Source: Planctomycetota bacterium
GTDB taxonomy: Bacteria; Planctomycetota; Phycisphaerae; UBA1845
Length of the DNA: 64,000 nucleotides
NCBI GenBank assembly: GCA_024275565.1
Contig: JAJRYY010000009.1
Coordinates: 636-64,635, forward strand
Direction: 5' to 3'
This document shows, piece by piece, positions 1 to 64,000 of this stretch. Each line of letters opens with the position of its first letter. Position 1 is the stretch's first letter. Under the pieces are notes generated by a model. It searched no databases, was not told the origin of the DNA, and saw only the letters and a list, made by a program, of their open reading frames with translations. The position numbers and the translations under genes are program-made.

Positions 1-102
1 CAGATTCTCACGACCCACTTCGGTCGCAAAGTCACTGGCTTCCTGGAACAACCGCTCCCAGCTCTTCAGGACAGCCTTGAAATGCCTGTAAACAACACGC
101 AT
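1..102 (-). CDS. hypothetical protein, N-terminal fragment (gene continues off the left edge)
   Basis: ATG at 102 on the minus strand follows a GAGG-rich stretch. The frame stays open for all 34 codons to position 1 (MRVVYRHFKAVLKSWERLFQEASDFATEVGRENL). No family recognised. Confidence 0.3.
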   Translation of the reverse strand, partial: MRVVYRHFKAVLKSWERLFQEASDFATEVGRENL

Positions 103-453
103 CCTCTACCTCTTGGTCCCTCTTCCCTCGCCACCATCAGATAGAAGTTTCCAGACCACCAGATAGACGATCGCAATCAGCTCTTCTTGACCTTGGATGT
201 CACAAGCATCAGCGGCAAACCCGCAAGCACCATGCCCGTACCGAGCATATCCATCGGGGATCCTCAGCAATACCCAAATTTCAATCCAACCCCGACAATC
301 GGCACGATGTACAACAGGTAAATCAGCTTCCCAGCAAACATGTTCCTTCTCCAACGATCCCCAGTAACACACCCAGACGCTCCCGCACAATCAGAACACG
401 CCAGTGTTCCCGCACCCTCAGAACACGCCAGCCACGACAGAAACACAACGTTA

Positions 454-936
454 TCAACTGCGACTTTTACGCCATTTTTCGAGCAATAGTATCGGCAAAG
501 CGATCAGGAGCAGCGGCCCCAGCAACACGAACAGCACAAGTCGAAAAACACGCCACGCCGCGGGGTATCGGGCTATCGGCCAGGCGTTCTTATCCAGGCT
601 GTTCTGCTGATCCGACGAAAACGCGATCCTGCTCATCGGGTCATACCCCGCAAGCTGTCCAACCGTCTTCCCGCACGCAGGACAATACATCAACCCGGCA
701 GAATACGGCGCAAGACAATGCAGACAAAGCGGCATCGCCTCGCCAGAATCGCCCGAACAATCGCCGATCTCAGCACCACCGACATCAGCACAGTCGACAT
801 CAGAACCGCCCTCATCAGTACTACCGACAGCAGCTCCGTCGATCTCTGCACTACCGATCTCAGCATCGCCGATGTCAGCATCGCCCACAACCGCGGCGGA
901 CGGCAGGGCTCTCGCCTGGTCCGAAAGTTTGCCCAC
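454..936 (-). CDS. zinc-ribbon membrane protein with acidic repeat N-terminus
   Basis: 160-aa ORF. Its start codon overlaps the yajC stop at 936, consistent with translational coupling. It has a CxxC...CxxC motif (CLHCLAPYSAGLMYCPACG) and a C-terminal hydrophobic helix (FRLVLFVLLGPLLLIALPILLL). The N-terminus is an imperfect (I/V)GDAE-type repeat. Confidence 0.55.
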   Translation of the reverse strand: MGKLSDQARALPSAAVVGDADIGDAEIGSAEIDGAAVGSTDEGGSDVDCADVGGAEIGDCSGDSGEAMPLCLHCLAPYSAGLMYCPACGKTVGQLAGYDPMSRIAFSSDQQNSLDKNAWPIARYPAAWRVFRLVLFVLLGPLLLIALPILLLEKWRKSRS

Positions 937-1337
937 TAACCTGCCTCAGCCGTCAAATCGTCATCCGACAAAATGATGCGCTGAACAGACCGCTTGATGA
1001 CCGTCATTCGCGTGTTGGTCCCCTCGTCAATCTTAAGCACCACTTCATTTTCTTTCACGTTGACCACGGTCCCCAGCACGCCCCCGATCGTCATCACGCG
1101 ATCATTCTTCTTGATACCAGCAAGCAGATCAGCTTTCTTCTGCCTTTCTTTTTTTTGCGTCCGGCTGGAAAAAAAGAAAAATACACCCACGAACAAGACC
1201 ATCCCGATCATAAGTCCCATCGGATTCTGCTGCGGAGGCGTTCCACCACCTCCGCCGCCACCAGCCTGGACCAACATAGCACTGCCAGTCTGGGCCAACA
1301 TACTGCTTTGTGCGAATGCACTAAGTGTTTCCATCAT
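936..1337 (-). CDS. yajC: preprotein translocase subunit YajC
   Basis: Single TM helix followed by the conserved YajC core (KKADLLAGIKKNDRVMTIGGVLGTVVNVKENEVVLKIDEGT). Located next to tgt, as in many bacteria. Confidence 0.9.
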   Translation of the reverse strand: MMETLSAFAQSSMLAQTGSAMLVQAGGGGGGGTPPQQNPMGLMIGMVLFVGVFFFFSSRTQKKERQKKADLLAGIKKNDRVMTIGGVLGTVVNVKENEVVLKIDEGTNTRMTVIKRSVQRIILSDDDLTAEAG

Positions 1338-1362
1338 GCTAATTCAACCATCCTCGCTAATT

Positions 1363-2969
<1,607 letters not shown>

Positions 2970-3025
2970 TGAGTCGTCCTGCGCTGCCTCTGTTTTTTTC
3001 CGCCTCAAGCCCGAACCTTCGTCGC

Positions 3026-5314
3026 TCATCGGACCAACGTCCTGATCCAATCCGGAACGACCAGTTCGCCTGCATCGGTTTCCTCGGTGTTGCCCTTGGA
3101 CGATTTCTTTCGCATGTCCATTTCCTGGGTCGCGAAGGTCAACCGTGCAAGCAGGTCTGCTGGAGGGACTGACCTGTGCATGATCGCCTGTTTGTAATCT
3201 GCGAGTGCGTCCTTCAATTCATGGAGCATTGCGTGGAGATCTCCACGGCGGACGAGCAGCTCGTATGGGGCTTCTGAGATTTTGATTGCATCGGATATGG
3301 CAAGGATCGTCTCCTGCACCCGTTCCCGCATACGCAATCTCTCAAGCCTTGCAGCCACATGCCCGGACGACAACTGTTCTGCCCGTCCCAGATCGTCGTT
3401 GGATCGGGAGAACTCCGCCAGCCTTGCGTGGGCAAATGCCCGGGCGACGTAGAATCCCGAGACTTTCGGGTCCATGTTGATTGCTTTGTTGAAATCCTCG
3501 ATGGACTCCGATGCGTTCTTTCCATTGTCAGCCAGCAGGCGAATCAGACCACGCAAGACATATGCTGCGGGCCGCTCAGGGTTGAACTGGATCAGAAAGG
3601 AAACGTCTTCCATTGCGGCGGAGAAATCACCGCGCCGAATGAGAAGAATTGTGCGTAACTGCCACGCTCCTGTCTCTGGAAGCCCTGTTCCGAACGACTC
3701 ATTGACGAAGTCGAACGCGCGCTGCGGATCGGTCGAATCGAGCGCCTGGCGGAAATAATCTGTAGCAGCCTGAAAGGCCTGGTCACGCCGTCCGCCGATG
3801 GCAGTCTGCAGATCGGATTCGTCCCGAAGCATCTGTGTGAATTCATCCATCAGTGCTGCCACAAGCGATCGATCTGCGTCTGTATAGTCGGCGAAGGATG
3901 CAGGTAGTGGGAAGGTTGCAACTTCGTCGCTTGTCGCCTTGGGCTGAAATGTGGACATCGCACTTTTGATGACCTCGGACATCGCGCCCGCACCCTTGGC
4001 TGCCAGCTCCCATTCGATCGGCGCGTTCTGCTGGAGCGCGTCCATGATGGTTGTGCGCTCCGCCTCCAACTCATCGACACGGGTCTGAAGCTGTTCCTGC
4101 TCCTGCTCGGCTTGTTTGATTTCCTCCTGCTTCACGATCCGTTCAGCGTTGAACTTGCGTGACTGCACGTACACAATGACCATCGCAGCCGTGACGAGTA
4201 TCGCGAGGATTCCAGCTTCCACACGATTGCGTGAGATAAAACGAAACATCCGTGAAAACACGCTTTCGCGACGTGCTACGATGGACCGTCGTTTCAGATA
4301 TCGGCGTAGATCTTCGGCCATCTCGTCGGCCGACTCGTATCGGCGTGAGACATCCTTGTCGATCGCTTTGAGGCAGACGGTTTCGAGATCGGTGGGGATC
4401 ATGGGATTGTGATGGCGAGGTGCTGATACTTCGGAGGAGATGATCTTGGAGATGACCTGAGCGCGCGTTTCGCCGGGGAATGGTGGCGAGAGCGTCATCC
4501 ACTCATACATGGTCGCACCGAGCGAATAGATGTCGGTTCGGTGATCGATTTTGGACGCATCGCCGGTGATCTGTTCGGGCGACATGTAGAGAGGTGATCC
4601 GAGAAATTCACCGGTCATGGTGACGCCGGGCTGCTCCTGGATGCGTGCGAGTCCGAAATCGGTCACCTGCATGACCCCATCGTTGCCCAGGACGCAATTG
4701 TGGGGTTTGATGTCACGGTGGATGACACCTTCCCGATGCGCGTAGGCCAATGCGTCGGCGATCGAAGCAAGGTGGGCCGTCATGCTGTCGAACTGCTCCT
4801 GGGTTGTGGCAGACAGGTCCGAGCGTGGAATGACGGGTCGGTTGGCTGAGTCCATCATGACGGTTTCTTCGATGCCCGGTGTCGATGCTACTGCACTCTG
4901 GGGCATTGTCCTGGTCACGTCGGTACCGGACTGTGCGCCTCCACCGCGTGCGTCGTTGATGATGTCGATGAGCGGGCGTCCGTCGACGAACTCCATCGCA
5001 TAATAATATAGACCGTCATGCTCACCCTGGGCGTATACGCCGACAATGTGGGGGTGTTGAAGCTTTGCTGCGGCTTGAGCTTCCCGGCGGAATCGGAGGA
5101 TCGCGGTTTCAGTCAGACAACCGGACTCCCGGAGCACCTTGAGGGCGACCCGCCGATTGAGCGATTTCTGGCGGGCTTCGTAGACCGTCCCCATCCCGCC
5201 CCGACCGACCTCGCGAATAATCTCGAACTCGCCCAGAACGCGACCGATCATCGTATCCGATGGGCCGCCGCCTGAACCGCCGAAACTGCCGGATTGTCCC
5301 TCCATGCCCGCCAT
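3026..5314 (-). CDS. serine/threonine protein kinase with TM segment and C-terminal TPR-like region
   Basis: Hanks kinase motifs GRGGMGTVYEA, HRDIKPHN, DFGLAR and SPE. A mid-protein TM helix (AGILAILVTAAMVIVYV) is followed by a long helical repeat region. Confidence 0.9.
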   Translation of the reverse strand: MAGMEGQSGSFGGSGGGPSDTMIGRVLGEFEIIREVGRGGMGTVYEARQKSLNRRVALKVLRESGCLTETAILRFRREAQAAAKLQHPHIVGVYAQGEHDGLYYYAMEFVDGRPLIDIINDARGGGAQSGTDVTRTMPQSAVASTPGIEETVMMDSANRPVIPRSDLSATTQEQFDSMTAHLASIADALAYAHREGVIHRDIKPHNCVLGNDGVMQVTDFGLARIQEQPGVTMTGEFLGSPLYMSPEQITGDASKIDHRTDIYSLGATMYEWMTLSPPFPGETRAQVISKIISSEVSAPRHHNPMIPTDLETVCLKAIDKDVSRRYESADEMAEDLRRYLKRRSIVARRESVFSRMFRFISRNRVEAGILAILVTAAMVIVYVQSRKFNAERIVKQEEIKQAEQEQEQLQTRVDELEAERTTIMDALQQNAPIEWELAAKGAGAMSEVIKSAMSTFQPKATSDEVATFPLPASFADYTDADRSLVAALMDEFTQMLRDESDLQTAIGGRRDQAFQAATDYFRQALDSTDPQRAFDFVNESFGTGLPETGAWQLRTILLIRRGDFSAAMEDVSFLIQFNPERPAAYVLRGLIRLLADNGKNASESIEDFNKAINMDPKVSGFYVARAFAHARLAEFSRSNDDLGRAEQLSSGHVAARLERLRMRERVQETILAISDAIKISEAPYELLVRRGDLHAMLHELKDALADYKQAIMHRSVPPADLLARLTFATQEMDMRKKSSKGNTEETDAGELVVPDWIRTLVR

Positions 5315-5711
5315 CCAAGTGTCCGCCTTGCTACTGACCTCTATCTACCATCCGCCTCTCATTCGCTTCAATCCAACCGTCAATATGCCTATATCCTGCC
5401 CAATCCCTCACGGTAGCTATTTTCGCGGTACTTCATGCACGGTCAATGCGACAAACGTGCATCCTTTATAATGACTGACGCCGTGGACGATGGTTTGTGT
5501 CAAGAATGTTGCTGGAAAGTCGAATATTGTAATCTTTTACCCAAAATCATGCCTTTGATTGCAATATTGTCGTTACATCAGCGAATAGGTTGGGCAATTT
5601 TGGCCCATCTTCACCCCGCCTTGCCCGCGCCTCGATATATCGGAAATTTCGCTGAATCCGACCCGAGGCCATTATCACCGACCTTGCACTCTCATTTCTG
5701 TGTCACTCTAT

Positions 5712-6242
5712 CTACGTCGGCGCGCGGGCAGGGGTCACTGCATTCGGAAATGCGTCGCTCGCGTGGAGGCGTCCGAGTCGCAGATAGTTGTCCACCACGA
5801 ATCCCATGTACGCCAGTTCCTTCTCGTTCACGGATCGGACAGGTTTCGCGGGGATGCCCATCATGACCGTTCGTGGTTTGACCACGGTGTAGGGTGGGAC
5901 GACCGCACCGGCTGCGATGAGGCATTCTTCACCGATCTCACACCCGTCGAGGATGATCGCCCCGATGCCGACGAGCGTACCGCGCCCCACGCTGAGGCAG
6001 TGGACGACGGCTCGATGCCCGACGCTGACGCCATCTTCGAGGATTAAATCGTCGCCGGTGTTGGTGTGGAGGATGGATCCGTCCTGGATGTTGACGCGTC
6101 GCCCGAGGGTGATTTTTCCCACGTCGCCCCGAATCGTAACGTGGTGCATGATCGTGCATTCGTCACCGATGACCACATCGCCACCGACATAGGACGTCGG
6201 AGCGATGTAGGTGTTTTTACCGAGCTGTACCCGCCCTTCCAT
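5712..6242 (-). CDS. gamma-class carbonic anhydrase-like / left-handed beta-helix (hexapeptide) protein
   Basis: Hexapeptide repeats run throughout (IGDECTIMHHVTIRGD..., VGHRAVVHCLSVGRGTLVGIGAIILDGCEIGEECLIAAGAVV). The start is placed at MEGRV (6242), giving ~176 aa. The longer 242-aa ORF adds a non-homologous extension that runs into the ClC gene. Confidence 0.85.
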   Translation of the reverse strand: MEGRVQLGKNTYIAPTSYVGGDVVIGDECTIMHHVTIRGDVGKITLGRRVNIQDGSILHTNTGDDLILEDGVSVGHRAVVHCLSVGRGTLVGIGAIILDGCEIGEECLIAAGAVVPPYTVVKPRTVMMGIPAKPVRSVNEKELAYMGFVVDNYLRLGRLHASDAFPNAVTPARAPT

Positions 6243-6421
6243 AACGTACCTTTCCGCTGAAATATGATGATACGCGATAAATCGCTCGACCGCGAATGTG
6301 CCCCTCCTGTTGCGAAGCACGCCCTGCGCGGTTAGCCTTCCAGCCGCAGCAAACGATTGAGAGTTCTCCTCGAGTCCATAGCATGGCGACGAACCAATAG
6401 CATGACGAATCGCTTCAACGC

Positions 6422-8236
6422 ATGATAAATCGCTTCCCAAGAGGACGACGGCTTCGCGTGTTGATGCTGCGCATTCTGGCCCGTGGCGGGTTCAAGGAGG
6501 AGTACTTCCTCATCACGCTCGCACTGCTCATCGGGGCAGCCACAGGGCTTGGGGCGCACCTCTTTTTCGAACTGATCGAGTATGCAACGCACCTTGCATA
6601 CGGCGCGAGCGATGGACTGTTCGCCGGGCGACCCTACATGATTGTCGTCATGCCGGTCGTGGCAGCCCTGGCGGTCGGTGCCATGACATACCGCTTCGCC
6701 CGTGAGGCCAAGGGGCACGGTGTCCCCGAAGTGATGGACGCGATATATCGCCAGGGTGGCGTTATCCGTGCCCGCGTCGCGATCGTCAAAGCAGTGGCGA
6801 GCGCCCTGACCATCGGGTCTGGCGGGTCGGCTGGGACCGAAGGACCGATCGTGCAGATTGGGGCGGCGGTTGGTAGCGGATTTGGACAATTTCTCAATGT
6901 CGAGCGCCGCCAGATGGGGATCCTGGTGGCATGCGGGGTGGCGGGCGGAATCGCAGCCATCTTCAACGCACCGATCGCCGGGGTTCTGTTCGCACTTGAA
7001 ATATTCCTGAAAGATTTCTCGCTCCGGGCCTTCGCACCGGTCGTATTCGCAAGCGTCATCAGTTGCTCCATCACGCACGCGCTTCGCTTCGGCGGCGGGG
7101 ATGTCGCCATTTTCCAGGTATATCAGGACGCTCAATACAATTTCAGCGGTCTGGAGCTTCCCTATTTCCTCCTCCTCGGCGTTCTCTGTGCGATCGTCGC
7201 AGCCGTGTTCATTAAATCACTCTACGCTGCCGAGGATCTCGCGGACCGTCTCACAATCCCCGATTACCTGAAACCAGCGATCGGCGCCTTTGGACTTGGT
7301 ATTCTCGGACTCATCTTTCTACTGACAACTGAGCCTGGCAGCCATCAAATGCCTTCGTTTTTTGGGAACGGGTATACACTGATTGAGACAGCCATCTCCC
7401 CGAAAGTATTCAACGAGGGCGTGGGATTACTCCTGCTGCTGCTCGTACTCAAGATATTGGCCACCTGCCTCACGCTCGGCAGCGGCGGATCGGGTGGTAT
7501 TTTCGCACCTTCGCTGTTCATGGGTGCGGTAACTGGCGGAGCGTTCGGACTCATCCTCTACCAGGTCGGACTGATCCCGCAAGACAGCATCACAGCCTAC
7601 GCACTGGTAGGGATGGCTGCCGTGCTGGCTGGCACCACGCACGCTCCACTCACCGCCATTGTGATGCTCTACGAAATAACACGCGAACCCAAGGTCATCC
7701 TTCCGATCATGTTCGCAGCCATCGTGGCTACTACCGTCGCCCAGAATCTCTGCCGCGACAGCATCTACACGTTGAAATTGCGACGCCGAGGTGTTCGCGT
7801 CGGGACGCTGGCAGACCTGACGATTCTCAAGGGCATCTCAGCCCACCAGGTCGCCACCTCCCCCGCAGTCCTTGTCCACCCCGAAGACCCCCTGCAGAAG
7901 CTCATCGACCTTGCGACCGAAAATGAAACGGGGGATTTTGTCGTGGTCGACCCGGACGGTGCGTTCCAAGGCCTGGTCATCGCAGAGGACATCCGCACCG
8001 CCCTGTTGCAACCGGAGGCGGTCCCGTTGCTGCTGGTGGGCGAGCTGCTCCGTCAGGGGATCCCGATTATCGACCCCGATGAAACTCTCGACAATGTGAT
8101 GGACGCGTTTGCGAAATCCAATGTCCAGTCGCTCCCGGTCGGTATGGACAACAACTCCGACCACGTGAAATGCCTCATCACGCGTCAGGCAGTCATGACC
8201 CGATACCACCAGGAATTTGAAGTGCATTCCGACTGA
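6422..8236 (+). CDS. ClC-family voltage-gated chloride channel/antiporter with C-terminal CBS pair
   Basis: Selectivity-filter motifs GSGGSAGTEGP and GSGGSGGIFAPS, multiple TM helices, and a C-terminal CBS-like region. The start is uncertain (6422 or the ATG at 6464). Confidence 0.9.
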   Translation: MINRFPRGRRLRVLMLRILARGGFKEEYFLITLALLIGAATGLGAHLFFELIEYATHLAYGASDGLFAGRPYMIVVMPVVAALAVGAMTYRFAREAKGHGVPEVMDAIYRQGGVIRARVAIVKAVASALTIGSGGSAGTEGPIVQIGAAVGSGFGQFLNVERRQMGILVACGVAGGIAAIFNAPIAGVLFALEIFLKDFSLRAFAPVVFASVISCSITHALRFGGGDVAIFQVYQDAQYNFSGLELPYFLLLGVLCAIVAAVFIKSLYAAEDLADRLTIPDYLKPAIGAFGLGILGLIFLLTTEPGSHQMPSFFGNGYTLIETAISPKVFNEGVGLLLLLLVLKILATCLTLGSGGSGGIFAPSLFMGAVTGGAFGLILYQVGLIPQDSITAYALVGMAAVLAGTTHAPLTAIVMLYEITREPKVILPIMFAAIVATTVAQNLCRDSIYTLKLRRRGVRVGTLADLTILKGISAHQVATSPAVLVHPEDPLQKLIDLATENETGDFVVVDPDGAFQGLVIAEDIRTALLQPEAVPLLLVGELLRQGIPIIDPDETLDNVMDAFAKSNVQSLPVGMDNNSDHVKCLITRQAVMTRYHQEFEVHSD

Positions 8237-8362
8237 GAAGTAAAATCCGACTGAGAAGTAAAATCCGACTGAGAAGTACAATCCGACTGTGAAGTGCATT
8301 CCGACCGAGAAGCACATTCCGACTGAAAGTACAATCCGACAGAAAAGTGCAATCTGACCGAC
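8219..8362. repeat. about eight copies of an 18-bp tandem repeat that begins in the last codons of the ClC gene
   Basis: The unit is gagaagtaaaatccgact with variants. The first three copies repeat the stop codon in frame, with TGA at 8234, 8252 and 8270. Confidence 0.9.
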
Positions 8363-8436
8363 TGGAACCCATCCGGCCCGGACGGAGCAAACCGGGATCC
8401 GGGCGGAGCAAACACGGGAGGATGACGCTTCTTCTG

Positions 8437-9000
8437 CTACCCTTCGGAGACATCCTTCGTCTTGGCAGCGATGAGACTATCGATCTCTTTCTCGCAGGAA
8501 TTGATCACCTTCTGGACAACTTCCTTGGCGGTGTCTGCCTCATCTTCGCTGAATGCTCCGCTTTTCTTGTCGGCGTCGATCTTCTTGTTCATATCGCGGC
8601 GGATATTGCGGATGGCGATCTTTTGCGTTTCGCCCATTTTCTTGACCTGAGAGGCGATCTGCTGACGACGTTCACCGGAGAGCGGCGGTATCGGCAGGCG
8701 AATAATCTTACCATCCGACATCGGGGTGATCCCGACATCTGATGACTGGAGACCACGCTCGATGTCCTTCACAGTCGACGGATCGAAGGGCTTGACCATG
8801 ATCGTCTGCGGATCGGGGACACTGATGGCTGCCAGTTCCAGCAGTTGCATGGTGCTTCCGTACGATTGCACTTCGATTCGGACATGCTCTACCAGCCCAG
8901 GCGTCGCCTGACCGGTGCGGACACCCTTAAGCTCGTCCTTCAGATATTCAACCGACTTGGACATGGCAGAACGGCATTCTTTTTCAATGGCAGAGGACAT
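8437..9000 (-). CDS. frr: ribosome recycling factor
   Basis: 187 aa with full-length RRF similarity (VRTGQATPGLVEHVRIEVQSYGSTMQLLELAAISVPDPQTIMVKPFD). Confidence 0.95.
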   Translation of the reverse strand: MSSAIEKECRSAMSKSVEYLKDELKGVRTGQATPGLVEHVRIEVQSYGSTMQLLELAAISVPDPQTIMVKPFDPSTVKDIERGLQSSDVGITPMSDGKIIRLPIPPLSGERRQQIASQVKKMGETQKIAIRNIRRDMNKKIDADKKSGAFSEDEADTAKEVVQKVINSCEKEIDSLIAAKTKDVSEG

Positions 9001-9092
9001 CTATCGCAACCTTTCTACAGACCCGCGAAATCCATCATTCCGCGAACCGGACTCCGTATTGTTCCATTTACCGCTGCTGTTCAGGCGAGATG

Positions 9093-9815
9093 CTAACCAG
9101 CGTCGACCAGCGTCCCAACCTCTTCACCCTGTGCAACTGCTCGCATGTTACCCGATTTTTTCAGATTGAAAACGATCACCGGAATACGATTCTGCTGACA
9201 CATGACCATGGCAGACAGATCCATCACCTGCAATCGGGCGTCGATCACCTGATCGTATCCTATGTGCTTGTGCAGAACTGCCTCCGGATCGGTCTCAGGG
9301 TCAGCCGTGTACACGCCATCAACCTTCGTCGCTTTCAACAGCACGTCCGCACCGATTTCCGACGCACGAAGCGCTGCACAACTATCCGTCGTCACGAACG
9401 GGTTGCCCGTACCAGCCGCAAAAATCACCACGCGACCTTTTTCCAGATGGCGGATCGCACGTCGTCGCACGAAGGGTTCGCACACGCGATCGATCGCAAT
9501 CGCAGACTGAACACGCGTGGGAATTCCAAGCGATTCCAGAATCTCCTGAAGCGCCATCGCATTGATGACAGTGGCCAACATGCCCATATAATGGGCAGCC
9601 ACCTCCTCGATTGCGATCCGCTTCGCAAGATCTCCGCCGCGAATGATGTTACCCCCGCCTATCACCAGACAAAGCTCAACACCCAGGTCCACAACGCCGC
9701 GTATTTCCTCGCCAATGCGACGAAGCTCGTCGGCATCAATGCCATCTCCACCCGTGGCACAAAGACCTTCACCGCTGATTTTCAACACAATCCGCTTGTA
9801 TTTCAGCTCAGCCAT
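9093..9815 (-). CDS. pyrH: UMP kinase
   Basis: 240 aa with motifs KRIVLKISGE and LVIGGGNIIRG. Sits in the conserved tsf-pyrH-frr order. Confidence 0.95.
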   Translation of the reverse strand: MAELKYKRIVLKISGEGLCATGGDGIDADELRRIGEEIRGVVDLGVELCLVIGGGNIIRGGDLAKRIAIEEVAAHYMGMLATVINAMALQEILESLGIPTRVQSAIAIDRVCEPFVRRRAIRHLEKGRVVIFAAGTGNPFVTTDSCAALRASEIGADVLLKATKVDGVYTADPETDPEAVLHKHIGYDQVIDARLQVMDLSAMVMCQQNRIPVIVFNLKKSGNMRAVAQGEEVGTLVDAG

Positions 9816-9857
9816 CGCTGCTCAACCAATCCGTGCAATAGATCCATTCAAATAGAT

Positions 9858-9881
9858 AAAAAAAAGGAGCCTTTCGGCTCC
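9858..9881 (-). terminator. rho-independent terminator-like hairpin downstream of tsf
   Basis: On the minus strand this reads GGAGCC-GAAA-GGCTCC followed by a U8 tract, 17 nt after the tsf stop. Confidence 0.7.
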
Positions 9882-9898
9882 CTCTGGTTTCGACTTTA

Positions 9899-10735
9899 TT
9901 ATCCGATCTTGCAGTAGATCATGTGGGTGACCGCATTGACGCCCCCAGCCTTGAGGACGTCTTTGACCTTGGTCTTGGGCACTTTCACATGCTCCTGCTC
10001 GATGAGCGCTTTTTCAGCGTAGAATGCGTTGACCTTGCCCTCAACGATCATCTCGACGATGTTCGGCGGCTTGCCATCACCCTCGGCAATCTCCTTGGAC
10101 AAAGACCGAACCTTCTCAACATCCTCAGCCGGGATACCATCCGGTGCGATCGCCATCGGGTTCGAAAAGGTCACATGATGACAAAGGTCCGTCCCGATCG
10201 AATCATCCGTCGGTGCAGCATCCAACCCGACAAGCACACCCGTCTTACAATCGTGATGCACATAAGAACACACATACCCGGTCGTGATCTTCGTACACGC
10301 TGTCAGCTTGATATTCTCACGAAGCAAACCAAAAACCTCTTCGATCTCACCCTGAAGCGTACGACCAGGATTCGACACAGAGTCCATCGCAAGGACCTCA
10401 TCCAGCGAAGGAGACGCAGCATCACTCAGACAGACGGTCTTGGCGATCGCATCCGCCATCGCGACATACTGATCCGTTTTGGCAACCGGTGCAGTCTCGC
10501 ATCGAACATCAATAATCGAACCCGTCTTTTTATCGTCCGAAATGTGAACAGCCACGGCACCCTCACCCGTCTCATTGCCGGAACGCTTCTCCATCTTGCC
10601 CTTATACTTTTTCTGCAAAAGGACCTTGGCTTCTTCCGCGTCGCCATTGGTCTCGGACAAAGCAGCCTTGCATTCCATCATCGGCAGGCCTGTCTCATCT
10701 CGCAGTGCTTTAACTTGTGCGGCCTTAATCGCCAT
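9899..10735 (-). CDS. tsf: translation elongation factor Ts
   Basis: 278 aa. The N-terminal UBA-like motif (VKALRDETGLPMMECKAAL) and the dimerisation core are recognisable. Confidence 0.95.
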   Translation of the reverse strand: MAIKAAQVKALRDETGLPMMECKAALSETNGDAEEAKVLLQKKYKGKMEKRSGNETGEGAVAVHISDDKKTGSIIDVRCETAPVAKTDQYVAMADAIAKTVCLSDAASPSLDEVLAMDSVSNPGRTLQGEIEEVFGLLRENIKLTACTKITTGYVCSYVHHDCKTGVLVGLDAAPTDDSIGTDLCHHVTFSNPMAIAPDGIPAEDVEKVRSLSKEIAEGDGKPPNIVEMIVEGKVNAFYAEKALIEQEHVKVPKTKVKDVLKAGGVNAVTHMIYCKIG

Positions 10736-11159
10736 GTCTTCAAATCTCCGTCAATCAGCGGGTCGCGTGTTCTGCCGCACCCGCTACCCGCATCGATCGC
10801 GGGCGTATTATCAGTTCGTGAATCAGTATCTTGAATACACCGGAAAAATAACAACAATCAATCGCAAAAACCCTGGCAGGAGAGCAACTCGACAGCAACG
10901 CGTCAGGGCTCATTCCTCATCAGACGACACCCCAGCCACCGCAGCCATGCAGCGCGGGGAGAAACCCCGAAACGCACAGGAGTACATATCACGCACAGGA
11001 GAACGGTACTCACAGGAGCACAAAACGCACAGCGCCACGAAACTCAGATCGCCGACATGGGGCGAAACCGGAAACACAACGCACATATCGTCTCGATACC
11101 CACGCATCCGCAACCGCCTTCAATCATGCACACCAGCCACCGGCCGGCAGTCAGATCTT

Positions 11160-12062
11160 TCAGCCACCAGCTTCTGGTGTCGCAGTTGCATCCGCAGCAG
11201 CCACATCCGTCGCAGTCACAGTGGCTGTCCCGTCTGATGCACCGCCTGGAGGAGAAGCGTCGACATGGGGCTTACCGGCAGAACCGCCCCCAGCACCATC
11301 ATCCACACGAGCAGAAGCCCGCTCAGAACGACGACCAGTCTCCTTCTCAGCAGCAGCTTTCTCTTCAGCAGCGGTGGTCCGAGCACGCATGCCCTCCCGA
11401 ACCGAAGCAACCATATGCTCAAGTATGGTCTCAATGGACCGCATCGCATCGTCATTGCCCGGAATCGGAATATCCGCGAAATCAGGATCAGAATCCGTGT
11501 CGATCAGGCAAACCGTCGGAATGCCCATCGTCCGCGCTTCACGCACGGCGAGGTGCTCGCGCTGCACATCGATCACAACCAGCGCGCCAGGCAACTTCGA
11601 CATCTCACGGATACCGGAAAGGTTACGCGCAATCTTGCGACGCTCGCGAGTGTTCCGTGATGCCTGCTTCTTGCCAAACTCACTCGCGCGACCGTCAGCC
11701 TCCAACGCCTCAAGCTCTGCAAGACGAGTCAGACGAGACCGAATCGTGCGGAAATTTGTCAACGTCCCGCCAAGCCAACGCTCCGAAACATAAGGCATGC
11801 CAATGCTCGTCGCATGATGCACGACCGAATCCCGAGCCTGACGCTTCGTACCCACAAAGAGCACGTCGTCACCACGGGCAACAATCTGAGATATAAATTT
11901 CTTCGCGCGCAGAAGACCCTTCACTGTCTCGCGAATATCAATGATATGAATCAGGTTCCGCTTGGCGAATATATACTGACCCATCTTCGGATTCCAACGG
12001 CTTGCACGGTGACCGTAATGAATCCCGGCGTCAATCAGGCTGCGTACTAAGGGTGATGCCAA
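11160..12062 (-). CDS. rpsB: 30S ribosomal protein S2 with low-complexity C-terminal extension
   Basis: S2 core (LIDAGIHYGHRASRWNPKM...). The preferred start is the TTG at 12062, which has an AGGAG Shine-Dalgarno 9 nt upstream. The ORF track begins 21 codons earlier at 12125. The C-terminal ~70 aa are A/G/T/D-rich. Confidence 0.93.
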   Translation of the reverse strand: MASPLVRSLIDAGIHYGHRASRWNPKMGQYIFAKRNLIHIIDIRETVKGLLRAKKFISQIVARGDDVLFVGTKRQARDSVVHHATSIGMPYVSERWLGGTLTNFRTIRSRLTRLAELEALEADGRASEFGKKQASRNTRERRKIARNLSGIREMSKLPGALVVIDVQREHLAVREARTMGIPTVCLIDTDSDPDFADIPIPGNDDAMRSIETILEHMVASVREGMRARTTAAEEKAAAEKETGRRSERASARVDDGAGGGSAGKPHVDASPPGGASDGTATVTATDVAAADATATPEAGG

Positions 12063-12343
12063 CCTCGAATCTCCTGTCCTGTCTTTGCCTGCCTGTCCAG
12101 ACCCTACACATCCACCACGCGGCACAACCCCTTGATGAATCCCAGGAAATCTCTATCCGCGCGTGAACCATTGTCAATCCAACTCAGTCTCCTGACCCAT
12201 AAGTACAGCAGTCGGAGAACACGGGACCAATCAAAGTAACAGGAATAAACGCAAAATCAACCCACAACACGAAGAATTCCAACCCATTTTCTACATGCTC
12301 CTCCCTTGCCCACGCCCCACTCAACCGATTACAACGTCGCACA

Positions 12344-13516
12344 ATGTCCATCCAACATCACCATCAAACTGTCCATTCACCCCGGATTTTCATCTCCGCA
12401 GCAGAACCCAGCGGAGACCTTCACGCCGCTGCACTCATGCGCGAAATCAAAAAACGACGCCCAGACGCGATATTCGTCGGTGTCGCAGGTCCGAAAATGC
12501 AGCAGGAAGGCTGCTACCCCATCGCTGATTTCACAAAAAACGCCGCCATGCTCACTGGAGCGCTGGGGTCCGTAAAACGAGCAGCCAACCTCCTGGCGGA
12601 TATCACACACGAATTCGCACACAACGAGTACCACGCAGCCATTCTCATCGATTCACCCATGCTCAACCTCCCCATCGCCCTTCGCGCCAAATCAAGGGCA
12701 ATCCCAGTCCTGTACTATGTCGCCCCACAGCTATGGGCGTGGGGCAGATACCGGATCCACAAGGTTAAAGCACGAATTGATCGCCTAGCTGTAATCCTGC
12801 CTTTCGAGGAGGAATTCTTCGCAAGTTATGGATTCGACGTAACTTACGTCGGCCACCCACTCATCGACTCGCTCATCCAGCACCAGATCGACTCCGACAA
12901 GGTCGCGAAGCTCAGAGATGGCGGCAACCCCGTAATCGCCATCCTGCCCGGATCGAGAATGCACGTCGTCCGGCAGGTGTTGCCAGGTCAGCTTGAATTA
13001 GCAGCCGCAATCCGGAACACATACCCCAACGCCAGAATCCGGATCAGTGTCGCCAGAGAAGATCTCGAGCCTGTTGTACGAAGCATGGTCCGAAAACATC
13101 AAAATCTAAGTACCACTTTACATCGGGACGAAAACGCAGAACTGCTCACCGCATCCGACCTCGCTCTGGTCGCCTCCGGGACCGCCACGCTCGAAGTCGC
13201 CTATTACAACACCCCGATGATTACGATGTACAACGGAGGAAAGCTCTTCTACCACCTCTTCGCACGATGGATGCTCGCCATCAAGCACCTTTCCCTCGTC
13301 AATATCCTCGCCGGGCGCGAAATCATCCCCGAATTCATGCCCTATTACGACTCCACAGCCCCCATCATCCGGACAGCCCTGGACCTGCTCAGCAACGAAT
13401 CCCGCCGCGCGAGCATGAGAAGCGAACTCGCAAAAATCATCACCACCATCGAAAAACCGGGGGCATCTGCCCGAACAGCAGAAATGCTCCTCGACATGGT
13501 AGATTCAAACCATTGA
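12344..13516 (+). CDS. lpxB: lipid-A-disaccharide synthase
   Basis: 390 aa. N-terminal IFISAAEPSGDLHAAALM motif and full-length LpxB-like GT19 similarity. Confidence 0.9.
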   Translation: MSIQHHHQTVHSPRIFISAAEPSGDLHAAALMREIKKRRPDAIFVGVAGPKMQQEGCYPIADFTKNAAMLTGALGSVKRAANLLADITHEFAHNEYHAAILIDSPMLNLPIALRAKSRAIPVLYYVAPQLWAWGRYRIHKVKARIDRLAVILPFEEEFFASYGFDVTYVGHPLIDSLIQHQIDSDKVAKLRDGGNPVIAILPGSRMHVVRQVLPGQLELAAAIRNTYPNARIRISVAREDLEPVVRSMVRKHQNLSTTLHRDENAELLTASDLALVASGTATLEVAYYNTPMITMYNGGKLFYHLFARWMLAIKHLSLVNILAGREIIPEFMPYYDSTAPIIRTALDLLSNESRRASMRSELAKIITTIEKPGASARTAEMLLDMVDSNH

Positions 13517-13823
13517 CGTCAATCCGTTTGAACCTCGCAAGCCCCTCAGAGATCCCTTCAGTGTGCTTCCAGTGAACCGCCAAAATATGAAGCATCGCTG
13601 CAATTCTCTGTTGCGATAGCATCCGGTAGCTTGATATTGTCGATGAAGAAAGCGGAGGCAAGCGATGATGGAATTAAATTGTCTCTTTACAAAATAGTGT
13701 CCTAAGCGTTGGAAACTGAATGGCGTGGTCGTTATCATGGTTTCGACAGACCCGGCCAAAATGTGATTCGGCTGGGTCCAAGTACATTGGTCTTCTTACT
13801 TATATTGATATGGGGAAAAGAAC

Positions 13824-16364
13824 ATGACGTGCAGATCGATACCGTCCCTTCTTCTCGTAGTCACCCTGCTGGGTCTCTATTCTGTGCCCGAGACGGACGC
13901 CGCCCAGGTGGTGCTACGGCCGTCGAAGGACAACACATTGTATGACGGCAACGGTGGCACTCGAAGCAATGGGGCAGGGCAACACGTTTTTTCGGGGAAC
14001 AATAACAACCCCGCATTGCTTCCCCGACGGGCGGTGTTCTTCTTCGATGTGGCTGGCAATGTTCCTTCTGGAGCGACCATCAACAGCGTGGTACTCGAAC
14101 TGAATGTCACGCGTGCCGGATCGGGAACTCCGGCGATGAGTCTCCATCGCCTGAATACTGACTGGGGCGAATCTACGTCGCTTCCCAGCGGTGGTGCTGG
14201 TGGTGGAGGTGGAGGTGGACCGGCTGCTACCGGTGATACGACATGGTTGCATACATTTTTCAACTCGTCGTTCTGGGCATCCCCTGGTGGTGATTTCAGC
14301 GGAGTGGTCAGCGGGAGTGCATCAGTCGGCGGTGTCGGTTCATACACCTGGGGATCGACCGCGCAGATGGTGGCTGATGTTCAGGACTGGGTAGACAATC
14401 CCGCCGGTGAATTTGGGTGGATTCTGATTGGTAACGAAGCAGTGACACAGTCTGCCAGGCGGTTTGCATCTCGCCAGAACAGCAATTCGAGTTTGCGGCC
14501 TTTGCTGACGATCGATTACACAACTTCGGGGATCTCCGGTGCGTGCTGTGCAGGCGATGGAACTTGCACGAACCTCACGCCGCTCGCCTGCAGCAATAGC
14601 GGGGGAATCTATCAGGGCGACAATGCACCCTGCTTTCCGAATCCCTGTGTTCCTGCCATTGGTGCGTGTTGCGAGAACAGTGGGGTATGCACGGACACAA
14701 CGGATGCGGATTGCACGCTTCTGGGCGGCGTTTTTCAAGGCGTGGGCAATCTATGCTCCCCCGGCCTCTGCCCGGTGATCCTGGAACCCTACGTCGATGC
14801 TCTGCCGATTCCCGGCGTGTTGCAACCTGTCACGGGCACGTCTGGCGGGGTGGCTCATTATGTCGTCAACATGCTTGAGTTCGATCAGCAGCTTCATCGC
14901 GACCTGCCACCGACCCGGTTGTGGGGATATGAAGGTTTGTACCCCGGTCCTACGATCGAGGCGACGAGTGGTCAGCAGGTTACGGTGGAGTGGGTCAACG
15001 ACCTCCGCGATGAGTTTGGGGTGTTGAGAACCGATCATCTGCTTCCAGTGAATCTCTGTGCGCATGGTCCGAATACCGAAGGCGACAATCCACGCACAGT
15101 GGTCCATCTTCACGGCGCTCATGTTCAGGAGGAATACGATGGTTATCCTGAAAGCACCTTCCTGCCCGGCGAGAGTGATACTTACATCTACGAGAACAAC
15201 CAGCTTCCTGCCACGTTGTGGTACCACGATCACGCGATCGGTATTACGCGACTGAACGTGCAACTCGGTCTTGCTGCATTCTACATCATTCGTGACGCGT
15301 TCGAGTTGAGTCTGGGTCTTCCGGATGGCGAGTTCGAGATTCCCATCGCGATTCAGGATCGCACGTTCAACCCCGATGGATCTCTCGTGTATCCCTTCGA
15401 CCTGGGCGATTTCTTCTTTGGCGATACAATGGTGGTCAATGGAAAAGCCTGGCCATTCCTGAACGTCAAGCAGGGCAAATATCGCCTGCGATTGCTGAAC
15501 GGTTGCAATGCCCGGACGCTGACGCTTGCGATGTCGTCGGGCGATCCTTTCGTGCGGATCGGTACGGACGGTGGATTGCTGCCCACACCGGTGACGGTGA
15601 GTGAAATCACGTTGTCACCGGCTGAGCGTGCGGATGTCATCATTGATTTCGCCGGGTTCGCACCGGGAACCGAAATCATCCTGACCAACAGCGCTCCTGC
15701 ACCCTACCCCGGACTGGCTGGCGTCGGTGTGATTCCCGAAGTCATGAAGTTCATCGTGACGGCGGACCCTGGTGATACCGACCCGATCCCGACGAAACTG
15801 CGTCCGATGGAGGTGCTTCAGGAAGCAGACTCGGTCGTCACGCGTGATTTCGAGTTAAGCAAGGTGGCTGAACCCTGTGCCGGTGCAATGTGGACGATCA
15901 ACGGTCTGATGTGGAACGACATCACCGAGTTCCCGGTTCTTGATACCACCGAGACGTGGCGGTTCATCAACAAGTCCGGCATGATGCACCCGATGCACAT
16001 GCACCTTGTGATGTTCCAGGTACTGGACAGTCAGCCATTCATGATGGTTGGTGACGAGATTGTCACGACGGGTCCTCCCGTAGCACCCCCTCTGCATGAG
16101 CAGGGGTGGAAGGACACCGTGCGGGTCGATCCGTTTGAAATCGTGCGTGTGATCGCCCGGTTCGAGAGCTACACAGGGAAATATGCCTACCATTGCCACA
16201 TCCTCGAACACGAGGACCACGAGATGATGCGGCAGTTCCAGGTCGTTGCACCAGGTGATATTCCGACGATGTCTGAGTGGGGTATGCTGAACCTGGCCAT
16301 CTGCCTGATGATCGCGGGACAACTGATCTTCGCTCGACGAAGGCACAGTTCGATCGCGCGTTAA
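13824..16364 (+). CDS. secreted multicopper oxidase (CotA/bilirubin-oxidase-like) with a DNRLRE-like N-domain, two Cys-rich modules and an IPTL-CTERM-like tail
   Basis: Signal peptide present. Copper ligand motifs HLHGAH, WYHDH, HPMHMHL and HCHILEHEDHEMM. The C-terminus is DIPTMSEWGMLNLAICLMIAGQLIFARRRHS. Confidence 0.9.
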   Translation: MTCRSIPSLLLVVTLLGLYSVPETDAAQVVLRPSKDNTLYDGNGGTRSNGAGQHVFSGNNNNPALLPRRAVFFFDVAGNVPSGATINSVVLELNVTRAGSGTPAMSLHRLNTDWGESTSLPSGGAGGGGGGGPAATGDTTWLHTFFNSSFWASPGGDFSGVVSGSASVGGVGSYTWGSTAQMVADVQDWVDNPAGEFGWILIGNEAVTQSARRFASRQNSNSSLRPLLTIDYTTSGISGACCAGDGTCTNLTPLACSNSGGIYQGDNAPCFPNPCVPAIGACCENSGVCTDTTDADCTLLGGVFQGVGNLCSPGLCPVILEPYVDALPIPGVLQPVTGTSGGVAHYVVNMLEFDQQLHRDLPPTRLWGYEGLYPGPTIEATSGQQVTVEWVNDLRDEFGVLRTDHLLPVNLCAHGPNTEGDNPRTVVHLHGAHVQEEYDGYPESTFLPGESDTYIYENNQLPATLWYHDHAIGITRLNVQLGLAAFYIIRDAFELSLGLPDGEFEIPIAIQDRTFNPDGSLVYPFDLGDFFFGDTMVVNGKAWPFLNVKQGKYRLRLLNGCNARTLTLAMSSGDPFVRIGTDGGLLPTPVTVSEITLSPAERADVIIDFAGFAPGTEIILTNSAPAPYPGLAGVGVIPEVMKFIVTADPGDTDPIPTKLRPMEVLQEADSVVTRDFELSKVAEPCAGAMWTINGLMWNDITEFPVLDTTETWRFINKSGMMHPMHMHLVMFQVLDSQPFMMVGDEIVTTGPPVAPPLHEQGWKDTVRVDPFEIVRVIARFESYTGKYAYHCHILEHEDHEMMRQFQVVAPGDIPTMSEWGMLNLAICLMIAGQLIFARRRHSSIAR

Positions 16365-16380
16365 GCAATGCATACTGCAC

Positions 16381-16412
16381 AGCGTTCATCATCCTGACGG
16401 GTGATGAACGCT
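16381..16412. terminator. 11-bp perfect inverted repeat between convergent genes
   Basis: AGCGTTCATCA-N10-TGATGAACGCT. There is no clear U tract, so it may be a bidirectional terminator or an RNA-stability hairpin. Confidence 0.5.
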
Positions 16413-16451
16413 GTGACTGTCTAACCTGTTTCCAACCTATTTCTTTCCAAC

Positions 16452-17279
16452 CTATTTCCCGGTAAAGCTGATCTGGAACTGACCAAAGTCTGCAAAATCG
16501 ATATCGACATCACCGTCGAAATCGAATGCACAGGTACAGTCTTCTCCAGCAGGACCTGGCCCCGTCATGCAATCGAGAATGGCGGCTGCATCGAGGAGGT
16601 CTACATCACCGTCGCCGTCGAAATCACCCGATGGACCGGTGCATCCTTGCGCACCATTCAATACGACCCGGTCGAGACCGAAGACGCCAGCGGTCATGGT
16701 CGGAGGTCCGAGCAAAATGGGCGGTGTGTCGTGGCGGAAGAATACCGCATTCACGCCCTGAAGCACCTCATCAAATGTGGCAGACGGGGGATCTTCAAAC
16801 CCGATGTACACGAAGTCGTCTGCCAGGAGGTCGACCGTGAATTCGGTCCAGTCCGTCCCGACGGGCAGGATGACCCCTTTGATGGCAGAATAGCGTGCGC
16901 CCTGACCGAACTGCCCATCTGCAAGCCCGAGATGGATTTCGAGATCGATGGCACCGAGGTTCTTCAACCAGAATGTCATCGAGGTTGCACCGACCGCAGG
17001 ATAATCGCCGAGGAATGCGCTGTGGAGTTTTTTGTCCCGGGCGTGAATTCCGAGCGGGCCGGGGAGATCCGGCGTGCGAGACATCTGCAGAAAACCGTCA
17101 CCATCGCCACCAACACCGCCGGTACCAGGGTTGGTTGAAGGTGTCTGGGCGAACCAGCCATTCGCGTCGCCACCGGAAAAATCCTCAACGACGCCCGTTT
17201 CGGCAGCCATCGCTCCCGCCGCCATGCCCATTGCCACCGTCATACACGCGAATACACCCGCGCTCATTTTCTTTCGCAT
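16452..17279 (-). CDS. secreted protein of unknown function with C-terminal dockerin/EF-hand-like tag
   Basis: Signal peptide (MRKKMSAGVFACMTVAMGMAAGAMA). C-terminus GDFDGDGDVDLLD...FDFDGDVDIDFADFGQFQISFTGK. Confidence 0.75.
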   Translation of the reverse strand: MRKKMSAGVFACMTVAMGMAAGAMAAETGVVEDFSGGDANGWFAQTPSTNPGTGGVGGDGDGFLQMSRTPDLPGPLGIHARDKKLHSAFLGDYPAVGATSMTFWLKNLGAIDLEIHLGLADGQFGQGARYSAIKGVILPVGTDWTEFTVDLLADDFVYIGFEDPPSATFDEVLQGVNAVFFRHDTPPILLGPPTMTAGVFGLDRVVLNGAQGCTGPSGDFDGDGDVDLLDAAAILDCMTGPGPAGEDCTCAFDFDGDVDIDFADFGQFQISFTGK

Positions 17280-17399
17280 CCCAAGCTCCTATCCTCATCC
17301 ATTCCCGGTTCGCTACGCGATACCCCAAACTCAGCCATATGTTGTAACATAAGCCGGGTCGCGTTTCTCGCCAACAAAATCGGATTTTATGTCGGAAAT

Positions 17400-17441
17400 G
17401 CAAAAAAAAAACCGGCATGCGACCTTCTCGCACGCCGGTTT
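17400..17441 (-). terminator. rho-independent terminator downstream of aceA
   Basis: The minus strand has a CCGGCGTGCGA-GAAGG-TCGCATGCCGG stem followed by U10. Confidence 0.8.
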
Positions 17442-17518
17442 GACCACGATTCTATTCAATTCTGCACGCTGGAACACGATCGCAATTCCTGCGGCAACTT
17501 ATTTATTCAACAGATTCG

Positions 17519-18850
17519 TCAGGATCGACCGTTTCGACCCAGTTTGACAGGGGTTGCCTCGAACTGCTCCTCCTCGGTTGATCCTGCCAGTGCGGTCGTT
17601 TCAGCCGCCCCGCCAGTGACGAGAGTCTGGATTTTGTCGAAATATCCGGTTCCGACGAACCGCTGGTGCTTGGTGGCCTGGTATCCGAAATCTCGGTCGC
17701 TGTCGAATTCATGCTCCTGAAGTGAAGCGTAGGCGGTCATGCCCTCGTCGCGGTATTTTCTAGCCAGCTCGAACATGCCGAGATTAAGACAATGGAAGCC
17801 CGCCAGAGTGATGAACTGGAATTTGTATCCCATCGCGCCCAGCTCTCGCTGGAACTTTGCGATCGTTGCGTCGTCGAGCTGGGCCTTCCAGTTGAAGGAG
17901 GGGGAACAGTTGTAGGCCAACAGCTTTCCGGGATATTCGGCGTGGACTGCCTCGGCGAATCGCTTTGCCTCGCCCAGGTCGGGATGGGCAGTTTCGCACC
18001 AGATCATGTCGCAATGTGGGGCGTATGCGAGGCCTCGGGCGATGGCAGCGTCCATCCCGCCATTGAACCGGAAGAAACCCTCGCTTGTGCGCTCACCAGT
18101 GATGAATGGCCGGTCCCGCTCGTCTGTGTCGCAGGTGAGAAGCTTGCAACCATTGGTGTCGGTGCGTGCGACAAGGACAGTTGGAACGCCGCAGACATCG
18201 GCCGCCATCCGTGCCGCAATAAGTTTCTGGATGAACTGGTCAGTGGGGACCGCCACTTTTCCGCCCATATGACCGCACTTTTTAGCGGACGATAACTGAT
18301 CCTCAAAATGCACGCCGGCGGCGCCAGCTTCGATCATGAGTTTCATAAGCTCGTATGCGTTGAGGTTGCCACCGAACCCTGCTTCCGCGTCTGCGACGAT
18401 CGGTGCGAACCAGTACTTACCCGTCGGATCGTCGCTCATCTGATCCACCTGGTCGGCGCGCATGAGCGCTGCGTTGACCCTTTTAACAACATTTGGGACG
18501 CTATCGGAGGGGTAGAGACTCATGTCGGGATACATTTGACCCGCAAGGTTCGCGTCGGCGGCTACCTGCCAGCCGGACATATAGATTGCTTTCAGTCCGG
18601 CCTGGACCATCTGAACAGCCTGATTTCCGGTCAATGCTCCGAGTGCGTGGACATAATCCTCGGTATGCATGAGGCTCCAGAGGCGTTCTGATCCGAGTGT
18701 TGCGAGTGTGTGCTCGATTTTGACGCTGCCGCGAAGCTGGATGACATCCTCAGCCGTGTAGGGTCGTACAACGCCTGCCCAGCGCGGATCCTTCTTCCAA
18801 TAATCCTGCATCTGCTGAACAATGACGTCGCGGTTACCGTTGATAATCAT
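17519..18850 (-). CDS. aceA: isocitrate lyase
   Basis: Catalytic motif KKCGHMGGK and full-length ICL similarity. The start is set at the ATG at 18850, which has a GGAGGAG Shine-Dalgarno 6 nt upstream. The ORF track begins at a TTG at 18871. Confidence 0.95.
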
Positions 18851-18946
18851 ATTTTTCTCCTCCGGGTTCAATATCCCAGTCTTGGCTTCCTGTTGTTTAG
18901 CTTTCTATATTTGTAGTTTCCCAGTTTCAGCGTCCCAGTTTCAGAT

Positions 18947-20608
18947 TCACTTGTTTTGCAGCTTCCCCAATAGTTCGTATGCGGGGAGCGTTAGAAAATC
19001 GACGAGCGTTTCGTCGGTTGAAATGCGATCGAAGATGTCTGCGGCTTCGACGAAAGCACCCGCAGCGAAACGCTCTTCTCCGACCCCTTCTCTGATATGT
19101 TTCAGCTCATCGCGGAGCATTGATTTGAAGAGTTCTTTCGTGATGACAACGCCATCTGTCTGCGCAACAGTTCCATCTGCCCGCTTGACATATCCATCAG
19201 ACAGCTTTGCACGGTGGCGGATCCATTGCCATATCTGTGTGCGTGAGATTTCAGCAGTGGCAGCGTCTTCCATAAGATGATAGAGCGGTACGCAGCCATT
19301 CCCGCGTAACCAGCTTTCCAGATATTGGACGCCGACACTGATATTGTGTCGAAGTCCTTTCTCCGTAATATTCCCACGCGGAACTTCGAGCAGATCGTTC
19401 GCCGTAACCATGACATCCCCGCGTGGCCGATCGATCTGATTCGGGCCTGGCATTTTTTCGTTGAATATATCCATTGCAGTCGATACCAGTCCGGGGTGCG
19501 CCACCCACGTCCCATCATGCCCTTCTTCAACTTCGCGTAATTTGTCTGCACGGACTTTGGCGATGGCTGCTTCGTTTGCCTTCGGATCAGATTTTATCGG
19601 AATCTGTGCAGCCATACCGCCCATGGCATGGGCACCTCGGCGGTGACATGTTTGAATGACATACCGTACATAGTTCCGCATCAATGGAACGGACATCGAT
19701 ATCTGGTCACGGTCCGGTAATACAAATCTGGAATTATTTCGGAATGTTTTAACAAAACTGAAAATATAATCCCAACGTCCGCAATTCAGACCGGCTGAGT
19801 GGTCCCGAAGCTCGTACAGAATTTCATCCGCTTCAAAGCTGGCCAGCACATGCTCAATGAGCACGGTTGCCTTGATCGATCCACGCGGGATGCCCAGTTC
19901 GTCCTGAGCGGTCTTGAAGAGGTCGTTCCAGAGTCGTGCTTCGAGGTGGTTCTGCAATTTCGGAAGATAATAATAGGGTCCAGAACCGTTATTGAGCAGC
20001 GTCCTGGCGTTGTGGAAGAAGTACAGCGCAAAATCGAAAATGCTACCGGAAACGGGTTGATTATCGACCCTGAGATGTTCCTCAACCAGATGCCAACCTC
20101 GCGGGCGGATCATGAGCGTCGCAGGATGATCGAAGAGTTTGTATTGCTTCCCTTCGGAGTTTGTGAATGCGATGGTGCGATTGACTGCATCACGCATGTT
20201 TATCTGCCCCTGGACCATGTTGTCCCAGGTTGGCGAATTGGAATCCTCAAAGTCTGCCATGAAACATTGCACGCCACTGTTGAGGGCATTGATGACCATT
20301 TTTCGATCGGTGGGTCCGGTAATCTCCACGCGTCGATCGCGCAGGTCATTCGGTATGGGCGCTATTTTCCATTTCGATTCCCGGATCCCCTCAGTCATTT
20401 CCAGAAAACCGGGCATATGCCCGGCGTCAATATCGCATTGGCGATCGATACGCTTGTTCAGGAGGTCGATGCGTGTTGCGTTATGGGACCGGTGGAGCGT
20501 CGCAATGAACGCGAGCGCCTCTGGTGTAAGGATTTCTGCGTATTCGGGCGTCACCAGCCCATTTATGGATATACCGTCCGTTACAACTGTCGCAATGCGC
20601 GCAACCAT
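18947..20608 (-). CDS. aceB: malate synthase A
   Basis: Motifs [13 protein letters not shown] and RPRGWHL, with full-length similarity to malate synthase A. The start is either the ATG at 20608 or the GTG at 20614. Confidence 0.92.
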
Positions 20609-20759
20609 ACTCACCCCTTTTTTCCAAAGGAAATATCGTTATCGGTGCATGTTCAATCGAGAAGTATGCCAGGAAACGACTCCATACATACTGCATTATG
20701 GGTCGTATTACTTTTCCCCTTTCCATCTCGTACGTATCATTCGTAGCGATTGAAGAATA

Positions 20760-20774
20760 ATTAGGCAAACTAAT
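20760..20774. promoter_or_regulatory. candidate LysR-type T-N11-A box
   Basis: Perfect dyad ATTAG-GCAAA-CTAAT in the aceB/LysR divergent region. Confidence 0.45.
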
Positions 20775-20775
20775 A

Positions 20776-21762
20776 GTGCCAATGTATAGTATTGATAGAA
20801 TCTATTATGGAAATTGGGGGCAGAACATCGTGGCGAAGCAGGTCCATCGCGCCTACTACAAGCAGAATCGATTGCAACAATTACGCGGATTCTGCTACGC
20901 AGCCAAGGCGCTCAGCATCTCGAAGGCAGCTCAGAAGATGTTTCTGAGTCAACCGTCCGTGTCTCTGCAGATCCAGGCGTTGGAGCGCGAGCTGGGGGTC
21001 GTGCTGTTTGAACGGTATGGACCGAAAATATCGCTCACCCCCGATGGGGAAGCGTTGCTCGTCCTGGCGACCCCACTCGTGGAGGGGATGGACAACCTCC
21101 CTGCGTCCTTTGCAGCCCGTCGCGAGGAGATCGGCGAAGGCAGACTCGATGTCGCCGCTGGCGAATCGACCATCCTCTACATTCTCCCGGAACTTGTTCA
21201 CGCTTTCAGCAAGCGTTACCCACGCATCGAACTGAAGCTCCACAATGTCACAGGTCAGACCGGGTTGAAAATGCTGCGGGCGGGTGAAGTTGATTTCGCT
21301 GTCGGGTCCATGATCGATACGCATGATGACATCGTGTTTGCTGCGATCTGGACGTACGCACCAATGCTCATCACGCCGATGGACTGTCCGCTGGCGGATC
21401 GAAAGCGCGTGAGCATGAAAGACATCGCCGCAGAACCGCTTATTCTCCCGCCGCGACAGCTCACGACCTACCGACTGATCGAAGCAGCGATGGAGCAGCG
21501 AGGCCTAAACTACCATGTGCGGGTGGAGGCTGGAGGCTGGGAGGTGATTAAGAAGTATGTTCAGATCGGGCTGGGCGTGTCGATAGTCCCGAGCTTCTGC
21601 CTGACCGGCGATGAACCCGTCAGGTCGATTTCCGTCAAGGGACACTTCCCGGAACGGACCTACGGCGTGGTGCTTCGGAAAGGGAGATTTCTATCGCCAC
21701 AGGCAAAGGAGTTCATTCGAAACCTCTCACCCTTGACGCATGACCTCGCGGAAATCGCGTAA
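20776..21762 (+). CDS. LysR-family transcriptional regulator (divergent from aceBA)
   Basis: N-terminal wHTH (LQQLRGFCYAAKALSISKAAQKMFLSQPSVSLQIQALERELG) plus a LysR substrate-binding domain. The true start may be the GTG at 20830. Confidence 0.88.
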   Translation: MPMYSIDRIYYGNWGQNIVAKQVHRAYYKQNRLQQLRGFCYAAKALSISKAAQKMFLSQPSVSLQIQALERELGVVLFERYGPKISLTPDGEALLVLATPLVEGMDNLPASFAARREEIGEGRLDVAAGESTILYILPELVHAFSKRYPRIELKLHNVTGQTGLKMLRAGEVDFAVGSMIDTHDDIVFAAIWTYAPMLITPMDCPLADRKRVSMKDIAAEPLILPPRQLTTYRLIEAAMEQRGLNYHVRVEAGGWEVIKKYVQIGLGVSIVPSFCLTGDEPVRSISVKGHFPERTYGVVLRKGRFLSPQAKEFIRNLSPLTHDLAEIA

Positions 21763-21812
21763 AACAGCAGACAACCCACCCACGCAGCATCCTGTATATT
21801 CTTGTGGTGTTG

Positions 21813-23783
21813 TTAGTTGCGAAGCTGGGCCAGGCGATTCACAAGCGACTGAACGGCGGGCCAATCATCCCGGGTCTCGATCGCATTGGCATAATTCGCG
21901 ATGGCCGTCGCCCGATGGGCAGGGTCTTCAAGGATGGCGAGCAGTTCGTGCGCCGCAGCGGCCTGCGCGGGGACCGTCCAACTCGTACCCAGTTCGCGGG
22001 CAGATCGCTCAAAATCAGAGGCAGCGGACCGTGCTTCTTCCATGGCAGACTCCCTTGCTTCGTCGCGACGCTCGGCAAAGACAGATGGGTCCGCCTCGGA
22101 CAATTGAAATGCCTCCTTCGCAAAGACAACAAGACTGTAGTCTGCAGATGCGTGGAGAAACCGTTTTGTATGCATGACAGCAAGAGCGACGCGGGCCTGG
22201 GCGAGTTCGTTGTTAATCTGACCGGTTCGCCACTTGTCCTTTGTGAGGTTTTTCAGAGGTGAGGCGTCCTGCTGTGCAGGGCTTGCGAGCGAGAGTCGAT
22301 CCTGAGCGGCTCGGGAGACATCACCCACCGCTCGAGCAGCTGTGCGATAGGCAGACACAGCCGAGGCGATTTTGCGTGCTGCGCTGTCCATGGATGCGTC
22401 GGCGTCTGTCACCCTCTGTTCGAATTCTGCGAAGGTTGAGGCTGCTTCCGATTGAAGCGACTGAGACTCTGATCTGGCGTCGCCTGCGCGGCGGGCATAC
22501 TCCTCAGCCAGCAGCTCAAAACCCTTCACCGCCGCTTCGAGATCACTCGCCTGCCGCTCCAGCCCTTCCAGATCGAATGCCAGTGTCTCGCGTTCGTCTC
22601 GATAGTCCTTGATCCCACGCTCACGACGAATCTCGACATCGTCGTCCACAGGGACATATTCCCCGGTCACAAAGTCGCCCGAATCATCAATACGGGCACC
22701 CGCCAGATGACCATGCTCAAGGCGATGGGCTTCAGCAAGGGCTGTCCGATACCGGACAGAGGCAGCCTCAAATGCATCCCGGAACGTTTCAAATCCGTCG
22801 GGGTCCAGCAAGTCGACGCCCTCCTCACTGAGTCGGTCCATCTCCCCGCGCGCGGCGTCAGCCCGGTTCTTCGCGTCCTTACTCTGCAGGGTCAATCCCG
22901 ATATGGCTGCGTCGAGCACCCGCAGGCGGTCGGCTGCATCTGTGATGTTCTGTCGCACAACCTCCACATCCGCCCGGAGTGTCTCAATCTTTTCGTGGAT
23001 CCCACTGTCCTGAACCAGATCACGCTGCGGGTCCACTTCCGCAATTCTCGCAGCCAACCGTACAAGACGACGACGATGTCCGTCAGCCATCGAACGGTCG
23101 AGATCAGCCTGCCGCTCGGCGGCTGTCGCCATTGCTACCACGATCGCACCTTTGAGTCGGTTGGCTTCTGCAGAAATACCATGCGCCTTCTCGAGGGTAT
23201 GATCGCGTAACCCCTGGTCGATTTCACGCAATGCCTCAGCCAAAATGCCCTTGTTCTGCTGAAACAGGCGGTCGCGGACGCGGATACCCTCACGGGCTGC
23301 GTTCGCCATCGACCCCGCATTGCCGCCCAGTTTCGTCGAAGGCGTCAACGGCTGGTCTGCCACACCACCTGCGGTTTTGAATCGCTCCTCAAGCTCACGA
23401 CGCGCGATGGCAGTGCGCCCCGAAAAACGATCCTTGAGCACCTCCTCAGCCTGCTCGATGAACTCGCGATGCTCCTCAAAAATCTCCTGCGCGTCATCCC
23501 CTTCGAGATTGACATCAACGTCGTATGCTGCAAGCTGCGACAGAATGCCGGATATACGCTCCTCGTTTGCACCATACTGCACCAGAAGTCGGCGAGCACG
23601 CTCGACACTCGCTGAAAGCTGAGCGGCGGCGGCATCGTCGGCGGGCGCGAGCAGCGGCGCCGCAAAATAGACACCGCCGACGATCAGAGGGACCAGTGCA
23701 GACATCAAGATTATGGAACCTGTTTTATTCACGTTGTATATCCTTGCAGCAACGTCCTTGTTCAAGGCAGCGCACGACATCAT
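21813..23783 (-). CDS. membrane-anchored long alpha-helical (coiled-coil-like) protein, unknown function
   Basis: 656-aa ORF. An N-terminal TM helix (IILMSALVPLIVGGVYFAAPLL) is followed by A/E/R/D-rich helical sequence. No family recognised. Confidence 0.6.
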   Translation of the reverse strand: MMSCAALNKDVAARIYNVNKTGSIILMSALVPLIVGGVYFAAPLLAPADDAAAAQLSASVERARRLLVQYGANEERISGILSQLAAYDVDVNLEGDDAQEIFEEHREFIEQAEEVLKDRFSGRTAIARRELEERFKTAGGVADQPLTPSTKLGGNAGSMANAAREGIRVRDRLFQQNKGILAEALREIDQGLRDHTLEKAHGISAEANRLKGAIVVAMATAAERQADLDRSMADGHRRRLVRLAARIAEVDPQRDLVQDSGIHEKIETLRADVEVVRQNITDAADRLRVLDAAISGLTLQSKDAKNRADAARGEMDRLSEEGVDLLDPDGFETFRDAFEAASVRYRTALAEAHRLEHGHLAGARIDDSGDFVTGEYVPVDDDVEIRRERGIKDYRDERETLAFDLEGLERQASDLEAAVKGFELLAEEYARRAGDARSESQSLQSEAASTFAEFEQRVTDADASMDSAARKIASAVSAYRTAARAVGDVSRAAQDRLSLASPAQQDASPLKNLTKDKWRTGQINNELAQARVALAVMHTKRFLHASADYSLVVFAKEAFQLSEADPSVFAERRDEARESAMEEARSAASDFERSARELGTSWTVPAQAAAAHELLAILEDPAHRATAIANYANAIETRDDWPAVQSLVNRLAQLRN

Positions 23784-23921
23784 CTCCGACCAGAACGCTC
23801 CAGTCCGTCCGAATACCAGTCGCGGATACTAATCGACGCGGCGGAGATTGAAAGGGGCGGGTGGACAACTGATGCTAGAATTGACGCTGAAAAACGACGA
23901 TTCCAACCCAAAATCCGGCAT

Positions 23922-25022
23922 TCAGCGGGGTCCTGTGTAGGCAGCACCGAATGACGCGAAATCTGAAAGGGTCGTCGCACCATCCCCGTCCGCATCGAAC
24001 GGACGACAGTCTACCGATACATCGCCCCCCATGCACAACTGAAATATCGCAAAATCGCCGAAATCAATATCCCCGTCGTCATTCGCATCGCCATAAAGCG
24101 AAACGTCAGCCTGTTCCGCAACATAGCCAGCCACCGACCGCAGCAGATCCTTCAGCATGTCGAAGTCAATGTAATCCGGGGAGACATCGATCGCGTCGTT
24201 TTGCGTATGGTAAAACCCGTTGCACAGATAACATCGCTCGATGACAACAAAAGCCGGTATCCCGACCGACTCGAACGACCAGTGATCCGAAAATGAAAAA
24301 TTACCGAAATTCAAAAACGCCGACAGACCGTTTCCATAAGTGTCGATCGCCGTTGCGATACCATTTGCAGCAGCAGCGGACGCATTCTTGCTGTAAATAT
24401 CCATCCCATAAGCACCGCTGTTATGCCCCACCATGTCAGTCGTCACAGCCAGCACGATATTCGCATCGGCGTGATCCGCAACAAACGCAACACTGCCCCG
24501 CTTGCCCTGCTCCTCACGATCGAAGCAGACGAATTTGATCGTGCGCGCACTCCGCATCCCGGAAAACAACCGGGCCGTCTCCATAACCACAGCCGACCCC
24601 GATCCATTATCATCTGCTCCAGGATTGTTGGCCGAATCAAAATGTGCACCCACGACAATGATCTCGTCGGGATGCTCGTAGCCCGTCAGCGTCGCAACAA
24701 CGTTGTGGTAGGTCGTCCCGTTATATTGGAAGGGGTCAAGCTCCGCATCGAAACCATACAGCATGAAATCCGCCAGAATATTGTCGCGGGCGAGGTCGTG
24801 CTCAGGACCAAATCCACGGTTGTCACCAAGGCGCGTATACAGCAGATCCTCCATGCAGTGTCGGTAATGACCAATATCGACCCGATCGGCAATCACTCCG
24901 GGAGGAGCTCCGGCATTGGCAGAAGTTGTGATGACCGAAAGAACGCAATGGGATGACACGATAAGAACTGAAAGACCCTGTCGATTACGGCCCTGTCGAT
25001 TAATGCTCTGTCGAAAATTCAT
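23922..25022 (-). CDS. M28-family aminopeptidase with C-terminal dockerin/EF-hand-like tag
   Basis: Zn-ligand region VGAHFDSANNPGADDNGSGSAVV. C-terminus GDANDDGDIDFGDFAIFQLC...FDADGDGATTLSDFASFGAAYTGPR. The start is set at MNFRQ (25022), ahead of the signal-like segment. Confidence 0.8.
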   Translation of the reverse strand: MNFRQSINRQGRNRQGLSVLIVSSHCVLSVITTSANAGAPPGVIADRVDIGHYRHCMEDLLYTRLGDNRGFGPEHDLARDNILADFMLYGFDAELDPFQYNGTTYHNVVATLTGYEHPDEIIVVGAHFDSANNPGADDNGSGSAVVMETARLFSGMRSARTIKFVCFDREEQGKRGSVAFVADHADANIVLAVTTDMVGHNSGAYGMDIYSKNASAAAANGIATAIDTYGNGLSAFLNFGNFSFSDHWSFESVGIPAFVVIERCYLCNGFYHTQNDAIDVSPDYIDFDMLKDLLRSVAGYVAEQADVSLYGDANDDGDIDFGDFAIFQLCMGGDVSVDCRPFDADGDGATTLSDFASFGAAYTGPR

Positions 25023-25320
25023 GATATTGCTCGCACAGATGTACCTCGACCCGGCAGTTTTAGACTGCACTTTCAGGCTGCACCGGATCATTGATCCACA
25101 CGTCCATGATACCACGCCTCCAACACCTCCTTCAAGCACAATCGGCCCGAAAATACGCCTTCCCCTGACTTAATCCAGATCGCGCCGATCCATCGGAATT
25201 TCGGTCGTTCCGCCCTGATGCTGATTGGGTCCGATCTTGTCCCATCGCGCTCTGAGACTGAAGCGGATTGACATTCGTAACCGGATGACCCATCCTTGAT
25301 CCATGTAGCCAAGCCGCAGG

Positions 25321-25480
25321 GTGCCACTGGCGGCTTGCCCGCCAGTGCTTACGCAGGGTGCCGGGCCGTGTGGCCCACCTCTTCAGAGGTGGGGGAGCCG
25401 AAGATCAACCGAACATCCCCCAAGACCGCGTAAATCAATAGCAAAGCGCCGCGTGCCACTGGCGGCTTGTTCACCAGTGC
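25321..25480. repeat. composite REP-like element: two GTGCCACTGGCGG-CTTG-xCCGCCAGTG hairpins flanking a GTGGCCCAxxTCTTCAGAxxTGGGGGAGCCGAAGA module
   Basis: Hairpins at 25321-25348 and 25453-25480, with the central module at 25368-25411. The same modules recur at 46604-46792. Confidence 0.7.
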
Positions 25481-25506
25481 TTTTCCAACAGCGAAGCATA
25501 AACACA

Positions 25507-26349
25507 TCACCCCCCAAACACCCCCTGAAACCCCGCAAAATCAACAAGATCAACATCGCCATCACCATCCATATCCGCCCACCGACACCCCGGCCCAGCG
25601 TCGATACTGATCCCGCTGTTCCTGCTGCACTCTTCAAAGTACCGCCAGTCCCGAAGCCCAACCCCATCCGCACTATCGAAATCCCCACTGCCGTCCACAG
25701 CAATATCCCCATAACGAATGCAATCCCACCGGTTGAAGGCAGGCATTTGCCAAGACTTACCACGCCAAGTAATTCGGGGACCGTTGGATGGAAATGCGCC
25801 TTCAGCTATACCATTCGTAACCAACTCTCCATCAATGTACCACCAGAAAAGATTGATCGGCCCGTTAACCAGTTCAAGACGATGAACATGCGGGACACCG
25901 GCCTCAAAATCAGCGAACACAATTGGAAGCAGGTTGTCACGATTCAACTTTGCTCGATCGCGGGCGACAAAAAAAGTGTACCTGATCCCAAACGAGTTTC
26001 CGACAGCCATTGCGGTCGGAGCACCAGCTACAATTTCGGATGCATCTCCGTTCGCTTCGACCTTCCACTCCAGGAAAAAGGAAGGCCCCCCAACGAAATC
26101 GTCAAGTGTACGGCGATAAGAATCGTGTCCCCCTTGTTCTTTGCCAGGGCATTCAACCATATCAAGCTGCTGGATGTACTGTCCATCCTCAACCCAGAGA
26201 ATGGGTACGCAAAATTGTTGCAACAACCCCCAACCCCCCGCAACAGGAAAGGAATCACATTCCCAGGTGAACACCTCCCCGCGCGCAATCGCCGCCGAAA
26301 TCAGCACACATCCTGCCATCACTGCCTTGCTTACCATTGCTCTCAACAT
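25507..26349 (-). CDS. secreted protein of unknown function with a single C-terminal dockerin/EF-hand-like segment
   Basis: Signal peptide present. C-terminus CRWADMDGDGDVDLVDFAGFQGVFGG. Confidence 0.7.
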   Translation of the reverse strand: MLRAMVSKAVMAGCVLISAAIARGEVFTWECDSFPVAGGWGLLQQFCVPILWVEDGQYIQQLDMVECPGKEQGGHDSYRRTLDDFVGGPSFFLEWKVEANGDASEIVAGAPTAMAVGNSFGIRYTFFVARDRAKLNRDNLLPIVFADFEAGVPHVHRLELVNGPINLFWWYIDGELVTNGIAEGAFPSNGPRITWRGKSWQMPAFNRWDCIRYGDIAVDGSGDFDSADGVGLRDWRYFEECSRNSGISIDAGPGCRWADMDGDGDVDLVDFAGFQGVFGG

Positions 26350-26899
26350 ACCATCTCACACCTGCACATCGATTCACACCAACACACGTTCCAACCAGCA
26401 CTATAGAAAATCCAGCACCGTAAAAGATACCCAATGACATCAGATTCCCACGATCAGCCGCCAACAAACACCGGCAACCACTGGCTAACAAAGAGCTTAC
26501 GAATATCTTACTTTTTCCTAACTTTTTACTGGACAACTCCTGCTGCATGGTGTATACTAAATAATGACGGAATGGGGGTGGGTAATAGCACATGGGGACA
26601 AGTACATGGGGACCAAAGATAAAGGGGGGGCAACCAGATGAGGGGATACCTGAAAGCTGCAACACCACAAAACTGCAATATCATCGCCAGCTCTGGGATG
26701 TACACGCCCATAATTCCGCGACACCCACCCGACACTGCGACACCCGTCCGACACAGGGAGGCTTGATTTCCACAATTGCGACACCTTCAACCACAGGAGC
26801 AGTACCCAACTACCATCAGGAGCAGCACCCATATGAAGCAGGAATTGACGGATTGCGGTGGCGAGCGAATAAGCAGCCCCGGGTAGTTTCGCACACGGC

Positions 26900-27060
26900 A
26901 AGTCATTATGATCGGTGACTATGTTCGTATAAGTCATGTTCGCGCAAGTCATGTTCGCATAAGTCATATTCGTACAAGTCATGTTCGAAAAGTCAGGCAC
27001 GGAGAAACCATGTCCGGGGAAGTCAATCCCCGGCAGACGGGCTTTTGAGTCAAAAAGTCA
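26900..27060. repeat. array of nine AAGTCA/GAGTCA hexamers, five within a 15-bp tandem repeat, upstream of the FG-GAP gene
   Basis: AAGTCA occurs at 26900, 26931, 26946, 26961, 26976, 26990, 27020 and 27055, and GAGTCA at 27047. The repeat unit is aagtcatgttcgcNN. Confidence 0.8.
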
Positions 27061-27077
27061 AGCGGCAAGGAGCGACG

Positions 27078-28790
27078 ATGTCTTCAGTTTATCGGAATAT
27101 GTACGTTTTTGTGTGTATGGTGTCGATGTTGAGCGGGGCGGGTTCCGCCATGGGGCAGCAGTTCGTTGAGAGTACGAATGCACGCCTGCCAGCCGCTTCC
27201 CCACTGGAATACTCCGAGCAGGTGGACATGGCCGACATCGATGGCGATGGCGATATGGACATGCTCTTCGCCAACGGCCGCGGGTTCAGCAGCCCACAAC
27301 AGCAGCAGCGCAACCGCCTCTATATCAACGATGGCAACGGATTCTTCGTCGATGAAACGTCGCTGCGCTTACCGACCACCCTTCTGGGATACACGCGGGA
27401 CGTCGAATTCGGCGATGTGGACGGCGATGGCGATATGGACCTCCTCATCGTCAACACGTTCAACACGCAATCCTGGTTGTTGATCAACGACGGATCTGGC
27501 TTCTTCACCCACGACTCCGCCGCACTGCCGACCTCCAGTTTCAGCGGTTCAGACGGCGATTTCGGCGATGTGGACAACGATGGCGATCTGGACATCATCT
27601 TCACGAACTCCGGAACATCAGCCTTCGGAACCGGCATTGACAAGCTGTACATCAACGATGGAACGGGGTTGTTTTCGGACGAAACCGGTACGAGGCTTCC
27701 GGGCGTGGGCGTCGCGCAGAGCATTGATTGCGATTTTGCGGATATCGACGGCGACCTCGATCTGGACCTGATTATGGGACATCGCGACGGTCGATCTCAG
27801 CTTTGGCGAAACGACGGAGCCGGTTTCTATACCGACATCACCCTCAGCAACCTCCCCAACGATGGCAGCGGAACATATTCAGTGGACCCGGGCGATATCG
27901 ATGGCGATGGCGATCTGGACCTGATGGTCGTTCGCGGCAGTACGGATCGGGCATTCCGCAACGATGGTACGGGTGATTTTTTCAATGTGACTGCGGCTGT
28001 CCTGCCGAGCAACCCATTTCAGGATGACAACGACGGCGACTTTTTCGACCTCGATAACGATGGCGACCTCGACTACATCATCGCCCGCCTCGGCAGCGGT
28101 GGCGAGCGGGTGTATGTCAACAACAACGGCGTCCTGCAACTGACCCCGGGCATGATTACAGTGATATCGGACTCAACGCTGGACGTGGAAATCGGCGACC
28201 TCAACAACGATGGTCGCCTGGATGTTGTGACCGCCCAGGGCGAATCCGGAAGCTTCAGAAACCGCATCTACATGAGCAGTGGCCCCATCGACACGCTCGC
28301 ACCCGTGACAGCCCAACTGGACGATCTAGCGGATACGGACGATTCGACTGGTCCCTATGTGGTGCGGGCAGCGATCCGCGACGGGATGACGGGCGATAAC
28401 AATTTCCACGATCGCGGCATCCAACTGCTTTACAGCGTTGGAAACGGATCGCCCCAGACCGTCCCGATGGTCTGGTCCGGCGGCGACCTCTATCGCGGCG
28501 AAATTCCAGGACTGGCCGCTGGTTCCATGGTCGCCTACTCCGTCATGGCCATGGACTGGGCTGGCAACCTTGGCATTTCCTCTGAGATGACATTCGCGGT
28601 CACGGGCGGAATCCTCGGCGATGGCGACGGCGACGGCGATGTCGATTTGAGTGATCTGGGCAGCTATTTCGACTGCGTCGGCACCTCACTGGTGGGGGGC
28701 GACAGTTGTGCTTCGTTCGATTTCGACGGCAACCAGAACGTGGATTTCGCCGATTTTGGATCCCTCCAGCAAGCCTTCACCGGCAGTTAG
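27078..28790 (+). CDS. FG-GAP/VCBS-repeat (integrin-alpha-like beta-propeller) secreted protein with C-terminal dockerin/EF-hand-like tag
   Basis: Repeated D(I/V)DGDGD(M/L)D(L/M) Ca-binding loops. The start is set at the ATG at 27078, which has an AAGGAG Shine-Dalgarno. C-terminus GDGDGDGDVDLSDLGSYFDC...FDFDGNQNVDFADFGSLQQAFTGS. Confidence 0.85.
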   Translation: MSSVYRNMYVFVCMVSMLSGAGSAMGQQFVESTNARLPAASPLEYSEQVDMADIDGDGDMDMLFANGRGFSSPQQQQRNRLYINDGNGFFVDETSLRLPTTLLGYTRDVEFGDVDGDGDMDLLIVNTFNTQSWLLINDGSGFFTHDSAALPTSSFSGSDGDFGDVDNDGDLDIIFTNSGTSAFGTGIDKLYINDGTGLFSDETGTRLPGVGVAQSIDCDFADIDGDLDLDLIMGHRDGRSQLWRNDGAGFYTDITLSNLPNDGSGTYSVDPGDIDGDGDLDLMVVRGSTDRAFRNDGTGDFFNVTAAVLPSNPFQDDNDGDFFDLDNDGDLDYIIARLGSGGERVYVNNNGVLQLTPGMITVISDSTLDVEIGDLNNDGRLDVVTAQGESGSFRNRIYMSSGPIDTLAPVTAQLDDLADTDDSTGPYVVRAAIRDGMTGDNNFHDRGIQLLYSVGNGSPQTVPMVWSGGDLYRGEIPGLAAGSMVAYSVMAMDWAGNLGISSEMTFAVTGGILGDGDGDGDVDLSDLGSYFDCVGTSLVGGDSCASFDFDGNQNVDFADFGSLQQAFTGS

Positions 28791-28964
28791 TGGCGTGTTC
28801 GCCAGAATGCTCGAGCAGCATGCGTACGGAATCATCAGCCACTGCATTGGTTTTCATCCCGGCGATCTCCTTGTACAAACAGTCCGCACCGATCATAGTA
28901 AGCGGCGGTCAAGCGCTACAACATCAGACACCATTGCTACAACATCGGACACCATAACCAAACA

Positions 28965-30509
28965 ATGCACCTATACATCATCGCAGCCTACGCCCTACTC
29001 ATCTGGTGGTCCCAGGAACGTCCGTTCCAACCCCCTGTTGACAATACCTCGTGGACCTTTGTCATCATCGCAGGCCAGGTCGCCGCGCTGTGGGTTCTCG
29101 CACGGATGCTGATGAAGCTCACCCTTAGAAGGCTTGACTCCAGCCAACGGGACCCTGCCTGGGTACAACACGCCAACCACCGTCATATCCTGGTCCTCAG
29201 GGCGATCGTCCTGGCTGGTTTCGCTGTAGACCTCACGCTCACTAACTGGATCGACATCGTCACCAACATCCCCCTGCCCTTTTTTGTACCCGGACTCACC
29301 GGCCTGTTCACCATCACCCCGTTCCTGATCGGAACCATCCTCGTCCTGACCGCCTCTTACCCGGTAGACCGCGCCATTCGGCTTCGTGTGGCTGACACAG
29401 CTCCCTGGGAAACGCATGACCCCGTCTGGAGCCTCAAAACATACCTCGAATTCCACATCCGCCACTCACTGCTCACCGTCGTCATCCCCACAACACTCAT
29501 CCTAATCTGCTATGATCTCGCGACCCATTTTGAAAAAACGCTCGTCCAGTGGTTTCGCATCCCCTACGCCACCGACCTGCTCCTCGGCGCGTCTGCCTGC
29601 GGCGTTTTCCTCATCGCACCGTGGATCCTGAAGCACGTCTGGCCGACCGAACCCCTCCCCGATGGACCGCTTCGCCGGGAACTCGAACTCATGTGCAAAC
29701 GGGTCAACCTGAACTGCCGCGACATCCTCGTCTGGAAGAGCGGCGGGATGACCGTCAATGCGGCGGTCATGGGATTGCTGCCACAAATCAGATATGTCAT
29801 GCTATCGGACGGACTGCTTAGCTCCATGCCAGACAAACAGGTCGAAGCAGTGTTTGGCCACGAAGCAGGACACGTCAAACACCGACACATCCAGTTCTTC
29901 CTCTTATTCGCATTCGCCAGCATGTTGATCGCCGCCGGTTTCGTGGAGATTCTGTATCGTCACGCGCGACAACCGGATGCCTGGGTGCGCCTGTCCCTTG
30001 CAGAAATCCAGGCTATGGGTTTCGCATTCATCATGGCGATCTGGGCGGGAGCGTTCGGTTTTATCAGCCGGCGATTCGAGCGTCAGGCAGACCTCTTCGG
30101 AGCACGTTGCGTCACGCCGGTATCGAACAATGAGTGCAAAGTCCCGTGCGGAATCCACGCGGACGACGATGCAAACAACCATGAAATCAGTGCGGAAAAG
30201 GAAACATCCCGCCCTCAGTCTGATCCAATGGGGGGTCTCTGTGCTACCGGGGCGGGAATCTTCAACGATGCCCTCCACCGCGTCGCTCAACTCAATGGCA
30301 TTCCACTCGATGAACCAAGCTGGCGGCATTCATCCCTCGCAAACCGCATCGATTCGCTCACCCGACTCGCATCCGACCCCAACAGCCTCACCAGATTTGA
30401 GAAGGTCATCCGACACATCAAGCAGGCGATCCTCATCGTCTGCGTTGTCGGAACCGCAATATCCCTCTACTATATCCGTATTGACTACCTGAACGCCGCG
30501 TCCAATTAG
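28965..30509 (+). CDS. M48-family integral-membrane zinc metalloprotease
   Basis: Multiple TM helices and an HExxH motif (FGHEAGHVKHRH). Confidence 0.8.
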   Translation: MHLYIIAAYALLIWWSQERPFQPPVDNTSWTFVIIAGQVAALWVLARMLMKLTLRRLDSSQRDPAWVQHANHRHILVLRAIVLAGFAVDLTLTNWIDIVTNIPLPFFVPGLTGLFTITPFLIGTILVLTASYPVDRAIRLRVADTAPWETHDPVWSLKTYLEFHIRHSLLTVVIPTTLILICYDLATHFEKTLVQWFRIPYATDLLLGASACGVFLIAPWILKHVWPTEPLPDGPLRRELELMCKRVNLNCRDILVWKSGGMTVNAAVMGLLPQIRYVMLSDGLLSSMPDKQVEAVFGHEAGHVKHRHIQFFLLFAFASMLIAAGFVEILYRHARQPDAWVRLSLAEIQAMGFAFIMAIWAGAFGFISRRFERQADLFGARCVTPVSNNECKVPCGIHADDDANNHEISAEKETSRPQSDPMGGLCATGAGIFNDALHRVAQLNGIPLDEPSWRHSSLANRIDSLTRLASDPNSLTRFEKVIRHIKQAILIVCVVGTAISLYYIRIDYLNAASN

Positions 30510-30533
30510 GCGATAAACCGCGATAGACACATC

Positions 30534-31427
30534 ATGAAAGGAACGCCCTTGAGCGCGCGGAGTATTGACGGAATCGCAATCGCACGAAGCATCAAAGCAC
30601 AGACCTCCCAGCGCGTACGCGAACTCGGAGAACAAGGTCACATCGTCCAGCTAGACGCCGTCATGGTCGGAGACCCATCAGCCGGAGCGATTTATGCCCG
30701 ATCCCAGCAGTCTCAATGTGGCCAGGTTGGCATCAAATATCGACTCCACACCCTTGCTCCGGAAGCCACGCAGGAGGACCTCCGGGCGGAACTCCACCGA
30801 CTCAATACCGACCCGACCGTCACCGGTATTCTGCTGAACCTCCCGCTGCCGAGCGGTATCGACACGCCAGTTGCCCAATACGAAATCGACCCGTACAAGG
30901 ATGTCGAAGGCGTCAATCCGGCGAATATCGGTCTGCTTTTCTACGACAACCCGATCATCGCACCCTGCACCGCATTGGCTGTCATGGAAATCCTCCGCTC
31001 AGTGGACTGCTGCCCCAGAGGAATGAACGCCGTCGTGGTTGGGCAGGGCGCCATCGCCGGACGCCCGATCGCCCTGTTCCTGCAGCACGAACTCGCCACC
31101 GTCACCACCTGCCAGATCGAAACACGCGACATCGCCGAACACACGAGACAGGCAGACATCCTCATCGTCGCCGTCGGAAAGCCAGACCTGATCCGGGCGG
31201 AGCATGTCAAGGAAGGTGCGGTTGTCATCGATGTGGGCATCAACCGCGTCAAGGAAAACGGGACCACGAAAACCGTCGGCGACGTCCGCTACGAGGAGGT
31301 GTCTGAGGTCGCTTCTGCCATCACACCCGTCCCCGGAGGCGTCGGACCCGTCACCGTCGCCATGCTCCTCCGCAGCGCCTCAGACGCTGCCTTCAACCAG
31401 CTGGGTCCAAGACGTATCAATCCCTGA
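30534..31427 (+). CDS. folD: bifunctional methylenetetrahydrofolate dehydrogenase / methenyl-THF cyclohydrolase
   Basis: 297 aa with full-length FolD similarity (GILLNLPLP, VVVGQGAIAGRPIA, PVPGGVGPVTVAML). Confidence 0.95.
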   Translation: MKGTPLSARSIDGIAIARSIKAQTSQRVRELGEQGHIVQLDAVMVGDPSAGAIYARSQQSQCGQVGIKYRLHTLAPEATQEDLRAELHRLNTDPTVTGILLNLPLPSGIDTPVAQYEIDPYKDVEGVNPANIGLLFYDNPIIAPCTALAVMEILRSVDCCPRGMNAVVVGQGAIAGRPIALFLQHELATVTTCQIETRDIAEHTRQADILIVAVGKPDLIRAEHVKEGAVVIDVGINRVKENGTTKTVGDVRYEEVSEVASAITPVPGGVGPVTVAMLLRSASDAAFNQLGPRRINP

Positions 31428-31462
31428 AGCCCCTCCGCCCCTACAACAGTACAAATTGGCTG

Positions 31463-31491
31463 TTGACATCACATCCTGTTTGCAATATATT
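31463..31491 (+). promoter_or_regulatory. near-consensus sigma-70 promoter upstream of the Fur-family gene
   Basis: TTGACA (31463-31468), a 17-nt spacer, then TATATT (31486-31491). Confidence 0.6.
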
Positions 31492-31534
31492 ACCATTTAG
31501 CATGGATACGCAACACACCAACCACCAGTAAGCC

Positions 31535-32041
31535 TTGCAACGGTTTGAAGAATTCTGCCGCGAGCAGGGGCTTCCTATGACCGTCCAGCGCCGGACCGTT
31601 CTCGAGGACGTGCTTGGACGCTGTGACCACCCCACCGCGGATCAGATATACGATGGGGTTCAGAATCGCATTCCAGGCGTCTCGCGGACGACGGTATACC
31701 GGGTACTCGACCTGCTGGTCCGTCTCAGTCTCATCACCAAGATCTGCCATCCCGGTGCGATTGCGCGGTTCGATGGGAATACGGACCATCACCATCATCT
31801 CATATGCCTGCACTGCGAAAAGGTCATCGATCTGGAGGACAAGCGACTCAGCACGCTCAAGCTTCCGGACGTCGATCATCTTGGCTTTGAGATCACCGAC
31901 TTCCATGTGCAACTCCGTGGAGTCTGTCTCGATTGTCGCAAGGAGGAGCAGGTGACCACCACCTTAGAACCAGGCGCGGATGGAACGCATCTGGCGTCAG
32001 AATCCAGGAATCCGAACAGAAAAACCAAGGCATCAAAGTAA
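31535..32041 (+). CDS. Fur-family metalloregulator (Fur/PerR-like)
   Basis: DNA-binding helix TVQRRTVLEDVL...ADQIYD, an HHHH cluster, and CxxC pairs (CLHC, CLDC). The start is apparently a TTG at 31535. Confidence 0.85.
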   Translation: MQRFEEFCREQGLPMTVQRRTVLEDVLGRCDHPTADQIYDGVQNRIPGVSRTTVYRVLDLLVRLSLITKICHPGAIARFDGNTDHHHHLICLHCEKVIDLEDKRLSTLKLPDVDHLGFEITDFHVQLRGVCLDCRKEEQVTTTLEPGADGTHLASESRNPNRKTKASK

Positions 32042-32055
32042 GGGAGACAAATCCG

Positions 32056-33468
32056 ATGAATCACGACCCTCAACGACATCGTTTGCACACGACCACCACC
32101 ATTGCTGCGACATTGATAGCAATTGCGGCTGGTTTACCTCTATCGCCGGCTGTGGCTGCCCCACCCAACAGTTACGCACCCGTCGTCGCCAGGGAAGATT
32201 TCCAGACGACGATGACGCGCATGAAAGCAGACAAAGCCAGAGTGATGAAAAAGCAGGCGAACCTGCTGGCTGAACGGTACGATCTGGACGACCATTCTGC
32301 AGGTAATCACAAAATGTCCATGGGCAAAAAGATCCAATCGGGCGTACGGGTCAAGCTTCAGCCGGGTATGACCTGGACTAAGCTTGCAAACATGACACCC
32401 GCCGAAATTCGCAGCTCGGGACTATTCCCAAAGGGTTTTCTGCCGCTGCCCCACCCCAATCACCCCGAAGGTGGCATGGTCTTCCCGCAATACCACATCG
32501 ACGAAATCAAGAAGCAGGAAGCACGCGACTTAACGCGTTTCGACCTTGACTACGATCTGCCCACCCACTTCCTGCCCGATTACCCGCCTGCGATCTACCT
32601 CACGACCAGGCCGGACCTCGGCGACGTCTCCCAGGGCAAAGTCGTCACCATCGACAACTACTATGAACTCTTCAACGGCATCTTGAACCCCAAGCAGATT
32701 GAGGGCATGCGACTTCTGGTGACGCCCTTCCCGCAGCAGCAGTTCAACCAGACCAGCGACCGCCGCTCGGAACGACCCCACCGTGGCGTCACCTGCTTCG
32801 ACTGCCATGTGAACGGTCACACCAACGCAGCCACACACCTCGTCGGCGACATCCGACCGCAGGAATTCCGACACGGTCTCGACACGCCGCCGCTCCGTGG
32901 CGTGTACATCCAACGACTCTTCGGTTCGCAGCGAGCATTGAAAACCGTAGAAGACTTCACCGAATTTGAGCAGCGGGCAGCCTATTTCGATGGCGACCAT
33001 GTCATCGCTGCCAAGAAGGGTGTCAATGTCCTCGAGCGCGGCAGCCAGGTCCACTTCATGGCTGAGATGGAGTCGATTCTCGATTTCCCGCCAGCGCCAA
33101 AACTGGACATCTTCGGCAAGCTGATTCCGAGCTTGGCCACCGAATCCGAAATGAGAGGACAAGCCGTATTCTTTGGCAAGGGACGCTGCTCAGAATGCCA
33201 TCCTGCACCGTTCTACACCGACAACCTCATGCACAACCTTAAGACGGAGCGATTCTTCAAACCGCACATGATCCATGGCAGAATGGCGTCAGCCGACGGA
33301 CCCATCAAGACCTTCCCACTCCGCGGCATCAAGGATTCACCGCCCTACCTGCACGATCGTCGCCTGCTCACGCTTGAGGACACGGTCGAGTTCTTCAATC
33401 TGGTGACGGGCGTGAATTTGAACACGCAGGAAAGATCAGACCTGGTAGCCTTCCTGCTAGCACTGTAG
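32056..33468 (+). CDS. di-haem cytochrome c peroxidase / MauG-family protein
   Basis: Two CxxCH haem motifs (CFDCH, CSECH) and a signal peptide. The start is set at the ATG at 32056 with an AGGGAG Shine-Dalgarno; the ORF track begins 41 codons earlier. Confidence 0.87.
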   Translation: MNHDPQRHRLHTTTTIAATLIAIAAGLPLSPAVAAPPNSYAPVVAREDFQTTMTRMKADKARVMKKQANLLAERYDLDDHSAGNHKMSMGKKIQSGVRVKLQPGMTWTKLANMTPAEIRSSGLFPKGFLPLPHPNHPEGGMVFPQYHIDEIKKQEARDLTRFDLDYDLPTHFLPDYPPAIYLTTRPDLGDVSQGKVVTIDNYYELFNGILNPKQIEGMRLLVTPFPQQQFNQTSDRRSERPHRGVTCFDCHVNGHTNAATHLVGDIRPQEFRHGLDTPPLRGVYIQRLFGSQRALKTVEDFTEFEQRAAYFDGDHVIAAKKGVNVLERGSQVHFMAEMESILDFPPAPKLDIFGKLIPSLATESEMRGQAVFFGKGRCSECHPAPFYTDNLMHNLKTERFFKPHMIHGRMASADGPIKTFPLRGIKDSPPYLHDRRLLTLEDTVEFFNLVTGVNLNTQERSDLVAFLLAL

Positions 33469-33732
33469 CACCCACACTGTAGCACTCGCACTGTAGCACC
33501 CGTTGCATCAACGCGGCGAAGGACGCCAACTTCCAGTCAATCCGAGGGTGCCACTGACGAACTGTCCGCCGGTGGCACCCTTTCTTTAGATACCATACAA
33601 TGACACGGAACATGCAGCAGAAAAGGATCAGCGTCGTGAATGAACCATCACTCTACGACCGTCTCGGTGGCTGTGAGGGCAGAATATATCGATGGTGGTT
33701 CAGGGCGTGGGAATCGAGGGGACAAAGAGCGA

Positions 33733-35196
33733 TCAGGCAATCAATGAATACACTGTAATCGAGACAGCAGCGATCATAGCCGCCGCCGCAAGCCACGCGA
33801 GAATCCGACGAAAATCGTATTCTACCCAGGTGAAAACCTGATCCAGTTTATCAAGTCCCGTAACGAGCGCCTCAGCCACCAGGAGCAATCCATTGCGGGC
33901 AGGCGACCAGATGCGATCGTAAAATGGAATACAGACACGTTCGCGAATCGGCAGCCAGGCATGCCTGAGGGCGATCGCACGCATTCTCGCCACATGGGTG
34001 CCAAACGAGATGGATGGATTGGATGACTTGGATGGATTGGATGACGAATCGCCTTTTGGCTTCCCGGGTGCTGTTTCAGTCTCTTTTGAAACGTCCGACG
34101 CCTCGGGGGGAGCGGGCGAATCATCCGTAAAGTCCGGGATCGGATCAGTCTCTGAGACGAACCGTGCAGCCTCCAGATCTGTTAAATCAGGCTGCGGTGA
34201 ATTCAAGGACTCCTTCGAGATATCGCCCGTCTCTTCGACAAGATCGGACGGTCTCACTGCATTGTCAGGAACCACGGCCTCTGATTCAGCGACATCCGAT
34301 TCAGCGACATCGAAGTCAGCAGACTCGGATTCAGCGACGTGAGATTCAGCAGCCTCGGATTCCGCAGCCTCGGATTCAGCAGCGTGGGCTTCAACGACAT
34401 CATTGTCATTGAACGAACCCGGACGCGCCCCGCCATCAGAGATCACGTCATCGGTCGAGGCAGCGTTCTCTTCTGCGACCAGTGAACTTGCGGCGTCGAT
34501 TTCCTCCGCAATCCCATAGTCAGTCTCATCTGTCATCTCAGCGATGAGGTCTTCGACGTGTACCAGTTCGGCTTCCAGTTGCTCGTGCGAGACGCGTTCA
34601 GGATGCTCGGAAGAGGGGAGATCGGCGCTTCCAGATGCAGGCAGTTCGGAATATTCCCCGGTCGATCCGGGTGACAGGGGATCTGCCCCGTCGGATGCAC
34701 CCGACGCCTCATCGTCGATCCCGGTTGCAGCCGGCTTGAGGATACCGACTTCCCGACCGAGTTCGTGGGACAGGTCGGTGGCTTCGTCCAGCACACGGTC
34801 AACCTCTGTTCCCACCAGCCCAGACGGGTCCAACCCGGTCGGATCAAACCCGGTCGGATCAAGCACAGACGGGTCAAGCCCAGTCGGATCAAGCCCGGTC
34901 GGATCAAACCCAGCCGAGTCCAGCCCAGCCGAGTCCAGCCCAGCCGAGTCCAGCCCGGTCGGGTCCAGTCCAGACGGGTCAAGCCCTGGCGGATTAGGGC
35001 TGACAGGATCAGGCGTCGGAAAATCAGGTGCAGACGAATCAGGCTCAGCCGGTTCATGCCCAGGCGTATTGGATCCAGCCGCTCCGGGTTCAGGCGGATC
35101 GGGTTCGGGTGGGCTGGGTTCGGTTTGTTCAGGGGGGTCGGGCATAGAAATCAGGTCTCGCGGTATCCGGAGTATCATCGGAGGATACTGCCGCAA
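33733..35196 (-). CDS. acidic low-complexity repeat protein with C-terminal membrane anchor
   Basis: Pentapeptide array (G/S)LDP(T/S) of about 11 copies, an AESEA-type array, and a C-terminal TM helix (ILAWLAAAAMIAAVSITVYSLIA). The start is uncertain. Confidence 0.55.
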   Translation of the reverse strand: MRQYPPMILRIPRDLISMPDPPEQTEPSPPEPDPPEPGAAGSNTPGHEPAEPDSSAPDFPTPDPVSPNPPGLDPSGLDPTGLDSAGLDSAGLDSAGFDPTGLDPTGLDPSVLDPTGFDPTGLDPSGLVGTEVDRVLDEATDLSHELGREVGILKPAATGIDDEASGASDGADPLSPGSTGEYSELPASGSADLPSSEHPERVSHEQLEAELVHVEDLIAEMTDETDYGIAEEIDAASSLVAEENAASTDDVISDGGARPGSFNDNDVVEAHAAESEAAESEAAESHVAESESADFDVAESDVAESEAVVPDNAVRPSDLVEETGDISKESLNSPQPDLTDLEAARFVSETDPIPDFTDDSPAPPEASDVSKETETAPGKPKGDSSSNPSKSSNPSISFGTHVARMRAIALRHAWLPIRERVCIPFYDRIWSPARNGLLLVAEALVTGLDKLDQVFTWVEYDFRRILAWLAAAAMIAAVSITVYSLIA

Positions 35197-35263
35197 TCTC
35201 CAGAGCGACTGAGAATTGCCATCCTGTATTGTGAATTACCGACCAGCAGCGATAATCCCAGCC

Positions 35264-35998
35264 ATGCGCATCCCACGGGTACACCATCCAGAATTGCAGA
35301 TCGCCAGGAATGACCGTCTCCAGTTGTCGCTGGCTGAGGCGCAGCACGTCCGTGCAGTATTACGCTGCGGCGTTGGGGACGCGGTCCGTGTGTTTGACGG
35401 TGACGGCGGGGTGGCCGACGGGCAGATCGCCGAAATCAGCCGGCGGGACGTCTTCGTAGAAGTTGGCCGCATAACAAAATGGGCGTTTCCGAGCGAACTG
35501 AAGGTGACGCTGGCGGTGGCTGCTCCGAAAGGGCCTCGGCAGAGTGTACTGGTCGAAAAATGCACAGAACTGGGCGTCTGGGGCATATGGCCGGTGGTCT
35601 TCGAGCGCAGCGTCGTGAAACCGGGGTCGGGTGTGATCGAGAAATGGCGGCGGACTGCCATCGAATCCTGCAAGCAGTGCGGGCGTGACTGGACGCCGAG
35701 GATCGCTGAAACAGTGGATTTCGAGTCGGCTGCGTCGAAATTCGGTGAATTCTCGCAAGTATTTGTTGCACATAAGGATACTGCATTTTCAATGCTTTCA
35801 GAACTTTCTGCATCAGAAGATGGGGTCCACGGCAACATTCTGGTCTGGATTGGTCCGGAGGGTGGGATGACCGATAACGAACTGGGGATGTTGCAGGAGG
35901 CTGGTGGCGTTGGCGTTCGGCTTGGGGCGCATGTTTTGCGCATCGAGACCGCTGCCATCGCAACTGCTTCGATTTTGTGTTCCGGGCGAGTAAAGTGA
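35264..35998 (+). CDS. rsmE: 16S rRNA (uracil1498-N3)-methyltransferase
   Basis: MRIPRVHH N-terminus and a SPOUT C-terminal motif (WIGPEGGMTDNE...LGAHVLRIETA). The start is set at 35264. Confidence 0.88.
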   Translation: MRIPRVHHPELQIARNDRLQLSLAEAQHVRAVLRCGVGDAVRVFDGDGGVADGQIAEISRRDVFVEVGRITKWAFPSELKVTLAVAAPKGPRQSVLVEKCTELGVWGIWPVVFERSVVKPGSGVIEKWRRTAIESCKQCGRDWTPRIAETVDFESAASKFGEFSQVFVAHKDTAFSMLSELSASEDGVHGNILVWIGPEGGMTDNELGMLQEAGGVGVRLGAHVLRIETAAIATASILCSGRVK

Positions 35999-36110
35999 GA
36001 ATTTAGTGGCGTACGCGTTCCATGGGGGTTTCGTCGGGCGATCGGCGCGGGTATGAGATGTGGCATAGTGTTGGTAATGCATGATCAGGTTGCAGACTTA
36101 GGGTGGAGCG

Positions 36111-37022
36111 ATGATGGCATTTTTGCGGTTGATGCGTCCGGCGCAGTGGATCAAGAATCTGGCGGTGCTGGCTGGTCCTGCGTTTGCGATGCAGTTTGGC
36201 GAGGACGCGGTCTGGAACACGCTGTTGATTTTTGTAGCGTTTTGTCTGATCTCGAGTGCAAGCTACGCGATCAATGATGTGATGGATCGTGAGGCTGACG
36301 CGTTGCATCCCAAGAAGAAGACGCGTCCGATTGCGTGTGGGGATGTGTCGCCGGGGGCTGCGATCGTTCAGGCGATCCTGCTGGTGGTGGCTGGCGTGGG
36401 GTTGAGTGCGAAGATGCTGCCACTCGGATGTACGGTCATTCTGGTGGCGTATTTTGTGGTGATATTGTCTTACTCGCTGGCGTTGAAACGCCGGATGATT
36501 CTGGATGTGATTTTGATCGCGGTGGGGTTTGTGCTTCGGGCGACAGCCGGTGCGGAGGCGGTCGAGGTTGTGGTGTCGCCGTGGCTGATCGTTTGTACTT
36601 TTACGATTTGCTTGTTCATGGGGTTCGGTAAGCGGCGATGCGAGATTGCTCAGTTTGGGTCGCTGGAGGAAGCCAGCGAGCATCGGCTGACGTTGCTTCG
36701 GTATACGCCGGAGTTTTTGAATCATCTGATCAGCGTGTCAGCCGGGATCGCGATCATGACGTTTTTGCTCTACACGATGGATCGCAACCCGGAGTATGCA
36801 CCGCCGTTTCGGAAGGACCATCTGCTGTACACGATGCCGCTGGTGGTCTATGGGGTGTTTCGGTTTGCCATGCTGGTGCAGAGCGGGAATCGCCAGGGGC
36901 CTATGGATATCATCGTGCGGGATAAGCCGTTTATCGGGACGATCGTGATCTGGGGCCTGCTGGCGGTTGCGATTATGACGGAGAAGTACTGGCTGGCAGC
37001 GGTCGGGTTCGGGGCTGGGTGA
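36111..37022 (+). CDS. UbiA-family prenyltransferase (decaprenyl-phosphate phosphoribosyltransferase-like)
   Basis: Polytopic membrane protein with the NDxxDxxxD motif (NDVMDREAD) and an MRPAQWIKN N-terminus. Confidence 0.85.
   Translation: MMAFLRLMRPAQWIKNLAVLAGPAFAMQFGEDAVWNTLLIFVAFCLISSASYAINDVMDREADALHPKKKTRPIACGDVSPGAAIVQAILLVVAGVGLSAKMLPLGCTVILVAYFVVILSYSLALKRRMILDVILIAVGFVLRATAGAEAVEVVVSPWLIVCTFTICLFMGFGKRRCEIAQFGSLEEASEHRLTLLRYTPEFLNHLISVSAGIAIMTFLLYTMDRNPEYAPPFRKDHLLYTMPLVVYGVFRFAMLVQSGNRQGPMDIIVRDKPFIGTIVIWGLLAVAIMTEKYWLAAVGFGAG
36699..36804 (+). repeat. left copy of a ~106-bp direct repeat (inside the UbiA-family gene)
   Basis: Matches 38893-39000 except for four substitutions and one 2-bp indel, by manual alignment. 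Confidence 0.85.
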
Positions 37023-37162
37023 TTGTGGATAAAGTTAGGGGATTATTACATGGTTGAAGGAAAAAATAACTGCGTCCCCCGTTTCAAGTCACCCGTATTA
37101 CACCCTACTCAATCCAATCGCCGCAGACGGATGAAGAGTTACATTAGATCCAACCTATGGAG

Positions 37163-37804
37163 TCAAATGAACTTATCGAGTTCATCGGGATTCTTCAGAA
37201 ACGTCTTGATCAACTCACCGCGCTTTAGCAACCAATCTGAATGCCCGAGGTCTTTCCGCATCGCCCGTAGTAGGTCATCCATTGCAACCAGGATATTCAA
37301 ATCACTATTTTCTGACGCTACACGAAACTTGCCGTATGCCTGAATGACATCACGCGACCCCCATATGACAAGATCAGTGACGAATTCCTGGTAGAAAGAC
37401 ACCAGTTCCGTGTTTTCTGCGATAGCGTTGCCCGAGTTGTCATTCTTGTACTTAATCATCACGTCCATGACTTTCTTGATGAACCTGACGTAAAGCTGGA
37501 TTTTCTGCGGACGATGCGATTCCGAAATCTCGCGCGTTTTAGATCGCTGCTGGGAAATAATGACAGCACCGAATCCGACAATAGACGTTGCGGCGCCAGC
37601 GATAATCGCAGCAACGACTTCGGACTCCACCGATGACAACCATCTCAGAACGACAAGCCCGCCCATCCGTATCCCAACAAGAATGCCCATTACGATCGCG
37701 ATTGCGGATAAGGTAGGAAGAGCCGCGTAAACTCGACTCATCCTATTATTCGAATTCGTTCCTATGTCGGCAAGCACTTCGTCGCCTGGGTTGAGCTTGA
37801 TCAT
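37163..37804 (-). CDS. hypothetical membrane protein (island cargo)
   Basis: 213-aa ORF in the AT-richer segment, with two predicted TM helices in the N-terminal half and a soluble C-terminal half. No family recognised. Confidence 0.55.
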   Translation of the reverse strand: MIKLNPGDEVLADIGTNSNNRMSRVYAALPTLSAIAIVMGILVGIRMGGLVVLRWLSSVESEVVAAIIAGAATSIVGFGAVIISQQRSKTREISESHRPQKIQLYVRFIKKVMDVMIKYKNDNSGNAIAENTELVSFYQEFVTDLVIWGSRDVIQAYGKFRVASENSDLNILVAMDDLLRAMRKDLGHSDWLLKRGELIKTFLKNPDELDKFI

Positions 37805-38233
37805 CGGTTGAGCTCGCTATTCAGTTTCATCGAGGCGCTGTTGAATCGCATCCGGGTATTGAAACGGGGACGTAGCTAGCTAAGACGCTCCCCATCATAT
37901 GGGCATGTCCATTGCGACCGTATGCCAACGCGATGCTTGTTCTGGACATGCGTTGTTGCCTTCTGCCGTTGAATTGATGGCCCAGTATATATTGTTGCCT
38001 AACAGAAGTCAAATATGGGATTGGCATGGCTGTGCGAGATGGTTGTGATGTTGAGGTCGGTTTTTTGCCTGTATATTGGAGATTTTGGTGGTTTGGGGGA
38101 CGGGTGACGCGTTGGGTTTGTCGATGTCGGGCAATGCCCGACCTACCTTCCGGCGGGTGAAACCCGCCCTGCAGGGGTTTCATGAGCTATTTCCGGTCTT
38201 AACGTCCGAATAATGGAACACGGTTTGACTAGA

Positions 38234-38260
38234 ACGACTTAGTCGTGTAGACTAAGTCTA
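38234..38260 (+). promoter_or_regulatory. two adjacent 13-bp palindromes, candidate TA operator
   Basis: ACGACT-T-AGTCGT (38234-38246) and TAGACT-A-AGTCTA (38248-38260). They share a GACTnAGTC core, and the second abuts the antitoxin ATG. Confidence 0.5.
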
Positions 38261-38505
38261 TGGGGATGGTAAACATCCACTGAAGCAGCAAGACGCACCT
38301 CTCGAAATTGCTGGAGCGGATTGCGCGCGGTGAAGAGATTATCATCGCCAAGGCAGGCAAGCCCATTGCACGATTGATCCCCTATACTGATCGCCACGCA
38401 CCGCGCGTTGGCGCTCAGTGGAAAGGTCTTGTCCGCATCCATGAAGATTTCGACGAACCCCTGCCTCCAGAGATGAATGCAGGATTCATGGGTGAAGGCC
38501 CGTGA
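38260..38505 (+). pseudogene. Phd/YefM-type antitoxin interrupted by an in-frame TGA at codon 8
   Basis: The translation reads MGMVNIH*SSKTHLSKLLERIARGEEIIIAKAGKPIARLIPY... The stop is at 38281-38283. The only intact ORF starts at a TTG at 38308 and lacks the N-terminal strand. Confidence 0.7.
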
Positions 38506-38884
38506 GTGGTTACCTGCTGGATACGCACGTCATTTTGTGGTGGCTGGATGAGATCCCACCCAATTGTCTTCTGAGGCTTGCGAGGCGATTTCAGACGCGG
38601 ATAATGATGTGTTTGTGAGCGCTGCCGTCGCCTGGGAGATGGCGATCAAGAAATCCATCGGGCGCCTCGACATTCCCGGCAATCTACCAGACGTGCTCAG
38701 TTCTGACATCATTAAGGTGCTAGACATCAACATCCATCACGCCCTGGCTGTGGGTGATTTGCCGATCCTCCTCCAGGATCCCTTCGACCGCATTCAGATC
38801 GTTCAGGCCAATCTGGAAAATCTGATCCTGATTACCCACGACAAAAGAGTTCAGCAATACGACGTGAAATGGTGGGCCACCTGA
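38502..38884 (+). pseudogene. PIN-domain (VapC-like) toxin with a frameshift near 38550
   Basis: A GTG overlaps the antitoxin stop (GTGA). Frame 1 gives VSGYLLDTHVILWWLDE and then stops at 38616. The rest of the PIN domain (DPTQLSSEACEAISDADNDVFVSAAVAWEMAIK...DPFDRIQIVQA) is in the next frame. Confidence 0.75.
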
Positions 38885-38892
38885 TCAGGTTA

Positions 38893-39000
38893 CGGTATAC
38901 GCCGGTGTTTTTGAATCATCTGATCAGCGTGTCAGCCGGGATCGCGCGATCATGACGTTTTTGCTCCACACGATGGATCGCAACCCTGAGTATGCCCCGC
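38893..39000 (+). repeat. right copy of the UbiA-gene fragment (non-functional, 2-bp insertion)
   Basis: Sequence cggtatacgccggtgtttttgaatcatctgatcagcgtgtcagccgggatcgcgCGatcatgacg... Similarity to the UbiA gene ends at about 39000. Confidence 0.85.
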
Positions 39001-39511
39001 GACCTGCCCCCATTTTATGTACTGAAAAACATCCTGATGATCTGCCAACCGGAGTTGGTGAATCACCTGTTTACACGGGGCGTAACGACCTCGAGCCGAG
39101 CAATGACGGGTCTTGAAATTCCACCGCCCAGCCCCAACGCCTACCTGTCGATTTGACGAATATCAGCCGTCCAGAGAGGCTGCCGCCGATTTCTTCTTTG
39201 CCAGGCTGGATATGCCCGGCGGCGTCCATCTCTGCAGAGCGGCGTCCATCTCTGCAGAGATGTGCGATGCCATCCAGCAACACTTCAAGCAGCCTTGAGT
39301 TACTCCAAACAGCCTTGAATTCGTACCGGATTATGCTAAAGTAGTGCTTCAGATTTCATCTGATGGGGAAAACCTGCCCCAGAACGCACGTTGTCGCATT
39401 TCGAATTTGTCAACGCTCAGGTTTCGCGAGCGGCGGGGTGATTGTTCATCTCAGAAGCATTGGTCGCAGGTGAAAAGCAAAATTTACTCAGACAGGAAAG
39501 GAGTCCTACTT

Positions 39512-42500
39512 ATGCACAGGACGCTCTGTGGAACCGTTGTAATGTTGGCTGCCATACTCACCGGTGACGTGCTACTCGCACAATTCCAGGCCGGTCCGGT
39601 TTTACCAATCCTCGGCCCCATCAGGCAGGGAGGTTTTGAATGGCCTGATCAGGGTAACGATTTTGCGTACACGCCGGGAGGATCGTTTTGGGCATTCACT
39701 GGCGGAACCGGACTGGCCGGCAACGGCAGTGGGTTCACACGTTTCAATCCCCCCGCACCCCAGGGAGACCAGGTCTGCTTCATACAGAATGCTTCGAACA
39801 GCACAGTGAGTCAGAAATTCATATACCCCGCTGGCCGATACAGATTCAGGGTCAAAGCTGCCCAGCGCCTGCGAGGCAACGGAAATCTTGACCAGCAAAC
39901 TATCAGCTTGCGGATCGATGGCACGGAAATACTCAGCATCACCCCGCCCGATGAAAACTACACCCAGTACATCACCGATTATATTCTGCTGGACAGCTCG
40001 TCCCACGTGCTCACGTTTGTCGGCATGCAGAACGGTGGAAACTCCGCTTTTATCGACCAGGCGCAGGTTCAGTCCCTCAACGCAACCGCAGACAACTGGT
40101 CGGACCCAGGCACATGGCAGAATGGGGTCGTACCCGGTCCAACCGTGGATGCCACGATTCCCCTCGGCCAGACGGTTCTGCTGGATACTGACGCAAATGT
40201 CAAATCACTGACGGTCTTGGGATCGCTGTATTGCAAAGACGACGACGTATCCATCACAGCAAACTTCATCAATGTCTCAGGCTGGTTCGAATGTGGATCG
40301 GAAACAAGTCCACATCTTCAAAATATGACCATGACACTCAACGCGCCCCACAATCACCCTCCATGCACTCCGCCTGAAACTCCGAACTGTGAACAGACCA
40401 CCTGCGATACCCGATGCGATGGAACCTTTGAACCGTCGACGAAACACCTCATGGCCATACAAGGTGGAACCATCGAACTCCACGGCGAACCGCGTCTCAG
40501 CTGGACACAGATAAGCGCCACAGCAGCCGTCGGTGACACATCGATTACCGTCATTGACCCGGTCGACTGGCGCATCGGTGATCAGATTGTCATTGCACCC
40601 ACTTCAGAGAATACCAACGAAGGAGAAGAAGTCACCATTACCAACGTCAGCAACAACGGGCTGACCATAGATTTCACCCCAGGACTGCAATTCGAACATT
40701 ACGGAGAACAGACCACATACAACAACGGGGTGACTTCCTGGGTTCTCGATGAACGCGCGGAAGTGGGCCTGCTGACACGCAACATCGTGCTGAAGGCTGC
40801 CGAAGGAACAACTTCAGACGGTTACGGTGCACACATGATGACCATGAATGGTGCATTCTCCCGTGTCTCGGGCGTTGAGTTTTATCAGGTAGGCCAGGCA
40901 GGTCATCTCGCCCGATACCCCTTCCACTGGCACCTCGCAGGCGATGCCACCGGACAATACATCAGAAACTGCTCAATTCACAACAGTTACCACCGATGCG
41001 TCACCCTTCATGGAACCAACAACGCGGACATATCGGACAACGTATGTTACGATATCCTGGGACATGCCTACTTCATCGAAAATGGCACTGAAGTCGACAA
41101 CACATTCGATCACAACCTGGGAATCCTGACCAGAAAGGTACCGAAAGTAGATGCGGTACTCGAATCCGATTATCGCAATGGCTCTGCATCCAATGGTCCA
41201 GCCACCTTCTGGATTCGTCACCCGGACAACATCTACACGAACAATGCAGCCGCCGGTTCTGAGGGTTCGGGCTACTGGTACGGCATGCTTCAGGGCGATG
41301 ACTCACTATTTGCCCAGTTCGGGAAGTTTGAAAACAACCGTGTCCACTCATCTCGGCAGGGGTATACAGCCTGCAGCAACCCAAGCGGTCCACACGGAAT
41401 GAATCCACCAACACCGGCGGTTCTCCAGGGACTCACCGTCTCCAACTGCAAACAGGGGGTTTGGCCATGTGCAGCCAGCCAGACAGCAGAAAAGTCGATC
41501 TTCAAGAACATGATCGTCGCAAACTGCGAGAATGGATTTCAGGCACCCAATCCGGTCGCTCTGGAAGACTCGCTGTTTGTCGGGTATTCGAACAATGCCC
41601 CGCAGGCAGCCGAACTCGGTAGCAACTCAAACTGGCGAGGCGTTCAGGTATACGATCAGGGGTTCCTTTTCACCAATATACACTTTGAAAACTACGATCG
41701 CCCGTTCATGACGGCCTTCTTCCCAGGCGGAGGGGCCCACAAACATGCAAATAACCGCGCCATAGGCCTGACATTCAACAATGCCCCCAATGTATTCCTT
41801 GACCCAAACAACTTCTGGAAGATCGGCAACGTCCCCGGATGGTGGGGAGACGTGATACACGATCTCGACGGAAGTCTGGTAGGCGATGACTGGGCCTTCG
41901 TGGCAGGCCATCCCGTCATGTTCGATCGAACATGCACTCAGCCAACCAACATGAACACCGACGGATACGCATGCCCCTATCGCTATGCCCATTTCCGAAG
42001 CGAACACTTCGCCTCCATCGATCCGATCACCGTGATTCGGTCCGACGGCTATAGCAACACAAGTGGTCATATCAATGCCCGTTTCATCACGGAAATCATC
42101 ATGGATGACTCTTACTTCTACACATACCGCTACTCCACAGGGCTGAAGTTCAAAAAGCTTCAAGTCTCACTGCGGAACGCCTTCGGCGGCGACAACGCGG
42201 TGTACGAGTTCCTGGACGTCCCGTCGACCTTCAGCATTCCAACCAGCGGTTGGCAGCAGGCTTCTTCAGTGGACGATCTCATGACAGGCGCGGGACACCG
42301 ATATGTCTGGCGAGACCATTCGCTGTTCCTTAAGATGCAAGCCAGCGGTGATGACTGGCATGCGACCGACATAGTCGACATTTGCCTGAGAGACGTCAAT
42401 TGTGCACTAACGCATGAGGTAGGAACGCCACCTGTGGTAACGATCACCGCCCCACCGGACGGCGCTCGCTACCCCGTGGGTGCAGGCGTCATCGTACGAG

Positions 42501-43489
42501 CCAACATCACCGACCCATCTGGCAGCGCTCCCATTGTGTCTGCCCAGCTCTACCTGAACACCACCCTGATCGGTTCGGACATCGACTCACCCTACCTGTG
42601 GCGGCTGCTAAACATCCCGCAAGGCGACCACGTTCTCAAGGTCGTGGCGATCAATGCAAACGGCGACACATTTACACAGGTCCAGCAGATGTTCGGAGGC
42701 GATGTGCATCCACGCATCGAAATCACGTCCCACACGGACAACATGACCGTCAATGCAGACACGCCCATCACGATCGACTACGACCTCGCCAACTGGGGCG
42801 CCGCAGGTGAACATCTGCACTGGTACATCAACAATGAATACCAGGGCGACTTCACGCCGGGAACGCAGCTGATGATTCCAGTAAATGGATTGTCGCAAGG
42901 CGTCCAGGAACTGAAAATTGCACTGGCAGCCGCCGACGAAACCGTACTCGCCATCAATGACACTGTTCGGCTTTACGCCATGAAAAACTACCTCATCGCC
43001 GACTATGAAACCGGCGTCGATACGCGTACTTCTTTCACGGCTGACGATACGAACATAGGTCAGTTGTCAAAGATCAAGTTCGCATGGGGCACGCAGGAAC
43101 CGGAGGCTAGTTATGCCGATGGTCAGGACGACATCAACTACTTCGATGTCTACGACAATCAGGACGGCACGTTCGGGTTCGCAACATACCGACTCAATCT
43201 CGACCCGCAGCAGGACTGGTCGTCATTCATCAGCCTCGAGATAAGATCCAGCAGCAACCTCGATTTCGAGTGCTTCGTCGTGGATGCAACACAGGGTTCG
43301 ACCAGCCTGGGTTTCCGAACCACCGCCGGCTCCATCACAACGCTGGATCTGGAATTGCTTCCATCCACGCTCATCGACGAGGTTATCGCAATAGAGCTTC
43401 GTTTCGACGAGTCAACCATCGCCCCGGATACGTTCCATCGCCTGCATCTGGAGCATATTCGCCTGATAGAAGATCCAACTATCCCATAA
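39512..43489 (+). CDS. large secreted G8-domain / parallel beta-helix protein (CEMIP/TMEM2-like)
   Basis: Signal peptide at MHRTLCGTVVMLAAILTG, with a GGAAAGGAG Shine-Dalgarno. G8 motif WSDPGTWQNGVVPGPTVDATIPLGQTVLLDTD. CEMIP-like core ARYPFHWHLAGD...SIHNSYHRCVTLHG...GHAYFIENGTEVDNTFDHNLG. Confidence 0.85.
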   Translation: MHRTLCGTVVMLAAILTGDVLLAQFQAGPVLPILGPIRQGGFEWPDQGNDFAYTPGGSFWAFTGGTGLAGNGSGFTRFNPPAPQGDQVCFIQNASNSTVSQKFIYPAGRYRFRVKAAQRLRGNGNLDQQTISLRIDGTEILSITPPDENYTQYITDYILLDSSSHVLTFVGMQNGGNSAFIDQAQVQSLNATADNWSDPGTWQNGVVPGPTVDATIPLGQTVLLDTDANVKSLTVLGSLYCKDDDVSITANFINVSGWFECGSETSPHLQNMTMTLNAPHNHPPCTPPETPNCEQTTCDTRCDGTFEPSTKHLMAIQGGTIELHGEPRLSWTQISATAAVGDTSITVIDPVDWRIGDQIVIAPTSENTNEGEEVTITNVSNNGLTIDFTPGLQFEHYGEQTTYNNGVTSWVLDERAEVGLLTRNIVLKAAEGTTSDGYGAHMMTMNGAFSRVSGVEFYQVGQAGHLARYPFHWHLAGDATGQYIRNCSIHNSYHRCVTLHGTNNADISDNVCYDILGHAYFIENGTEVDNTFDHNLGILTRKVPKVDAVLESDYRNGSASNGPATFWIRHPDNIYTNNAAAGSEGSGYWYGMLQGDDSLFAQFGKFENNRVHSSRQGYTACSNPSGPHGMNPPTPAVLQGLTVSNCKQGVWPCAASQTAEKSIFKNMIVANCENGFQAPNPVALEDSLFVGYSNNAPQAAELGSNSNWRGVQVYDQGFLFTNIHFENYDRPFMTAFFPGGGAHKHANNRAIGLTFNNAPNVFLDPNNFWKIGNVPGWWGDVIHDLDGSLVGDDWAFVAGHPVMFDRTCTQPTNMNTDGYACPYRYAHFRSEHFASIDPITVIRSDGYSNTSGHINARFITEIIMDDSYFYTYRYSTGLKFKKLQVSLRNAFGGDNAVYEFLDVPSTFSIPTSGWQQASSVDDLMTGAGHRYVWRDHSLFLKMQASGDDWHATDIVDICLRDVNCALTHEVGTPPVVTITAPPDGARYPVGAGVIVRANITDPSGSAPIVSAQLYLNTTLIGSDIDSPYLWRLLNIPQGDHVLKVVAINANGDTFTQVQQMFGGDVHPRIEITSHTDNMTVNADTPITIDYDLANWGAAGEHLHWYINNEYQGDFTPGTQLMIPVNGLSQGVQELKIALAAADETVLAINDTVRLYAMKNYLIADYETGVDTRTSFTADDTNIGQLSKIKFAWGTQEPEASYADGQDDINYFDVYDNQDGTFGFATYRLNLDPQQDWSSFISLEIRSSSNLDFECFVVDATQGSTSLGFRTTAGSITTLDLELLPSTLIDEVIAIELRFDESTIAPDTFHRLHLEHIRLIEDPTIP

Positions 43490-43522
43490 GCACCAGGGGC
43501 AGTATTTCCAAAAAAAATGAGA

Positions 43523-43557
43523 AAGCCGGCTCGCGATCAAACATCGCGAGCCGGCTT
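43523..43557. terminator. bidirectional rho-independent terminator between convergent genes
   Basis: 15-bp stem AAGCCGGCTCGCGAT-CAAAC-ATCGCGAGCCGGCTT, flanked by an A8 run upstream and T-rich sequence downstream. Confidence 0.75.
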
Positions 43558-43641
43558 CTTCTCTATAAAAAAACGTAACCGGACCCCACATCCCAGCGAC
43601 AGGACATCCATCCAGATACGCAACGAGCGCCGAATCGATAA

Positions 43642-44775
43642 TCACGAATCATCGCCGCAGGCGCTACCAACCAGCCCGCGAATCTGCTCAGAAAGATCAC
43701 CACCTCCAAACACAAACGTCGAGCGCGTCCCGGAAAGAATCTCACCAAGCTGCTCAAACTCCTTCATCCGCGCAAGCGTAGGATTCTCAGCAAGCAACTT
43801 CGCAGTATTCGCCTGACTCCGTGCAGCAGCCGTCTCCTCACGACGCCGGATAAGGTTCGCCTGAGCAGACTTCTCAGCCTCAATCACCTGGTTCAGAATC
43901 GTCTTCATCTCACCAGGCAGTATGATGTCCTTAAGCCCAACGCTCTTGATGGCAACACCAAATCCCTGAGCGCGAGATGCAAGCGCATTCCGAACCTCAC
44001 CACTGACCGACTCCTTATCAGCAAGCAACGTATCCAGCGTCCGCGTACCAACAGCAGCCCGCAAAACAAGCTGTGCTTCACGGTACAACGCCTGACCATG
44101 GTCAGTCACAACGGTCACCGCCTTCACAGAATCAACAACCTGATACGCAACCAGAAGATTCACACGCAACGTAACCTTGTCCTTGGTCATGATCTCTTGG
44201 CCCGCAACATCCGCAACCTGCTCACGGCGATCAACAACGCTCCACCTCACACGTCCAACCGTGTTCCAGAAAACATGCCGGCCCTTACGAAGCGTCTCAA
44301 CAATCGCACCATCCTTAAACAACAACGCATCCTCATAATCGGAAACATCCACACTGATCAACCACTTGGACCCAACATCGAAAGCCATCACAGCATCCAG
44401 CTTCGCATGATCAAAACGCGGAACATCCGTATCGAACACCTCAACCTCAATCTTATAAGGCTCATTCCAGAACGCATGACGACCAGGCCCAACGATGTAC
44501 GCAAGGCGACCATCCTTCCAGACCAGAGCACGCTCATGGTCAGCAAGCTCGACAATCTTCAGAGCATCACGCATCGCCGCATCCTGAAGCAACACGTCCA
44601 ACAGCGGATGCTCGAACCGGGTCAACAGCGTACTCACAACGCCGATCCGATGACGCGTACGACTCCACAGAGAGCTCCACAGACGGTACTTACCCGGTTC
44701 CAGCAGCCGGACGAAATCGCCATACTCAAACAACAAACCCTTCTCATAAGACTTAATCCGCGTCAATCCAAACAT
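43642..44775 (-). CDS. SPFH/band-7 (slipin-like) protein with a triplicated N-terminal module and no obvious TM anchor
   Basis: SPFH core (VTLRVNLLVAYQVVD...LKDIILPGEMKTILNQVIEAEKSAQANLIRRREETAAAR). The start is set at the ATG at 44775, 10 nt after an AAGGAGG Shine-Dalgarno. Confidence 0.87.
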   Translation of the reverse strand: MFGLTRIKSYEKGLLFEYGDFVRLLEPGKYRLWSSLWSRTRHRIGVVSTLLTRFEHPLLDVLLQDAAMRDALKIVELADHERALVWKDGRLAYIVGPGRHAFWNEPYKIEVEVFDTDVPRFDHAKLDAVMAFDVGSKWLISVDVSDYEDALLFKDGAIVETLRKGRHVFWNTVGRVRWSVVDRREQVADVAGQEIMTKDKVTLRVNLLVAYQVVDSVKAVTVVTDHGQALYREAQLVLRAAVGTRTLDTLLADKESVSGEVRNALASRAQGFGVAIKSVGLKDIILPGEMKTILNQVIEAEKSAQANLIRRREETAAARSQANTAKLLAENPTLARMKEFEQLGEILSGTRSTFVFGGGDLSEQIRGLVGSACGDDS

Positions 44776-45144
44776 ACTCACGACACCTCCTTTCAACATA
44801 CATCCCGCACGAACTTCCGACCTATATCAACCGTCCAACAATGAACGCAAAATCTAAAATCGCAGGTTGAAGGGTGACCCTCACGATCTGTCCCGAGTTC
44901 GCAACGGAGTCGAGTTTAAGACGCACCAGCAACCACCTCGACCTTATACTTCCGGAAGGTGTCTCGATACCCGGTTACAGGGCGTCGATGGTGCTGGCAC
45001 GTCGGTATCCACCCGACTTCAAAGATACTTACACGGCGCCAACGATGTACCATGCAATCGAAACCGCATGACGCACCACCGATGGCTGACAAAATCGCTA
45101 AATCACTCCCAAAACCTGCTTTTCAAAGCGACTTTTCAGCCGCT

Positions 45145-45215
45145 CAAGAGGGGCGGGATTCGAACCCGCTACCGCACGGTTAAACCGTGTGCTCTTACCA
45201 GATGAGCTACCCAGG
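45145..45215 (-). ncRNA. tRNA-like element B (class-I-like, 5-nt anticodon loop, degenerate 5' acceptor strand)
   Basis: Canonical D arm (TAGCTCATCTGGTAAGAGCA) and T arm (GCGGGTTCGAATCCCGC). The anticodon arm is CACGG-TTTAA-CCGTG. The 3' acceptor strand CCCTCTT pairs with the 5' strand only at GGG/CCC plus one terminal pair. Confidence 0.6.
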
Positions 45216-45298
45216 TGGTCTGGACAGGAATCGAACCTGCTTCACTGTAAGGTGACAGCCCTTAACAGGCTGCGCTCGACCATCGAGCATCCAGAACC
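45216..45298 (-). ncRNA. tRNA-like element A (class-II-like with a 15-nt variable arm and non-canonical positions 4, 8 and 33)
   Basis: GGTTCTGG-AT-GCTC-GATGGTC-GAGC-G-CAGCC-TGTTAAG-GGCTG-TCACCTTACAGTGAA-GCAGG-TTCGATT-CCTGT-CCAGACC-A. The acceptor stem needs a bulged T. G replaces U33 and A replaces U8. Confidence 0.6.
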
Positions 45299-45503
45299 GA
45301 TATTGTTTCCGATGCCGTTCACGGTACACGCCACAGATAAATCCAGCACACAAATCCACCGGACCCAAAACGCGCCGCCGGCACAACATCGGTTTGACCC
45401 AATCTATACACCTTCCACATCTATACATCTTCCACGCAACCCGCACATCGCGGATGTCAATGGACCTGTAACCCGTCAGAGTCACACGATAGTCACACGA
45501 TAA

Positions 45504-46520
45504 TTACGCGATAGATATAACGATGGCGCGACTGTCCTCACGTTCCGTTTCGATCTCAACGTCAAGAAACTTACCAATCAGATCAACATGCGTTTCAGAA
45601 TGACGAGACAATCCCGTAGACCGAAACGTTCCAGACCCCGCGATCGCCATCGGCAGCAACAACTGATCCGTCAGATACTCTCCAACCGGAGCAGATGACC
45701 GAAGATAACGCTGACACTGCTGAACCGCATGGGAAGCGACAGCCTCAGCAGCTCGACCAACCTCACCGAAACCCGTAAAAACTTCCGTCACGTTCTCATA
45801 CCCAAGCTCGATCGTCACAATATTTCCAGGACCCACAGGGCGATCGATCTCAACAACTTCCGCTTCACCCTCATCCCAACCGAGACGCTTCCGCATGACG
45901 CGAACTTCCCGATCAGCGATCTTCCGATCAAGACTCGATACAACCGCCCGCCCACATCGCCGCACCAGATCGCCACGCTCCACAATGCTGATCCCACCGA
46001 AAGATTCAGCAGGTGTCACATCCACAACCATACGTCCCCCACCCGCCGGATAGAACCCATACCTCTCAAGGGTCACCGATACCTTCGGACCCATCCGATT
46101 CACAAGCGGAAGGTACGACCGCTCAAGAAAGTCAAACGGAGGTGCATACGGATTATGCGTCCCGCCCTCAAGCACGATCCGACTCGGCGCTTTCGCAAGT
46201 GCAAGCGGAAGCAAAATCGTCTGCAGCACAAGCGTCGTACTACCCGCCGTCCCAATACTGAACGTATAATCACCACCCACAGCCACACCCGGAACAAACA
46301 CCAGCTCGGTCGAACCCATCTCATCGCCCTCGACCTTACACCGCCCAATCTCAGCAGCAGCACGGACAGCCGTAAGGTGTTGTCGCAGCAGTCCGGGCTT
46401 CCTCCGCTTCGCACGAATATTCTCAATTCGAAACGCCCTACCCGTAACGATCGACAGCGCAAGGGACGATCGCAATATCTGCCCCCCGCCTTCACAAAAT
46501 GAACCATCAACCGTCAACAT
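45504..46520 (-). CDS. rtcA: RNA 3'-terminal phosphate cyclase
   Basis: MLTVDGSFCEGGGQILRSSLALS N-terminus and full-length RtcA similarity. The start is set at the ATG at 46520 with an AGGAGG Shine-Dalgarno; the ORF track begins 15 codons earlier. Confidence 0.92.
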   Translation of the reverse strand: MLTVDGSFCEGGGQILRSSLALSIVTGRAFRIENIRAKRRKPGLLRQHLTAVRAAAEIGRCKVEGDEMGSTELVFVPGVAVGGDYTFSIGTAGSTTLVLQTILLPLALAKAPSRIVLEGGTHNPYAPPFDFLERSYLPLVNRMGPKVSVTLERYGFYPAGGGRMVVDVTPAESFGGISIVERGDLVRRCGRAVVSSLDRKIADREVRVMRKRLGWDEGEAEVVEIDRPVGPGNIVTIELGYENVTEVFTGFGEVGRAAEAVASHAVQQCQRYLRSSAPVGEYLTDQLLLPMAIAGSGTFRSTGLSRHSETHVDLIGKFLDVEIETEREDSRAIVISIA

Positions 46521-46603
46521 CACAACAACCTCCTGGAAAGAACAATTCATCGACAGGGCGACCATGTCTTCCTAACAACAGGGCGCCCATATCTTCTTCA
46601 ACA

Positions 46604-46792
46604 GTGTGGCCCATGTCTTCAGACATGGGGGAGCCGAAGACCACCCGCACAGCAACCCAAACTCTAGCCAAGCCTCAGGGTCCACTGTACGGACCACCAT
46701 CACAACATAAAACGGGTCCCACCGGCGACTCGTCCGCCAGCGTGCTTCATCACAGCATAAAACGGGTGCCACTGGCGGCTTGTCCGCCAGTG
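46604..46792. repeat. REP-like hairpin cluster inside the rtcB-rtcA spacer
   Basis: Module GTGGCCCATGTCTTCAGACATGGGGGAGCCGAAGA (46604-46646), hairpin GGTCCACTGTACGGACC (46679-46697), and a tandem ~50-bp duplication with one CCACyGGCG...CGCCAG hairpin in each copy (46714-46742 and 46766-46792). Confidence 0.8.
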
Positions 46793-46850
46793 TCTATAAC
46801 AAACACAACCATCGCATCCCACACAGCACCCCAGACACACCACAACCACC

Positions 46851-48347
46851 TCAATCATCCGCCGCAGAAGCATCCTTAATCACAAAACGCGCCTTCAACC
46901 GTGCAACCTCAGAAGCCAGCCCGGCAAGCTTCACAGAACGAAGCACCTCATCAAAATCCTTATAGACAGCCGGGGCTTCATCCATCGGATAATTCCGGCA
47001 ATTCGTCATAATATCGCACGTCTCGAACGACGCATTGATCGACTTCTGATCCAGCGACCGGATCGCGGCTTTGCGACCCATCACGCGTCCGGCACCATGA
47101 TTCACACTGTAACAACTAATCTCCGCACCCTTATCCGCCACCATGACAGCCGACCCCCGCTGCGGATCACCCGGCAGCAAAATAGGATGCCCGCTCTTGG
47201 CAAACGGCGTATCCTTCAACGCATAATGACCACCAGGAAACGCCCGGGTCGCACCCTTACGCATCACCCAGGAAGGTCGGTTATTCACAATCTCCTTCCG
47301 CGCAATATTATGACTGATGAGGTAAACCAGCTCACCAGACACACCCGGAATGACCTCCTGAAAAGCCTCCAGCACAAGCGCGTTAATCAGCAGATGATTC
47401 ACAGTCGCAAAATTCGCTCCCATGGACATATCATCGATATAAGCATTCGCCTCAGGCGTCCCAAGCGGTGCATAACACAAATGCCTGTCATTCCCAGGAT
47501 ACTCTATACCCCACCGGTCAAACTTCCGCTGCAACGCCTGAAACTGTCCCATAGCAAGGTTGTGACCAAATCCACGCGATCCACAGTGCGAGAGAAACGC
47601 GACATGCTTATCCCGCAGCCCGAAGGTCTCAGCACAGTGCTTCGCCCGGCTGTCATCACCAACCTCCACCACCTCACACTCGCCAAAATGATTACCGCCA
47701 CCATACGACCCAAGCTGCGTAACCTTCTCCCTGAACTTCGGAAACGCCCCGGAGTGCAGTAGCCAGTCGAGTCGAGCACCCAGCGCATCCCGGGTTTCAT
47801 CGTGTCCCAGGTGGAAAGAGTCCTCACAACGCGTCGCCCACCGTGCAGGGACACCCATCGCCTCACAAACCCCCTGCGACGCACCTTCGATCGCAACGCG
47901 TCTCCCCAGCGGCTCGCCCACATGCCTCGATTTTCGGACGCTGCGCTGGCCCCGCCCCGCTCCCGTAGGCGTCCGCTCACAAATCGCCTCAATCACCGCC
48001 CGCCGGGTACGACGATCCAGAACCTCATTTTCAGGCAAATCAAGCTGCAATAAGCTCATGGAACACTTGATATCCACGCCTACGGGACCGGGGTAGATGT
48101 GGGAGGCGGAGGCCATCACGCAGCCAATGGGGGCGCCATACCCGATATGGGCATCGGGGTTCAGTACCACTTCATCCACGCCGGGGGCGAGGCGGGCATT
48201 GACCACCTGCTGCAAAGTGGCGTCATCAAACGTATCAAGGATAGCCTCGGTCCCAATAACCGTTATTGGCTTCACCTTACCGTCAGCCACCGGCAAAATA
48301 GACGTTGCCGCACCCGTACTCACCAGTCTGTTCGTATGCTTCGCCAT
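46851..48347 (-). CDS. rtcB: RNA-splicing ligase RtcB
   Basis: Metal and GMP-site motifs NPDAHIGYG, GGGNHFGE and SHCGSRGFGH. The start is set at the ATG at 48347 (MAKHTNR), with a GAGGAG Shine-Dalgarno 7 nt upstream. Confidence 0.95.
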   Translation of the reverse strand: MAKHTNRLVSTGAATSILPVADGKVKPITVIGTEAILDTFDDATLQQVVNARLAPGVDEVVLNPDAHIGYGAPIGCVMASASHIYPGPVGVDIKCSMSLLQLDLPENEVLDRRTRRAVIEAICERTPTGAGRGQRSVRKSRHVGEPLGRRVAIEGASQGVCEAMGVPARWATRCEDSFHLGHDETRDALGARLDWLLHSGAFPKFREKVTQLGSYGGGNHFGECEVVEVGDDSRAKHCAETFGLRDKHVAFLSHCGSRGFGHNLAMGQFQALQRKFDRWGIEYPGNDRHLCYAPLGTPEANAYIDDMSMGANFATVNHLLINALVLEAFQEVIPGVSGELVYLISHNIARKEIVNNRPSWVMRKGATRAFPGGHYALKDTPFAKSGHPILLPGDPQRGSAVMVADKGAEISCYSVNHGAGRVMGRKAAIRSLDQKSINASFETCDIMTNCRNYPMDEAPAVYKDFDEVLRSVKLAGLASEVARLKARFVIKDASAADD

Positions 48348-48385
48348 CAGAATACTCCTCACGTTCCATGTGTACTGATAACCAT

Positions 48386-48402
48386 AAGCACCCTGCGTGC
48401 CA
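48386..48402 (-). promoter_or_regulatory. sigma-54 (-24/-12) promoter of rtcBA
   Basis: The minus strand reads TGGCACgcagggTGCTT, with correct GG-N10-GC spacing, about 40 nt upstream of the rtcB ATG and facing the divergent rtcR. Confidence 0.78.
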
Positions 48403-48498
48403 GTTAGTCAAGTGTTGATTTATGGTGAAAAACGCCTGTGTGGTGCTGCGGATTTCCGAAAAGTTGATAAATCTGGATAGTTTTTTATAATCCTCGCT

Positions 48499-50106
48499 AT
48501 GTTGAACGTCGCAATCGGAATGCTGGGCATGATGCGGGATCGCGGGGATGGACCGGATCGGTGGTCGCAATGGCGCCCTACTGTGTCTTTGTGTCAGCAC
48601 GAGGATCTGTTGATCAGCCGTCTCGAACTGCTCGTCGAGACAGGATCGATGGATCTGGCGAATCGGGTGGCAGCCGACGTTCGCTCGGTATCCCCCGAGA
48701 CCGAAGTTCGCCTCCATATGATCGAATTTGGCGATCCATGGGACTTCGAGAATGTCTACAGCGTCCTGCACGGGTTTGCCCTGGATTACCAGTTTGACAC
48801 CGATCAGGAGCGGTATCTGATTCATGTGACCACGGGTACCCATGTCGCTCAAATCTGCACCTACCTGCTGACGGAATCCCGGCATCTTCCCGGGCGGTTG
48901 ATTCAGACGGCGCCTCCGAAGCGGCGTAGTTCTGGGCAGGCTGGCCGGTATACGATTATTGATCTGGATTTGTCGAAATACGATCGAATCGCGCAGCGTT
49001 TTGAAAGCGAGCAGCGCGAAGGATCTGAATTCCTGAAGGCTGGGATTCAGACGCGTAATGTTGCTTTTAATCGCATGATTGACGAGATCGAATATGTGGC
49101 GATCCACTCGCGGGCGCCGATCCTGCTGACGGGTCCGACGGGGGCGGGGAAGTCGAGTCTCGCCCGTCGTATCTTTGATCTGCGGAAGTTGCGGAACAAC
49201 GTTGCGGGTCGTTTTGTGGAGGTCAACTGTGCGACCTTGCGTGGTGACGGAGCGATGTCTGCTCTTTTTGGTCATACGCGTGGATCGTTCACGGGGGCTG
49301 CTCAGGATCGGGCTGGATTGCTGAAGGAAGCCCACCTTGGGATTCTGTTTCTTGATGAGGTTGGCGAGCTGGGTCTGGATGAACAGGCGATGCTCTTGCG
49401 GGCTGTCGAAGAGCATCGTTTTCTTCCGCTTGGATCGGACAAGGAGGTCAGCAGTGATTTTCAGCTGATCTGCGGTACGAATCGCGACCTCGGGGCTGAT
49501 GTCCGGTCGGGTCGATTTCGCAACGATCTGTTGTCCCGGATCAACCTCTGGGCATTTGAACTGCCGGGGTTGGCGCAGCGGCGTGAGGATATTGAACCGA
49601 ACGTTCATTTTTCTCTTGAGCAGGTCACGGTTGCGACGGGCCATCGTTTTCGGTTCAACAAGGAGGCATTGGATATGTTTCTGCGGTTTGCGGAATGTCC
49701 GGATACCCCCTGGACCGGGAATTTTCGAGACCTCGACGCTGCCATAGCCCGGATGGCGACCTTGGCGCCGTCCGGGAGGATTACGGAGGAGGCGGTGGAT
49801 CGTGAGATTGATCGCCTCAAGCGGTCGTGGCGTGATTCTGGAACGTCTGCTTCGGTCGATGGTACGCATGTTCTGGAAGCCCTGCTGGGAGACAGGCTGG
49901 ACGACCTTGACGAATTCGACAGGGTTCAACTCGAGCGTGTGGTGCTGGTCTGTATGGAGTCGCGGTCCTTGTCGGTGGCTGGCCGTCGTTTGTTCGCTGC
50001 CTCAAGGCGTAAGCGGAAGGCGCCGAACGATGCGGATCGCCTTCGGAAGTATTTGTCGCGGTATCGACTGGACTGGTCCATGGTGAAAGACGCTCTTCCC
50101 GGGTGA
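48499..50106 (+). CDS. rtcR: sigma-54-dependent transcriptional activator RtcR
   Basis: RtcR-type N-terminal (CARF-like) domain, AAA+ core with Walker A GPTGAGKS and the sigma-54 contact loop GSFTGA, and a C-terminal HTH. It is divergent from rtcB. Confidence 0.92.
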   Translation: MLNVAIGMLGMMRDRGDGPDRWSQWRPTVSLCQHEDLLISRLELLVETGSMDLANRVAADVRSVSPETEVRLHMIEFGDPWDFENVYSVLHGFALDYQFDTDQERYLIHVTTGTHVAQICTYLLTESRHLPGRLIQTAPPKRRSSGQAGRYTIIDLDLSKYDRIAQRFESEQREGSEFLKAGIQTRNVAFNRMIDEIEYVAIHSRAPILLTGPTGAGKSSLARRIFDLRKLRNNVAGRFVEVNCATLRGDGAMSALFGHTRGSFTGAAQDRAGLLKEAHLGILFLDEVGELGLDEQAMLLRAVEEHRFLPLGSDKEVSSDFQLICGTNRDLGADVRSGRFRNDLLSRINLWAFELPGLAQRREDIEPNVHFSLEQVTVATGHRFRFNKEALDMFLRFAECPDTPWTGNFRDLDAAIARMATLAPSGRITEEAVDREIDRLKRSWRDSGTSASVDGTHVLEALLGDRLDDLDEFDRVQLERVVLVCMESRSLSVAGRRLFAASRRKRKAPNDADRLRKYLSRYRLDWSMVKDALPG

Positions 50107-50114
50107 GTTGAGAA

Positions 50115-50250
50115 ATGGTCCGTACAGTGGGCCCTGCGTCGCGGGACAGGAGATGGTCCGCACAGCGGACCCTGCATCACGGTGGTCCATGTGTCGTGGG
50201 ATTCGTAATGGTCTGTACAGTGGACCCTGCGTCACGGTGGACCCTGCGTC
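50115..50250 (+). repeat. 3.5 copies of the ATGGTCCGTACAGTGGACCCTGCGTC hairpin repeat immediately after the rtcR stop
   Basis: Copies at 50115, 50153 and 50208, plus a partial copy at 50236. The middle copy carries paired substitutions that turn two G-T pairs into G-C pairs. Confidence 0.8.
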
Positions 50251-50321
50251 ACTTTGGAACGGCCACAGTCGGGGGCGGCTGTGCTACATATGCCCTCGCA
50301 TTCACATCTTCGGCAAAGCTG

Positions 50322-51635
50322 TCAGGGGCAGCCTGCGCCCATTCCCGTGAAGACTGATTGAAATGCGCTGTAATCGTCGAGGTCGACATCGCTGTCGGCA
50401 TCGGCGTCAAAACATGCACACTCTGGGGGCAATGCAGCACCGGTCGTGTCAAAACAGGCCTGGAACAAGGCGAAATCGGAGATATCGACATCACAATCGG
50501 CATCGATATCCTGCGGTGGATCGTTACAACCCGATTCGCAATCGTCGGCTATACCGTTGGAGTTGTCGTCTGCACAATCTGTTTCAAACCCGGCCCATGC
50601 GCTGTTGGGGATGATGCTGCAATCCGCATCGGTCAATATAAGACAGTTTCCATTGCTGAGGCAACACGCGCCTTGGGGTTGTGGGCAGATCACGTCATCA
50701 CAGACACTGTCATTCCCCTGAAATACACCGCCCGCAGCTTCACATACATCCGGCGGAACCTCCTCCACACACTGACCTGCCGGCATGCAACACGCACCGG
50801 CTGCGAAGCACTCTATCGCATCGCAGGTCGTCCCCACACCCTGTCGAAATCCTTTGGCGGCGATGCAGTTTTCCGCCGTCAGATCGAGACAACCACCGGA
50901 GAGAAAACAGCACGCCTCCATGGGGTCCGGGCAGTCTATGATACCGCAATCTGTGTTGTTGCCCTGGTAGACCCCGCCAAGCCCGACACACAAACCGCTC
51001 GAAACACCATCCTGACACTCGCCGGTCGGAAGACAGCACCCCCCCATCGGAGCAGCACAATCGACCACCGCACGAATCGCTACATCGCCCTGAAGAAAAG
51101 TGCAAAAATTGATCCACCCCCCCTGAAACGGAGCGAACAACGCATTGCGCCCGCCTTGGCAACCATCTGTATCTCGCAGGATGCTGGGTGTTCCAGCCAG
51201 GATGTTCGTCGCATTCCCGAACTCCAGCGACACAACAAACACTTCACCCTCACTGACGGAGATTGCAAATGGCGTCCCTGCCTTGTCGATGCTGCGGAAC
51301 TCGTTGAGGCTTCCCGGTGTGAGGACCGGACCTTCGAGCTGCAACAGGACCGCTCCTGGGTCGGGAAATGCGCCCTGCGCATAGACCCACATGTTCTCCT
51401 CTAATGTGGGGATGGCTGCTGCGTCTGCTGAAAACCATAAAATCTGGAGTGCAACGATATCCCCATCACAGGGAGAGGTCAGCCAGGCAGCGACCTGCTC
51501 ACTGGCATCGAAATCGCCGACAAGCACCGCCTGCCCGAAATCCACGATCGAATCGTTCAGGACGACCTGCTCCTGTGCGTGGGCCAGTGCAGCAGACATC
51601 GCCAACACAAGAAACCCGTTGAATGTGTTTCTCAT
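50322..51635 (-). CDS. secreted protein with four Cys-rich ~40-aa modules and a C-terminal dockerin/EF-hand-like tag
   Basis: Signal peptide (MRNTFNGFLVLAMSAALAHA) from the ATG at 51635. Modules have the form xxCC..G.C......C...GG.(F/Y)QG....C....C. C-terminus DIDADCDVDISDFALFQACF...FDADADSDVDLDDYSAFQSVFTG. Confidence 0.75.
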   Translation of the reverse strand: MRNTFNGFLVLAMSAALAHAQEQVVLNDSIVDFGQAVLVGDFDASEQVAAWLTSPCDGDIVALQILWFSADAAAIPTLEENMWVYAQGAFPDPGAVLLQLEGPVLTPGSLNEFRSIDKAGTPFAISVSEGEVFVVSLEFGNATNILAGTPSILRDTDGCQGGRNALFAPFQGGWINFCTFLQGDVAIRAVVDCAAPMGGCCLPTGECQDGVSSGLCVGLGGVYQGNNTDCGIIDCPDPMEACCFLSGGCLDLTAENCIAAKGFRQGVGTTCDAIECFAAGACCMPAGQCVEEVPPDVCEAAGGVFQGNDSVCDDVICPQPQGACCLSNGNCLILTDADCSIIPNSAWAGFETDCADDNSNGIADDCESGCNDPPQDIDADCDVDISDFALFQACFDTTGAALPPECACFDADADSDVDLDDYSAFQSVFTGMGAGCP

Positions 51636-51964
51636 GATATCAACTCGTTGAACCATAGATCGACTGCATAGCATCATCTTTTTATCGGACCTCGTTACAG
51701 CAAACTCACTTGATCGCACACACATGCACCTGTCGCACGTTCATGCACCTGTCGCATGTCGCGGACAACGCGAGACGCACCAGGTTATTCTTGCAAAGCA
51801 CATGACGATTTTCAATGCGATAATGAGATAAAGGTGCGAACTCGCCAGTTTCGCACGCTGGAAGTGTCATCAATTGAAGAATTTGCACCCTTTGACGGTG
51901 CGAAATCCGCCTTTCATCGCCGGAAGCAATGTGCCGGCTGGGTCGTTTGCTTCAGTGGATGGTA

Positions 51965-52043
51965 TCGCACGCTCTGGTGTAGCATCACGCTCTGGTGTGC
52001 ATCTTGCTCTGGTGTGGGATTTTGCTCTGGTGTGCATCTTGCT
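51965..52043. repeat. about 4.5 copies of a 17-18-bp tandem repeat directly downstream of the TPR-gene stop
   Basis: The core gctctggtgt occurs at 51971, 51989, 52006 and 52024. Confidence 0.75.
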
Positions 52044-55000
52044 TTATGGAGCGGTATCGCCCCGGCGTACATCCTGCATCGCTCTTTGGATGAGAGGTCG
52101 ATAATGTGTGCCGACACCTTCCTTGATGAGGTTTTCCGCTCCTTCCAGCAATGATTTTGCTTTGTCGAGGTCGCCTGAGCGTCGGTAGGCTTCTGCGAGG
52201 TGGTAAATGGCGGGGACGTATTGCCGTTCCTTTTCGAGCAGCTTTGTGAGGAGTGCGATGGCTTCCGGATATTCTCCGAGCTTGACGTGCGTCCATGCGA
52301 GCGTGTCCTTGACGGTTGGATGCCCATGGACCTGGGCTGCGCGCTGTGCGTAGGCGAGTGCGTCGCGCGGTCGATCCATTTTATCGCTCAGGAGGAATGC
52401 GAGGTTGTTGAGTCCTATAATGTTGGTGTCGCTTATTTCCAGCAGGGCTTCATAGGTTTGCCTCGCGTTCTCGTAGTCTTCCTGCCGCTCATAGACGTTG
52501 CCAAGTCTGGCAAGGATGTAGATTTTCTCGGCATCGATGTTCGATGTTTCGATGATGCCCTGCATCAATGCTATTGCTTCTGAATCCTGCTCAAAATGTG
52601 CGCGGAGAATGGCGAGGATGTGGCGTTGTGCCCGCTCGAGCGTCGGGTCATCCAGTTTTTCGCTGAACAAGCCGACGGATTCTTCCTTGTCACACGAGCG
52701 AATGACGGCGACTCCGATTTCTTCCAGTGGACGTAATGTGCCGAACCCGGAATCTCGGAACGCCTTCAGGAACAATGGTACTGCCAATTCGAGCTGCCCG
52801 GTGTGTGCCAGCAGTTCGGCGTATCTTGCCTGAATGATCGTGTTAATTTTATCCTCAGGGACGACCTCCTTGTAGTATGTCAGCCCGCGATCGTATTGCT
52901 TCAGGGTGATGTATGCGCCAAGGAGGGATGCGACCTGGTCGGAATCGTATCCACTTAGTTTGGCTGCCTTCTCGTAGTCGACTATCGCGCTGGCTGCATC
53001 GCCGACCTTCATCTTCAACTCGCCGCGCTGGGTCACCCAGTAGGGATTGTCCTTGTAGCGATTTGCCATGGACGTCACTATGCGAATTGCGTCTGTATAT
53101 CTGTCATGTACCTGATACATGGCGACGAGATGTTTCGCCACCTTGATGGCTGACGGATCGTCGCGCAGAATTGATTCGAGCCCCTGGAACGCGAGTTCAA
53201 GATTGTGGACGAGTGCATACCCATCCGCCAACAGCAGACGTGACTCGTAGTTCTGGAATTTCGGATCGACGCTTCTGATGCGTTCGAGCTCACGGATCGC
53301 GATAGGCCAACGCCCCTGTGAACCGTACAAGCGCGCTCGCTGCAAGGTTGCGTTGAGATCGTCTGGATGCCTGTCGAGATAGCGCGAGAGGTGTTCGATG
53401 GCGTCATCGACGCGGCCTGAGACGATTGAGACTGCGCTGTTGAGCAACATCACGTTCGGATCTTCCGGGTAACGCCGCTCAAAATCCTCGACGGCCTGCT
53501 GTGCGAGTTCCTTCTGGTGTGTTCGGAAAAACAGGTCGATTTTTCGACGCCGGAATTGAATGGCGATCTGTGTGGATTTCTGATCTGCGAGGTTGATTGC
53601 CCGATCGTACCATTCCAAAGCCGCTTCGAAGTCGCGTGCGTCAGTTTTAAAGGTGGCGAATGCAGCACACACTTCCAGGAATTCACCATGCGAGGCTGCG
53701 CGTTGCAGTGCGGCTTCTGCCCGTTTCATGTCGCCCTGCACATGCCAATGTTCTGCGAGAAGAAGCTCTGCTTTTGCTTTGGATTCCGGATCGGTCGCTT
53801 TTTTCGCATACCCCTGCAAGACCTCGAGGGCGCGATCGGTCTCACCAATGGAGCGGAAGAATTTTGCGGCGATCAGGATCGTGTTGATGCGTGTGTCGGG
53901 TATTTTGAGGGCGTCATCGAAACATGCGACGGCATTTGGAATCTGCTTGGTGCGGATGTAGAGGTCCGCCAGCGCGATGAGATTTTCAACATTGGATGGC
54001 TGACTTGCCCGAATACGCTCTCGTCTCTGGATGCCCTCCACAGGCGTGGATTTTTCGCGAAGCGTCAGCAACTGAGACTGGACCCACGAATCGTTGGGGA
54101 TCAGTTTGTCGCAATATTGAAGCCGCCGCACCAGCTCTTGCGGATTTCCCTGGACCGATGCGATGATCGCCAGCCCCTTTTGCGCCGCGCCGAGGTTTGG
54201 ATTGGCTTCTACTGCCCTTGTAAAGTAGGTGCTTGCCTCGATGATGCGCGGCGGGGTGACAGACATTTGCGACTGCGCCATCAAGGTGAGCACATCGGCA
54301 TTGGTGGGCTGCTTCTCCAACGCCAGCTTGAACGATGAAATCGCCCCCTCATGGTCGCCCAGGACCTGGTACACACGGCCGCGATACGAGAGGCCGTCCG
54401 CCCCGTCGATGTTTTCCTTCACGGCGGCTTGAACAATGGATTCCATCTCTTCTTCGTCGCGGGCTTCGGCGGCGGCGGCGAAACGTCGGTCCAGGATTTC
54501 GCGGAGGAATTTCTGCCGTATCCCCTGATTTACGTTTGATTCGGGGGCGAGAAGTGCCGTTTGTGCAAGCTTGAGTGCAGCGACGTATGCGTCACGATTG
54601 CCATGCTGCAATTCAAGCTTGGCGATGCGGAAATTCCGTTCAAAATCGCTGGGAATCTCTTCGATCACCTTCATCTGGGCGTCATATCGCACCTCAGGAG
54701 CCATGTCTGGATCAGACACAGTCTCAAGCATCTTGAGGACCACGCTGTCTGGAGATTCTGCCATCCCACGGCGCACCAAAGTCAGCGCCTTGTCGTTCTG
54801 TTTCGCCTCATTGAGAATCTGCACCGCAAGCCGCAGGCAGGTGATGTTGGCTGGTTCATTTTGCAGCAGAGACTCGAGTATGGGCATTGCATCTGCCCCC
54901 TTGCCTGCGTCGTATAGCGCCTTGGCTTCCCGGTACAGATCGACCGGGGCTTCACGGAAGTAACTGTCGCGAATCGCGTTTGCAAGCTCCACCTGTCCGC

Positions 55001-56549
55001 GCCGCTGCAACGCCGTCATCTTCACGCGCAGTGCTTCTCGATTCTCCGGACTGCGTCGCAGGGCTTCGTCGACGGCTTGCAACGCCATCATGTCTTTGTT
55101 TGTCTCCAGCAAGATCTGTCCGTACAGCACCCAGCAGGAGGCGTCGGCTGTGTCATCGCCAATCGCATCGGCGATGGCTGACTCCGCGGCGCCTGGGCTT
55201 CCGCTTCGCAACAGGAGCTGTGCGAGCAAGCGACTGTTCTGCCAGTTTGGCTTTCCAAATTGCTTCCTCGCGTGCTCAAGAAGCGTGATCGCCTCGCGCT
55301 CGCGCCCCTGCCCGACTCGAATCTTGCCCATCGTGTGCAGACCTGGACCCTGATCCGGAAATTCACCCGATGCCAGCACTGCAAAACCCTCAGCACGATC
55401 GAGAACCTCTGTGTACTCCTCCGAACCGGGATCGACTGTGGCTGCGTGTGCGAGACATTCTTCGGCGGCTTTTATCATGGTCAGATAAAGTGCGAACTTG
55501 CGCTGGAAGGTTTTGAATCCTTCGCGTCTGATGCCGAGATCGATGCGACTCTGACAGATTTTTACTGCTTCAAGATGATCGCCCTGGTATCCCGAAAGCT
55601 CGGCCAGGAGCATGTATGGCATGAACCCCCTGTCGTAGATGGCGATGCTTTCTTCCAGCAGCTTCCTGGCGTTGTTGTAGTACTGCTCTGCTTCTTTCGC
55701 CAGGGCAGGGTCTCGTACAACCTTGTACCAGCGAGCCACCCAGTACTGGGCAAACTGAGATTTGACATTGCCCGCGATTTCAGGATCGTCCCCGGAAAAT
55801 TGCTCCGCTGCACGGAAATATTTCAATGCGTCTTCGTGCTTGTTGTTGGCAGAAAGATACCGGGCAAACGTGTAACGCACACGCGCAGCCTCCTCGCCAG
55901 GCGTCTGGTGAACTTCGATCAGGCGTTTCAGTATGTTTTCTGCTTCCTCGGTGCGACCTTCAAGATGGATGATGCTCGCCATCGACAGCGCATACTTGAC
56001 TACGTTTGGAGCAACCCGGACCGCTCGGCGAATGTAGTCAATCCCCTCCCGACGATTTCCGCCGTCCTTCTCTGACAGACGCAACAATGCCGTCCCCAGA
56101 CTGTAAAGCCCGAGCGGATTCTCCTGGTCGACTGCGAGCAATTCCTCGGATGCTTTTTTGACGCGTAACCAGCCTGCCGGCGTGCTGTGCATTTCCACCA
56201 GCTGGTTGGCTTTCTCGATGCCTTTTTCATGCGCCTCGACCAGGGAAGGGTCCTGATTGATCGCCTTCACCCAGAGCTCCCATGCCCCCTCGTCGTCGCC
56301 CTTCTCGTCGAGCATCTTTCCGGCTTCGACATAATACTTCGCGTCTCCGGAAACATTGGCTGCACGCATGTAAAAACTCTTGGCTTGCAACCAGTCGTTC
56401 TCGCTGGCACATTTCTTCGCCAGCTCAACATAGTGCGTTGGATCTGTCTGTCTCAGCGACAGAACCATGATCACGCCCACCGCTGTCATCACCACAAATC
56501 CTGCAAACGTCAGAGCACCGACGAGTGGCTTGTTTATTTTCCTGGCCAT
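52044..56549 (-). CDS. 1501-aa membrane-anchored tetratricopeptide-repeat protein
   Basis: N-terminal TM anchor (LVGALTFAGFVVMTAVGVIMVL), then TPR-like A/L/Y/E-rich 34-aa periodicity along nearly the whole length. Confidence 0.85.
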   Translation of the reverse strand: MARKINKPLVGALTFAGFVVMTAVGVIMVLSLRQTDPTHYVELAKKCASENDWLQAKSFYMRAANVSGDAKYYVEAGKMLDEKGDDEGAWELWVKAINQDPSLVEAHEKGIEKANQLVEMHSTPAGWLRVKKASEELLAVDQENPLGLYSLGTALLRLSEKDGGNRREGIDYIRRAVRVAPNVVKYALSMASIIHLEGRTEEAENILKRLIEVHQTPGEEAARVRYTFARYLSANNKHEDALKYFRAAEQFSGDDPEIAGNVKSQFAQYWVARWYKVVRDPALAKEAEQYYNNARKLLEESIAIYDRGFMPYMLLAELSGYQGDHLEAVKICQSRIDLGIRREGFKTFQRKFALYLTMIKAAEECLAHAATVDPGSEEYTEVLDRAEGFAVLASGEFPDQGPGLHTMGKIRVGQGREREAITLLEHARKQFGKPNWQNSRLLAQLLLRSGSPGAAESAIADAIGDDTADASCWVLYGQILLETNKDMMALQAVDEALRRSPENREALRVKMTALQRRGQVELANAIRDSYFREAPVDLYREAKALYDAGKGADAMPILESLLQNEPANITCLRLAVQILNEAKQNDKALTLVRRGMAESPDSVVLKMLETVSDPDMAPEVRYDAQMKVIEEIPSDFERNFRIAKLELQHGNRDAYVAALKLAQTALLAPESNVNQGIRQKFLREILDRRFAAAAEARDEEEMESIVQAAVKENIDGADGLSYRGRVYQVLGDHEGAISSFKLALEKQPTNADVLTLMAQSQMSVTPPRIIEASTYFTRAVEANPNLGAAQKGLAIIASVQGNPQELVRRLQYCDKLIPNDSWVQSQLLTLREKSTPVEGIQRRERIRASQPSNVENLIALADLYIRTKQIPNAVACFDDALKIPDTRINTILIAAKFFRSIGETDRALEVLQGYAKKATDPESKAKAELLLAEHWHVQGDMKRAEAALQRAASHGEFLEVCAAFATFKTDARDFEAALEWYDRAINLADQKSTQIAIQFRRRKIDLFFRTHQKELAQQAVEDFERRYPEDPNVMLLNSAVSIVSGRVDDAIEHLSRYLDRHPDDLNATLQRARLYGSQGRWPIAIRELERIRSVDPKFQNYESRLLLADGYALVHNLELAFQGLESILRDDPSAIKVAKHLVAMYQVHDRYTDAIRIVTSMANRYKDNPYWVTQRGELKMKVGDAASAIVDYEKAAKLSGYDSDQVASLLGAYITLKQYDRGLTYYKEVVPEDKINTIIQARYAELLAHTGQLELAVPLFLKAFRDSGFGTLRPLEEIGVAVIRSCDKEESVGLFSEKLDDPTLERAQRHILAILRAHFEQDSEAIALMQGIIETSNIDAEKIYILARLGNVYERQEDYENARQTYEALLEISDTNIIGLNNLAFLLSDKMDRPRDALAYAQRAAQVHGHPTVKDTLAWTHVKLGEYPEAIALLTKLLEKERQYVPAIYHLAEAYRRSGDLDKAKSLLEGAENLIKEGVGTHYRPLIQRAMQDVRRGDTAP

Positions 56550-56675
56550 AATGCGAGATCACTCCGTACGGGTCATGCTTGCAGATCAAAAGTGCACACC
56601 AGTTAGACGCTTCCTACCAAAAAACGCACCAAGCTTCCTGCTCAGTCTTACTGCTCAGTCTTTCTGTCCATCTTC

Positions 56676-57470
56676 CTACAAAGCTTCCTGATCGTCTTCC
56701 AGTTCGGCTTCCTGTTCAGCTTCCAGTTCAGCTTCCTTGATCGCCTTCCAGTCAGGCCAATGTTCTTCAATCAGCAAGGGCAGGATGCGCGACAATATCT
56801 CGCGTGTCTCCTCGATCGCCTCTTCACGCGTTGGGAATGTCACCGTCCCGACGGTCACCTCAACCTTGCTATAGTATGCCTGACTGTCGTATGGGTTCGT
56901 AATCGCGCGAATGATCTCGCCTCGTCTGGCTGCAAATTTTCCATTCGCGTGGAACGTATAGATCACGGTCATGCTTGCGCTGTTGAAAATGCCCGTTTTC
57001 ACGAACGTAAGAACGCGAACCGTCACTTCCTTATCACCCTTCAGCGTGGGGATGGTCAGCGTGACGTAATCCTGCGAATCTGCCTCATAACCAGAAGCTG
57101 CCAGGCAAATATCGGGCGTGTGCAGATGCCGCTCGGTATTTCCGGGGTAGTAGGTCACCGACACCCGCGCGTAACGGCGCGGATCGTCGGGAGAATCGAG
57201 TTTCGTATTTTCCAGTACCCAGTTGATGTACTGATCCGTGCCAAGGGTCTCGACCACCGAAGATTCGAGCTGGTGAGATTTCACAAGATGGTATTTTCCA
57301 AGACGCCGCTCATCGAGTTGAGAGAGGGGTTTCCGAAGCTGAGCAGCCACCTTTTCCGTCGATACCCGGACGAGGCGTGCAAGGGGTTGCAATCCCAGGG
57401 CTGTAACACCCAGCAACATCGTGCAGATGAGAAACGGTTTGTTAAAAAAAGGAGGTGCCTGCTGACTCAT
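56676..57470 (-). CDS. EpsI-like (exosortase-associated, DUF3485-type) protein
   Basis: N-terminal TM helix and an EpsI-type motif HTPDICLAASGYE preceded by RVSVTYYPGN. The C-terminal tail is acidic (EAELEAEQEAELEDDQEAL). Confidence 0.65.
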   Translation of the reverse strand: MSQQAPPFFNKPFLICTMLLGVTALGLQPLARLVRVSTEKVAAQLRKPLSQLDERRLGKYHLVKSHQLESSVVETLGTDQYINWVLENTKLDSPDDPRRYARVSVTYYPGNTERHLHTPDICLAASGYEADSQDYVTLTIPTLKGDKEVTVRVLTFVKTGIFNSASMTVIYTFHANGKFAARRGEIIRAITNPYDSQAYYSKVEVTVGTVTFPTREEAIEETREILSRILPLLIEEHWPDWKAIKEAELEAEQEAELEDDQEAL

Positions 57471-57653
57471 TTCATCAATCGCTGTAAACTGTTTATCGAC
57501 AATGCTTTAGAAGATTCGTACGCATTCGAAGCACTTCCGGGGCATAGGATTATCGGGCCTTGCTTAAAGGTTACTCCGCCACCGAATACCGGTCAATTGT
57601 CCCGGGCATCGCTACCACCGGGAGACCGGATACTGGTCAATCGGAAGACCACC

Positions 57654-57850
57654 CTCGTCAATCCATGCTGGAGTCTCGTCAATCCGTGCTCGAGTATTGC
57701 GAATCCTGCCATGTCGGGCAGTGAGACGTCCGGGGCTGCACTCAACCGCTCCCCCATCTTCCATGATTCCCCTGTGCTCCCCGCACTCCCTGTGCTCCCC
57801 GCACTCCCTGTACCCCCTGCACTCGCTGTACTCCCTACCCTCCCTGTACG
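57654..57850. repeat. two different tandem-repeat arrays in a 464-bp gene-free spacer
   Basis: A 21-bp unit ctcgtcaatccRtgctSgag occurs twice (57654-57695). An 18-bp unit tccctgtgctccccgcac occurs about 4.5 times (57768-57850). Confidence 0.8.
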
Positions 57851-57934
57851 AATTGGCGACGATTGGTGTTCAGAGACGCTTTGCAATGTCCGATAAACCA
57901 AAATGACAATATCGCAGACTATCGGGAGCGACTC

Positions 57935-58633
57935 ATGAAATCGATCATCGTAGGGTGCGGCGGGCATGGTCGTGTGGTACTGGATATCCTCCGGGCCGCC
58001 GAGATTCATGAGGTTGTGGGTTTCCTCGATTCCAATGCTGATATGAGTGGTCGGCGGATCGATGGGCTTGAGGTGCTTGGTGATTTGTCTGCCCTGGGGC
58101 GTGTTCGACATGACCTTGAGGTCGAGGGAGCAATCATCGCGATCGGCGACAACGGCGTTCGCCGCCATTATGCTGATATTTGCGAACGTACAGGCCTGAA
58201 GCTGGTCAACGCGATCCACCCGTCTGCGAATGTGGCTGCCAATGCTATTATCGGACGTAACGTCGTCATCGCAGCCGGCGCCCTCGTCTGCGCTCACTGC
58301 CAGATCGGCGATTCGGTCATCCTCAACACCGGCAGCATCGTCGACCACGAAACCATGATCGGGACAGCCACGCATGTCTGCCCTGGCGCAAGACTTGCCG
58401 GTCGAGTCTCAGTCGAATCGGGTGCTTTTGTGGGCATCGGTGCGACGGTCATTCAAAGCGTGCGGATTGGTTGCGATGCGATTATCGGAGCTGGTGCCGT
58501 CGTGACTGACAACGTCGCACCGCTGACGACCATGGTCGGCGTGCCAGCCCGCGAAATCAAACGGACCTGCGACGACGAATGGTCGACCTGGCTGGTGCCG
58601 GAATCTCTCCGCCGAACAGCACCCGTTTCATAA
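57935..58633 (+). CDS. NeuD/PglD-family sugar O/N-acetyltransferase (hexapeptide)
   Basis: MKSIIVGCGGHGRVVLDIL Rossmann-like N-domain plus a left-handed beta-helix C-domain. The start is set at the ATG at 57935 with a GGGAG Shine-Dalgarno. Confidence 0.85.
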   Translation: MKSIIVGCGGHGRVVLDILRAAEIHEVVGFLDSNADMSGRRIDGLEVLGDLSALGRVRHDLEVEGAIIAIGDNGVRRHYADICERTGLKLVNAIHPSANVAANAIIGRNVVIAAGALVCAHCQIGDSVILNTGSIVDHETMIGTATHVCPGARLAGRVSVESGAFVGIGATVIQSVRIGCDAIIGAGAVVTDNVAPLTTMVGVPAREIKRTCDDEWSTWLVPESLRRTAPVS

Positions 58634-58647
58634 CCCCGCGATCGAAT

Positions 58648-58732
58648 CTGATCACGACCTGCAACGAGAAACTGATCACGGACTGCAACGAGTAACTGGT
58701 CACGGCCTGCAACGATAAACTGGTCATCACCC
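58648..58732. repeat. 3.5 copies of a 24-bp tandem repeat filling the spacer between convergent genes
   Basis: ctgatcacgacctgcaacgagaaa / ctgatcacggactgcaacgagtaa / ctggtcacggcctgcaacgataaa / ctggtcatcaccc. Confidence 0.85.
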
Positions 58733-61555
58733 TTATGGGCGCGGTGACATGGATTGCCCGCTCCAGGACTGCGTTGCATTGCCGGTCCCGGAGAGTTCCT
58801 GACGGATGCGGAGCAGGTCGAGCGCCTGAATGACCCCGTTCCTGTCCATGTCGATGTAGTCAAGATCCTCGCCTTCTGGATTCTGGAATACCCCATTGAA
58901 CATCTGACGGAAACGTAGCAGATCCAACGCCTGAACCACGCCGGACTGATCTATATCGCATGGCAGGAAACCAATGTCGATGCGATCCGGTTCATTCACG
59001 CCAGGCCCCTGATCGCCGCTGGAAGCAATCGGGTTGCCAGCAAGATCCTCGACGTCTGCTACGATGGTGGTCCAGAAACCTGCTGGAACCGGGCCAGACA
59101 ATTCGACCTGTACCAGCGTATTGTCTGCACTCAATATGCTGATCACCGATGGGTAGGATGGAGCGTCACCCATGAGTGTGAAGGCGCTGGTTGATAATGT
59201 TGCGTCTTCAGCCCCTGCGTCTCGTACCTGTTCTGAGAACAATATTGACAGTGTATCCACGCCCATATCGAACGCCTCACCATCGGAGCTTTCCATGCGA
59301 GAATCGACATATCCGCTATGCGGGAAGGTCGTGGTGCCGGCGTCGTGGACAATCTCCGGCGAGACAGTGTCCATGTCTTCACATACGAACACTTTCACGA
59401 TGAAATCGTCGATGGCTGCTTCCGTCAGCGATACGGTCAGCACATCCGCCACCGAGAAACGAACCCGCATGCTGGCTGTCGGGGTCACAAAATCAGAGAC
59501 ATTGAACGACACGACTTCCCAGCCGCCATCACCGCCGGGTCCGACCGTTTCCAGATTGAACCAGTTCACGCCTCCGTCATTGGAAATTTCGACTTCGAGC
59601 GTATCGTTGTCGTTGTTGTTATCGAACCATCGAGCGTACTCAATTGTCCCCTCCATGCCCTCCAGATCAAAAATCGGCGACGTCAGAATTACCGGCCCGC
59701 CATCGACATCGCAAGTGCCCGCCTGACCAGCACAATTCCCCGTCACGAAGCAGATCGTACCATCCTCAGAATAGTCGTCTTCCGGCTGAGCGGTGGTACC
59801 AATAGGATCCTCGCGAACCCACTGCCCCGTCGTGTTCACCCCCTCGAAGGTTGATTCCCATCCGCCATCAAGCTCGAAATCATCTTCAAATCGAATCTCC
59901 AACGCGCCGACCTCCGCAAAGTATGTTTCGTCTGGCGCATTGAACGGACTGGTGACCACCGACTCCTCTGTCGAGGTCGCTGTAAAATAGAATTCCGGAA
60001 CAGAATCACAGGTAGCCGCAGGCAGCGTTGCCTCATACTCATTGCCACCCAACGCCAGCATGGCAACCTGATCGAACGCTCCTCCGTCAAAACGATATAC
60101 CAGCATGGGACTGCCAGGATCAAGCTCTTCCGATCCCATGCTGATTTGCACGCGTATCGTGGTCGTTTCTCCGGGAACGATGGAACCCGGCAGTCCGTCG
60201 GGGAAGGCGTATCGCAGTGGTTGAATGGTCGCGAGTACAGCATCCAGTGTCGCTTTTGCATCGATGCGCCCTGCACCGAACATATTGTCAAAACCAGGAT
60301 CGCCGAGATCCACAGCATTGTTTCTGAGGAACTGCCTGACCTCCTCCACCTGGATGTTCGGATTTAACGAGTACATCAATCCGACCAGCCCTGCGACGTG
60401 CGGCGTCGCCATCGATGTACCGGTCTCATAGTTGTAATCTGCCGGCCCCCCGATCCATGTCGAAAAGACTGCTATCCCCGGGGCACAGACATCCATCCAC
60501 GGACCTCGGTTTGAGGCTGTGTAATAAATGTCATTCTCGCCCGTGGCGGATACCGCGATGGTTTGAGGATAGGCGGCTGGAAAATAGGAGATGTTGCTAC
60601 CATCGTTGCCAGCGGCTGCTACGACCGTGACATCGTTGTCCCATGCATACTGAACGGCGGTCTGCAGGATACCCGCCCCACCACCACCGCCACCACTATA
60701 ATTGACGATGTGTGCTCCATTGTCCGTCGCGTAGGTAATCGCCTCTGCAATCGCTTCCCATGTCCCGGAAAGTCCGTTGAATACCTGCAGGGGCATGATC
60801 GTACAGTTGCTCATGCCCGCAATTCCTGCAGCATTGTTGATCTGGGCACCTGCAATGCCGGCCACATGCGTACCATGTCCGGAGGTCGGTGACGGATCGT
60901 TGTCCGAATTCATAAAATCCCAACCGATCGTGTCATCAATGAATCCGTTGCCGTCGTTGTCCAACCCGTCCGGCGGGTCGTCCACATTGACCCATAATCC
61001 ACTCTGAAACTCTACATGGTCGAGTCGAAGCCCACTGTCTGCTATCGCAATGATAATCGCCGGATCACCCGTGGTGATGTCCCACGCTTCTTCAGCACGG
61101 ATAATCATGGGTCCGTATTGCTCGGCCTCAAAAAAAGGATCGTTCGGTGTAAAGGCTGCACGGGTGATATAATTCGGGACGGCGTATGTGACGCCAGACA
61201 GCTTCGAGATTCGCTCAACCGCCTGCGCAACATCACTGCCGGGAGCGAGGTGAACCACCCGGACCATAGCCAGCGGATGGACCTGCTTGGGCTTGTTTTT
61301 CGCGTGCGGTGCGTGACGAAGCTCGTGCCAGCGCTCAGCGTCTGGTACGCACGCCTGAATACACTTCATCTCCCGTTCGCCGGGAACGTTCCGATAACCC
61401 ACGATCAGCTGATCGGGTACATATGCCAGATCGATCTCTTTGACCGCAACAGGTTCTTTCGTCCTGGTAATGCCAAAGTCGTCGCCCACGCCCCATACAG
61501 CGTGATTATCCCCCGCCATTCCAATGAACAGGATCAAGCCAACAAGTCGCTTCAT
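58733..61555 (-). CDS. secreted subtilisin-like (S8) serine protease with a dockerin-like C-terminal pair
   Basis: Catalytic triad motifs AIADSGL (Asp), HGTHVAGIAG (His) and GTSMATPHVAG (Ser). Signal peptide present. C-terminus DIDQSGVVQALDLLRFRQ...DMDRNGVIQALDLLRIRQ. Confidence 0.9.
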   Translation of the reverse strand: MKRLVGLILFIGMAGDNHAVWGVGDDFGITRTKEPVAVKEIDLAYVPDQLIVGYRNVPGEREMKCIQACVPDAERWHELRHAPHAKNKPKQVHPLAMVRVVHLAPGSDVAQAVERISKLSGVTYAVPNYITRAAFTPNDPFFEAEQYGPMIIRAEEAWDITTGDPAIIIAIADSGLRLDHVEFQSGLWVNVDDPPDGLDNDGNGFIDDTIGWDFMNSDNDPSPTSGHGTHVAGIAGAQINNAAGIAGMSNCTIMPLQVFNGLSGTWEAIAEAITYATDNGAHIVNYSGGGGGGAGILQTAVQYAWDNDVTVVAAAGNDGSNISYFPAAYPQTIAVSATGENDIYYTASNRGPWMDVCAPGIAVFSTWIGGPADYNYETGTSMATPHVAGLVGLMYSLNPNIQVEEVRQFLRNNAVDLGDPGFDNMFGAGRIDAKATLDAVLATIQPLRYAFPDGLPGSIVPGETTTIRVQISMGSEELDPGSPMLVYRFDGGAFDQVAMLALGGNEYEATLPAATCDSVPEFYFTATSTEESVVTSPFNAPDETYFAEVGALEIRFEDDFELDGGWESTFEGVNTTGQWVREDPIGTTAQPEDDYSEDGTICFVTGNCAGQAGTCDVDGGPVILTSPIFDLEGMEGTIEYARWFDNNNDNDTLEVEISNDGGVNWFNLETVGPGGDGGWEVVSFNVSDFVTPTASMRVRFSVADVLTVSLTEAAIDDFIVKVFVCEDMDTVSPEIVHDAGTTTFPHSGYVDSRMESSDGEAFDMGVDTLSILFSEQVRDAGAEDATLSTSAFTLMGDAPSYPSVISILSADNTLVQVELSGPVPAGFWTTIVADVEDLAGNPIASSGDQGPGVNEPDRIDIGFLPCDIDQSGVVQALDLLRFRQMFNGVFQNPEGEDLDYIDMDRNGVIQALDLLRIRQELSGTGNATQSWSGQSMSPRP

Positions 61556-61832
61556 ATTCCGCTTCTCCGCCCTGCGCTATCAGTTCCCAACACGACACCC
61601 CGCGATTGTAACGCATTGTAGGCACGTTACGAAGCGTTGTGAGAATGGATTGGTGGAAACAGGACCAGCAGGGATTCCTGCATGACTTTATCGGTCCGGA
61701 CTCACACTTGAATCTGTGGCGGAATGATATTGAAAATGCACTCCGGTCGGACCGATACGGAGCGTATAGAGTACGTCAATCGAGCGTACGACACACGGAA
61801 ATTTCCACCGCCAACACCATGGGGAGCACGGC

Positions 61833-62816
61833 ATGACCATGACAACACGTCCATCAGGAGACCCTGCGGTGATCGATAAAATACTGCGCGACGTCAAGCT
61901 GCCATCGCTTCCAGATGCCGCCATCCGTATGCTGGAACTTTGCCGCGACCCCGGCGTCAGTGCCCAGGAAATCGTACGCGTTATCGAGCTAGACCCATCG
62001 CTGTCCGCACGCCTGCTGAAGGTCGCAAACAGCTCCTTCTTCGGACAAAGTGGCAAAATCGAGACCCTGACGCGTGCAGCCATCCTCCTTGGCAACGACT
62101 ATCTGAAAGCGGTGGGACTCGGGTTCTTTCTCACGCAGACCTGGAAAGATGTGCAGCCTGACGGGTTCGATTTCCGGGAATTCTGGCGGGACAGCATCCT
62201 CCGGGCATGCCTGGCACGTCAGATCGCATCTAAAATCGATTATCACCCCAGGGAACAGGTCTTCCTGGCTGGCATGCTCGCGGACATTGGTTCCCTGGTG
62301 ATGGGGGTGACCTTCGAAGGTGACTATGCGACGACCATGGGGCGTTTCGTCGGGGCGGATAACGACCGCAAGGATTACGAGCAGAAGCACTTCGGCGTCA
62401 ACCATGTCGATCTGGGAAAAGCGATCGCCCAGAAATGGTCATTCCCCGAATCGATCGTGTGTGCAATCGCACGCCACCAGGACACGCCCCCCATGCGTGC
62501 AGACCGCGATCGCACCATTGTGCTGTGGCAGATTACGCACTTCTGCCTGACGGTTCCATTTGCTCAGGATCGGCAGACCGCCCAGGTGTGTTCCCAGTTG
62601 CGACAGTTGGCCATCATCTCACTCGGACTCTCTTTCGAATCTCTGAGCGAACTTTTCTCCGAAACCGTTGAGCAATTCAATGTACTTGCGTCCGTTTTCT
62701 CCAACCTGCTCCCAGCAGATGTGAACGTGTCGGACATGATGAATACTGCGACCGAGATGCTGCGCGAGGTGGATCAGCAGGCGACACAGCAGCTTGCACA
62801 AATCGAGTCCGAATAA
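61833..62816 (+). CDS. HDOD-domain signalling protein
   Basis: Typical HDOD N-terminus (LPSLPDAAIRMLELCRDPGVSAQEIVRVIELDPSLSARLLKVANSSFFG...AAILLG). Confidence 0.83.
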   Translation: MTMTTRPSGDPAVIDKILRDVKLPSLPDAAIRMLELCRDPGVSAQEIVRVIELDPSLSARLLKVANSSFFGQSGKIETLTRAAILLGNDYLKAVGLGFFLTQTWKDVQPDGFDFREFWRDSILRACLARQIASKIDYHPREQVFLAGMLADIGSLVMGVTFEGDYATTMGRFVGADNDRKDYEQKHFGVNHVDLGKAIAQKWSFPESIVCAIARHQDTPPMRADRDRTIVLWQITHFCLTVPFAQDRQTAQVCSQLRQLAIISLGLSFESLSELFSETVEQFNVLASVFSNLLPADVNVSDMMNTATEMLREVDQQATQQLAQIESE

Positions 62817-62914
62817 TTAAGAGCAGAATCAGACGATGCGAACAGCATGTCAACGGCGAGGTGCAGCCCGACGTATTTTCATCGTAACCTTACCGCGACC
62901 CTTCCGCGCTGCTC

Positions 62915-62969
62915 GGACGTCCGAGAACCCTTTGAGGCTACAGACGTCCGAGAACACGCTGAGGCTACA
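62915..62969. repeat. 27-bp tandem duplication downstream of the HDOD gene
   Basis: gacgtccgagaacNNNNtgaggctaca occurs twice; the first copy is preceded by the palindrome cggacgtccg. Confidence 0.7.
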
Positions 62970-63149
62970 TTTGCAGCAAAAACACCGTTATCGGGTGCAG
63001 ATTCCACTTGACTTCACCTCCTTTCGGTCACAACAATCCGATGCCTCCGGGAGTGGGCAATGGGGTGGCGATGGGTCACGATCTTCTCGTGCAGGAGATG
63101 AGTCGGCTCGTGAGGGATGTCTGGGCGCGTATCGTGGGGGAGCAAAAAG

Positions 63150-64000
63150 GTGAGGGAACCGGAACTAACAGCAGTTGTGCTGGCGGGCGTACATGACTGG
63201 GGTGCGTGTGCGTTGAATCAGGCGGTGATTCGTCCGCTTGCACCCATCGCGAATATGCCGGTCGTTGGCTATGTGTTGCGTGCACTGGTGACAGCCCGGG
63301 TGCGTCGAGCGATACTGTGTACCAACGGTCATGGTGATGCTTTCCGTGAGGCGATCGGGGATGGGAGCGCATTTGGCCTCGAACTCAGCATACGCGACGA
63401 TGACATGCCAAGAGGACCAGCGGGTTGTTTGAAAGACGCTTATGCTGACCTTGAGGGCGACTGCCTCGTCATGGAATCAAGCCTCATACCACACTTCGAC
63501 ATACAGCAGCTTGTCGCAGACCATCGCTCTACGGGGGCAGCTGTCACGATCGCCTCTCAAAAAACTCAAAAAGCGGGCATGGACCATTATTCACCTGTCG
63601 GTGTCTACGTCTTTTCGCCTGAAGTGGTCGAAGAAATCTCATCCACAGGATTCGTTGATATCAAGGAAAACGTGCTTCCCAGGCTTCACCATGAAGGCAA
63701 GCGCGTGGATGTTCATGTCGTCGATGGGCCAACGCCACATCTTCAAGGTATTGCAAGTTATTTTTCGTTGAATGAATGGGCAGTGAAAATGGCAGCCCGG
63801 GGTGCTTTCGATCTGGATGAACACTATCTGGACGGGGAAACACTGGTGCATATTCACGCCGAAGTCGATCCAACCGCTCGGATGATGGGTCCGGTTGTCA
63901 TCGGACCAGGAGCCCGCATACGGGCTGGAGCAATCATCGTCGGTCCGACCTCGGTCGGTCAGGATAGCATCGTCGGGCAGAACTGCGTCATATCACGGTC
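63150..64000 (+). CDS. nucleotidyltransferase-fold + left-handed beta-helix protein (NDP-sugar pyrophosphorylase-like), 3' end off-window
   Basis: The frame is open from the stop at 63111-63113 to the window end. The translation reads VREPELTAVVLAGVHDWG...PRGPAGCL...VGVYVFSPEV... followed by hexapeptide repeats (VIGPGARIRAGAIIVGPTSVGQDSIVGQNC). The start is either the GTG at 63150 or the ATG at 63117. It is not in the ORF track because there is no stop in the window. Confidence 0.7.
   Translation, partial: MREPELTAVVLAGVHDWGACALNQAVIRPLAPIANMPVVGYVLRALVTARVRRAILCTNGHGDAFREAIGDGSAFGLELSIRDDDMPRGPAGCLKDAYADLEGDCLVMESSLIPHFDIQQLVADHRSTGAAVTIASQKTQKAGMDHYSPVGVYVFSPEVVEEISSTGFVDIKENVLPRLHHEGKRVDVHVVDGPTPHLQGIASYFSLNEWAVKMAARGAFDLDEHYLDGETLVHIHAEVDPTARMMGPVVIGPGARIRAGAIIVGPTSVGQDSIVGQNCVISR

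Follow-up and report, generated by a model that had tools for sequence, protein, structure and literature searches.

The closest described system is the EpsH/EpsI pair of the PEP-CTERM/exosortase type, known from the methanolan cluster of Methylobacillus sp. 12S (Haft et al. 2006, PMC1569441; profiles TIGR02602, TIGR02914 and PF11984), where EpsI is found fused or adjacent to an exosortase with eight transmembrane (TM) segments. The same paper states that "EpsI has no known function", and no functional data on EpsI, DUF3485, IPTL-CTERM or the exosortases of Phycisphaerae were found in the searchable literature. EpsI has been without an assigned function since 2006, and the family has always been seen with an exosortase. 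Two further known families bear on the comparison: the large TPR protein PrsT (TIGR02917), which is found at exosortase loci, and the VPLPA-CTERM-specific exosortase XrtD (TIGR04152), which has a C-terminal EpsI region. Here we describe dozens of loci at which EpsI is encoded with no adjoining enzyme, one of them in a 64-kb window, by which we mean the whole stretch of DNA that was analysed.

A 264-aa protein of the window had originally been predicted, from the DNA letters, to be EpsI-like with an N-terminal TM helix, and that reading had been staked on a match to the EpsI/DUF3485 profiles. The protein scored above the Pfam gathering threshold of PF11984/DUF3485 (33.1 vs. 26.1 bits, residues 24–181), which bears out the identification, though the NCBIfam model TIGR02914 missed it (16.5 bits, cut-off 42.8). 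TIGR02914 under-reaches this EpsI clade, since the exosortase-adjacent orthologue from Phycisphaerae bacterium RAS2, with 32% identity to the window protein, gave no match in the NCBIfam search either. The top NCBIfam alignment was to the EpsI region of XrtD (model positions 295–400), and natural exosortase–EpsI fusions (P0255 and P0291) occur inside this subfamily, but the score of 29 against a cut-off of 400 and the stand-alone state of the protein, with no linked exosortase, set it apart from XrtD. All 61 proteins found in the homologue search (61/61) were also stand-alone; the EpsI profile search comprised 1334 cluster representatives. In the AF2 model (pLDDT 91.9), an N-terminal TM helix (residues 11–34, covering the single hydrophobic helix at about 12–30) is followed by a beta-sheet domain and two long C-terminal helices. 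The sequence contains the strings RVSVTYYPGN and HTPDICLAASGYE and ends in EAELEAEQEAELEDDQEAL, an acidic tail that is not kept among relatives. The features of the locus are listed in Table 1.

Table 1. Position and basis of identification of the features at the EpsI–TPR locus of the window
Feature	Position	Strand	Basis
TM-anchored TPR protein, 1501 aa	52044..56549	-	TPR Pfam families; collinearity with the TPR proteins of L001 and RAS2
EpsI–TPR intergenic gap, 126 nt	56550..56675	-	Weak terminator-like hairpin at 56646-56628
EpsI-family protein, 264 aa	56676..57470	-	PF11984 match, homologues, AF2 model, conservation table
Divergent intergenic spacer EpsI/acetyltransferase, 464 bp	57471..57934	.	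Window-specific tandem repeats
NeuD/PglB(PglD)/VioB-family sugar N-acetyltransferase	57935..58633	+ (divergent)	TIGR03570, PglD_N and Hexapep

The gene order at 146 related loci was then compared. About 66 loci from Phycisphaerae/Planctomycetota carry an intact cassette in the order PglD(-), Wza, exosortase, EpsI, a TPR protein of about 1500 aa, Wzc kinase and KpsF. EpsI is directly after the exosortase in L008, RAS2 (L010), L011 and 49 of the 52 loci from GTDB genomes, and the two genes often overlap by 4 nt. The orthologues in these 66 loci, together with the two fusions, thus show the arrangement described by Haft et al. (2006): the same EpsI-family domain with its N-terminal TM helix, next to or fused with an 8-TM exosortase bearing Cys/Arg/His residues, amid genes for polysaccharide export (Wza/OPX, Wzc/BY-kinase). 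The cassette differs from the EpsH/EpsI system in that its exosortases match no named Xrt subtype (XrtA, 141 vs. 208), and in that EpsI obligatorily adjoins the TM-anchored TPR protein. No description of it was found in the searchable literature. The comparison documents a conserved sorting/export cassette of Phycisphaerae whose exosortase subtype has no name and whose TPR partner of 1500 aa is obligatory.

The window departs from this order, as only PglD(-), EpsI and TPR are present, and the same reduced form was found at 55 other loci. These three genes of the window are orthologous to those of the cassette. Because the EpsI orthologues are located directly after an exosortase in so many relatives, the window holds a piece of a sorting locus that has been split off. 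The spacer between EpsI and the acetyltransferase gene sits exactly where intact cassettes have Wza and the exosortase (about 2.7 kb), and the orthologous spacers of the 56 reduced loci, with a median of about 310 nt, are too short for any gene.

The exosortase had been noted as missing from the neighbourhood, and ORF checks and profile searches extended this to the whole 64-kb window, so that the window protein, unlike the EpsI of Haft et al. (2006), has no 8-TM exosortase fused or adjacent to it. The window has three polytopic membrane ORFs, identified as M48 protease, UbiA-type transferase and ClC channel, and a Phycisphaerae exosortase profile, searched with every filter disabled, gave nothing better than E = 1.9. 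Wza, Wzc and KpsF were likewise not detected in the 64 kb, nor were the exosortase, Wza or Wzc in the approximately 580 kb of reduced-locus flanks scanned.

Three of the missing genes were found as a unit of their own at other loci. In a sister clade of about 110 exosortase clusters, the four loci sampled (L052, L064, L145 and L146) all carry the trio Wza, exosortase (Xrt) and Wzc without EpsI, TPR or PglD, and the exosortases of the trio keep the catalytic Cys motif, E[QER]ACSG[IM]RL. Neighbour-joining trees, which carry no support values and do not recover reduced-locus EpsI as a clean monophyletic group, place both this EpsI and the exosortases of the trio with one set of 'intermediate' intact cassettes (L091, L111, L128, L117 and L119). 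A DegT gene follows Wzc both in the intact cassette L136 and in the trio L064. These complementary trios point to a reciprocal split of the cassette.

Among the matches and loci compared, the two halves were never observed in one genome: the EpsI and exosortase match lists have no contig in common, and the NCBI accession blocks compared gave no EpsI/exosortase pair from one assembly. Tetranucleotide and GC similarity between trio and reduced loci did not discriminate, and no synteny was seen between the flanks of trio loci and those of the window or the reduced loci, the DegT gene behind Wzc excepted. CP070691.1, a complete genome of 3.79 Mb with the reduced locus L001, was not among the exosortase matches listed in two prefiltered searches, one of which listed homologues down to E~1e-32. 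Conversely, CP070744.1, which carries the trio, was not among the 61 matches of the EpsI search, which is weakly sensitive. Neither genome appeared in a scan of genome contigs for the exosortase motifs AGACSGMRS and PDWSHG[FY]L, which is meaningless here because these motifs are blind to the E[QER]ACSG[IM]RL of the trio clade.

Orthology, two complementary architectures, matching tree positions and, as described below, unchanged selection on EpsI and TPR are thus observed. As an explanation for them we lean, with modest confidence, toward a partition of the cassette into PglD–EpsI–TPR and a distal Wza–exosortase–Wzc, with the two halves acting in trans. The full cassette would combine exosortase sorting with polysaccharide export, Wza serving as the outer-membrane exporter and the Wzc-type protein as tyrosine autokinase/co-polymerase. 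In the lineage of the window, PglD, EpsI and TPR would have been retained together at the old divergent promoter, while Wza, exosortase and Wzc would form a separate trio elsewhere. EpsI is probably a single-pass inner-membrane protein, whose periplasmic beta-sheet domain would bear the invariant His/Cys-containing motif, and the TPR protein may be a membrane-anchored periplasmic scaffold. The pair could still cooperate in trans with an exosortase encoded at a distance, recognising or handing over proteins with a C-terminal helix and an Arg-rich tail, and may couple release of the substrate to an exported polysaccharide containing amino sugars. A candidate substrate is the multicopper oxidase at 13824-16364, which has the C-terminal tail GDIPTMSEWG followed by a TM segment and ARRRH. 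Its score against IPTL-CTERM (TIGR04174) is marginal, 21.1 vs. 20.5, and the tail is a single example; no source naming a cognate enzyme of IPTL-CTERM was found in the searchable literature.

The predicted fold of EpsI was compared as well. Foldseek comparison of the AF2 model with the PDB gave weak best matches to the DUF1795-like proteins DcrB (6e8a) and Eag/SciW (6xrr), which likewise have an antiparallel sheet packed by helices (E 6e-3 to 5e-2, TM-scores 0.25–0.43, identity about 10–14%), and a sequence search of the PDB found no solved relative of EpsI or of the exosortase. Transmembrane helices are what Eag chaperones bind, and a role of this kind would suit a protein that handles C-terminal anchor helices. 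We take the resemblance as a lead and not as a classification.

Alternatively, though on the whole we doubt it, the exosortase, Wza and Wzc may have been lost from the lineage completely. PglD, EpsI and TPR would then form a self-standing module of the envelope that might, for instance, handle or modify membrane-anchored proteins or a glycan containing amino sugars, the invariant His/Cys motif conferring a separate activity on EpsI. Such independence would agree with the lack of exosortase, Wza and Wzc in the 64-kb window and in the reduced-locus flanks scanned, with the selection on the pair, which is undiminished without a neighbouring exosortase, and with PglD accompanying EpsI–TPR rather than Wza–Xrt–Wzc; yet all known contexts of EpsI, in Haft et al. 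(2006) and in the fusions and intact cassettes seen here, are fused or adjacent to an exosortase. CP070691.1, with its reduced locus and no Phycisphaerae-type exosortase cluster among the matches listed, also speaks for it, but this negative depends on a word-prefiltered search and its best 120 matches. Moreover, a large clade of exosortases without adjacent EpsI–TPR occupies a tree position parallel to that of the reduced EpsI clade, a surprising coincidence were the halves never to co-occur, and one protein of the window has a C-terminal tail of the exosortase class.

We consider it less likely than not, although CP070691.1 hints at it, that EpsI need not be a subunit of an exosortase and that, in a large lineage of Phycisphaerae, it forms with the giant TPR protein and PglD an autonomous envelope module in a genome without exosortase. 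If this were true, the invariant His117/Cys122 motif would mark EpsI's own activity, perhaps transferring or recognising either an amino-sugar-linked acceptor or C-terminal anchor helices. Either way, the natural partition defines two sub-modules, PglD–EpsI–TPR and Wza–Xrt–Wzc, and makes the role of EpsI and its dependence on the exosortase answerable questions.

Conservation and selection were compared between reduced and intact loci. In a table of 123 EpsI sequences (62 from reduced loci, 20 from intermediate intact cassettes and 41 from A2-type intact cassettes), the window protein and every sequence compared (123/123) have the eight invariant residues K40, Y107, H117, C122, Y171, N176, K202 and E204. 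The 62 distinct reduced-locus sequences span 30–50% identity and keep every one of them. For EpsI, dN/dS was 0.11–0.19 at reduced loci vs. 0.12–0.21 in intact cassettes, and for TPR mostly 0.14–0.19 vs. 0.07–0.19; the one outlier, 0.37, came from a reduced-locus pair compared over a partial TPR of 289 aa. Purifying selection on EpsI and TPR is thus unchanged from the intact cassettes, and the pair is not decaying. The original prediction had spoken of a split or remnant locus: the split stands, given the orthologues directly after an exosortase, whereas the remnant does not. That the exosortase was deleted and EpsI and TPR are heading for loss is very improbable, for although Wza, exosortase, Wzc and KpsF are gone from the locus and the window EpsI deviates at four near-invariant positions (H115, L116, I187 and P109), both ORFs are full-length, the invariant residues are retained, dN/dS is mostly 0.11–0.19, level with the intact cassettes, and the reduced arrangement is old and widespread, with 56 loci.

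The TPR gene was found, as predicted, to be co-directional with EpsI, 126 nt downstream of it, and to encode a membrane-anchored protein of 1501 aa with a single N-terminal TM segment. Many TPR families of Pfam match it, and it aligns collinearly with the TPR proteins of L001 (32% identity over 1576 aa) and, from N-terminus to C-terminus, of the RAS2 cassette (26% identity). It is orthologous to the TPR gene of about 1500 aa that comes next after EpsI in every intact cassette. The earlier suggestion that it is PrsT-type, the pair then being the regulatory TPR and accessory protein of a proteobacterial XrtA/PEP-CTERM system, is scarcely tenable: TIGR02917 is the top NCBIfam match, but its 263.6 bits fall short of the 312.2 cut-off and its best stretch covers only residues 1008–1471, in the C-terminal third; the protein has 1501 aa against 899 model positions; its N-terminus, MARKINKPLVGALTFAGFVVMTAVGVIMVLSLRQ, has a TM anchor and no lipobox Cys in place of the lipoprotein signal of PrsT; and the cassette exosortases are not of the XrtA subtype. 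Cassette TPR proteins are fixed between EpsI and Wzc with no PrsK/PrsR linkage, and in the window no PrsK or PrsR scored above cut-off among the 17 ORFs scanned with NCBIfam (polytopic membrane proteins and genes adjacent to the locus), the nearby sigma-54 activator being RtcR (775 bits).

Other features of the locus were also inspected. The Cys-rich protein encoded downstream of the TPR gene had been called dockerin-tagged, a label that was not confirmed: the 467-aa product has no Pfam Dockerin_1 match even at E≤10. Its tail has only a visual likeness to dockerin-like tails on proteins encoded nearby. In no relative examined does this gene accompany the pair, and it lies outside the EpsI–TPR module. 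The hairpin in the EpsI–TPR gap is no evidence of termination, because terminator-like sites are as numerous in shuffled sequence, and an Rfam search of the 50–59 kb region of the window gave no match. The divergent spacer had been described as 464 bp long and filled with repeats. This is correct once the start of the acetyltransferase gene is moved from the TTG of the mechanical ORF (57863) to the likely ATG at 57935, as indicated by alignment. The spacer then contains about nine copies of a 9/18-nt unit at 57770-57850 and two of a 21-nt unit at 57654-57695. As a conserved regulatory element these repeats were rejected, being missing from the 55 orthologous spacers. The acetyltransferase itself scored above the TIGR03570 cut-off (208.6 vs. 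160.8 bits) and is 71% identical to its counterpart beside L001, and a PglD-like acetyltransferase is encoded upstream in the 56 reduced loci and in most of the intact ones.

The 264-aa protein proved to be a member of the EpsI family, as had been proposed in the original prediction, since it matched PF11984 (DUF3485/EpsI) in Pfam with 33.1 bits against a threshold of 26.1. In NCBIfam it stayed under the EpsI cut-off (16.5 vs. 42.8 bits), and its top alignment there was with XrtD, a fused exosortase, over the EpsI-like region at the C-terminus of the latter. A single hydrophobic helix lies at the N-terminus of the protein, which also contains the strings RVSVTYYPGN and HTPDICLAASGYE; its acidic tail is unconserved in an alignment of 33 EpsI members. 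In this alignment, the PHTPDxC motif has an invariant H117 and C122, and T106, Y107, Y171, S201, K202, E204, H237, and P239 are likewise invariant. All the strictly invariant residues are present in the window protein despite four departures at near-invariant positions: P109 (T/S in the rest of the family), H115 (V in 58/62), L116 (P in 57/62), and I187 (R in 58/62, and in 41/41 sequences of the A2-type, one of two sets of exosortase-bearing cassettes compared). A word-indexed search returned 61 homologues with 30–50% identity, all of them stand-alone (159–336 aa) and, where named, from Phycisphaerae, while a profile search of a 50%-identity library gave 1334 EpsI clusters (394 at E<=1e-30), among which exosortase–EpsI fusions were few (clusters P0255 and P0291, ~600 aa). 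In the confident AlphaFold2 model built from the 33-member alignment (pLDDT 91.9, pTM 0.86), a TM helix precedes a beta-sheet domain, and two long helices form the C-terminal end. Foldseek against the PDB gave only weak matches to this model (DcrB and the Eag/SciW chaperones), and a PDB search found no solved structure of any EpsI relative.

An exosortase had been noted as missing from the neighbourhood, and this holds for the entire 64 kb: a search of all ORFs with filters disabled, using a profile of 24 exosortases from Phycisphaerae, found nothing below E=1.9, and just three ORFs encode polytopic membrane proteins: an M48 protease, a UbiA protein resembling decaprenyl-phosphate phosphoribosyltransferase, and a ClC channel. 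Queries with Wza (polysaccharide exporter), Wzc (tyrosine autokinase), and KpsF had no match among the window ORFs either. The window does encode a candidate exosortase-class substrate, judging by its tail, in the form of a multicopper oxidase of 846 aa that has a DNRLRE domain at its N-terminus, ends in GDIPTMSEWG, a TM helix, and ARRRH, and barely clears the IPTL-CTERM cut-off (21.1 vs. 20.5); no source naming a cognate enzyme of IPTL-CTERM was found in the literature. Proteins with a C-terminal TM helix and Arg-rich tail also occur close to the cassette in relatives. Two, from reduced-locus genomes, have Cys-containing motifs (DCGEGTA..., IPCGAGAA...) that recall Cys-bearing sorting signals, and one, from an intact-locus genome, has a classical PEP-CTERM (IPEPAT...KKGRRSR).

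Comparison of neighbourhoods in relatives revealed the same trio in some and a complete cassette in others. The most distant match (L008) contains Wza, an exosortase, EpsI, a 1539-aa TPR protein, and a Wzc-like kinase, and its exosortase and EpsI genes overlap by 4 nt; used as a query, this exosortase had 468 homologues, chiefly in Phycisphaerae/Planctomycetota. The complete cassette, found in Phycisphaerae bacterium RAS2 (L010) and GCA_020639025.1 (L011), runs PglD (opposite strand), Wza, Xrt (the exosortase), EpsI, a ~1540-aa TPR protein, Wzc, and KpsF. When one genome of each GTDB species was scanned with the exosortase alignment, 52 loci emerged; by HMM/phmmer annotation, EpsI directly follows Xrt in 49 of them, and then come TPR, Wzc, and KpsF where the contig extends. 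The cassette exosortases clear the generic TIGR02602 (153 vs. 105.6) and reach no named subtype, Wzc clears the BY-kinase model, and KpsF its own family model. The exosortase-adjacent EpsI of RAS2 is 32% identical to the window EpsI, and the TPR proteins are alignable from N-terminus to C-terminus. Because the window EpsI and TPR genes are orthologous to those of the cassette, the window corresponds to the cassette frame minus Wza and Xrt, missing between PglD and EpsI, and minus Wzc and KpsF, missing past TPR. As a variant of the exosortase/EpsI system the pair is new, and no description of the cassette was found in the searchable literature. A form of the intact cassette with no PglD detected upstream and more divergent TPR proteins (1400–1840 aa) occurs in L054–L063, from Sedimentisphaerales and related MAGs.

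The reduced locus of the window (PglD, EpsI, TPR) recurs in five independent relatives: L001 (complete 3.79-Mb genome CP070691.1), L002/3, L004/5, L006/7, and L009. Their TPR proteins measure 1506–1649 aa, and no exosortase lies within 10 kb in any of the five. Reduced-locus TPR proteins are collinear over their full length (32% identity over 1576 aa), and the acetyltransferases share 71% identity. Scanning metagenomes with the EpsI alignment yielded 80 more loci, bringing all those compared to 66 intact, 56 reduced, and 19 short EpsI-only contigs; no Xrt was found in ~580 kb of flanks of the 56 reduced loci.

Wza, Xrt, and Wzc were found together in another set of loci. GTDB locus L052 consists of these three genes, the last two directly adjacent, and among the matches listed ~110 clusters form a clade with its exosortase. 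The three more members sampled (L064, CP070744.1; L145; L146) have the same order; EpsI, TPR, and PglD are absent from all four loci, and the catalytic Cys motif of the exosortases is intact. The reduced and the Xrt-trio architectures are exact complements. In NJ trees, the trio exosortases cluster with those of a second set of intact cassettes, the 'intermediate' ones (L117, L119, L091, L111, L128), and the reduced-locus EpsI join the EpsI of that same set. A DegT-type aminotransferase follows Wzc in intact L136 and in trio L064. With DegT accompanying Wzc and PglD accompanying EpsI–TPR, a diNAc-bacillosamine-like pathway appears to have its enzymes distributed over the two halves.

The two complementary architectures and their shared tree positions make a split locus the best supported reading, and EpsI and TPR probably, though by no means certainly, work in trans with an exosortase trio encoded at a distance. 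The simplest history would begin with a duplication or a rearrangement and continue with reciprocal loss, which would leave PglD–EpsI–TPR and Wza–Xrt–Wzc at two sites of one genome. An accession-block comparison of trio and reduced loci found no case of both halves in one genome, and neither tetranucleotide similarity nor flank synteny paired them. A less probable but serious alternative is that EpsI and TPR function without any exosortase. CP070691.1, which carries the reduced locus, is absent from both exosortase match lists, among the matches listed; as the second list reaches E~1e-32, this absence is a real, if imperfect, hint of a pair without this exosortase. The GTDB exosortase scan is uninformative on this absence because its search motifs miss the trio clade.

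The other half of the original 'split or remnant' proposal, a decaying locus, did not survive and is very improbable. K40, Y107, H117, C122, Y171, N176, K202, and E204 do not vary among 62 distinct EpsI sequences from reduced loci, nor among 20 'intermediate' and 41 A2-type intact sequences. The dN/dS of EpsI is 0.11–0.19 in reduced loci vs. 0.12–0.21 in intact cassettes, and that of TPR mostly 0.14–0.19 vs. 0.07–0.19, with one outlier (0.37, pair L082/L116, partial TPR of 289 aa). Since the invariant residues are kept and dN/dS resembles that of intact cassettes, the pair is being maintained. The 1501-aa protein consists of TPR along its entire length, is anchored by a TM segment, and lacks a lipobox; PrsT was its best named family (263.6 vs. 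a cut-off of 312.2, last third only), so that the PrsT-type identity once suggested was rejected as highly unlikely. The small remaining probability is shared by these two readings and further explanations. For the EpsI family, to which no function has been assigned for twenty years, the reduced loci provide a clean handle, and nothing is overturned.

Coordinates of the features in the window and in loci of relatives
Locus	Feature	Position	Strand	Remarks
Window	EpsI-family protein	56676-57470	-	264 aa; ORF; Pfam PF11984
Window	TPR protein	52044-56549	-	1501 aa; ORF, 126 nt downstream of EpsI gene
Window	NeuD/PglD-family sugar N-acetyltransferase	start 57935		divergent, upstream of EpsI; TIGR03570 208.6 vs. 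160.8
Window	Spacer repeat	57654-57695		21-nt unit x 2
Window	Spacer repeat	57770-57850		9/18-nt unit CCCTGTGCT/CCCCGCACT x ~9
Window	Multicopper oxidase	13824-16364	+	846 aa
Window	Cys-rich protein	50322-51725	-	467 aa; downstream of TPR gene; dockerin-like tail
Window	Dockerin-like-tailed protein	16452-17279	-	
Window	Dockerin-like-tailed protein	23922-25139	-	
Window	Dockerin-like-tailed protein	25507-26349	-	
Window	Dockerin-like-tailed protein	27045-28790	+	
Window	Dockerin-like-tailed protein	58733-61555	-	
Window	RtcR	48499-50106	+	775 bits; divergent from RtcB
Window	RtcB	46851-48362	-	
Window	Probable RtcA cyclase	45504-46565	-	GGGQILR motif only
L136	DegT-type aminotransferase	18098-19210		
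L064	DegT-type aminotransferase	13469-15607		with epimerase/dehydratase
L001	TM/Arg-rich-tailed protein	7118-8794		
L009	TM/Arg-rich-tailed protein	20364-20816		
L041	TM/Arg-rich-tailed protein	2790-3560		

With the acetyltransferase start placed by alignment to relatives, the spacer upstream of EpsI measures 464 bp, so its predicted length was right, and tandem repeats are present. Specific to the window genome, these repeats are absent from 55 orthologous spacers; the median PglD–EpsI spacer is ~310 nt among the 56 reduced loci. The spacer represents the old divergent promoter region of the cassette.

The Cys-rich protein was rejected as a member of the module, with synteny absent and Pfam Dockerin_1 unmatched, and its earlier description as dockerin-tagged was not confirmed by Pfam. 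Six predicted secreted proteins, including an M28 peptidase, an FG-GAP protein, an S8 subtilase, and the Cys-rich protein, terminate in a duplicated tail that resembles dockerins (DxDxDGxVDxxDFxxFQxxF); three of the six match Dockerin_1 weakly (19.0, 22.9, and 32.7 bits), two of them meeting the cut-off of 22.9. An RNA repair locus lies at 45504-50106.
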